Origin: Macrostomum lignano
Lineage: Eukaryota
Direction of reading: 5' to 3'
NCBI GenBank assembly: GCA_002269645.1
Contig: NIVC01001575.1
Location: 162,691-226,690, forward strand
DNA: 64,000 bases
Positions 1 to 64,000 of this stretch are shown here, piece by piece. The notes under the pieces were generated by a model. It saw nothing but the letters and a program-made list of their open reading frames with translations. It was not told the origin of the DNA and made no database searches. Both the position numbers and the translations under genes were made by a program. The number at the start of each line of letters is the position of its first letter. Position 1 is the stretch's first letter.

Positions 1-960
1 TGTTCATACACTGAGATGGTCACCTAAGGCTATCACCAACTCAATGCCTGCTGACAAGGCCAATTTAAGTGTGGATCTGATGTTGCGACTAGCATGCCTA
101 ATCTCCAATTCAGAATCCAACTCTGAGTCACTGCTCAAGTCCTCACTGTCACTAACATGCTAGCACCTATGGTCCAAAATACACCGAGAAACAGTGGTGG
201 TTGTGGCCAAATCAACATTGTTGTAGACACCCTGCTGTAGGTCAGTTAGGTTGGTAAACAGCAATGGCAGATGCTTCTGGATATTGTGATTTGCTGTAGT
301 AGTTGATGCAAATGAATCAAGCTCTCTATCCATGTTCATGAGCTTATATAATTGAGATAAGGCCATTTTTTGCTCTAGCTCCATAGACAGCCTTAAGATA
401 TCCTTGACCATGCTCTAGACAGGCAGCTATAGATCCTGGCAGCATAGCAGAATGATTTCATCACTTCACTGAAGATCAGCAACTCAGTAACAAAAACCAT
501 GGATTGTAGGTAGGCTACAACTCTGCAGTCTTTGCAAGACTGAGGTGTCTTATTTAGTGTTATCAGCCAAATTCAGAGCTCCGTTACAGTAGCCTGCACC
601 ATGGTGAAGCTTTATAAGACAAAACATGTTTTGCTGAAAGCTTTTGTCTTTCTAGTGCACCTGTCATGAATTTGTTTTGCAACTTTAAATGTTTGAATTG
701 CCAAAAGCCCCTGCCTTTAGTGTGTTGTCTGTAGGTTTCAAGGCAATCGGGAGACAGAATCAGTCCACCACCTTCTAGTTGATCTACTTGCACACATTTT
801 TGGTTTTTGAGCAGCCATGTGTAGCACAAAGTGCACCACAAAATTGCAGGTGCATGGATGCTGCTGGCGGTACCTTCTTCTTTACGTTGGCCTTTAATTA
901 CTGTCAGGAAGCTGCACTGCAATCGCTATGGTATTGTTATGGTTACCTTATGGTAATTAT
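1..960 (-). pseudogene. Decayed coding-like remnant, possibly an old transposon ORF
   Basis: One minus frame reads protein-like (FCLIKLHHGAGYCNG...PTIHGFCY...MVKDILRLSMELEQK...SDSEDLSSDSELDSE) but has several in-frame stops; ORF 584-922 is in another frame. No family recognised. Confidence 0.3.
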
Positions 961-3201
961 CTTAGATGACAAGCTGTTCAGTCATTTGTAGGTTAAAGGT
1001 TAAAGCATGCCATTAAAATTTGCAATAAACTAGATTAAATTTATTTTTATATTTTTCTTTAAAACCAATTTGTCCAATGTCTTAATAGACTTCATTTTTG
1101 CCTCTAAATTGGTGCTTTCTGTCATATTGCTATACTGCTATACTGCCTCTATATTCAGACTATATAAGGTCTTCTTCTTAAGCTAGTTGAACACAGATAG
1201 CATTAAGCTTTTCTGTTTTCTAATTGACATTAATGCTGATTTTAGCAGTAAGATTAGTAATAATCTTTGAATAGGTAGCTTCAAAAAAGTCAGTCTTATT
1301 AATTGAATAGATAGTAAAAGGCACATAGGTAAATCTTTTGTCACTTGAAGAGTAAAGAAGTAAATTAGAGCCTAACTTACTTTATTAAATGCTAGTATAT
1401 CACCTAGGCACTGAAAAGGAAATAAGGAAAAAGCAAGTCATTGTATAGTTTAACAATTTTTTTCAAAGTTGCAAAAAAGTAAGCTTGAGTAAAGTATTTA
1501 TTTGAATTGAGTAATAAAGAATTTATTTGACAAATCAAATCATATGAATCATATACTTATATATAATATATATATTATGTCATATACATATCATAGGAAA
1601 AATAAATCCTAGCACTGCTAACAGCCTAGAAAGTGCCCTTTATTATATTTAAAGCCTACTCATAGTCATAGACAATATCTTATATAAAATATATTCAGTA
1701 CCATCTAATGCATTATGCATACCAACCATAATAGCCATAATCCCATATACCAAAACTTTTTCCTAGAGATTGTCTTTTCCAAAAGCTAATTTTTTTTCCT
1801 TTTCTATTTTGCTAAAATTTATAAAACATTTAAGACTTTTAAGTTAAAGATCATCATTTAATCCTTAGTCAAAGTGATAATAAATCAATCAACAAATATA
1901 ATATAAAATTATAACTTGACAAAACTATTAGGCTAAGCCTAACAAGTAACTATAATATCATGTTTAGCTTTTGGGACCTATATGCTAGATATTTAGCTAA
2001 TTAGCTTTAGGTCTAGCTTAAACAAATGTATAAAAAATGTATGTATTAATACCATTAAAGATAATACATCAAGCTGATTACACTGACATTAGAATTATGT
2101 TAATATTAGGTACATTAAAATTCTATGACAACTATAATATAATATGGTAATAATGTGATTAATGAATATTTACTTAGCCTTTTTTCACTTTTAGTAAAGC
2201 CTTAAACAATTTTTATATCAAATATAAATAAAACTAAAAAGAAGTGACAAAAATTAATTGAAATTGAATAAGTCTGTTAAATAAACCCAAGAGAAATATT
2301 TGGAATTTCACCATATGGCCAGATGGCCTAAACATATTATTCCCATTTTAAATGTTTAAAATGCTTGTTTAACTTTTACCTAGTAGCTTATTAACACAAA
2401 ATTTTGATTAGTAATTCAAATTCCAATAATCTATATTTCCAATTTTGAGGGGCAAAGCTTAAATGCAATGACAGACTTAATTTATCATTTAATGTCCCAT
2501 TCTAATAGTTTTATTGACTGTTCTCTCCCACTTGCATGCCAACATGCCATTTTAAGTCCTCTAGTAACATGCTAGCAGCTTTCCCAATGGGCATTCAGCC
2601 TCTATTTTTGTAGCACACTGGCTGCTTGTCATTGTAATACTTGTTAATGTCTTAAGCACAATATAGTTATAGAAAATTGAATTCATTTATCAGAACTAAA
2701 ATTTTTCTATAACTGTCACTAATTTAATCTAAAAGAATTTGAAGCTACAGTTAATTAATATGCTTAACAAATACAGAAAAATATAATAAAAATATATAGA
2801 AAAAGATAGAAAAAACAAAGACTAAGTAGATCTTTTTATGTGAAATGGAAATTGTATTTCTGAAGGATTTTTATTTTATAGTGTATAATACAGCACCATT
2901 GTAAGAAAAAAATTCAATAATTCATCTAAAATAAAAAATCCTCAAAAGAAACTTCATCCAAGCCTTGAAGTTTATTTCAATTTCCTCATAGAGGGTTCCT
3001 TCAGTCTGGCAACATATCCACAAACTTGTGTGGCAATGTCGCTTTAGGAGAAAACAGGAAACAACATCGACAACTAAAAGAGAACAGAAAAAAAACTTGC
3101 GTTAAGTGATTGATAAGCAGCATTAAATAGTTGAATCCAAAGCGAGAAAAGATTGAAATTGCATGCAGAGCAGAGTAAACCCTGAGTGACTGTATGCCTC
3201 A

Positions 3202-6200
3202 ATGTGCCATACCCGATTCCAGGCCAAGCCAAAGTCAGCTGACCAATCAAACAAAGCCGGCAAATCATTAAAGGCCAAAGCCAAATTGGCCAAAGGTTCG
3301 TCTGGCAATGGCGTTTCTAAGAAACGCCGGCACTGGAAACAGCCGCCATCAGACAGAGGCGTTGACGAAGCTCTGGCTTTGTCTGTTGACGCCAAGTCAG
3401 TTGCTAAGCAACTGCGATCGACTGATAGGCCGCCATCCAGGGCCACCCTGCGACTGGCCACCGCCTGTCTGATGCAGTGCGTCAGGCATGTGAATAAAGA
3501 GCCGCGTGCTTTTAATAGCATTGTGCGTGTCTGCCTGCGGCACTGGGTTCGCGCCGCTGACTCTGTGCTTGGACGTACTGCTAATGATAATGATGCTGGC
3601 GATGAGCAAGAGCGAGATGATGAAGACGAAGACGCTGGATTGCGGGTATTTAATTTTCTGTTTATCACTTTTAAGCTTAAAGATAAAAAACACAAATATT
3701 TTTTTCGATGAGATACTACTCGCCACTATACTTTCACAAGAATCATTATTTTACCTAAAAATCTGCTTCATCAGAATCACTGATTGCCCTGAGAATCTGC
3801 TCCATTAGAATCACTGATCACACTGAGAATCTGCTCCATTAGAATCACTGATTGCCCTGAGAATCTGCTCCATTAGAATCACTGATCACACTGAGAATCT
3901 GCTCCATCAGAATCACTGATTGCCCTGAGAATCTGCTCCATCAGAATCACTGATTGCCCTGAGATCTGCTCCATCAGAATCACTGATTGCCCTGAGAATC
4001 TGCTCCATCAGAATCACTGATTGCCCTGAGATCTGCTCCATTAGAATCACTGATTGCCCTGAGAATCTGCTCCATTAGAATCACTGATTGCCCTGAGAAT
4101 CTGCTCCATTAGAATCACTGATTGCCCTGAGAATCTGCTCCATTAGAATCACTGATTGCCCTGAGAATCTGCTCCATTAGAATCACTGATTGCCCTGAGA
4201 ATCTGCTCCATTAGAATCACTGATTGCCCTGAGAATCTGCTCCATTAGAATCACTGATTGCCCTGAGAATCTGCTCCATTAGAATCACTGATCACACTAA
4301 GAATCTGCTCCATTAGAATCACTGATCACACTGAGAATCTGCTCCATTTGAATCACTGATCACACTAAGAATCTGCTCCATTAGAATCACTGATTGCCCT
4401 GAGAATCTGCTCCATTAGAATCACACAAACGATTCCTATCCCCTACAGACTCCTTCATCCTATCCGAGATGGGAGAAGATTCGCGTCACCTGCAAGCAGT
4501 ACCTGAACTGCGTATTGCTACTGCTAGACAAGCTCAGAGATCAGGAAGCTGTACGCGCCATCGCGCAGCACTGCCTACCATTGCTGCCCTACTTTCTGTG
4601 TCTGCCTCGCACTCTGAAGCCGCTATTAAAATCTTTGATTAGCCGCTGGAGTCAAGGCCCGGCTCCCATCACTGTGCTAGCCTTTCTAGCCTGTCATCGA
4701 GTTGTTAAATCGAGAAAGTCTCTGTGCGAACAGGCCTGCAAATGGATGCTAGCCGGCTATTTGCAGTCGGCCAGGCTAGGCGACTCAGCATTAGCCGTGC
4801 TGCAACAGCGAACCCTTTGCGAGATGCTGTTATTGCAGCCTAATTTAGCTTATAAACTGGCATTTGTGCACCTGCGCCAGTGCGCGGCCGCTCTGGGACG
4901 AGAGTCGCAACAGGGCGGCACCGGGGAGAAGAGCGGCAGAAAAACAAAGACTACTAGTAGTAGCAGCGGGTCTTTGTTGCACAAAGCGCCACTGTATGCC
5001 GGCCTGTGGCTATGGACCCGGCTGGTGGCTGCTAGCGATGAGCTCACCAGTTTGGTAAGAGTCACTTTAGTATCCACCCTAAATCACTGCAAGAATCGCC
5101 CTAAATTGCTCCAAGAATCGCCCCTAAATCACTGCAAGAATCGCCCTAAATTGCTCCAAGAATCGCCCCTAAATCACTGCAAGAATCGCCCTTAAATCAC
5201 TGCAAGAATCGCCCTTACTCGTAAATCACTGCAATAATCGCCCCTAAATCACTGTAAGAATCGCCCTAAATTGCTCCAAGAATCGCCCCTAAATTACTGC
5301 AAGAATCGCCCTTAAATCACTGCAAGAATCGCCCCTAAATCACTGCAAGAATCGCACCTAAATCACTGTAAGAATCGCCATAAATCACTAAGAATCGCCC
5401 CTGAATCACTGCAAGAATCGCCCCTAAATCACTGCAAGAATCGCCCCTAAATCACTGCAAGAATCGCCCCTGAATCACTGCAAGAATCGCCATAAATCAC
5501 TAAGAATCGCCCCTGAATCACTGCAAGAATCGCCATAAATCACTAAGAATCGCCCCTGAATCACTGCAAGAATCGCCCCTGAATCACTGCAAGAATCGCC
5601 ATAAATCACTGCAAGAATCGCCCCTAAATCACTGCAAGAATCGCACCTGAATCACTGCAATAATCGCCCCTAAATCACTGCAAGAATCGCCCCTGAATCA
5701 CTGCAAGAATCGCCATAAATCACTAAGAATCGCCCCTGAATCACTGCAAGAATCGCCCCTAAATCACTGCAAGAATCGCCCCTAAATCACTGCAAGAATC
5801 GCCCCTGAATCACTGCAAGAATCGCCATAAATCACTAAGAATCGCCCCTGAATCACTGCAAGAATCGCCCCTAAATCACTGCAAGAATCGCCCCTAAATC
5901 ACTGCAAGAATCGCACCTGAATCACTGCAAAAATCGCCCCTAAATATCTATAAACATCGCCCCTAAATATCTATAAACATCGCCCCTAAATATCTATAAA
6001 CATCGCCCCTAAATATCTATAAACATCGCCCCTAAATATCTATAAACATCGCCCCTAAATATCTATAAACATCGCCCCTAAATATCTATAAACATCGCCC
6101 CTAAATATCTATAAACATCGCCCCTAAATATCTATAAACATCGCCCCTAAATATCTATAAACATCGCCCCTAAATATCTATAAACATCGCCCCTAAATAT

Positions 6201-7924
6201 CTATAAACATCGCCCTTAAATATCTATAAACATCGCCCCTAAATATCTATAAACATCGCCCCTAAATATCTATAAACATCGCCCCTAAATATCTATAAAC
6301 ATCGCCCCTAAATATCTATAAACATCGCCCCTAAATATCTATAAACATCGCCCCTAAATATCTATAAACATCGCCCCTAAATATCTATAAACATCGCCCC
6401 TAAATATCTATAAACATCGCCCTTAAATATCTATAAACATCGCCCCTAAATATCTATAAACATCGCCCTTAAATATCTATAAACATCGCCCCTAAATATC
6501 TATAAACATCGCCCCTAAATATCTATAAACATCGCCCTTAAATATCTATAAACATCGCCCCTAAATATCTATAAACATCGCCCTTAAATATCTATAAACA
6601 TCGCCCTTAAATATCTATAAACATCGCCCCTAAATATCTATAAACATCGCCCTTAAATATCTATAAACATCGCCCTTAAATATCTATAAACATCGCCCCT
6701 AAATATCTATAAACATCGCCCTTAAATATCTATAAACATCGCCCCTAAATATCTATAAACATCGCCCTTAAATATCTATAAACATCGCCCTTAAATATCT
6801 ATAAACATCGCCCTAAATATCTATAAACATCGCCCCTAAATATCTATAAACATCGCCCCTAAATATCTATAAACATCGCCCCTAAACGAAGCAACAATCG
6901 GACGAACTCGCAGGTGTACCCGCTGACCCAAATACTGGAGTCTCTCTGTCGCACGCTGGCCGCTGCTCGCCACCTGCCGTTGCGGGTGCACTGCCTTCGA
7001 ATGCTGCTGCACTTGACCAGGCAGACCGGCGCCGCCACGGCGCTACTGCCTGGCGCTCTGGCGCTGCTCGATTTGGCAGATTTCAACAAAGGCGTCGCCA
7101 GTCGGGCCCTGAGCTTAGAAGGCATTACCAAGCTGAGCCAGTCGCAGCTGAAAAGCCCGTCTTTTCGAGCCGCCGTTTCGGACGTTGCCTACGAACTGCT
7201 GGCCGGCTGGGTTCGATCAGCCTGTCAGCTGACCGCCTTTCCTGAGCTCTGTCTGCCTTTAACTCGGCGATTGAAACGATTAGCAAAGGTTTGTACTGGC
7301 TTTGGGGATGCTCTGATTTGCTGTTTGCATCTGATTGATTTGTTATTCTCTGATTGGCTGTAAGAATATGCGTAAATATAAGCTATTCTCTCATTGGCTG
7401 AAAGACAAATAGCTATTCTCTTATTGGCTCGAAGGTCAATAACTGCTATTCTCTCATTGGCTGGAAGGCAGCTATTTGCTGATTGGCTGAGAGACAATGC
7501 CAAATATCCCACCCCCATATTCTTCTCTTAGGACTGCCGTTGCCGGGCAGTTGCTAAGCCGGCTGCCCAGCTCCTCCGTCTAACCATGGAAGCGGCCAGT
7601 TGGACCCGACAGCAGCGGGCCACAGTGCGCCCTATTGGCGGCGGCAACGACGTAGGCGGCATCCAAGAGGCCGACCGTCTGAACGGACGCAGCCCGTTCC
7701 AGGCCTACTACCTGCGCTATCGCTCCATGCGCCGCGAAGAATTAGCCAGAGCTAGGCCTGGCGACGACCAGGAGGTGAACGGCGAAGACGAGGATAAAGA
7801 AGAGAACGGCGAGAAGGAGCCCATGGAGGTCGCCGAGCTGCAGGATGAGGAAGAGGAACCGGAGCTGTCGGATCTGCCCTCAACTGATGAGGAAGATGAG
7901 ACCGGCGATTATGAAGAGGACTAA
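3202..7924 (+). CDS. NOC2L: Nucleolar complex protein 2 homolog
   Basis: Exons 3223-3645 (start either ATG 3202 or a mini-exon ATG 3163-3174), 4449-5054, 6914-7288, 7532-7924; all GT-AG, phase 0. Motifs AFNSIVRVCLRH, RWEKIRVTCKQYL, VYPLTQI..LPLRVHC, FPELCLP and an acidic C-tail match recalled NOC2L. 5' end uncertain. Confidence 0.9.
3739..4425 (+). repeat. 34-bp minisatellite, about 20 copies, NOC2L intron
   Basis: Unit agaatcactgattgccctgagaatctgctccatt; the first copy is degenerate. Confidence 0.95.
5077..5940 (+). repeat. About 23-bp minisatellite A, NOC2L intron
   Basis: Unit aaatcactgcaagaatcgcccct with 21-22 bp variants. Confidence 0.95.
5941..6890 (+). repeat. 23-bp minisatellite B, about 41 copies, NOC2L intron
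   Basis: Unit aaatatctataaacatcgcccct, highly homogeneous; ends about 25 nt before the acceptor. Confidence 0.95.
7340..7495 (+). repeat. Degenerate about 31-bp CCAAT-containing repeat, about 5 copies
   Basis: Recurrent gctattctctcattggctg in the last NOC2L intron. Confidence 0.7.
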
Positions 7925-7986
7925 TAGGATAATTAAGACTTAAGCTTTTTGTATTTGATTTGTCAACTGTGTTGCGTATATATGAG

Positions 7987-7992
7987 AATAAA
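7987..7992 (+). terminator. Putative poly(A) signal of NOC2L
   Basis: AATAAA about 63 nt after the stop codon. Confidence 0.5.
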
Positions 7993-8145
7993 ACAAGCAT
8001 TTGAACTGTTTGTTGTTGCATTGCTGCTGCTGCAGCCGGCATTTGAAAATTTGAAAGAACTCAAATTTGAGTTCTTTGGTTAAAGTCGAAATTCTACGAT
8101 TCTTTTTCAAGTCGCCTAGGTCCACCGCCCCACTCCCAGACCCTC

Positions 8146-8230
8146 GTTGCTGGGCCAGCCTCCCATATCCTCAGTTGCTGGGCCAGCCTCGCAGATCGTC
8201 AGCTGCTGGGCCAGCCTCCCAGATCCTCAG
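8146..8230 (+). repeat. 28-bp repeat, 3 copies, between the convergent NOC2L and TMEM39 3' ends
   Basis: Unit ttgctgggccagcctcccatatcctcag. Confidence 0.8.
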
Positions 8231-8586
8231 TATGGCCACTCAGCATGGCCACTGCCACAATCAATGGAATTTAACAAAGGCCAATTACAAGTCCTTATCA
8301 GATACAGATTAGAAGCAAGCAATAAACGACGCTTCAATGTACAAGAGTTAATCTTATATTAATTCTAGCAAAACACTTAATGATGCACTTATGAATTTAC
8401 TACATAAAGACATCAATTATAGATAGAAAGCTGCTTAAAATTTTAACGTATCCGCCACAGAAGAAACAATTAACGGAGAGATCAAGGAGTCAGTTGGGGC
8501 ATCTGAAAACACACACTGATAAGAGATGAATTGCACATCGAATTACAGGCCGTTACAGAAAACAAGCACGCTATCAGGTCAGTGAG

Positions 8587-11500
8587 TCAGTCGCCGTGGA
8601 TCTCATCCTCCAGATCGGCATAGCAGCGCTTAAAGACCAGGCGGTTCCTAGTGAGCTTGTACAGCGACACGAGGTTAAACAGCATCATGATGGCCGAGGA
8701 CAGCACCTTGTACCATTCGTGGCACTGCAGCAACACGGCAAACTGCAGCACCAGCAGCAGGGCGATGGCGCACTGCAGTCCGTCAGCCAGACGCATAGGG
8801 CTGTAGAAGAGGCTGTGGAATCTGGAGTGCATGGAGTTGCCCGGCTCGGCGCTGTTGGTGATGCCCTCCGCTTTGAACAGGCCTTTCACGTGTTTCACTA
8901 AGGCACCCTGCTGCCACACCTGAACAAATCGGAATTGCAAAATTCGAATGCAGCTACTGAGAGTCAGATTTTGCTACTAAAATTGCCTGCCGGTGATTTT
9001 TGGGGGCGCCTGCTACAATGGGTTGCGCCATCTACAGAGGGAGGCGCCAGCTACAGAGGGAGGCGCCAGCTACAGAGAGAGGCGCCAGCTACAGAGGGGG
9101 CGCCAGCTACAGAGGGAGGCGCCAGCTACAGAGAGAGGCGCCAGCTACAGAGGGGCGCCAGCTACAGAGAGAGGCGCCATCTACAGAGGGGCGCCAGCTA
9201 CAGAGGGAGGCGCCATCTACAGAGGGGCGCCAGCTACAGAGGGGGCGCCAGCTACAGAGGGGGGCGCCAGCTACAGAGGGGGCGCCAGCTACAGAGGGGC
9301 ACCAGCTACAGAGGGGGGCGCCAGCTACAGAGGGGGTCGCCAGCTACAGAGGGGCACCAGCTACAGAGGGGGGCGCCAGCTACAGAGGGGGTCGCCAGCT
9401 ACAGAGAGAGGCGCCATCTACAGAGGGGCGCCAGCTACAGAGGGGGTCGCCAGCTACAGAGGCAAAAGTTCAGCGCCCTATAAAAGGCGGATTAAATACC
9501 TTAGCGCAAAAACAATGCCTCTCACCTGCAGCTCAGACCAGGGAATATACGGCACCTGGGCGCTGCCTCTACCCTCAACTTTGACCCAGCAGCCCAGATG
9601 CAGGGCGCAGCGATGCAGGGTGTCAATCCGATGAGGCGGCAGATGATGCTGGGTGTAAAATAGGAAAGCAGAAGCCACAGTGACGGCTACGTGAACACCG
9701 CAGAACCAGGGCTCCAGGTAGATTGTGTTCTGCGAATAATCATTAAATTACATCTAAATCATCTAAAACATTGGAATTATTGCTTATTAAGCACTTAAAT
9801 TTATTGGCCATTTAAAATTTTCTACAATATAATGAGAATAAAAACGCGCTTAAGACACAATATAAAATACTACAGAGTTACAGTAATGTAATTAAGCAGA
9901 ATTTTATATTGCGGCAAAGCGATTCGTAATAAAAGCACTTCTGTAGAACTATTAATTAAATTATTTTATTCCAACGATTTAAAACTAATTTAGAATTTGT
10001 TTTATCATGCACTCAGATTTATAGCTGAGAAATTCTATCCTGACTGCTTTTCGTCTCATTTATATAAGTAGGACGTTAAAATCAATAATTTGAAAATATT
10101 ATAGTCTCAGATACTTGAGTAAATAGATGTCAGTCGCAATTACAGTTGTGAAAAAGCAGAGCGTCTATCTACTCTGTTAATAGCCCAATCTACGAGTAAG
10201 CTCAGTTATTGAGAGAGCAGTAAGGAGAGAGATCAGTCCGAATAGTTCAGCCAATGAGAGAGCAGTAAGGATTAGATGACTTAGTCAGACGAACAAACGA
10301 GGCTGGCTCAGCCAATGAGAGAGCAGTAAGGAGAGAGATCAGTCCGAATAGTTCAGCCAATAAGAGAGCAGTAAGGATTAGATGACTTAGTCAGACGAAC
10401 AAACGAGGCTGGCTCAGCCAATGAGAGAGCAGTAAGGAGAGAGATCAGTCCGAATAGTTCAGCCAATAAGAGAGCAGTAAGGATTAGATGACTTAGTCAG
10501 ACGAACAAACGAGGCTGGCTCAGCCAATAAGAGAGCAGTAAGGAGAGAGATCAGTCCGAATAGTTCAGCCAATAAGAGAGCAGTAAGGACTAGATGACTT
10601 AGTCAGACGAACAAACGGGGCTGGCTCAGCTAATAAGAGAGCGGTGAGGAGAGAGGTCAGTCAGACGGACGAAAATCCTTAGGGACCAGGCCCAAACTAG
10701 CTAAGCCAATGAGAGTTGTAAGGAGAGAGGTCAACGTTTGACGGACAAATCCCGGTATTTAATTTTTTGTTTCAAAGATCAATATTAAATTATTTTTAAT
10801 GTTATAAAGACAAAACGCAAATTTAGCTGGCAAAAAAAGTGATAAGCGCATTTTTTGCCAGTATTTATACATATCTAGCTGTTATACTAGTGATTATAAT
10901 TTATAGCTGAGCATTGGACGTTAAAATTTCTTAGAAAAATCTATTATTTTTTTAGAAATACAAACAAGTGGATTAGATAAGCCTGTGTAATGGTACATGG
11001 TAGGCAAGATATTAGAGTAATAAGCACACGCTAATCTTATAAGGTGCACACACTTGTTTTCTTAGAAACAAATTGTAAGCTCAGTTTAGCAGAAAAGATG
11101 ACAATCTTCTACGAACTAAGAAAGCACAGAGTGAAGTTATTAGAACGTCAAGGTTCAACCCACTTTAATTTAATCGCGCGGCTGACAATTTCTAATAGCT
11201 TGTTAAATTGAATCCTAATTGAATAACCAATCGGACTTACCCAGCAATCGGTTTCACAATAGGCACTTTGTATCTGGGAGCGAATTGAGCAGCGTATGTG
11301 GGGATTAAGCATTATTATTATCATAACATTTGATAATAACCTATGACGCCAGTTTTATGCTATCAGGTGACATTAGTAAAAATATTATACTACTAGCAGT
11401 AATATATCAATATGGGAGACTTGACGAACAACAATTTAACCATAAGCCGGAATACTGCAAAATGTATTGCGAATGGATGGTTAGTAGAGACAGGAGAAGC

Positions 11501-11661
11501 TGCAGCTTGTAATCGTAAACAAAAGGGAAACAATATTCAAATGCCAACTGTACTACTGTAGTAATATCATCGAACAATGATTGTACATTTATCAGGTGTT
11601 AGCTGCCATTTATTCGATAAAATCTGTCTGTCTGTTGTCTATCTCTATATCTATCTATCTG

Positions 11662-11707
<46 letters not shown>

Positions 11708-12558
11708 CATCTATCTATGTATCTATCTATCTATTTATCCATCTATCCATCTATCTATTTATCTATGTCTGTCTATTTATCTGTCTATCAACGTGGAATA
11801 TTTATTAAAACATAATATATAATATATGTACACTAAAAATGCCTAATAGTAATGAATTTAAAGCATCCGCAACCAAAACCAATGAATGCAACAAACTAAA
11901 TAAACAGCAGTAATGGATGAACTTACAGAATACCGGATTCTACTACCGTTGGCGGATAATTAAACGGTAAACCAAAGCCAGTGAAGCAACTCACCTGCAC
12001 AAACAGCAGCGGCACAAAGGCCGAATGAAACGAGCTGAACAGGGTAGAGAACAGTATAATCTTCAATCGGCCATTGAAATCCGATTTCAACGCTTCGGTT
12101 TCGTCGCGGATTTTCTCCGGATCGCGAGAACAGCTGTGCCTGGGGCTGAAGCTGCCCTGGCCATTGGCGGCGGATGCTGAGCTTGATGTGGCACCAGAAG
12201 CTGCGGTGGCGCCGGCAGCTGCTGCTGAGGACTTTTGATGCTGCGGAGTTGACCCACCGCCGCCGCTGAGCCAGTTACGGCTCAGCAAAGTGCCAGGCAC
12301 GTGGCCATAAAAGACCAGAGCGTAAGTGATGCAGCTGCAAGATAAACCGGGTGGCCAAGGTTTATTAGTTAAAATATACTCATTGAACCTCCCATAGCAC
12401 AGCTAGGTTTCTAGAAATATGCTTAGCAGCTTAGTCTGATTAGTGAAGTACTTGTATGTACATCTGTGCATTGCTTGATAACATTATATTAATACTACTA
12501 CTGTACTACTATTACCAATATTAATACTACCTACTACTACATCACAACAACAACTACC

Positions 12559-12589
<31 letters not shown>

Positions 12590-12604
12590 ATACTACTACA
12601 ACTA

Positions 12605-12654
<50 letters not shown>

Positions 12655-12689
12655 TACTACTACTACTATTTCTACTACTACCACTACTG

Positions 12690-12726
<37 letters not shown>

Positions 12727-12845
12727 TACTACTACTACTATTTCTACTACTACTACTACTGCTTCTACTACTACTACTACTGCTTCTACTACTACTACTA
12801 CTTCTACTACTACTACTACTGCTTCTACTACTACTACTACTGCTT

Positions 12846-12893
<48 letters not shown>

Positions 12894-12956
12894 TTTCTAC
12901 TACTACTACTACTACTTCTACTACTACTACTACTATTTCTACTACTACCACTACTG

Positions 12957-12990
<34 letters not shown>

Positions 12991-13112
12991 TACTACTACT
13001 ACTATTTCTACTACTACTACTACTGCTTCTACTACTACTACTACTGCTTCTACTACTACTACTACTGCTTCTACTACTACTACTACTGCTTCTACTACTA
13101 CTACTACTGCTT

Positions 13113-13157
<45 letters not shown>

Positions 13158-13268
13158 TTTCTACTACTACTACTACTGCTTCTACTACTACTACTACTTC
13201 TACTACTACTACTACTACTAATACAATTTCTACTACTACTACTACTATTTCTACTACTACCACTACTG

Positions 13269-13305
<37 letters not shown>

Positions 13306-13472
13306 TACTACTACTACTATTTCTACTACTACTACTACTGCTTCTACTACTACTACTACTGCTTCTACTACTACTACTACTACTTCTACTACTACTACTA
13401 CTATTTCTACTACTACTACTACTACTATTTCTACTACTACTACTACTGCTTCTACTACTACTACTACTGCTT

Positions 13473-13520
<48 letters not shown>

Positions 13521-16500
13521 TTTCTACTACTACTACTACTGCTTCTACTACTACTACTACTTCTACTACTACTACTACTACTACTAATACAATTTCTACT
13601 ACTACTACTACTATTTCTACTACTACTACTACTTCTACTACTACTACTACTACTAATACAATTTCTACTACTACTACTACTATTTCTACTACTACTACTA
13701 CTTCTACTTCTACTACTACTACTACTACTACTATTTCTACTACTACTACTACTACTGCTGCTACTAAGATGCGACTACTAAAGCTCACGGATAAACCAGC
13801 AGTATGCAGTAGAGCAGCGAGGTCCTGCAGTACACAAAGTAGCTCATCCAGCAGAAAAGCGCCGCCCAACAACAAGACAGCGCGCATAGCAGGGCCAGAC
13901 AGGCAGTGAAGCAGCATCTGTTAGGGATGCTTTTAAGCTGCCGGAACAGAGTTAGCAGCAGCGGCAGGCACAGCATTGAGACCAGGTACCCGACCAGCTT
14001 GTAGTCGATAAGACGAAAATTCTGTAGAGGGGGTTTGACAGGTTAACCGCAAGTTTTGCAATCAAATTTATCTACCATTTATCTTTATCTTCATTTATCT
14101 ACCACATTTGCACATTAGTTGTACTTTTGTAATGCAGATAGAACATGCCGACAAAGAAGGGCACCCAACACCCAAGAGACAGGGGCGCCCACCTAAGAGA
14201 CAGGGGCGCCCACCTGAGAGGACAGGGGCGCCCACTTGAGAGGACACGGGCGCCCACCTGAGAGGACAGGGGCGCCCACCTGAGAGGACAGGGGCGCCCA
14301 TCTGAGAGACAGGGGCGCCATCTAAGAGACAGGGGAGCCCTCCTAAGAGACAGGAGCGCCCACCTAAGAGACAGGAGCGCCCACCTAAGAGACAGGAGCG
14401 CCCACCTAAGAGACAGGAGCGCCCACCTAAGAGACAGGGGAGCCCTCCTAAGAGACAGGAGCGCCCAACTAAGACAGGCGCGCCCACCTAAGAGACAGGA
14501 GCGCGCACCGGAGAGGACAGGGGCGCCCACCTGAGAGGACAGGACGCCCACCGGAGAGGACAGAGGCGCCCACCTGAGAGACAGGCGCGCCCACCTGAGA
14601 GACAGGCGCGCCTACCTGAGAGACAGGGGTGCCGTGCCAATTTAAGAGAGAGGGGTGCCCTCCTGAGAGACAGGCGCGCCTACCTGAGAGACAGGGGTGC
14701 CGTGCCAATTTAAGAGAGAGGGGTACCCTCCTGAGAGACAGGGGCGCCCAGCTAAGAGACAGCCAGGTGGATAACGAGGCAGTGATAAAAAAAGGAACAA
14801 AACTACATAATGTACTTACAATGGCATACTGATGATGCGAATTAGGCAGCCACCAGGTTGTCTTGTACAGGTGAATGTACTGCAGTGACATACAGCTGAA
14901 GCTGAAGAACAGCATAAAAACTGAAAATGGCAGCTCGCTATCAGCTGGAATATGAGGAATCCTGGCGTGCTTCGGCTGCACCAGCAAAGTTGCTGAGCTG
15001 GCTGACTGGTTGCTATGAGGCGAATTGTCATCTCCGGCACTGAGTGGAATTGGTTGTTCATATTTATGCACATGATTTTAATTTTTTTAATTTTTAATTT
15101 TAATTTTTGTTTGTAGTTAATTTCTTTTGCAGAGTAACACATAGTTTATCTGGCCTTTTTTTCCAAATATTTAAAAACAGACAAAGTGATTAGTTTCAAG
15201 ATTTAAGGCCCTAGACAAAGTAAGTTATAAAACTTGACTAGAAAACAGCTCATTTGCTAAATGCTTATATAAGGCTTGAAAAGAGTTTTTAAGATGCCAA
15301 GGCTGAAAGGAGATACTGATATCTTAGGCTAAATAGCTGGCTTTCTACAAATTTCTACAAATAAGAAGTCTGACAATAGTGACAGTAAAATGCTTTCTAT
15401 ATAATTTTATCTTTTTTCTTAAAAAGAAAAAAACCCAATCTAGAAGGTTATAAGATAGCTTTTTCCAATACTTTAGTTATCTAGAAATGGATCTAGATAT
15501 AGAATATAACTAATAGATGCATTTTGGTACAATTTATCAACATCTAATACTATAATATTTATAAATTCGAACATTTTAGCATATAGTCAATTAAGTAAAG
15601 GACAACTTAAAATATCATTCTGCTTGAATTTATTTAACATTTAGGCCCCTATTGCAGTCAATGGCCATTATTGCAGCATGGATTTCCCTTCAATGGGAAT
15701 TCCCTTTAATGTTGGTATAGGGCCATAGTTTAGAATACACTGAATGTATGCCAGACTAAAATCTTGCAGTTTATTTGGTATGTAACAGGGTTTATTCCTC
15801 TGTCTTTATGAACAATCCCACCGCTGGTACCAAAGTTGTAATAGTGGTTATTGTTCTCTCTAGTAAATCCTATCACTAAGTCACCAAGTTGTTACAGGCG
15901 TTTTGGCTCTCTATGAAATTATCCCACTGCTGCAACCAAGTTGTCAAAGGGCTGATTCTTCTGTCTCTTCAGATGATTCCACAGCTATCACTAAAGTTGT
16001 CAAAGGGCTAAACTCCTGTTTTTATAAATGTTGGTAGCTGCCACCAAGACTATTCTATTAATAAATTATGAGTTTATTTATCTTAGAATAAGTCTGAGAA
16101 TATTTATTAGAATAGGTCTGAGTATTTAGTCTGAGTATTATTCTTAGAAAACTATTAGCCCTGAAAGATTTTACTCCTCTGTTATTCTGGTAGCATTCTA
16201 TTTAATAATTTGGCCTGAGCAGTATTTTGGCTTACTGGTATATGTATTCTATGTACTTTGCAAGTCCTTGGGCGTTACCAAGATCAGAGGGTCACAGCCT
16301 CCGGTTATGTATTGACTTCGGATCTACTTTGTATCCTGATTGCAGCGCATGGGCATTTTGGCGGACGGCGTCCGGCGCGGATCTAATACGGCGCGGCGCG
16401 GCGCATACGGCGCGGCGTGGCGCGTACGGCGCGCGGCAATTAGTACGGCGCGGCGCGGTACTAATTAGATGCCGAGGCATTTAGGCTTGATAAGACAGTC

Positions 16501-17901
16501 ATAGTTACTCCTGCCGTTTACCCAAAACTGCGTTAATTTTGCTTTAGGGTTTCTTTCACAGGTAAGTCATTTCACAGCGTGGCGCAGGTTGTGTAGGCGT
16601 CTGGCGTACTTAAGCCATGCGCTGCAATAGGGCTTTGTATCCTCTTATTACTTCCACTTCTCAGTAATATATACTGTATATGCTTTGGTCTACTTCACTC
16701 TTACTTTGTGAAAGGAATTAATGCAGAAAACACTTCTTCAATTCTTATTTTCTCGGAACTTTTACTATTTGTTATCAACTATTTTGTTAGTGAACCTCGG
16801 TGCACAAGGTTGTCTTCTCCTCTGCTGAAATTGCTTCTATTTATACTAAAATTTGCTACAGTTTTAAACAAAAATTTGTTAGTGCAAAATATTGTAGAAA
16901 ATACAAGTATTAAAACAAAATATGTTTCTTAGTTTTGGCGTGAATTCAAATTGACTAAATGGTGACTATTTTATAAAGAAATCGGGAGGGGCCCTGCACA
17001 GGTATGCCAGTGTTTTTTTTCCAACCTTTTCCAACCCAGAAAAAATGAGGCTCATTACAAGCTTCATTTGTGATGTTGCAATGCACCAAAATACCTTTTT
17101 TTGCTTCTTTGTTTCACTTTTTAGCTTTTTTTGCTGATATTCTTTATAGCAGGAAGTCAATACATGCCAAGATTTCTTTCATTCTTTCAAAGTAATTACT
17201 TTCCTTTTAAAATTTACTTTTATTTCACAATTTGATTCTGCAACTGCAGGAACATGTACGTCACTTTTTCACTATCCATTTTTATATGCCAGATAGTATG
17301 CCAGATTTCAAAAAAAAAATTTGTACACCAAGTGTATGCCAAAAGTCCTGAGTGTAGGCAGGCATATGCCAGCGAGATTAATCCGGCGTACTACCCCTCT
17401 TCTGGACTTTGAGTATAGGACGCTTTTTAATTTCTTTTTTAAATTTATATTAAATATAATTTGTAAAAACTATATAATGAAAACTAATTATGCATTAATA
17501 ATTTTATGGCTATAATTTTATGGGCTCATAAGTATAAACAGATACCTGTTAATAGTTTTAGAAAATGGTTAGCCTAATTAATAGATAAACAATTTATATA
17601 TGACTATGAGCATTAACATATGGTCTTACTAGCACTAGGCATTATATTTTTAACTCAAGTTTAAACACCATTAGCATCAGTAAAAGTTTCCCTTGTCTAA
17701 ATCAGCTTTTTTATCAGCTTGACTACAAAAGCATTTTTGCTCAATGAGTCTACAAGATTAAGTCTATAGTCAACTTCTCTAAAATGACAAAAATAGTTTA
17801 TTACAAAAAAATTGTAACGAGCTCTGGACATAGCAGTTTTTTACCAATACTTACACGTATGAATGTGATATGCGCGATATATTGCGTTTTATCGCAGGCA
17901 T
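8587..17901 (-). CDS. TMEM39: Transmembrane protein 39 (TMEM39A/B-like), about 458 aa
   Basis: Exons 17855-17901 (MPAIKRNISR), 14820-15039, 13789-14021, 11995-12334, 9526-9729, 8587-8919; phases consistent, total 1377 nt. Motifs LQYIHLYKTTWWLP, NFRLIDY, LKSDFNGRLK, LHRCALHLGCW, WQQGALVKH, HSRFHSLF match recalled TMEM39A. Confidence 0.9.
9004..9465 (+). repeat. 17-19-bp GC-rich minisatellite, about 25 copies, last TMEM39 intron
   Basis: Unit gcgccagctacagaggg(g/a). Confidence 0.95.
10205..10740 (+). repeat. About 107-bp dimeric tandem repeat, 4-5 copies
   Basis: Alternating subunits of about 45 and 61 bp, both containing agccaat(g/a)agagagcagtaagg. Confidence 0.9.
11620..11790 (+). repeat. 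(ATCT)n microsatellite
   Basis: Direct reading. Confidence 0.95.
12490..13765 (+). repeat. Degenerate (TAC)n trinucleotide array, about 1.27 kb, TMEM39 intron
   Basis: TAC repeats with in-register TTC/TGC/TTT variants; lies between exons 13789 and 12334. Confidence 0.95.
14170..14765 (+). repeat. About 21-22-bp GC-rich minisatellite, TMEM39 intron
   Basis: Unit acaggggcgcccacctgagagg and variants. Confidence 0.9.
15815..16050 (+). repeat. Old degenerate tandem repeat, period about 53 bp
   Basis: Recurrent cca(a)agttgt(c)aaagggc-like blocks at roughly 53-bp spacing. Confidence 0.45.
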
Positions 17902-18552
17902 CGTCTGTTTGACCAAGACAATAAAATTAAGAAACTTCTGAGTCCTGAAACTATTAATGTACAAGTACAAAGTAGTAGTCACAACCACTAGTTAGATTTA
18001 TTTTATATTAAGTCTTGACAAAGTCGCAAAAGTACAACATAACTAGGAGGTACAATGCTGAAACTCAGACAAAGTAATTGAGTTTTTGCTAGCTATTATT
18101 TATTTATTGATTATTGTTTTTTATTTTAGGCACTAAGATATCGAAATTGATTGTTCTTAGAAACATCGAACTTAAATTGCTGCTTCCGACAATTTATAAA
18201 AATTAGTGCATATCTAAACAAAAAATAAATTAATAACACACATGGTATACATAAAACATATTGAAAGCAAAAGTTTTTTTAACGGCGTAAAAGTTTATCT
18301 CTCTTGACCGAAAAAATACTGTACGCTTTTATGCGAGTGTATGTCTGACATTTAAGAGCCCGATCCCCGATGTGCCTGAGAACTGTATGGAAAATTTATA
18401 TTGCGCCAGTCTGGAATCAAGTATTTTAGTAGTTTTTAACAAATAAATAATGCAGTGGCAAACAGAATTAGCTACACAGAAATGACGTTAAGAGTTATTG
18501 ATGTTCAAATCTGTCTGAAAGTATGACAGGTAAAAGTCAATTACCGTAACAA

Positions 18553-18600
18553 GGAAAAATCAAGGACTTCTAGACTAGTCTAGAAGTCCTTGGGAAAAAT
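18553..18600. mobile_element. 32-bp perfect palindrome flanked by perfect 8-bp direct repeats (micro-MITE or footprint)
   Basis: caaggacttctagactagtctagaagtccttg (18561-18592) equals its own reverse complement; ggaaaaat at 18553-18560 and 18593-18600. Confidence 0.75.
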
Positions 18601-19384
18601 GAAATCAATAATCAAACACGCTATAATTTGTTAGTCGTACCAATTCGAGAATGTATACTTGGTCACATAACTCTAATGCATGCTGGACTTAGTGTATTTT
18701 TGAGTCGCACAAACAATTAAGTTAAATTTAAAAAAGCTAAATAAGGATCACGAGCTAGTTACGATAAACCTTGCAGAAGTTAGCTGCTAAGAAAACAAAA
18801 GAGGGGTACCTATAAATACTTACTCAGGTAAACGGGAAAAACAATTATTAATCAATAATTGCAGAGAAGCTAACAAAAAAACAGGCAAGATTGTGCAAAT
18901 TAGTAATATCTAAGGGCAAAGTGCACAGAAGCATGCAGTTAGAAAGCAAAGCAAGCAGATAAAGTGGATGATAAGTGAGGAAATAAATAAGCAAGCAGTT
19001 ATTTAGCATTATATTTGAACAATATTACAAATTACAACAGCAAAGTAAGTGGGGAAATAAAACAACAAATTGCTATTTGCAGAAACAGAAATGAGATATA
19101 GATAAAAACATGAACTATTTGTTCAAAAAAAGTATTGGGCCAACAAGCGGTGTATTTTAATGTTGATTGGCTTAAATAAAATATTACCATTAAAAACCAA
19201 ATATTGAAAGAATCAAGTAGAAAACGCCAACTCTGCAATAGGCAGACTATGGAAAAAGTTCCACTGACAAAATTTATTCTCAGACTTGGAATTTGAAGAA
19301 AAACTGTGTTGATAAATTAAACAAAGTTTATTACATTATTCGCCTACTAACAGTAGGCTAATCGTGACATCTTACAAATCAGAT

Positions 19385-19885
19385 TAGAGTGAGACAGAGA
19401 TAGACCAGACTGAGACAGAGATAGACCAGACTGAGGCAGAGATAGACCAGACTGAGAGAGAGATAGACCAGACTGAGGCAGAGATAGACCAGACTGAGAG
19501 AGAGATAGACCAGACTGAGACAGAGATAGACCAGACTGAGAGAGAGATAGACCAGACTGAGACGGAGATAGACCAGACTGAGGCAGAGATAGACCAGACT
19601 GAGAGAGAGATAGACCAGACTGAGACAGAGATAGACCAGACTGAGAGAGAGATAGACCAGACTGAGACGGAGATAGACCAGACTGAGGCAGAGATAGACC
19701 AGACTGAGACGGAGATAGACCAGACTGAGGCAGAGATAGACCAGACTGAGACGGAGATAGACCAGACTGAGACGGAGATAGACCAGACTGAGACGGAGAT
19801 AGACCAGACTGAGGCAGAGATAGACCAGACTGAGACGGAGATAGACCAGACTGAGACGGAGATAGACCAGACTGAGACGGAGATA
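19385..19885 (+). repeat. 21-bp minisatellite, about 24 copies, just 3' of the LOTUS-only ORF
   Basis: Unit agagatagaccagactgag(a/g)c. Confidence 0.95.
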
Positions 19886-19906
19886 GACAGGCCACAAAAA
19901 TCTAAC

Positions 19907-20323
19907 CTAAGCCGCTGGGGCAGGACTAAACGGATCTAAAACGGGCGGCGGCGGCGGCGGCGGCGGTGGCGGAGGCGGCGGTCGCCTCGGTCGCTCGGCC
20001 CGAATCAGACTGACAATATGAGCAGTCCTGGGAGTGACAACTCCGTGACAGACAATCCGACGACCTGAGACCTCAATTTGGACAACGTGCGGCAGAGACT
20101 CCAGATATTGGCGCAGATTGGCGTATTGACCGCCGAAGCTCCAGTCTAGCGGTCGATGGCACAGTCGTAAATATTGCCGTTCAAGCGACGGCAGAGGGAC
20201 ACCCCGTCGAGCTGATAACAGAACAGCCCTAAGTTGGCTCTCCTGTTCAAGGATACGAGCGTGCTGCTGCTGCCGTTCCGCGTCTGGAACTGGCGCCGCT
20301 TCCACTGCCGCCGCTTGAGCCAT
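19907..20323 (-). CDS. Stand-alone eLOTUS (OST-HTH) domain protein with poly-Pro tail, about 138 aa
   Basis: ATG 20323. EQESQLRAVLLSARRGVPLPSLERQYLRL...LRQYLESLPHVVQIE...CHGVVTPRTAHIVSLIRAER parallels the recalled TDRD7/TDRD5 N-terminal LOTUS (LRAVLQSHKNGVALPRLQGEY...LEAYLRSVPAVVRIE...TETARIAQLVARQR). Confidence 0.8.
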   Translation of the reverse strand: MAQAAAVEAAPVPDAERQQQHARILEQESQLRAVLLSARRGVPLPSLERQYLRLCHRPLDWSFGGQYANLRQYLESLPHVVQIEVSGRRIVCHGVVTPRTAHIVSLIRAERPRRPPPPPPPPPPPPPVLDPFSPAPAA

Positions 20324-20443
20324 GCAAAATATAGGCAATTTCACTTGCTATTAGGCATTTCACAGATTGGAAACTACTATAAGTAGAAAGAATGCGATGC
20401 GAAACTAACTATGATTACAACATTCAATGTTTGTGTGATGAGA

Positions 20444-20885
20444 CTGACTGACTGACTAACTGACTGACTGACTGACTGACTGACTGACTGACTGACTGAC
20501 TGACTGACTGACTGACTGACTGACTGACTGACTGACTGACTGACTGACTGACTGACTGACTGACTGACTGACTGACTGACTGACTGACTGACTGACTGAC
20601 TGACTGACTGACTGACTGACTGACTGACTGACTGACTGACTGACTGACTGACTGACTGACTGACTGACTGACTGACTGACTGACTGACTGACTGACTGAC
20701 TGACTGACTGACTGACTGACTGAGCGATTGAGTGAGAGGGTGAGCGATTGAGAGAGTGAGAGAATGAGTTAGTGAGCGAGAGTCGGTGAGTGAGTGAGCG
20801 AGAGTCGGTGAGTGAGTGAGCGAGAGTCGGTGAGTGAGTGAGTGAGAGTCGGTGAGTGAGTGAGCGACAGTCAGTGAGTGAGTGA
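20444..20885 (+). repeat. (ACTG)n microsatellite, about 69 copies, followed by degenerate GAGT repeats
   Basis: Direct reading; pure run about 20444-20722. Confidence 0.95.
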
Positions 20886-21379
20886 TCAAATAAATGAGTG
20901 ATAAGTAATTAAATAAACATTTTGAAATTTCTCAAACAGAAAAATAAACGCAAATGAAACACCACAGGAAATTTTATTTCGTTTATTAAAAAAAGGTAAT
21001 AATTGGTATAGTAATAATGATGACAGTCTGAAGATTTATTAGTATACTTTTTATATTATTATTATATAATACTCATATTTATACCTATATTTAAAACTAA
21101 TTATTTAAGAACACCGGAAAAAGAAGCTATTTAACAAAATAAACAAAAATAGTTAGGATATATAATTGGCAGTTAATATACTTTTTTCTAAAAATAAACT
21201 TATAAATCGACCTTTGCAACAGAAACTGGCAAAGATAATTATAGTTAGTAAATGCTTTATGCACACAAATTTGCACTACGCATGTACAATATTATGAAGG
21301 CGTCTTGGAGCAAATCAAATGAAATCGCATAATATTATTTTATCGAGAGTTGAATAAACCACTCGCTAGCCAATCAAAA

Positions 21380-21845
21380 AATTGCATATCTTATCAAACT
21401 TTCTTTATCAGCCAATCAGAGAATCACAAATCTTATCTAACTTTCTTTATCAGCCAATTAGAGAATCGCATGTCTTATCTAACTTTCTACATCAGCCAAT
21501 GAGAGAATCGCAAGTCTTATCTAACTTTCTACATCAGCCAATCAGAGAATCGCAAGTCTTATCTAACTTTCTACATCAGCCAATCAGAGAATCGCATGTC
21601 TTATCTAACTTTCTACATCAGCCAATCAGAGAATCGCTTGTCTTATCTAACTTTCTTTACCAGCCAATCAGAGAATCGCATGTCTTATCTAACTTTCTTC
21701 ATCAGCCAATCAGAGAATCGCATGTCTTATCTAACTTTCTTCATCAGCCAATCAGAAAAATCGCATATCTTATCTAACTTTCTTTATCAGCCAATCAGAG
21801 AATCGCATATCTCATCTAACTTTCTTCATCAGCCAATCAGAGAAT
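21380..21845 (+). repeat. 42-bp minisatellite, about 11 copies, each with AGCCAATCAG
   Basis: Unit atcagccaatcagagaatcgcatgtcttatctaactttcttc, between the two LOTUS genes. Confidence 0.95.
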
Positions 21846-21910
21846 CTCGTTATTTTTCCTTCATCAGATGACTTTCAGGTCAAGTTGGTTTACTATGCTC
21901 AACTGTCTTC

Positions 21911-22747
21911 TCAATTGACCAGCTCAACCAATGGCAGCAAGCCGGCAGTCTCACTGCTTTTAGTCAGCAGCCGAAAATTCCTGGCCGGCAGCCAGCCGTC
22001 ATCACTGGAACAGCCGCCAGTCAGCACCCTACTGACGCTGCGCCGCTGACACCTGACAAAACCGCAGGCTGGCGGCAAATTAGCCAATCGCAATCGAATG
22101 AAGCCAAGTTCGCGAGCCATTTGTTTTATTAAATCTTCGTTCGCCTGCCGCCTAGATAAGTGCAATATAAGGCGACACACAGGCGGCAGGCGAATCAGCT
22201 GATCTAGCTGGATTCGCTGACAGCTGCTGCTGCTGCTGTTGAATGGCCAGTCCATCAGCACAATGTCGCCTAATTCAGCCGAATAGTCCACGTCTAGCAG
22301 TCGGCATCGAGCCAGACAGCCGTCCGCTTCAACTAGATAGATTTCGTCCGATAGAATGACATCGGCTTGGCAGCGAACTCGACAGTGAAGAGCCGGCTCG
22401 GCAGTCAGGCGATTCAGTAACTGCCCGGCTTCGTCCAGTGTCGACTCAATTGAGCGGCGAAGCTCGACGATCGGGATGGTTTCTATAGCAACAAGATCTT
22501 CGGCGGCGGCCTCGTCAGAGTTCAAGAGGCGATAGCGGGCGGTAAACTGTTGGCCAGAGCGAAGCGCTGATAGGTTGATGAAGCTCGTCTCGATGAAGCC
22601 GGGAGTCTGCGGCGGCGGAGACGGCGGCATGAGCAGGTTTGGTTGCTGCTGCTGTTGCTGCTGCTGCGATGGATTTCTTGTGTAGATGTACGGCCTGCAA
22701 AGGGCAGTGTGAAAATACAGGCGCAAAAATAGACAGACACACAGACT

Positions 22748-22803
<56 letters not shown>

Positions 22804-22855
22804 CAGACAGACAGACAATAAGACAGCCGGACAGACAGAGACACACAGACAGAAG

Positions 22856-22903
<48 letters not shown>

Positions 22904-22975
22904 CACAGACAGACAAGACAGACAGACAGACAGACAGACAGACAGGCGGACAGACAGACAGACAGACAGACAGAC

Positions 22976-23060
<85 letters not shown>

Positions 23061-23743
23061 GGCAACTCACGGCAGAGTTTGCAGCGACTCTCTGGCTGCT
23101 GCTGGTCGGGGCGGAGGCGGTGGATTTTGCGACAGCTTCGTCTTTTGAGACGGCCGCATGAGCGGCTTTGGTTGCTTCTGCTGTTGCTGGGATGGAATTC
23201 TGTAGATGTATGGGTTGCAAAGACCGGTTTGCAAATACACACTCTTGGAACGATACTTTGGCTTGAGGACAAATAAACAGATGGACAAACACACAAACAG
23301 ACGCAGACAACTCACGGTAGAGACTGTCTGGCTGCTGGTTGGGGCGGAGGCGGCGCATTTTGCGACACCTTTGCCTTCTGAGGCGGCGGCCGCCTAGAGA
23401 CGGGAGCCGAGCCCGCGCCCCTGTTTCGCTTTCGCTTTTTATTAGACTTCTGCTTGTTGATCAGTTCCACAATAGCGCGAGAGGACTCCGTGACCACGCC
23501 GAAGCACCTGTAGCCGCCGCTGGACATTGGGTCCCGGCTGAGTCGGACCACATGCGGCAGGCCGGAAAGGTACTCCAGCAGAGTGCCCCGGCCTTGAAGG
23601 TCGAGCTGTTTTGAAGCCAGTACGCGATAATCTCTGAGCACTTCGCCAAGAGGCACGCCCTCCTTTGACGAGAGCAGCAGACAGCGGAGATTTACTTCTT
23701 GTTCTTCCTGGAATGCCAGCAGCGGTGACGATTTCCGGGGCAT
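21911..23743 (-). CDS. eLOTUS plus divergent extended-Tudor protein (TDRD5/Tejas-like architecture), about 446 aa
   Basis: Exons 23316-23743, 23071-23199, 21911-22694 (phase 2-2-2, total 1341 nt). LOTUS: [22 protein letters not shown]...[14 protein letters not shown]...[12 protein letters not shown]. Tudor-like: [30 protein letters not shown]...[10 protein letters not shown]. Confidence 0.75.
22733..23059 (+). repeat. (ACAG)n microsatellite in the LOTUS-Tudor intron
   Basis: Direct reading. Confidence 0.95.
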
Positions 23744-23744
23744 C

Positions 23745-24273
23745 GATGAGCCACTGATGACCTAAGGGGAACTGATGACCTACTAAGGATCTCAGGGTAC
23801 TGATTACATACCTATGACCTAATTGATGACCTACTGATGAACTTAAGAGAAGCGATGACCCACTAATGACCTTAGGGGAATCGATGACCTATACTGATGA
23901 CCTTAGGGGATTCGATGACCTATACTGATGACCATAGGGGATTCGTTGACCTATACTGATGACCTTAGGCCTTAGGGGAATCGATGACCTATACTGATGA
24001 CCATAGGCCTTAGGGGAATCGATGACCTATACTGATGACCTTAGGGGATTCGATGACCTATACTGATGACCATAGGCCTTAGGGGAATCGATGACCTATA
24101 CTGATGACCATAGGCCTTAGGGGAATCGATGACCTATACTGATGACCTTAGGGGATTCGATGACCTATACTGATGACCATAGGGGATTCGATGACCTATA
24201 CTGATGACCTTAGGGGATTCGGTGACCTATACTGATGACCTTAGGGGATTCGGTGACCTATACTGATGACCTT
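23745..24273 (+). repeat. 31-37-bp minisatellite abutting the LOTUS-Tudor start codon
   Basis: Unit ctgatgaccttagggga(a/t)tcgatgacctata, with a 6-bp insertion variant. Confidence 0.9.
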
Positions 24274-25946
24274 TTTAATTAGCTAATTCAATTAACGAAG
24301 GTCCAGCTATAAAGCCAGAACCAACAAACTCGATATTTTGATTAAATTGCAAGACTTAAAAAAAATTAAATAACAAATCAAACAGTACTTTTTCAAGTGT
24401 CAATATGTACTGTCGAGGTGAAAGAATTATACTTATAAATAAATATAAATATAGCCTATTTTGATATAACTGGTTTTAGAAAACGTTCATACTTACACTT
24501 AATAAGCATATGTATTGATTAAGGTGATAACTGTGTCCAAATAATATAAGTAAGTACAAAAGGAGCACATGTACTTTAAATATCTATTTTAGACTTTAGT
24601 ACTACTACTACAGATATTATATAGTGCAATATATTAATATATAACACCATTTGATATATTTCCCACTTTGAGTAGATTTATAAATATAGAAGTGTGCTAT
24701 AAAAAGGTGCCATATAAAAGTGGATTAGAGCCAATTGTTTACTTGTGAAAAGAAATAAGTAAGTAATATAGCATCAATCGGTTGGTGCAACGATTGGCAC
24801 TGCACAGACATAAAAACAATAACCAATAGAAATAATTAATTAACAAATCTTTTACAAGTCTAAATTTTGATGGAATGTTATAAGAAATTAATAAATAACT
24901 ATTATGTGCTATCTTCAATATTAGAAAACACATCTAATCTGACTACTAACAATCGGTTATCAACGAGTAGTATGGAAAGAAAACTTACACGTCAAACAGT
25001 TATAAATTTATTATATTAGTAATATCATATTAGTATTAGAATTACCGAATAATAGTTTTTATTCACTAGAGTGTGCGAAAAACACAAAAAGTGAACACAC
25101 AGACTACTATTAGTAGATTTCTAAAGGCGCAAATTTAAACTTAAGAATAATTAAATAAAGCAATAGCAAGTGGCAAATAAAACAAAAAGCGGCTACCAAG
25201 AAACAGAACTGATGAGAAATGAAATGAGAATAGAACAAACCATAAAGCCGGCTTCATCTTGGAATGCTTTTAGAAGCAATGCCGATATTCTTCTTCAACA
25301 CTACATTCGTGCGCATATTAATAAAACTTGTTTCCGAATATTAAAATTAAAAAATTAACAAAGCATTTGTGCTGGATATCTTAACTGGCTACTGTGGAGA
25401 GTAGCCAGTGGCAAATATAACGTGAGTAAGTTGTGCTAAATATGAAAAAGATATTTGCTTTAGAAAAAAAGCTTGGAATAAAGCGTGCAATGTGCGAAAA
25501 AAATAAAGAAATTACTACTGACAACTCTATAGTTGGTAGGATAAAAAGAAAAAAATGTAATAAATGGTTATTATTTTAAGAAATTTAAGCCAAAAAGGCC
25601 TATTAAAAACAGAAATATTGTGTAAATAAAATTTAAGACCAATGTCCTTATCACACGCAAAAGAACAAAAGTGGGGAAAAGTGGAAAATCAAATATCCAA
25701 TTATTAAGTTCGTGTTTTGTGCCTATTGGTCCTAAACATTATCCAGCTAATAGAATGCTTCTAGAAACTCGTAGATTTTCTTTCCTTACATTTTTGAAAA
25801 ACTCGCGTAGAAATATCCAAAACACTCCACTAATACTACTTTAGGGAACAAGTAGCTAAATTTGCTTATATATTTTTCTAAACCATAAAAAACTCAGAAC
25901 AAGTTCATATATCCTACTGCCAGAAACGGTGCAATAAGTAGTATTT

Positions 25947-42202
<16,256 letters not shown>

Positions 42203-42769
42203 GGCTGACTTGCTGAGTCCAAGATAATGGTTTTTGAGCAAATCACAGCGACTTAAGAAGCCTCTTAGGGCTGGAAATTGAATAAAAGATAAATAAAGTT
42301 TTTATTATTATACCAAATTACCAAAAATATACTCATTAATACTTGACAATAAGATCTTGGTCCTTTTCCTGTTAGTAAAATAGAACTTTATTAAAAGTGC
42401 TAAATTTTAATATGAAGCTTATATGTCAAAAAAAATTCATGGCATAAAAATGACCACATTAGCTAATGAAATGACTTTATAAATACTTGAAGACTAAACA
42501 AAAGGTAACAAAAAAATAACAATTCAAAATCATTTGATAAAATAGTAGATAATGAATGAGATCTATTTAGTCACTTCAACTAGCAAAGCATTTTATTAAT
42601 TTAAATAAACAATATTGCTATGCACTAGCCCTACTTTTATATAAGCCTAAATTAAATTTAAATTAAAATAAAAAAGCTTGATAAAACATTGCAACTTATG
42701 AGTCAACATGATATATATATATAGGCCCTACAAATAAACTATACTTTTTGTCATGACTGGAGCTATTTC

Positions 42770-42971
42770 CAGGCACCGCAGAACGAGTTTTTGCCAGGGG
42801 GGCAGGACCAAGTTTCCGAAACTCAAGCCCAGACCCTGTCTTGGACAGTGACCAAAAATTTTAGCAAAATTATGCTGTTGAATGGTAGTTGAGGGGGGGC
42901 AATGCCCCCCCCAACTCAATGTCAGGGGGCAGCTGCCCCCTCTGCCCCCCCCCCCTGTTCTGTGGTGCCTG
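42770..42971. mobile_element. About 200-bp MITE with 15-bp TIR and 8-bp TSD (hAT-like)
   Basis: TIR caggcaccgcagaac / gttctgtggtgcctg (1 mismatch); flanks gctatttc / gctattcc. Confidence 0.8.
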
Positions 42972-43124
42972 GCTATTCCCTTTTATTTATTTTAAGGGCC
43001 TAGGTAGCTATAATATATTACTATCATAGATTCATTTCTAATCTTTCTTTTTTGGAATCTATATACAAACTAAATATTTATTTATTTATTTTAGCTGCCC
43101 AATTGCCAGAGGGCTCGGCTATGG

Positions 43125-43710
43125 CAGGCAGTGGTCAAAACCATCCTGCTATACAATGCTAAGATGTGGATGCTGATGGCTACGCTAGAGCGGCAGCTGG
43201 ACTCGGTGCACACAGGGTTGCTCCATGCCTAAGGCCCAAGGCCCTGTACAATTGGGCCAAGCTGCAGCGCCTGTCCACTATCCTGCGCCGGTGGCGACTT
43301 CAACTGGTGGGCCACCTGATCCAGGCCAAGGGCTACTGCCCCCAACCTGTTCAGGATGTCCTGCTGCTTACCTTGTGGGGTCTGTTTAGGCGAGGTCAGG
43401 CCCGAACCCGTCGATATGTGGACTGCTTGCTGTGTGATGCTGGGGCACCCAACACTGCCAATGGAGCTGACTTTGTTCACTTCTAGGCTCTGCCGCACAG
43501 TGGTAGATCCTGGGGGGGGGGGCCATGGCCCTTTTCAGCTGCCTCGAAAAAATTCTGCTCTTGGCATTTGGCCCCCTTCTAAGTAAAGAAAGGGCTTGGG
43601 CCTTGGGGTGGGTTCCTACTCGGGGCAGAATGAAAAAAGTTGCCCCCCCCTCAAGAAATTCCTGGATCCATGCCTACTGCCGCGCGCCATCTGATATGCC
43701 CTGCTTTAAC
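43125..43710 (+). mobile_element. 5'-truncated, frameshifted RTE-type non-LTR retrotransposon 3' fragment
   Basis: AVVKTILLYNAKMWMLMATLERQLDSVHTGLL, then ALYNWAKLQRLSTILRRWRLQLVGHL, resembles the recalled post-RT region of RTE-clade LINEs (SILLY..ETWTL...RRRRL..AGH). Interrupted by a MITE. Confidence 0.7.
43498..43676. mobile_element. About 180-bp MITE nested in the RTE fragment
   Basis: Degenerate TIR cagtggtagatcctgg / cctggatccatgccta (10/16); flanks ctgccgca / ctgccgcg (8 bp, 1 mismatch). Confidence 0.65.
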
Positions 43711-46699
43711 TGTGACTATGCATGTAGGGTTGCATATTTTGTTGTTGTTATTTTAGTTTATTGTTAAACAGTTGCTAGTTATTTAGTCATTGTTTAAAGT
43801 TGAATTAATATAAAACAAATTGTGCTTTAGATTCTACTATTTAATTTAATCTTATATTATTACCATTTTATATAGTAGCCCTAGGCTTGTTGCCTTATCT
43901 TAGTAGCTAGTCTTTAGGTTGGAATAAAATGGTTTCTTACCAAGTTAAATGATGTTTTCCTTGCTATCTATAGCTACATATGCTGCAGCTTAATTAGCAA
44001 TATTGGTCAAAGTTCCCACACTTTTTTTATCTTTAAAATGACATCCAGATGAACATTGTAAATTAAATATTAAAAGAGATATGACCAAAAATACAAAAAA
44101 GTGAAATTCATTTATGGCAATCAAAAGGCACCAACCTATAGTATATTTTTCCTATCTGAAAAACACCATTTTTTAACACAAAAAATGTTTTTTAACTTTT
44201 TATTCTTTGATCAAATTAGACAAATAAGACCATTTTAGAATGGTATTACTAGGCCTACTCCTCTATCAAATGTATCTATCAAAAATATAAAACAAATTTC
44301 AAAACCTCATTGGAGTCTTTACCAAAAGTTACTTTTTTAAAATGGCACTCTGGTTGTTTTTTTAGAATGCTAGACATTGGTAATCCAGTTTCTTTTAAAT
44401 TAATCCAATATTATCAATGTTCAAATATGAAAATTTAAGTGCCAAACTAGCAATTTAGCATTAAACTTAGAGATTTAGTGTATTTAGATATACCCCAAAA
44501 ATGCAATTTTTTAAACAATTTTATAATGATAAAAAAGATAATAGTCAATAGATCATGTTTTTTTAAGTTAGATTTTTTAAGTTAGAATGAAAGCACACTT
44601 TTATGGTATCTATTAGGCCTGTCTTGATCATGAATGAATGAATTATTGGTAATTTTGGCATCCATTTAAACAAGTTAATAGAATTACAGCTCTAGTGAAA
44701 TACAAAAGATTAATTAGGCAATATCATATCAATGACACAACTAGGAGGGAGGGTGGGAAGGCAATCACTCCCCTCCCCCTTAGTTAGAGACCAAAAAAAT
44801 AAAAGGGAGGACCAAGCAAATTTTTGCCAAGAACAGAGCCACCCCATAACCCCTTCTCCTAGGTCTTTACCCTCAAGAAACCACCCCCTTCAAAAAAATT
44901 CTAGTTGCACTACTAAGCAATATCTTAGGCTTTGATACACTGTAAACTAAACTTTTTGGCCTCAAAATGGTATGCAAATAAATTTTCTATGAGTATTGAC
45001 AAATATTCTCCATTTGTTCTTCTTTGTTTTTTTGCTAATAAATTTTGTTCAACCCAACTAATACAGAAATAGAACACATTTAAAACAATCAACATCCTTG
45101 TTTAAAAAGCTTAAAGTCTTATCTTATAAATACTGTATAATGTTAACTATTAAATATTTAATTATTGTTATTTAATTCCTGAAATTATGATAGTTAAGAT
45201 TAAATAAGTTTGATTACAAAAGTTTTGAGAGTAACCCATGGCATTTGCCATTGGCATTAGTCAAGAGAAAACATTAAAAATCAATACAATTTACAATATT
45301 TTAGTGTGAATATAGTTATTGTTAAAATGAGTTTTGATATATTATATTTTAATTTGCTGAAGATGGTTCAGAAAAAGCTCTTCTTTCTTCATTGTTCAGT
45401 GGACCTACTTACCTACTTCGAAGAAATGGTCTGATTCCCACGAAGTTTCCAGCAGTTAAATTTTTTACGCAACTCAATTTAACAAACTTTGTACTAAATA
45501 GATAGTTTTGTTTTTAAGCCCGACCTTTTATTGTAAAATATGTAAGCAAGAAATGCAAAAAATTTTGCGATGCAGTCACTGTTTTGATGTTTTGATGTTC
45601 GATGTTTTGATGTTTGATGTTTTGAGTTGGACATGGTTCTGGCCTCTGGGGTTATTTCTAGCTACATCAACTTGCACTGTAGAGGAATTTGACGGTCGTT
45701 CGCACATTTTATGCAGAACAATACATTACTACAAACAATGCATTGTTGTAGGATCCTCAAAAACAGACAAAAACTGCAATAAGAATCAGCGGTCACGCGC
45801 ACTGGGACCGCTAATTATTTATCCATTGTGTGTTTGATCGAATTTCTGCCTCGAGGTGATATTTTTCAGATCTTTTTAAGCCTATTGGCCATACAGTCCT
45901 TTATATGATTTCACTGCGCTTTCATGTACAATTATATTACCTAAAACTTATTACGCAGTGCAATATGCATGCACAGCGTAGAATGGTCGCTACCCTTAAC
46001 CTTGAAATACAATACAGATACATGTTTACCCACATTTACATATCTTAGGTGATATGTTTTTATTGTTACATGTACACATTATTATATTCGTCTCTGAAAT
46101 ATTCATGCATTGCATGCACAGTACGAAAACATAATCAGGAATTTAATTAGTAATAATTAGAATTTTGGAGTATATCATTTACTTATCTCAGCTTTGAAAG
46201 TCAGCAGGTTTTTTAATTACTCATATCGTCTGCGAATTCTGTTTTCATCTCTGCTGCTTGAGTCCGTAAAAACCCTCAAATAAAATGCTTACTAATACAT
46301 TTACCAATTCTACGTGTTAAAACAGAAGATACTACCAATTGAGGGGGAGGAATTCCCACCCCTGACAATTTTTTTGCTGCGCCGGAACGGAGCAACGCAG
46401 GCACACGAAATTCAATGACACGGGCTAACTTTTTGTTGCGCACTTTAGAATCAAGTCGCCAGCCCTCCGGACCGTCGAGTTATTCGACGATTCTGCCAGA
46501 AGGTCGGAATTTTTCCATAAAGCCCTAGTGTATTCAGTACACCCCTGTGCGCCAATTAGCACTGCGCCTCAGTGCAGCCTTGCCAAGTTTCCAAATTTCA
46601 TCAGCACGTCGACCACATGTGTCTGCATCAGCTCTGACTTCGTTGGTCACTAGCCTTCACCCAGGTGGAGCTTCTGGACCCTCAACAGCTGTGGCACCA

Positions 46700-47303
46700 G
46701 GTGACTATGGACACCCTGATGCGGATTTCTCTAGTTTCGCCGATCAAGCCTCGACAGTGGGCAAGAATCAACCGTCAGACATTCTCAGCTAGTCTCTCAA
46801 GCATTCCGTCATCATCCTGACGCCGTCGGCTCCTTCAACAGATTACACCAGGTGAATATGAACAGCCTGATAAGAATTTCTCTAGTTTCGCTGATCAAGC
46901 CTCGACAGTGGGCAAGAATCAACCGCTGGACATCCTCAGCAAGTCTCTCAAGCATTCCGTCATCACCCCGACGCCGTCGGCTCCTTCAACAGATTACACC
47001 AGGTGAATATGAACAGCCTGATAAGAATTTCTCTAGTTTCGCTGATCAAGCCTCGACAGTGGGCAAGAATCAACCGCTGGACATCCTCAGCAAGTCTCTC
47101 AAGCATTCCGTCATCACCCCGACGCCGTCGGCTCCTTCAACAGATTACACCAGGTGAATATGAACAGCCTGATAAGAATTTCTCTAGTTTCGCTGATCAA
47201 GCCTCGACAGTGGGCAAGAATCAACCGCTGGACATCCTCAGCAAGTCTCTCAAGCATTCCGTCATCACCCCGACGCCGTCGGCACCTTCAACAGATTACA
47301 CCA
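46700..47303 (+). repeat. Four tandem 151-bp units (three near-identical) inside the foldback element
   Basis: ggtga starts at 46700, 46851, 47002, 47153 and 47304. Confidence 0.95.
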
Positions 47304-47462
47304 GGTGAGTAAGGACACCTGAGCGTGATTTTTCATCATGCTCTTAACATCTCAGAAGCTCTCAAATTTTTTAAGCACGGAACTTGCCATAGTTAAGCTT
47401 GAACTCATGTTGCTGTATATTTATATTATTATTACACATACTTTTATACATACCAGTTACAT

Positions 47463-47689
47463 ACATATTTTATTCGACAAGCTGTTTAGTTTATTCAACT
47501 ATAATATTGAACCCAATTTTTATGCAGAAAGGGTTATGCTTTTAAAAAATGAAAAAAACCGATTGAATTTACTGGCACGCAAATGAAATTTAGGTTTTTT
47601 CATTTTTTAAAAGCATAACCCTTTCTGCATAAAAATTGGGTTCAATATTATAGTTGAATAAACTAAACAGCTTGTCGAATAAAATATGT
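47463..47689. repeat. Near-perfect inverted repeat of about 96 bp with a loop of about 32 nt
   Basis: catattttattcgacaag...gaaaaaaacc (47464-47560) pairs with 47593-47688, one A indel. Confidence 0.9.
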
Positions 47690-48804
47690 GTGAAACTCGT
47701 AGTCACCTGGTGTAATCTGTTGAAGGAGCCGACGGCGTCAGGATGATGACGGAATGCTTGACTGACTAGCTGAGAATGTCTGACGGTTGATTATTGCCCA
47801 CTGTCGAGGCTTGATCGGCGAAACTAGAGAAATCCGCATCAGGGTGTCCATAGTCACCTGGTGCCACAGCTGTTGAGGGTCCAGAAGCTCCACCTGGGTG
47901 AAGGCTAGTGACCAACGAAGTCAGAGCTGATGCAGACACATGTGGTCGACGTGCTGATGAAATTTGGAGGCTTGGCAAGGCTGCACTGAGGCGCAGTGCT
48001 GATTGGCGCACAGGGGTGTACTGAATACACTAGCGCTTATGGAAAAACCCGACCATCTGGCAGAATCGTCGAATATCTCGACGGTCCCGAGGGCTGGCGA
48101 CTTGATTCTTGTTTGAGAAGGTGCGCATCAAAAAGTTAGCCCGTGTTCTTGAATTTCGTGTGCCTGCGTTGCTCCGTTCCGGCGCAGCAAAAAAATTGTC
48201 GGGGGGGGGGGGGGGGAATTTCACCCCTCTTGGTAGTTCAACGGGCGGAAAATGGCTTGGCATTCCTACTGTTAATCACGTTTATTTGCCTTGCAGAAAA
48301 TATGCGTAAAAATGTAACGAAAATTTTCCCTCAAAAAACGTCTAAGCTAGCAAGCATCGTGGATACTCCTGAAGGTTGATATTGTTATGGTTGTATGTCT
48401 GCTTAAACACTTACGTGTAGTAGTCTTAAAATCCTAAAGTGAAACACACGCGTAGAATATTTACGTAACAAAATTCATAATTTTTTACGAATAAAAAAGG
48501 TAAAACATTTTGTGCGTCATTTACGAATTTAGTTTCTGAATATTTTTCCATCTTAAATACTTAAGTATATATTGAATATTTGGTCCACTAATGTGCCCTC
48601 TGTTCAAAGAAAATTTTAGGCATAAATTAATGTAGAAAATAGTTATTTGTGAAAAAATTTTCTAACTTTTTCGAATTCTTTCGTAAAGAAACTGCCTAAG
48701 AGTGACGTAAAAAAATCCCAAAAACTTACGAACTTCCGAAGCATCATTGATGCATCAGTTCGAAATCCATGTACTTTTGATGGGTTTCGACCTTTCAGCC
48801 CCCT

Positions 48805-49620
48805 TGTGGGGAAGCCTTCGGGCCTCAGGTCTCAGAAATTAATCAATTAGAGTCCTGGCCCCCCACTCCTGTCAGATGGTCAGCCCCATGGTAGCTTGAT
48901 CGTGTGGCGAGCAGCCTAGGTCCTATAGCTAAGAGAGGGACAGCGAGAGACAAGCAGGGAGAATTTTGAAGGTAGAGATCAGCTAATCCGCAGATTAACT
49001 AACCCGCTGCCACCAGCCCGTGCGTCCTGGCTCACCACACCGGAACTTTCGAAATCGGGCTTCCGACTAGAGGGCACTATGAGCACTAGACTAGAGCACT
49101 AGAGCTTTTCCGATTAGAGCACTTACCTGCCAACTAGTGTCTTTTTGCTGTCAATCTCAAAGTCATAGCCGATGATAAGGGACACTGCTGGGACTAGATC
49201 GCATTGGCCATCGCATTGGGGACTTGTGCAGGGGATTCTTGCAGTGGCGAGACTATGGGGTAGTTACATGTACTATTACATTGCTAAATACGAAGAATTG
49301 TACTTTTGGCCTTCAACGCGCCAACTAGCCTCTCATAGCGCTGATGATAGACTAACTCTAACCTCAGAGACCGTATGATTCATTACCGGAGCCGCTTGGC
49401 AAACCTAGAGTGCACAAAGTACACCTCTGGCGCCGATTCTGCACTACTGGCAGTTTCGCTAACTGATTCGATAGATTGATCGACTGAGAACTGCCTTGCC
49501 ATTGGTCCACTATGACCGGCGCCTACTAGCTTAGCCACTCATCTGAGCCATCGGCGAACAAAGAAATAAAACCGATAAAAATAACTGTCAGATTTAACCT
49601 TCTCCTTGAATCACTTCACA
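48805..49620 (+). mobile_element. Possible solo LTR
   Basis: Starts TGTG, ends CACA, AATAAA at 49565-49570, GC richer than flanks; TSD not convincing. Confidence 0.3.
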
Positions 49621-51338
49621 CCTCAGATTAAATTGGAGCTTCAGACTACTAGCAGTATTATTGAATGATTTCTGCCTCAGTGTAGCAGCACTACTGAACA
49701 AAATGAGCAAAAGTGTGCGCCTAATCCAGCCACTGAAACAGGGGACAGATAGGGAATCACCCAATCAAGCAAGTCTAGGTAGCCTCTCGCCCAACCAATC
49801 AGAAACTCAACAGCCTGAGACCAGGTAATCCACAGTTGACCGAATCGGCTTAGTGCTTCGCAGCTGTAGACCCGGCATGATGCTGATGTCACAACCTTCG
49901 CAGATAGCTAGCAGGTGATGCTCTTAACTTTGTTCACTGCTGATGACCGGCGGAATTTGTCCTTGATGATGATGGGGGGAGTCGCAATCCGGGGATCAAG
50001 AAACGACGGTCGGGCCAGGGAGAGAGCAAGTTCCTGGCCGGTCTCCAGAAAGGGTTAGTCCGAGCGGGCCAAAAACACCGGTTTAAATAGCCGCCAACTG
50101 GACCGCAGTTTGTTATAATGGAACACGTCGATTCTGATTGGCTGAGCCGAAAATGAGCGTCGAATTTTCTGATTGGCTGAGCTTGTTGCCACCAAAAGTC
50201 ACGTGTCTGGGAGATCCTATCAGTTCCCTCGGGGTCGTAAAAACATGACAGGTGCGGCCATAAATCAATCAAAATCGCAACAAAATGATTTATGACCTTT
50301 CGTGTAGAATTACAAAAATTAATGAAAAAATATACATTAGAAAGCTCTTATCAAGTAGAAAGTGAAGGTAATGAAGAGAAATCGCTAATCGCTAATCCCA
50401 ACGTACTTTTAGGGGTAAAACGCATAGCTGTCAAAGCTGTCACACGCTTGAGTGAACACGAACAATAGGCCCTGACCTCATAAATCTTGATGGCCTGTCA
50501 AAATGATGAGAAAAAAGCTATCATTCGCATCCTCTCAGACCATCTGGCGCCAGCCCCAGCACTGAGTGAGGCGCGGGTGGCTGTCAGACCAGCTCAGACG
50601 CAATGATTTATGACCCAAAAGCAGCAAAAAGCCGCGCCTATGTTATTATAACTACAAGTATGGAAGATTAACATAGCTACAGAAGTCCTACTAGTACGCT
50701 CGTATGAATTCTAGAAAAATTACAAAAGAGGGAGAAAAACGCCCATAGCCTGCTGTTAGTAGGCTAGCAAGTTTGGAACCCATGTGCGAGCGTGAAATTT
50801 GGAAAAAAGTGCGTCCTCATCACTTTACCATACCATCTTTGCTTTTGTTAATCTTCTTGAGTCGGTAAAACCCTCAGTAAAATACGTAAAAAAGTTCGAA
50901 AAAAGTTGCACCAATTTTTTACGTACGATTTCGTTTATTTGTCAGGCGGGAGAGCGGGCACGACACGAGAGAGAGGATAAAAATATCATTACATGTATGT
51001 AAAATAATTAAAATAGCTATTCATGCTTGTACGCCAAATGTAATTCCAAAAGTATGTGCATGTTGTTAGTGCGACATTTAATTTGAAATAATGAAAACCG
51101 ACCTCGTGTATATTTTTAATATATAATACATTTAATAACCTATAATATAGATCGCTGCTGAATCGCTCCTCTTGTACAGGTACCCGTGCAGGATGAAGAA
51201 CTATCGTGTCTCTACATTGTCCAGGTTAAAAGTAACTATAGATACGGAGTTAAGCGATCAAAAATCGTTTATTAGCGTTCAGTAGCATTCGCTTCGCTGT
51301 CAGAGAGTAGCGAATATGCTAAAAAGAATGTACATTAG

Positions 51339-51662
51339 CTACTCGTAGTCAATTTTCAGGTCAAGGCGCAGATCTTTGCAGCGCCTGAAATAGGCCGAGT
51401 AGCTGGACAGGCCCTGAAACCAGGTCTTTACATCGTCGTTGCATCCCGGATCGCAGATGCTGGCCTCGGCTCGATTGCATTTGCACTCCTTGCCGCAGAT
51501 GTTTGTGTAGGTGAAGCTGGAGCCTTTGATTTTGCACAGCAGAACCGGATGGAAACAAGCCGGAACATTGTCGTCCTCGAGGGAAAGCTGGAAGGATGGC
51601 TCCGGCAGGACTGAAAGCAGCAGACCAAAGCACAGAAGCAGCGAGACTGTAGCAGTTTTCAT
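51339..51662 (-). CDS. Small secreted Cys-rich protein, 107 aa, family not recognised
   Basis: gtcaaaATG start; signal-peptide-like MKTATVSLLLCFGLLLSVLP; 8 Cys in the mature part; acceptor-like ttaattttttgcag upstream; AATAAA (51268-51273) about 65 nt after the stop. Confidence 0.75.
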   Translation of the reverse strand: MKTATVSLLLCFGLLLSVLPEPSFQLSLEDDNVPACFHPVLLCKIKGSSFTYTNICGKECKCNRAEASICDPGCNDDVKTWFQGLSSYSAYFRRCKDLRLDLKIDYE

Positions 51663-52419
51663 TTTGACAGTGCAGTTTTTTGCAGTTTTCCTGTTTTTAG
51701 TTAACACCGGCTGCAAAAAATTAACTAGATAGTTTCTGCTAGCTGAAGCCTGCACTGATATGTAGGCCTCTAACCAATCCTGCCTGCTGCAGTTATGCAG
51801 AGCTTTGAGGATTGGCTAAACATGTAATCAAGGGGTTTTTGCGGTTCGATCGCCATCAGCTTAGTTCTGGTTTACCAAGCAAATTGTATGGTCAGCATCT
51901 TTCTTCACTGCATCAGTCAAGATTTACTATCTATCCAGCTAGCTAAGTCAAGGCCAAGTTTTTAGCTGCACGCAAAGTAATTATAGACGCGCAGAAGATG
52001 GAGAGGAAAGGAGAAACCTGGAACTGCAATTTGTTCTTGTATTCTATCAACACTTGTAGCAAGCCTAACAGCTTACACTTCTTCACTTCCTGTGTTGGGC
52101 GAAGAATCTCGAAATTCTTGCATTTTTTACCGGACTTGCGCTACATGTACAAGATGCATGTAGAAACTGATGGTGGAAACCAGCAACGGAAGAAGTGAAA
52201 CAATGAATGCTTTTACAGTACATAAAACGCTTTGTTAAGTTATTATTTTTAAAAATATCAAATCTTTCAGTAGAGCAACGTTACGAAACTGCGAACTGCT
52301 GACGTATTTCATTTGTCTATTTACAAAAAGCTGTTAAATATGCATGTAGAAAGATAAAAATTGAATAAAATTTCCAATATCAGCACAACATTACGAGCGT
52401 ATCGATGTACACGATCTGG

Positions 52420-53435
52420 CAGATTAGGGCGATTCCCTGTGGCAGATTAGGGCGATTTCCTGTGGCAGATTAGGGCGATTCCCCGTGGCAGATTAGGGCA
52501 ATTCCCCGTGGCAGATTAGGGCGATTCCCCGTGGCAGATTAGGGCGATTCCCCGTGGCAGATTAGGGCAATTCCCTGCGGCAGATTAGGGCGATTCCCTG
52601 TGGCAGATTAGGGCGATTCCCTGTGGAAGATTAGGGCGATTCCCTGTGGCAGATTAGGGCGATTCCCTGTGGCAGATTAGGGCGATTCCCTGCGGCAGAT
52701 TAGGGCGATTCCCTGTGGCAGATTAGGGTGATTTCTGTGGCAGATTAGGGCGAATCCCTGTGGCAGATTAGGGCGATTCCCTGTGGCAGGTTAGGGCGAT
52801 TTCTATGGCAGATTAGGGCGATTCCCTGCGGCAGATTAGGGCAATTCCCTGTGGCAGATTAGGGCAATTCCCTGTGGCAGATTAGGGCAATTCCCTGTGG
52901 CAGATTAGGGCGATTCCCTGTGGCAGATTAGGGCAATTCCCTGTGGCAGATTAGGGCAATTCCCTGTGGCAGATTAGGGCGATTCCCTGTGGCAGGTTAG
53001 GGCGATTTCTATGGCAGATTAGGGCGATTCCCTGCGGCAGATTAGGGCAATTCCCTGTGGCAGATTAGGGCGAATCCCTGTGGCAGATTAGGGCGATTCC
53101 CTGTGGCAGGTTAGGGCGATTTCTATGGCAGATTAGGGCGATTCCCTGCGGCAGATTAGGGCAATTCCCTGTGGCAGATTAGGGCAATTCCCTGTGGCAG
53201 ATTAGGGCGATTCCCTGCGGCAGATTAGGGCGATTCCCTGCGGCAGATTAGGGCGATTCCCTGTGGCAGATTAGGGCGATTCCCTGCGGCAGATTAGGGC
53301 AATTCCCAGTGGAAGATTAGGGCGATTCCCTGCGGCAGATTAGGGCAATTCCCTGTGGCAGATTAGGGCGATTCCCTGCGGCAGATTAGGGCAATTCCCA
53401 GTGGAAGATTAGGGCGATTCCCTGTGGCAGATTAC
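52420..53435 (+). repeat. 23-bp minisatellite, about 43 copies, each with TTAGGG
   Basis: Unit gcagattagggcgattccctgtg. Confidence 0.95.
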
Positions 53436-54234
53436 GCCTGCAACTTACCGTATTTTACAAACTCGAGTTTAGAAAAATAAAAGTCCGACACGGGATGGAT
53501 TGTGGGAAGAAAAAAAGAAAATGCTCGATTAGGGATAGAATTATCAGATTAAAATATAAGTATATGATCAAGGCACAAAGTGCATCGAATGAAAACTCAA
53601 GATACAAAATAAGCATAAAAGTGATGCATCAGCTATAACTTTTTCTTATAAAAAAATCAGCCGAAATAATTTTGTTCGAAAGAAAACGCCAACCAAATTA
53701 CTTACAGTAGCGTAGAATGCCTACTGAATAAGATATTGAATGAAGTGACTCGCTAATAATAAAGTAATTACAAGGGGAAATGCTGACACAGGAACTGTAT
53801 AAAACTTACAATAAAATTTAGAAGAGACTCATGTACATAATAAATCAAACAATTTACAGGACTAGATTAAATAGGTAAACCGGATACGAAAAAAGATCAT
53901 ATGTTATACTATGATATTGACAGTTTTTAAATAAAATATTCCAAGGAAATGAAACCGCGTTCAGCTGTGTAAATAATTGGATACTTTAATCGACACAGGT
54001 AACTGAAAACTGTGCAAATTTGAGATTCTTTTATAAATACGAGCTAATTTCAGCTAAAACTTACAATTAATTATGAAGCTTATAGCGAATTGAATAAAAG
54101 AATTATGAAAACACTCTCGAATGATCTAAAGCAATCATGAAGACTTTCTGGAGTAATTAAAGAAGGCATGGCTATTCACTTGTCCATGTACTAAAAATAT
54201 AATCTAAATGATGTTGGAGTGATGACCAGTTACT

Positions 54235-55370
54235 GAAGAATCTGAGGGAGCCAAGATGACTTAATAATGAGGGAGCCATGACAACTGAAGAATCTGAGAG
54301 AGAGAGCCATGACAACTGAAGAATCTGAGTGAGAGCCATGAGAACTGAAGAATCTGAGGGAGAGCCATGACAACTGAAGAATCTGAGTGACAGCCATGAG
54401 AACTGAAGAATCTGAGAGAGAGCCATGACAACTGAAGAATCTGAGTGAGAGCCATGAGAACTGAAGAATCTGAGAGAGAGCCATGACAACTGAAGAATCT
54501 GAGTGAGAGCCATGAGAACTGAAGAATCTGAGAGAGAGCCATGACAACTGAAGAATCTGGGCGAGAGCCATGACAACTGAAGAATCTGAGGGAGAGCCAT
54601 GACAACTGAAGAATCTGAGGGAGAGCCATGACAACTGAAGAATCTGAGTGACAGCCATGACAACTGAAGAATCTGGGCGAGAGCCATGACAACTGAAGAA
54701 TCTGAGTGAGAGCCATGACAACTGAAGAATCTGAGAGAGAGCCATGACAACTGAAGAATCTGAGGGAGAGCCATGACAACTGAAGAATCTGAGAGAGAGC
54801 CTTGATAACTGAAGAATCTGAGGGAGCCATGACAACTGAAGAATCTGAGAGAGAGCCTTGATAACTGAAGAATCTGAGGGAGCCATGACAACTGAAGAAT
54901 CTGGGCGAGAGCCATGAGAACTGAAGAATCTGAGTGAGAGCCATGAGAACTGAAGAATCTGAGAGAGAGAGAGAGCCATGACAACTGAAGAATCTGAGGG
55001 AGAGCCATGACAACTGAAGAATCTGGGCGAGAGCCATGACAACTGAAGAATCTGAGGGAGAGCCATGACAACTGAAGAATCTGAGAGAGAGCCTTGATAA
55101 CTGAAGAATCTGAGGGAGCCATGACAACTGAAGAATCTGAGAGAGAGCCTTGATAACTGAAGAATCTGAGGGAGCCATGACAACTGAAGAATCTGAGAGA
55201 GAGCCTTGATAACTGAAGAATCTGAGGGAGCCATGACAACTGAAGAATCTGAGAGAGAGCCTTGATAACTGAAGAATCTGAGGGAGCCATGACAACTGAA
55301 GAATCTGGGCGAGAGCCATGACAACTGAAGAATCTGAGTGAGAGCCTTGATAACTGAAGAATCTGAGAGT
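54235..55370 (+). repeat. 27-31-bp minisatellite starting just 3' of the DCAF6-like stop
   Basis: Unit gaagaatctgagagagagccatgacaact. Confidence 0.95.
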
Positions 55371-55385
55371 AAAACAGCTGACTAA

Positions 55386-58300
55386 TCAACTCGGCAACAG
55401 GCCAGCCTCGAGAAGGCCCGCAGGCGGTGGGACCGCCATATTTGGCATTGCGGCCACCCTGGCGCTGAGCAGATCTGAGCAGCCAAGCATTTGCTGGTTC
55501 CTTCTGGCCAGCTCTGTGGCATAAGCCAGATCCGACTGATCTCGCTGTCCAGCATCCTCGCCATGCTGCATCGGGGACCAGATTTTCACATCGCGCTCCA
55601 TGCCGCTGGTTGCTAGGCACAATAATTGAGGATGCGCGGCAACCCTGTTCACCAGGCATTGGTCCGCTTGTCGAGCAGCAATCAAGCTTGAGTCGGAGAT
55701 TCGCCAGACCATCAGATGGCCGCAGTCGCTGCCAGATAAAATGTGCTCGGAGCCCCAGAACGTGGCTTGTTGAATGCAGGTTCGAGAGTTTCTGTGACCG
55801 CGATACTCTCTGAGCAGGGCATAGCCAGCTGGACTTGACGAGCTGAAAATGATGCACATTTTTACTGCTAGATAGAATCAGAGTTTTGCGTACGAGTCAC
55901 TGAATGATCAGAAAAATGAGTCACTGAATGATCAGAGGATATGAGTCACTGAATGATCAGAGGATATGAGTCACTGAATGATCAGAGGGATATGAGACAC
56001 TGAATGATCAGAGGATATGAGTCACTGAATGATCAGAGGATATGAGTCACTGAATGATCAGAGGGATATGAGACACTGAATGATCAGAGGGATATGAGTC
56101 ACTGAATGATCAGAGGGATATGAGACACTGAATGATCAGAGGGATATGAGTCACTGAATGATCAGAGGGATATGAGTCACTGAATGATCAGAGGGATATG
56201 AGTCACTGAATGATCAGAGGATATGAGTCACGGAATGATCAAAGGGATATGAGACACTGAATGATCAGAGGGATATGAGTCACTGAATGATCAGAGGGAT
56301 ATGAGACACTGAATGATCAGAGGGATATGAGTCACTGAATGATCAGAGGGATATGAGCCACTGAATGATCAGAGGGATATGAGTCACTGAATGATCAGAG
56401 GGATATGAGTCACTGAATGATCAGAGGGATATGAGACACTGAATGATCAGAGGGATATGAGACACTGAATGATCAGAGGGATATGAGACACTGAATGATC
56501 AGAGGATATGAGTCACTGAATGATCAGAGGGATATGAGTCACTGAATGATCAGAGGGATATGAGTCACTGAATGATCAGAGGATATGAGTCACTGAATGA
56601 TCAGAGGGATATGAGACACTGAATGATCAGAGGGATATGAGACACTGAATGATCAGAGGGATATGAGTCACTGAATGATCAGAGGGATATGAGTCACTGA
56701 ATGATCAGAGGGATATGAGTCACTGAATGATCAGAGGGATATGAGACACTGAATGATCAGAGGGATATGAGTCACTGAATGATCAGAGGGATATGAGTCA
56801 CTGAATGATCAGAGGGATATGAGACACTGAATGATCAGAGGGATATGAGACACTGAATGATCAGAGGGATATGAGTCACTGAATCATAAAGTCAGTAAAA
56901 ATTATCACATTAATAAGCCATGGAATAAGTCGCTAAACCATCGGTAGAAGCTCAGACTAAAAGCTAAAAGAACAGAACCAACCTGCAGGCCATCTCAGCG
57001 TCTTTGCTTGACCCGGCCGCCACGTCGAACAGGCAAATGGAGCCGCCAGCATAAGAGGCCAACAGTCTATGGCCAGAATGGTCAAATTCTAAGCTGCTAA
57101 TTCGGAAATTACTGCCAGCTGATTTCTGAGCAGTCCTGCTCAGCCAGACTGGCTCAGCTGAGGGCAGGCGGCGACGATCGAATTCCAAAATTTCTCCGTC
57201 CCGTGTGGCAACAAAGAGGCGACGTCCGGCGCTGATTGGATGAAGAGCGGCGGCTGTGTAGCCAGAGAGGCTGTATTGCGAAGTGAGTTTGGGCAATTGG
57301 TTTTTAGGCTCTTTAGTTGAAACTTTTTTTCGATCAATTTTTTGGTTAATTAATGACCCGAAGGTTTATCAGGGCACCCCTGATATAAATTGAATTAGAT
57401 TCAAATAAATTGCTATGTGCGCACACATACACCAAGGACCACTATAATATAACAGGAAGTAAAACTCAAAGATCGTGCAATCTTTGAGGCCGATTTCTTG
57501 GAAACAATACACTGCGGAGATAGGAAAAAATAGACGAAGATCGTTATTCTAATTTAGCATGCACAGCATGTTAATCTGCTGTATCTTATATAGCTGTGTA
57601 GTGAAAGTTTCATTATTATATTATATTCTTTTTATTGATAGATTTATGTCTCTGCCCCCCCCCCTGACGTGAATCCTGGCTATGCGCCTGATTGCACTTG
57701 CGAGTATTTAAAATTTTGGGCCAATAAAATATAACAGAATAACATGTTGTGTATGCTTAATTAAAATAATAGTAATCTTCACAGCCCCAGATCAAATGCG
57801 ATAATTTATTTTGGAATGAAAAATGACTAGCAATTAACGGCCCCGGTCGAGACGCGACGAGAATGAAATAAAAAATGTTGAATAAACTGCATGCGGCATC
57901 TGACCTCTGATCCTTGACGTCTCAGCCATTCCCCCGTAAGTCTTGATATCTCAGCAATTCCCCCGTAAGTCTTGATATCTCAGCAATTCCCCCGTAAGTC
58001 TTGATATCTCAGCAATTTCCCCATAAAGCCTTGACATCTCATCAATTTCCCCGTAAAGCCTTGACATCTCAGCTATTCCCCAAGTCAGTCTTGAATTCTC
58101 AGCAATTCCCCTGTAAGCCGTAAACATACGCACTCACACTGATGTGTGAAAAAACTTTGTGTTAAAAACTCTGAATAAAAATAATAAATTGCTTCGCTCC
58201 CAGACTCAACTAGCTCAGGAAATACTATACGAGTATTAAAGCAGAAAAATGCTCAAACCTGCAGTGCTGATTGCCAAGCAGCAGCGAACAGCCGCAGTGC

Positions 58301-58772
58301 GCCTCTCTGACATCAAACTGCCTGATGGTGCCGTCGCCGCTGACGCTAAAGAACACTCCGGCCTCCCACTGGCTGGTGACCAGATCGAACACGGCCGAGA
58401 GGTGGCTGGCAAACGAGCGAGCAACTTCGAGGCCATCGGCGACGCCTAAGTCTATTAGGCTGACTCGGCCATTGCCAGCCGCTGATGCCACCTTCTGATC
58501 GTCTGTGTGGGGCAAGAACTTTGCGCTAAATATGTTCGCCTGGTGGCCGGAGAAGATTGTCTCGCCTTTTGGCTGCAATGGGTTCATGTTTTAATTTGGT
58601 TGGTAAATTTAAATCAAGTTAAGTATTCATTAAAATTAGTAAATATATATATTCCCACTCAGGCCATTAGAAAAATTACCTCTGAGTGAAATGGTGTTGA
58701 GATCACTAGATTTCGATCATCAGATCCAGTGAGCAATTGCTGGCCTGTGGAGCTCCAGCAAACAGAATTGAC
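55386..58772 (-). CDS. DCAF6: DDB1- and CUL4-associated factor 6-like WD40 protein (5' exons unresolved, up to about 59549)
   Basis: Exons 58680-58772, 58259-58572, 56983-57270, 55386-55842; phases consistent. VNSVCWSSTGQQLLTGSDD, SGHQANIFSAKFLP and YRGHRNSRTCIQQATFWG..ILSGSDCGH best fit recalled DCAF6 rather than DCAF8 or WDTC1. Confidence 0.8.
55895..56885 (+). repeat. 25-26-bp minisatellite, about 38 copies, DCAF6 intron
   Basis: Unit gag(t/a)cactgaatgatcagagggatat. Confidence 0.95.
57915..58115 (+). repeat. About 29-bp degenerate repeat, about 6 copies
   Basis: Unit ctcagcaattcccccgtaagtcttgatat. Confidence 0.85.
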
Positions 58773-59549
58773 CTAAATTAAAATTGGTATAAGTTAGATT
58801 GAAATAGTTAGACACAGTTGGTTTTTAAAATATATAACAATAGATAAGAGAAATATTTATATATTGAGCTTATAGATTTAGATGTAACAGCTTTACTTAC
58901 AGGTCCTCTGTGAACATTAAGCTTTTTTTCCAAAGATAGTTTTCCAACCGTCCATTCAAGATCTAAAAATTGCAAAAATTTAAATTTTTATAGCTACATC
59001 ACATGTAAATATACATTGCAATTGAAAATTGTAATGAATGAAATAGTTTTGAAAGCTTAACTTCTTAAATATGTTAAGAATAAAAACCTCTTTAAGACTA
59101 AAGAGAAAATTTTATCTAAAAAACAACTTTTTACAGCAGTAACAGCCTCTGCAGACACAATACCTTTATGCAAACGCCAGGAGAAGTCACTTCGAACAAG
59201 AGTTCGATTAAGTTGTGCGCCACGTCCATTGAAATATACTGGACCAAAATTCATTTCCAAAAAGATGCTTTATACTTATTTAGATTCGCCTCGCTTACCA
59301 ATATTTTTATATTAAAGTGGAACAAATTCAACTGTACATGCAAAGAAAATTGTAATGCAATAAATAAATGTAAACAGTTTATCGTTATTTCGTGGAAAAA
59401 ACTATCTTTAAAAATGTAAACTTATCGAAAACTAAGAAGATTTTACTATGAACCAAAAATCTAGCAGCAGTAGAATATTAAAACTCTAATTATAACAATT
59501 TTTAAATAAATCGAGCAAGCTACCCAAAAAATTTAATAAAACTTACCAT

Positions 59550-59751
59550 TTTGTTAATTTTTTGAAGCAAGTAAATCAAAAGTTTGAGGTCTCAAAAACA
59601 ATATTTTCCGCGAACAGATTATGAATGAATCCAACTGAATGGAAGCCTACGCTCTATTACTACACTACGGTCGTTTTCGTTCTTAACATTACCTGCGGGC
59701 TGCGCAGTTGGCGGAACTGAAGCAGCTGTTTATCATATTTACTATCGAATA
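59550..59751. promoter_or_regulatory. Candidate bidirectional promoter between DCAF6-like and DUSP-like genes
   Basis: Minus-strand AAAATG|GTAAGT at 59549-59547 and plus-strand ATG at 59752 are about 200 bp apart, with a small GC-rich patch between. Confidence 0.3.
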
Positions 59752-60491
59752 ATGAGTAGGGACAGGGTCTATTTGCTAAGTGATATGATTTCAATAAAGT
59801 TTGAAGACATACTATACTAACATACATACCAAGGCCTAGGGGACATTATGGCTTATGCATAATACATTAATATGTTCTAATTTATTTTTATTATTCATTC
59901 ATTATAAAAAGCATAATGGTCTATAGCATACGAGCCTAATTGTAATTATATTCATATTCATGTGAGAACATTTATAATTTTAAATAGTGTGTATTCACAA
60001 TTCTTGTGAATATTGCAAATGAATGCCATTTCTACTTTTGATTATAATGCCAATAGACATCAGACAATAGACAATAGATATATGCTTTGCTCATGCCTTG
60101 TTAATATCAAGCTTTAAAAATGAAATAGTTAATAGTTTTATAATCTAATCCAACAACTTAAATTGAATATAGTTCTAATCTTTTTTCTTTATTCTTTGCC
60201 TTCAACTTTAAGCAGTTCAATTTGTTCTATTATCACTTTTTATCAGTCATATTATAATAATAATATATTTAGGGAATCAGGCTATGAGGAATAAATAATA
60301 TATCATTGAGTATTTATTTATTTTAAATTTAAATAATTAATTATATAATTATTGTCAAGGTTTTTAATTATACAGAATTGTAGCTTTGTTTTTTTATTCA
60401 AATTTTTCTAATATATATAAAAACTCAATGTTAGGTAGGCTTGATACTTTTAATAGTTTAGTTAAAACTTCTTTTTGTTCTTTTATTGCAG

Positions 60492-62178
60492 GGAGACCAG
60501 CAAGGAGCATTGTTGATTTCGCCAGATAGTCTGGTAAAGTTGTTGGCTTTGAATCCAACAAAGGTAAGAAAATATATTAAACTGTATAATTTCAAGCTTT
60601 ATTTAATCTATTTTTATTTTAATAGGCTAAAAGGCCTAGTGTTTTATAATAGTTTAAAGCTGACAAGTTGCAATTGAATTCATAATATTTTAATATCCTA
60701 AAACTTTTATAAATATATACTTGCCTTATTCTAGTATAAATTAATTTTTTGTCTTTATTATTCAATTAGGTCTACATTTCATCTGACACCCTACTGTTTC
60801 ATTTGACACCCCACTGTTTCATCTGACACCCTACTGTTTCATCTGACACCCATTGTTTTATCTGACACCCAACTGTTTCATCTGACACCCTACTGTTTCA
60901 TCTGACACCCTACTGTTTCATCTGACACCCTACTGTTTCATCTGACACCCTACTGTTTCATCTGACACCCTACTGTTTCATCTGACACCCTACTGTTTCA
61001 TCTGACACCCTACTGTTTCATCTGACACCCTACTGTTTCATCTGACACCCATTGTTTCATCTGACACCCTACTGTTTCATCTGACACCCTACTGTTTCAT
61101 CTGACACCCATTGTTTCATCTGACACCCTACTGTTTCATCTGACACCCTACTGTTTCATCTGACACCCTACTGCTTTATCTGACACCCTACTGTTTCATC
61201 TGACACCCTACTGTTTCATCTGACACCCATTGTTTCATCTGACACCCATTGTTTCATCTGACACCCTACTGTTTCATCTGACACCCTACTGTTTCATCTG
61301 ACACCCTACTGTTTCATCTGACACCCTACTGTTTCATCTGACACCCTACTGTTTCATCTGGCACCCATTGTTTCATCTGACACCCATTGTTTCATCTGAC
61401 ACCCTACTGTTTCATCTGACACCCTACTGTTTCATCTGACACCCATTGTTTCATCTGACACCCTACTGTTTCATCTGACACCCATTGTTTCATCTGACAC
61501 CCATTGTTTCATCTGACACCCTACTGTTTCATCTGACACCCTACTGTTTCATCTGACACCCATTGTTTCATCTGACACCCTACTGTTTCATCTGACACCC
61601 TACTGCTTTATCTGACACCCTACTGTTTCATCTGACACCCTACTGTTTCATCTGACACCCATTGTTTCATCTGACACCCATTGTTTCATCTGACACCCTA
61701 CTGTTTCATCTGACACCCTACTGTTTCATCTGACACCCTACTGTTTCATTTGACACCCTACTGTTTCATCTGACACCCTACTGTTTCATCTGACACCCTA
61801 CTGTTTCATCTGACACCCTACTGTTTCATCTGGCACCCTACTGCTTTATCTGACACCCTACTGTTTCATCTGACACCCTACTGTTTCATCTGGCACCCTA
61901 CTGCTTTATCTGACACCCACTCGCTTTGCTCACATTCTATAACCACTCTGACCTGACAATCTGACATTGCATTTTTTGTGCATCTTATAGTTGATAAAAT
62001 CTGCATTGATCTCGAATATTCCTAACTCAATCCCACTATTATGGTGGCTTCGTGCTTTTACGCACAGCTGCTAATCATTGACAGTCGATCGTTGCTCGAC
62101 TTCAACCTTAGCTGCATTCGCACAGCTATCAATGTCTGCTGTTCGAGGCTGGTTAAGCGTCGTCTGCAACAGGGCAAG
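60492..62178 (+). CDS. DUSP8: MAP kinase phosphatase (DUSP8/DUSP16-like), N-terminal rhodanese/KIM exons; partial
   Basis: Exons 60492-60563 and 62068-62178 (phase 0) give LLISPDSLVKLLALNPTK|LLIIDSRSLLDFNLSCIRTAINVCCSRLVKRRLQQGK, close to recalled DUSP8 NICCSKLVKRRLQQGK. The catalytic domain is not in the window. Confidence 0.85.
60775..61920 (+). repeat. 19-20-bp minisatellite, about 57 copies, DUSP intron
   Basis: Unit atctgacaccctactgtttc. Confidence 0.95.
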
Positions 62179-62569
62179 GTGAGCGGAGTTCAATATGATA
62201 GTCATTAGCAATGCCTTTGATTGTTAGCTATGGCTATACATCAGTCAGTAGGGTCTGTCTGTTCTTGATAAAAATAGCCTTCGTCAGAGTTTCCAAATAT
62301 TGGCACACCTATACGTCTATGCACATCTATCTTGCATGCTGCGTTTATTTATAGAATTTGCCTGGGTCACTCTCTGTGATTCAGGCCACTTTTCCTTCTA
62401 TCTTATTGTATTTGTATTTAAAATTAGTTTTCTTGGTAAATGTGAATCCTCTATTTACCTCTGTTCGTTCGCTCTTAATTTGCTTGCATTTTATCATAAT
62501 ATTGATCTCAGAGATCTAGCTTTAGTTAGGGTTATTGTAGAGTCCACTTCTGTGCCCTTCTGATAGTCT

Positions 62570-62960
62570 TTTCATTTCTCTCCCTCTCTACCTCTCCCTC
62601 TCTCCCTCTGTCCCTCCCTCTACCTCTCCCTCCTTCTCTCTCCCTCTCTCTCTCTATCTCTGTCTCTCTCTCCCTCTTACTCTCTCCCTCTCTGTCTCCC
62701 TCTATCTCCCTCCCTCTACCTCTTCCTCTCTCCCGCTCTATACCTCTCCCTCTCCCTCTATCCCAGTCTCTCCTCTCCCCCTCTCCCTCTGTCTACCCCT
62801 CTCTCTCCCTCTCTATACCTCTCCCTCACTCTACTTCTCCCTCTCCCTCCCTCCCAGTCTCTCTCTACCTCTCCCTCTTTACCTCTCCCTCTCCTAGTCT
62901 CTCCTCTCTACCTCGCCTTCTATGTCTCTATTCTCTCTGCCATGCGGTCTCTCCTTTCTG
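62570..62960 (+). repeat. Pyrimidine-rich (CT) low-complexity tract
   Basis: Direct reading. Confidence 0.9.
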
Positions 62961-63729
62961 CCCTTCTAACCGTGCTCTCCTTTTCTTTTGTACACATTTA
63001 AGCTCTACAACTATAAAAGGCAGACAAGTGATATTAATTTGATTTATCGTGTTAAATCTCCGAAACTATTATAATATTGTTTACGATCAGCTATGTGAAA
63101 CAGTCGCAATCATAATGTGAAACGCATGTTTGTTACATAAGTAAAGTATCACATAACTAGACACCAATAGTACTGCGGAGAATCAGTTTTGTAAGGTCAT
63201 GAGACTCATTATTATTTAGCAGGCACTCATGAATAACAACTGCAGCAAGTGCTTTGTCTATACGCTTCAGCGGCAGTCTTTGTTCTGTCAACAGCAGTTC
63301 AACGCTCCCCAATTGCGATTGCAATGCTTGTTGCATTTTACAATCTTTGTCTTAGAGCTATAAAAGTATGTAGTCGGTGACCAACCACCACATTTATGTT
63401 CTATAGAAACCTGATATTTCTTTCTGTGACCCCAGTCACCTGCCGCAGAAAATACAGCAGTGTATAAAATTGCCTAGCTGTATTATCTCGTGCATTCTAT
63501 ATATGCCTCCTGCTAGTTGAATGCAATCTATAAAATTAGCTTAACTGTATCGGATAATAAAGATATTAATATTTTCCTGATTAATTTGACAGGGAGGAGA
63601 AGCAGAGAGATAATTAAATAGATAGCAACACATCGCCTGAAATAGAATTCCAACAGACATCATTTTTCTAAGCGCTTTAAACTTGGTTTTTAATTTGATT
63701 TTGATGCGTATTAAACGCTCTCTTGTAGT

Positions 63730-64000
63730 GGCCCTAGCAAAAATCTTGAAGCGTCCCTAGCAACAAAAAGTTTCTTGCGTCCCTAGCAACAGAAGCCTTG
63801 TAGCGTCCCTAGCAACAAAAGTATTGTAGCTTCCCTAGCAACAAAAATCTTGTAGCGTCCCTAGCAACAGAAATCTTGTAGCTTCCCTAGCAACAGAAAT
63901 CTTGTAGCTTCCCTAGCAACAGAAATATTGTAGCTTCCCTAGCAACAGAAATCTTGTAGCTTCCCTAGCAACAGAAATCTTGCAGCGTCCCTAGCTACAA
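63730..64000 (+). repeat. 26-bp minisatellite running off the window
   Basis: Unit c(g/t)tccctagcaacagaaatcttgtag. Confidence 0.95.

Follow-up and report, generated by a model that had tools for sequence, protein, structure and literature searches.

Organisation of the locus

The window, a 64,000-nt stretch of contig NIVC01001575.1 from assembly Mlig_3_7 of Macrostomum lignano, carries on its minus strand, according to GenBank gene calls and Pfam, a myosin VI gene (ca. 42300–25950), a LOTUS-domain gene here designated LOTUS-A (BOX15_Mlig029870g1) and Tmp39 (CDS start 17901). Between LOTUS-A and Tmp39 lies a small open reading frame (micro-ORF; Table 1), an intact frame starting with an ATG at 20323 and ending in a TAG at 19909–19907, exactly where a first-pass annotation, made from the letters alone, had placed a protein of about 138 residues. 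Positions 14000–26000 of the window match this contig with 100 % identity; by coordinate arithmetic the window covers 162691–226690 of its plus strand, and the micro-ORF corresponds to NIVC01001575.1:182597–183013. The same annotation had thought of a germline or neoblast granule module, and M. lignano is a flatworm with neoblasts; in the C-terminal tail it had counted 12 prolines, where there are 13.

Table 1. Features of the micro-ORF and of the neighbouring gene LOTUS-A, in window coordinates
Feature	Position	Strand	Basis
Micro-ORF, 138 codons plus TAG, putative stand-alone eLOTUS protein	19907–20323	-	ORF reading
Residues 1–13 (MAQAAAVEAAPVP), predicted disordered N-terminus, GC-rich like the remaining ORF	20285–20323	-	AlphaFold2 model, GC profile
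Extended LOTUS (OST-HTH) domain, residues 14–111	19991–20284	-	Pfam, profile search, AlphaFold2, Foldseek, phmmer
C-terminal extension helix (alpha5-equivalent), residues 101–109, inside T100-x-H102-I103-x-x-L106-I107	19997–20023	-	DSSP on AlphaFold2 model
Run of 13 prolines, residues 115–127, (CCG)n-type trinucleotide repeat	19943–19981	-	Repeat scan, sequence reading
TTCCAG acceptor-like motif within the micro-ORF, phase 1	20284–20289	-	Motif scan
21-bp tandem repeat, 24 copies, 503 nt, directly after the micro-ORF stop, putative 3′UTR	19386–19888		Repeat scan
Two AATAAA hexamers (19332–19327, 19278–19273), first poly(A)-signal candidates past the micro-ORF	19273–19332	-	Motif scan
LOTUS-A exon 1, LOTUS domain plus Pro-rich linker	23316–23743	-	Three-exon model, GenBank
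LOTUS-A exon 2, similar to the 3′ end of exon 1	23071–23199	-	Three-exon model
LOTUS-A exon 3, C-terminal region, ends in TGA; GTGAG at 21954–21950 (phase 1)	21911–22694	-	Three-exon model

The three-exon model of LOTUS-A (23743/23701–23316, 23199–23071 and 22694–21911) exactly reproduces the GenBank protein PAA66246.1. The apparent stop at 23314–23312 that closes the first open reading frame of the gene lies inside a CC/GTGAGT donor, and the gene ends, as had been proposed, in a stop of its own (TGA at 21913–21911), in agreement with the GenBank CDS. Its description as a LOTUS-Tudor gene was not sustained: Pfam found only a sub-threshold OST-HTH domain and no TUDOR at E ≤ 0.1, a mollusc TDRD5 used as control giving 1.8e-21, and hhalign against an alignment of seven extended-Tudor sequences returned a probability of 0.1 %. 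The AlphaFold2 model of the C-terminal 231 residues had a pLDDT of 39.7, too low for a fold search; by eye, the region gives the impression of a Tudor-like spacing, and it could conceivably be a very degenerate Tudor. These ca. 230 residues share 31 % identity with the C-terminus of Mlig011525g2, the third LOTUS gene of M. lignano, and the sequences suggest a LOTUS family specific to Macrostomum in which a divergent C-terminal module replaces a recognisable Tudor. The third gene, represented by Mlig011525g2 (P0155) and Mlig016662g1/g2 (P0003/P0004), clears the Pfam OST-HTH threshold. A tblastn search with the C-terminal exon of LOTUS-A found no second copy in the window or downstream of the micro-ORF, a weak negative result given that the frame of the query was mis-set.

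The GenBank CDS of LOTUS-A is 5′-partial and begins at 23701, seven bases after a TTCCAG (23713–23708). The ATG of a spliced leader (SL) joined at this TTCCAG would be in frame (ATG/GAA GAA CAA...), and the start codon of LOTUS-A may be donated by the SL instead of being the genomic ATG at 23743. Exon 2 and the segment 23316–23440 both end in ...QNxPPPPxPAAR... and have an identical phase-2 donor, CC/GTGAGTTG, and skipping of exon 2 preserves the frame. Before exon 3 there are two in-frame acceptors situated 18 nt apart (22695/22694 and 22677/22676).

The block formed by myosin VI, LOTUS-A, the micro-ORF and Tmp39 occurs three times in Mlig_3_7 (L001, NIVC01001611.1; L002, NIVC01001575.1; L003, NIVC01002426.1), and its copies differ chiefly in the length of the repeat arrays and by scattered substitutions. 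Over the micro-ORF and its immediate flanks the three copies are 100 % identical in nucleotide sequence, the nearest mismatches being situated more than 650 nt upstream and within the downstream repeat; between L001 and L002 there are no substitutions over more than 1 kb around the micro-ORF. The triplication and the identity around the micro-ORF fit the recent whole-genome duplication of M. lignano (PMC12147562) or, possibly, homogenisation. Tandem repeats are dense between and inside genes at 19386–24273, with arrays flanking the micro-ORF on both sides, and also, e.g., at 12484–13917, 29160–31436 and 54172–55857; they include a 21-bp unit in 24 copies, (GACT)70, a 42-bp unit in 11 copies, (AGAC)84 in an intron of LOTUS-A and a 31-bp array, and yield spurious long frames, of up to 561 aa, in a mechanical list of open reading frames. 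The window also contains a Noc2-family gene (3190–7921, plus strand; Pfam 5e-24), a WD40 beta-propeller gene (55389–58590, minus strand) and a Cys-rich ORF of 158 aa with a signal-peptide-like start (51342–51815, minus strand), for which there was no Pfam match.

Fold and conserved residues of the LOTUS domain

In the first-pass annotation, the micro-ORF product was a single LOTUS domain with its C-terminal extension helix and no Tudor, and this description holds. The OST-HTH match that it had proposed to look for with HMMER is present (PF12872, residues 28–88, 22.6 bits, E 9.6e-5), if narrowly below the gathering cut-off of 23.8; the paralogs from M. lignano score 19.9 bits (LOTUS-A) and 27–28 bits (third paralog). 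A phmmer search of the PDB with the micro-ORF alone retrieved the LOTUS1 domain of human TDRD7 (E 3e-6), TDRD5 (0.011) and the Oskar LOTUS domain (0.014–0.019), the last two with residues 27/28–112 aligned, and a profile made from the micro-ORF and LOTUS-A strengthened these matches to 9e-11 for TDRD7 and 8e-8 for TDRD5, with an alignment to TDRD5 3s93 that extends through the C-terminal helix. Pfam detected no Tudor, and the protein ends 27 residues past the LOTUS domain with only a Pro-rich tail. A Pfam match to PRIMA1 (22.9 bits versus 38.6) was rejected as compositional, being due to the polyproline run.

The AlphaFold2 model of the product (pLDDT 90.6, from an alignment of 45 sequences) predicts helices at residues 14–37, 44–55, 70–75 and 101–109, and a hairpin with strands 81–86 and 89–94, that is, a winged helix-turn-helix fold plus a C-terminal helix. 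The last predicted helix falls within TPRTAHIVSLIRAER (residues 97–111), the stretch singled out beforehand as the extension. All of the top 25 PDB matches of the model in Foldseek were LOTUS domains; the best was TDRD7 3rco (target-normalised TM-score 0.85, rmsd 1.2), and TDRD5, Tejas and the complex of Oskar LOTUS with Vasa (5nt7_A, 95 columns aligned) were also among the best.

Conservation was examined by column in 43 TDRD5/7-like relatives. R32 and G65, invariant in the family, are retained in the micro-ORF, as are L35, S37, G41, Y51, P78 and V95, which are nearly invariant. In the extension helix it shares T100, H102, I103, L106 and I107 with TDRD5/7 relatives, the corresponding columns containing T in 27, H in 36, I in 33 and L in 25 of them, and in this T-x-H-I-x-x-L-I motif it is closer to the family pattern than LOTUS-A. 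Two positions serve as criteria for extended LOTUS (eLOTUS) domains, that of Oskar L228, with a small hydrophobic residue (Ile in TDRD5/7), and that of Oskar A162, with a small side chain, Ala or Ser (Jeske 2017, PMC5458760). The L228 equivalent, established through the TDRD5/7 alignment, is I103, in a column where 33 of the 43 relatives have I and 10 have V. The A162 equivalent, deduced from alignments with TDRD5 (GLS) and TDRD7 (GVA), is Pro43; this column contains T in 13, P in 11, S in 7 and A in 4 relatives, and matches named TDRD7 from a spider, urchins and one fish have GVPL at this spot. Three family-conserved positions are altered in the micro-ORF (G56H, P60D and Q110E), of which P60D is also found in its paralogs from M. 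lignano.

The closest paralog of the micro-ORF is the LOTUS domain of its neighbour, LOTUS-A, as had been anticipated (35–41 % identity), and the two have in common the motifs LPHVV and GVVT, the L-D substitution, a Pro-rich linker after the domain, their strand and a TTCCAG just before the domain. LOTUS-A, however, has two extra exons coding for its C-terminal region, whereas the micro-ORF ends after the linker. Outside M. lignano, its nearest relatives are named TDRD5/TDRD7 proteins from spiders, molluscs, urchins and fish, and the best matches in both sequence and fold are the N-terminal eLOTUS domains of TDRD7/Tapas and TDRD5/Tejas, which share the T-x-H-I-x-x-L-[VI] helix motif. In contrast to these proteins, the micro-ORF has no Tudor and no further LOTUS domain, spans only 138 aa, carries a polyproline tail and departs from the family at H56 (G in the family), D60 (P) and E110 (Q). 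The LOTUS domain of Drosophila Oskar has the same fold, including alpha5, and shows that an eLOTUS domain can occur without a Tudor, but it is only ca. 20 % identical to the micro-ORF, and the OSK domain and LOTUS dimerisation of Oskar are not evident in the latter. The Tudor-less MIP-1/EGGD-1 and MIP-2/EGGD-2 from Caenorhabditis elegans, which recruit or activate Vasa (GLH-1), contain two LOTUS domains and long disordered scaffold regions, as opposed to one domain and a short tail. The micro-ORF probably represents a new member of this known family, truncated and reduced in its architecture.

Coding status, annotation and transcript anatomy

Among shuffles matched in composition, only ca. 1.6 % keep the frame open over 138 codons. 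Stronger evidence for coding comes from the comparison with the LOTUS exon of LOTUS-A, in which synonymous sites are saturated (pS 0.735, pN 0.42) and the gaps in the domain alignment are all in frame, without a single frameshift. Identity at codon positions 1, 2 and 3 was 0.505, 0.642 and 0.326, against random expectations of 0.30, 0.25 and 0.26, and positions 2 and 3 differed significantly (Fisher test, p = 2e-5). The conservation of positions 1 and 2 in spite of synonymous saturation indicates long-term purifying selection at the protein level; neutral drift of the micro-ORF lineage, over the time it takes third positions to saturate, would have randomised these positions too, which argues that it was protein-coding for most of its history. 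The comparison among the three copies in Mlig_3_7 is uninformative about recent constraint, because their non-coding flanks are also identical. Judged by its sequence, therefore, the micro-ORF is a genuine, unannotated and truncated eLOTUS paralog of the TDRD5/7 type that appears to be selectively maintained.

The deduced protein is absent from the GenBank proteins of Mlig_3_7, from the M. lignano entries of UniProt and from a library of 1.84 billion representative sequences. A word-indexed search for homologues of the micro-ORF gave no match, look-ups of the exact product in its 138-aa version and in a 145-aa version with a GTG start found no called gene, and there are no gene calls between LOTUS-A and Tmp39 on any of the three contigs. 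In a HMMER scan of the 1.84 billion representatives, the sole match below 1e-30 was the LOTUS-A cluster (P0001), whose members are BOX15_Mlig029870g1/g2 and Mlig011680g1, titled "hypothetical protein, partial". Transcripts overlapping repeats were filtered out of the GenBank annotation of M. lignano (PMC5730564), so the absence from GenBank is weak evidence against expression; likewise, the absence of proteins derived from Logan is uninformative, because the cluster of the expressed LOTUS-A is also without Logan members. As this locus illustrates, small genes embedded in tandem repeats can be missed by the GenBank annotation of M. lignano. Searches of the literature and supplements for Mlig029870, Mlig011680, Mlig016662 and Mlig011525 found nothing, and no papers joining "LOTUS domain" and flatworm terms were among the top matches. 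Short gene models consisting only of a LOTUS domain exist elsewhere, e.g. of 96–146 aa in mussel, scorpion and metagenomic sets, and some of them may be fragments.

Most cis donors of M. lignano have the form GT[G/A]AG, its SL acceptors follow [T/C]TNCAG and the last three bases of its 35-nt spliced leader are ATG (PMC8629364). A motif scan found no GT[AG]AG donor in the micro-ORF or onward to 19375, and the sequence following its stop codon is GTTAGA. A GC-rich block (52–87 %) spans the micro-ORF from ATG to stop, with a GC content of ca. 35 % just upstream of the ATG. The layout downstream of the micro-ORF has a parallel at the 3′ end of LOTUS-A, where the stop is followed by a 42-bp array and then by AATAAA at 21040–20978. 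The micro-ORF's own ATG and stop, the absence of donors, the AATAAA hexamers and the GC-rich block fit an independent coding unit, making a stand-alone protein plausible. The micro-ORF is situated 1.6 kb downstream of LOTUS-A on the same strand; ca. 950 nt of this gap are tandem repeats, and the repeat-adjusted distance from the LOTUS-A stop, ca. 640 nt, fits the operon spacing criterion used for M. lignano (PMC8629364). The internal TTCCAG immediately precedes the first folded residue and is the positional homologue of the TTCCAG of LOTUS-A, but SL splicing at this site would remove the only ATG of the micro-ORF and would supply an SL ATG that is out of frame.

Proposed function and alternative readings

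To our knowledge, all characterised carriers of an eLOTUS domain tether it to scaffolding parts, such as Tudor domains, OSK or long disordered regions. Activating and recruiting the germline helicase Vasa is the conserved role of these domains. In Oskar, Tejas/TDRD5 and Tapas/TDRD7, helices alpha2 and alpha5 mediate binding of the domain to the C-terminal RecA domain of Vasa, the ATPase of which it stimulates, and the extension is needed for both binding and stimulation (Jeske 2017, PMC5458760); EGGD-1 has the same effect on GLH-1, and TDRD5 on DDX4 (Price 2026, PMC12803171). As to M. lignano, a literature search retrieved papers that mention macvasa, one of which characterises the PIWI/piRNA pathway of this species.

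We propose that the micro-ORF arose by tandem duplication of the 5′ (LOTUS) part of LOTUS-A and was kept as a small protein-coding unit, with a disordered 13-residue N-terminus, an eLOTUS domain and a 13-proline tail that would derive from the ancestral Pro-rich linker. A retrocopy origin was considered unlikely, as the copy adjoins its parent, on the same strand, and comprises only the exon-1 part. Transcription might occur alone or as the downstream cistron of an SL operon with LOTUS-A, and translation would start at the micro-ORF's own ATG. By homology to other eLOTUS domains, the product would dock through helices alpha2 and alpha5 on the C-terminal RecA domain of a helicase of the Vasa/DDX4 type (Macvasa). 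Lacking the C-terminal region of LOTUS-A, it would be a soluble modulator rather than a scaffold, its most likely activity, by analogy, being binding of the Vasa C-terminal domain without the anchoring region, either activating or titrating the helicase. This reading as a whole, a selectively kept, small stand-alone gene whose expression and docking on Vasa we infer, is the one we prefer, with moderate confidence.

In some flatworms, somatic stem cells express PIWI proteins and piRNAs. A more specific proposal is that a single-domain eLOTUS protein regulates Macvasa in neoblasts or germ cells without a scaffold, as a diffusible activator or as a decoy against its granule-anchored paralog, and so tunes granule assembly, possibly from an SL operon that it shares with this paralog; the proposal is speculative and, in our estimation, improbable. 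Were it true, this nearly bare eLOTUS protein would be a natural separation-of-function tool and could show whether Vasa activation plays a biological role when anchoring is absent. Transgenesis is feasible in M. lignano.

The micro-ORF might instead be a silent or recently inactivated relic of a tandem duplication of the LOTUS exon, long functional and now unexpressed or untranslatable; it would then simply be a partial duplicate undergoing decay, in a genome that has itself been duplicated recently. Such a fate, which we consider rather unlikely, would agree with its absence from a transcriptome-based annotation and from the protein collections searched, with the weak context of its ATG (T at -3) and with an internal TTCCAG whose phase, unlike that of its homologue in LOTUS-A, does not fit the SL ATG, while the identity of the three copies, extending equally to non-coding flanks, is silent on constraint. 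The frame is nevertheless intact over its 138 codons, without frameshifts, the pattern across codon positions indicates constraint over most of its history, the family-invariant core residues are retained, and the filter on repeat-overlapping transcripts can account for its absence from the annotation. It is very unlikely that the micro-ORF is an alternative 3′ exon of LOTUS-A, spliced from the GTGAG at 21954 to the TTCCAG at 20289–20284 and producing an isoform that carries a second LOTUS domain at its C-terminus. The donor, 14 codons before the LOTUS-A stop, and the acceptor are both in phase 1, the LOTUS frame stays open across the junction (21954 to 20283), the acceptor falls exactly at the first folded residue, where the helix starts at residue 14, and the implied intron, repeat-rich and of 1.67 kb, compares with an average of 1.1–1.4 kb in M. 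lignano (PMC5730564). Agreement in phase, however, is expected by chance in one of three cases, for which reason we rated this fusion isoform low; moreover, the GenBank model stops at 21911 in all three copies, the GC-rich, coding-like block reaches 34 nt upstream of the acceptor, up to the ATG, the base at -1 of the donor is A instead of G, and the acceptor lacks a pyrimidine tract.

Finally, a stand-alone protein could be expressed and act independently of Vasa. Tracts like that of 13 prolines are a classic type of ligand for SH3, WW, EVH1 or profilin domains, and the micro-protein might contact such proline-recognition modules through its tail, or else bind G-rich or G-quadruplex RNA or another helicase. 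LOTUS domains are reported to bind G-rich and G4 RNA (PMC7498356), and the TDRD5/7-like LOTR-1 from C. elegans is reported to interact with the helicase ZNFX-1 (PMC9200344); the substitutions H56, D60 and E110, as well as Pro43, also affect conserved positions of the domain. We nonetheless judge a role apart from Vasa unlikely, given that the micro-ORF has largely preserved the eLOTUS helix motif, including the Ile equivalent to Oskar L228; in Oskar, TDRD5 and TDRD7, the conserved surface of this motif is the one that contacts Vasa.

Follow-up and report, generated by a model that had tools for sequence, protein, structure and literature searches.

A single-exon Macrostomum lignano gene predicted to encode a small secreted orphan protein with eight cysteines

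A 107-codon open reading frame (ORF) in a 64,000-nucleotide stretch of the Macrostomum lignano genome (hereafter the window) is probably a real gene, whose product would be a Macrostomum-restricted, secreted, four-disulfide extracellular protein of about 10 kDa. This explanation is built on what was observed, namely an ORF with coding-type composition that is under purifying selection and has no detectable homologues. Its N-terminal signal peptide would route the 107-residue product into the endoplasmic reticulum (ER) and would be cleaved at about residue 17 or 23, and oxidative folding would then yield an extracellular protein that is compact and mildly acidic, weighs about 9.6-10.2 kDa and has its eight cysteines in four disulfides. 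The most likely extracellular role of the protein would be that of a stable binding protein or a product of gland secretion, its disulfide scaffold supplying stability and its surface loops specificity. Secretion, disulfide formation and any extracellular role are predicted from the amino acid sequence, and the compact fold and disulfide pairing are presumed on the same basis.

The gene and its predicted product

The ORF lies on the minus strand at window positions 51662-51339, from an ATG at 51662-51660 to a TAG at 51341-51339 (Table 1), and its full translation is MKTATVSLLLCFGLLLSVLPEPSFQLSLEDDNVPACFHPVLLCKIKGSSFTYTNICGKECKCNRAEASICDPGCNDDVKTWFQGLSSYSAYFRRCKDLRLDLKIDYE. A previous sequence-only reading of this DNA had singled it out as an intronless gene for an orphan secreted protein; the coordinates given there were exact but the minus strand went unstated, and we confirm a single-exon ATG-to-TAG reading frame. 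The start codon used is the first in-frame ATG, in the context caaaATGa.

Table 1. Positions of the gene, its parts, candidate flanking signals and neighbouring genes in the window
Feature	Position	Strand	Remarks
CDS, complete, single exon	51339..51662	minus	107 codons + TAG; protein identical to PAA57999.1 from that protein's first Met
Predicted signal peptide, residues 1-17	51612..51662	minus	hydropathy and sequence; cleavage site predicted
Cys-rich core, residues 36-95, eight Cys	51378..51557	minus	computed spacing; four disulfides presumed
Candidate 5' leader, 48 nt, ATG-free	51663..51710	minus	one paralog difference at 51690
TTGCAG, putative spliced-leader trans-splice acceptor (preceded by tttt)	51711..51716	minus	matches [T/C]TNCAG
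AATAAA polyadenylation signal	51268..51273	minus	65 nt 3' of stop; invariant in all five copies
Myosin motor exons	33654-34193, 34732-35229	minus	downstream of the 8-Cys gene
WD40-repeat protein gene	~55.9-60.8 kb	minus	upstream of the 8-Cys gene

A signal peptide starts with a positively charged n-region; an uncharged, hydrophobic h-region 7-15 residues long follows, and the polar c-region after it has small side chains at positions -1 and -3. The N-terminus of the 107-residue protein, MKTATVSLLLCFGLLLSVLPEPS, opens with Lys2, continues with an uncharged hydrophobic run from A4 to L19 and then reads PEPS. The Kyte-Doolittle mean of its best 12-residue stretch is 2.91; among the 34 ATG-initiated ORFs of at least 100 amino acids in the window, the sole other equally hydrophobic one is encoded by a tandem repeat, and the remaining Cys-rich or hydrophobic ORFs all lie in tandem repeats. 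A search for a second hydrophobic segment found none, the 15-residue hydropathy staying at or below 1.1 past residue 10. The charged n-region and hydrophobic h-region, with no further transmembrane-like segment, are those of a classical secretory protein and bear out the signal-peptide-like N-terminus described before. Cleavage is predicted after Ser17 (S17 before V18; Leu at -3, Ser at -1, Gly at -5) or alternatively after Ser23 (S23 before F24), which would place the end of the signal peptide at 51594; the -3/-1 pattern of the predicted cleavage site is not textbook.

Cysteines occupy residues 11 (in the predicted signal peptide), 36, 43, 56, 60, 62, 70, 74 and 95, and these computed positions reproduce the mature spacing C-x6-C-x12-C-x3-C-x1-C-x7-C-x3-C-x20-C that had been proposed. 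Depending on whether it starts at residue 18 or 24, the mature protein would have a mass of 9.6-10.2 kDa and a pI of 5.3-5.8 (11 Lys plus Arg vs 12-13 Asp plus Glu); the Cys core (residues 36-95) taken alone is basic, with a pI of 8.8. Neither an N-glycosylation sequon nor KDEL is present in the 107 residues, and the sole dibasic pair, RR93-94, sits immediately N-terminal of the last cysteine; the lack of processing sites makes a neuropeptide precursor a disfavoured reading.

Both flanking signals that had been pointed out are present. Downstream, the AATAAA (51273-51268) is unchanged in all copies of the gene; upstream, a TTGCAG lies 48 nt 5' of the ATG as a candidate acceptor and conforms to [T/C]TNCAG, the most enriched motif at M. 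lignano spliced-leader acceptor sites (PMC8629364). The acceptor remains putative because the GenBank partial CDS begins 39 nt rather than 48 nt 5' of the ATG, about 8-9 nt downstream of the AG of TTGCAG. The M. lignano spliced leader terminates in ATG (PMC8629364), and if the transcript were trans-spliced at TTGCAG (exon start 51710) this ATG would be in frame, 48 nt amounting to 16 codons without a stop. Were it used, it would add a basic 17-residue N-terminal extension to the protein, and the paralog difference at 51690 (AGG/AGC) would be non-synonymous under such a reading.

Genomic copies, annotation and purifying selection

The translation matches M. lignano PAA57999.1 (hypothetical protein BOX15_Mlig020110g4, partial) at 100% identity; the gene is already deposited in GenBank as a hypothetical protein. 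The ORF is found on four contigs of the assembly GCA_002269645.1 (Mlig_3_7): NIVC01002426.1 (L001), NIVC01001611.1 (L002), NIVC01001575.1 (L003) and NIVC01002103.1 (L004). Across the 2.3 kb compared, the window is identical to L003 and has 3 differences vs L002 and L004, these three copies differing at 0-3 positions, whereas L001 is a diverged copy, at about 3.5% in non-coding DNA. Four copies of which one is diverged agree with published work describing the genome as recently polyploid and present mostly in three paralogous copies, with SNPs amounting to 2.2% genome-wide and 1.1% in CDS (PMC10733133). Because most four-copy blocks in the assembly are reported to be over-represented three-copy regions (PMC10733133), one near-identical contig among the four may be redundant.

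Every Mlig_3_7 gene model goes back to a transcript, either derived from RNA-seq or assembled de novo (StringTie/TACO/TBONE, with RPKM >= 0.5 or de novo overlap), and transcripts that cluster at >=95% identity carry a common name prefix (PMC5730564). The existence of the model Mlig020110.g4 in such a transcript-only annotation is therefore indirect evidence of transcription, which we infer from the rules of the annotation pipeline. The sequence-only reading had named a lack of transcript evidence as a result that would speak against the gene, and what we find is a transcript-derived GenBank gene model.

Comparison of the window copy with L001 revealed 4 substitutions and no indels in the 324 nt of the CDS. 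All four differences (51642, 51507, 51432 and 51429) are synonymous third-position transitions, corresponding to 0 changes at 247 non-synonymous sites (dN) and 4 at 74 synonymous sites (dS). The flanks, taken as 500 nt upstream and 450 nt downstream of the CDS, carry 33 substitutions in 947 aligned positions (3.5%) plus 24 gap columns, and the difference in divergence between CDS and flanks gives a Fisher p of 0.036. At the flank rate about 8.6 non-synonymous changes are expected where none is observed (Poisson P = 1.8e-4). The probability that four of four changes are synonymous is 0.003 when all single-base changes are considered, 0.017 for transitions only, and about 0.007 when weighted by the 2:1 transition:transversion ratio of the flanks. 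The annotated frame is the only one that is both open and unchanged between the two copies. The CDS divergence of 1.2% is unremarkable in itself when set against the genome-wide CDS paralog SNP rate of 1.1% (PMC10733133).

Composition points the same way. GC content by codon position is 0.50/0.41/0.69 in the CDS (GC3 0.685, GC2 0.407), compared with 0.58/0.43/0.58 and 0.63/0.37/0.68 in the nearby myosin exons, and 1.3% of random 324-nt windows show a GC3-GC2 excess as large; overall GC is 0.53 in the CDS vs 0.42 and 0.35 in the flanks. All-synonymous differences next to flanks diverged by 3.5%, together with exon-like periodicity, indicate a constrained coding gene and not a chance ORF. We conclude that the ORF is under purifying selection in the annotated frame, on evidence that is good rather than overwhelming because the sample of substitutions is small (four, between recent paralogs). 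The dN/dS check that had been proposed thus came out, for these recent paralogs, at 0 non-synonymous and 4 synonymous changes.

Homology searches

Searches with the protein retrieved essentially itself. A word-indexed search of 5.8 billion proteins returned the gene only, and when 1.84 billion representatives were scanned in full with HMMER, nothing came up but the gene and one spurious protein, P0002. Despite its E-value of 4.6e-7 we rejected P0002: it is a Cys-free protein of 1211 amino acids made of repeats of about 73 residues, and its score adds up seven repeat matches, each of them weak, to the signal-peptide/linker region of the query. P0002 illustrates how repeat proteins inflate HMMER whole-sequence E-values. 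With the full, mature (residues 31-107) or core sequence as query, none of the 24,736 Pfam-A models reached E<=10, with the proviso that HMMER filters can drop very weak matches, and phmmer found nothing at E<=10 among all PDB sequences, for the core segment alone as for the whole. A combined pattern and tblastn scan of JGI metagenome contigs yielded 174 pattern-matching stretches, none of which was confirmed.

No paralog was detected by tblastn within the 64-kb window, nor in the protein databases besides the four allelic or homeologous copies, so that the paralog search suggested earlier came back empty; this absence within the species is meaningful because the M. lignano proteome and raw contig ORF calls are part of the searched databases. 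By every sequence method used, the gene therefore stands as a lineage-specific orphan, in agreement with the sequence-only reading, and a clear match to a known family, which that reading had named as contrary evidence, appeared in none of the sequence searches. To date the gene has been met in M. lignano alone; restriction to this species in these searches may equal restriction to Macrostomum or Macrostomorpha, since other Macrostomum genomes and transcriptomes lay outside them.

The protein shares with invertebrate secreted Cys-rich proteins in general the common architecture in which a single compact domain bearing 6-10 cysteines comes after a signal peptide. It differs from the named classes, as none of defensin/CS-alpha-beta, macin, Kunitz, Kazal, EGF-like, ShK, three-finger/Ly6, WAP, TIL, SVWC or knottin profiles matches it in Pfam at E<=10, which is in keeping with the earlier failure to fit its spacing to defensin, Kunitz, Kazal, EGF, ShK or three-finger patterns. 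To our knowledge, a contiguous C-x3-C-x-C block without a CC doublet falls outside the consensus frameworks of the defensin/CS-alpha-beta, macin, SVWC, TIL, WAP, EGF-like, ShK and three-finger classes.

The proposed AlphaFold and Foldseek check gave no usable fold match. The AlphaFold2 single-sequence models reached a mean pLDDT of 51.1 (full length) and 53.4 (residues 31-107), which is low confidence. With either model Foldseek found no match in the PDB at E<=0.001, and the matches listed included no disulfide-rich fold. The best match, the FtsH periplasmic domain (E = 0.15), was dismissed as noise from the model with pLDDT 53. At such pLDDT values Foldseek matches are uninformative for or against a known fold.

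Alternative explanations

A fortuitous ORF in transcribed repeat-rich intergenic DNA, taken up by a TransDecoder-based annotation and without function, would account for a window rich in minisatellites that generate long spurious ORFs, for a GenBank entry flagged both 'partial' and 'hypothetical' and for the lack of any homologue in protein searches, and about 20% of non-trans-spliced M. lignano genes are indeed non-coding (PMC8629364). However, the ORF is not derived from repeats, all four paralog differences are synonymous against the roughly 8.6 non-synonymous ones expected at the flank rate, the CDS is free of indels vs 24 gap columns in the adjacent 950 nt, its GC3 periodicity is like that of real exons, and a textbook-like signal peptide combined with an even number of cysteines (eight) is unlikely to arise by chance; we hold a non-functional ORF to be very unlikely. 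Small disulfide-rich domains often keep their fold while the sequence signal fades, and the gene might instead encode a protein of a known disulfide-rich family that has diverged too far for profiles to detect, for instance a non-classical Kazal-like inhibitor or another inhibitor or ligand fold, which would act as a tight-binding inhibitor or ligand. Two short Kazal-like strings speak for this reading: GSSFTYTNIC-x3-C (GSSFTYTNIC-GKE-C), which we take to resemble the Kazal motif G-x-D-G-x-T-Y-x-N-x-C-x2-3-C, and PGCNDDVKTW, which BLASTP pairs with PLCGSDNKTY of the turkey ovomucoid third domain (OMTKY3). Yet the ovomucoid alignment is 10 residues long and has E = 0.11 in a single one-to-one comparison, and the two strings are mutually inconsistent, since they correspond to different Kazal cysteines. 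Kazal domains follow the spacing C-x(1-7)-C-x(5-7)-C-x6-Y-x3-C-x(2-6)-C-x(9-17)-C, whereas our protein has C-x8-Y in place of the conserved C-x6-Y. Neither Kazal nor any other Pfam family matches at E<=10, and no PDB Kazal chain is retrieved at E<=10 by the 8-Cys query, whereas one classical Kazal query, ovomucoid, retrieves at least 56 distinct chains, including the non-classical rhodniin, LDTI and infestin; Foldseek likewise listed no disulfide-rich fold and no match at E<=0.001 for either model, both being too poor to count. The protein is thus like the Kazal domain (PF00050/PF07648) in being small, secreted and disulfide-rich and in the strings TY-x-N-x-C-x3-C and P-x-C-x-x-D-x-K-T-[YW], but has eight cysteines instead of six, an incompatible spacing and no HMM or phmmer match at E<=10. 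On the weak 10-residue match, the conflicting motifs, the wrong spacing and the lack of a profile match we rejected a Kazal identity, and we consider a diverged member of a known family unlikely.

For a secreted protein of this kind, the functions that had been put forward (toxin, antimicrobial, seminal fluid or signalling) are guesses. Small secreted Cys-rich orphans are typical of seminal fluid in other animals, and the product could be a reproductive secretion, either a prostate seminal-fluid protein or a female-tract or egg-associated gland product, that would be transferred or deposited at mating and would act on partner, sperm or egg. Prostate-limited transcripts of M. lignano often lack a BLAST match (31 of 76) and often encode a signal peptide (38 of 65 in which an ORF could be identified; Weber et al., 2018, PMC5977470), and germline and reproduction genes are enriched for species-specific ones, at 48.5% compared with about 35% of ORF-bearing gene clusters overall (PMC5816591). 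The gene resembles that set, Mlig-pro1-76, in coming from the same species, where many members are small, bear a signal peptide and lack a BLAST match or conserved domain (PMC5977470); unlike it, Mlig020110 is not in the list of transcripts mapped by in situ hybridisation (ISH). Table S11 of Brand et al. (2020; PMC7336406) maps all in-situ-tested transcripts, including Mlig-pro, to Mlig_37v3 identifiers (format Maclig_37v3@MligNNNNNN.gN), and the absence of Mlig020110 from the complete table means that it was not ISH-tested and makes no statement on prostate expression. Nor was Mlig020110 found in the searched parts of other M. lignano supplements, a weak point that assumes stable identifiers between versions, and peptide and DNA strings of the gene were not found in the searched supplements of Weber et al. 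(PMC5977470). The dN of 0 between paralogs gives no sign of rapid adaptive change, albeit over a short timescale. By analogy, a reproductive gland product would be a reasonable guess, although we judge this specific assignment unlikely to be correct. Many invertebrate antimicrobial peptides and toxins are likewise built from a signal peptide and a compact multi-disulfide domain, and the basic Cys core (residues 36-95, pI 8.8) would suit a defence or offence molecule, that is, an antimicrobial peptide or toxin from epidermal, rhabdite, pharyngeal or gut gland cells. Against this, the whole mature protein is acidic (pI 5.3-5.8), so that the antimicrobial role guessed earlier fares badly in comparison with classical cationic antimicrobial peptides; its roughly 85-90 residues exceed the size of most antimicrobial peptides and toxins; it matches no Pfam defensin, macin, ShK, ICK, Kunitz or three-finger model; and the gene shows neither family expansion nor tandem paralogs, one or the other of which toxin and antimicrobial loci usually show. 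Given its acidic pI, its size and the unexpanded family, a classical cationic antimicrobial peptide or a venom-type toxin is disfavoured, and we regard a defence or offence role as quite unlikely. A more speculative proposal, which we find doubtful, is that the 8-Cys framework is a new disulfide-rich fold, of recent and possibly de novo origin in the Macrostomum lineage, used as a secreted effector, possibly a partner-manipulating ejaculate protein or other gland protein. Other gland, matrix or signalling functions would make up the remainder.

Place among lineage-restricted genes

Setting specific functions aside, we return to the preferred reading of a secreted, disulfide-bonded protein encoded by a real gene. 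What is found here is what defines an orphan gene: self-matches only in the searches, constraint with exon-like codons, and transcription inferred from the annotation. Like the M. lignano-specific genes of Grudniewska et al. (2018; PMC5816591), it is an ORF-bearing, transcript-derived model with no detectable homologue elsewhere; unlike most of that class, it comes with explicit evidence of purifying selection between paralogs, a predicted signal peptide and an 8-Cys architecture. The gene is a reasonably well-supported case of a lineage-restricted small secreted Cys-rich protein and will not surprise a specialist. Orphan status is shared by about 35% of M. lignano genes (PMC5816591), so the find is modest. 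It has no bearing on long-standing open questions; if confirmed, it would be one well-supported addition, single-exon, constrained and secreted, to the large Macrostomum-specific pool. Because RNAi, in situ hybridisation and transgenesis work in M. lignano, a short intronless orphan whose secretion signal is clear makes an easy test case, which could reveal how lineage-restricted secreted proteins gain function and could yield a new small disulfide scaffold.

Surroundings of the gene

Both neighbouring genes, the myosin and the WD40-repeat protein gene (Table 1), lie on the same strand as the 8-Cys gene, which is alone in the repeat-rich interval of about 17 kb between them. The gene call for the myosin neighbour in L001 carries Myosin_head, MYO6_lever and Myosin-VI_CBD domains. 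We considered and discarded an operon shared with the WD40 gene upstream: some 4 kb of minisatellite sequence lies between the two genes.

The window is packed with minisatellites, with 44 TRF rows at a score of at least 200. Arrays include those at 52417-53434, 54232-55369, 55894-56884, 12493-13766 and 29650-31374, and their units range over a 23-bp unit in 44 copies directly upstream of the 8-Cys gene, 29 bp in 40, 26 bp in 38, (TAC)n in 424 and 22 bp in 79 copies. Such minisatellites give rise to long spurious ORFs, often Cys-rich, in several frames.

Just downstream of the 8-Cys gene, a segment of 4.9 kb (45999-50886) is absent from L001, where its flanks are adjacent. It contains a palindrome (46355-48209) with arms of up to 351 nt and 96% complementarity, centred on a 151-bp tandem repeat (46695-47447), and the segment could represent a mobile element of the foldback type or else structural variation between subgenomes.
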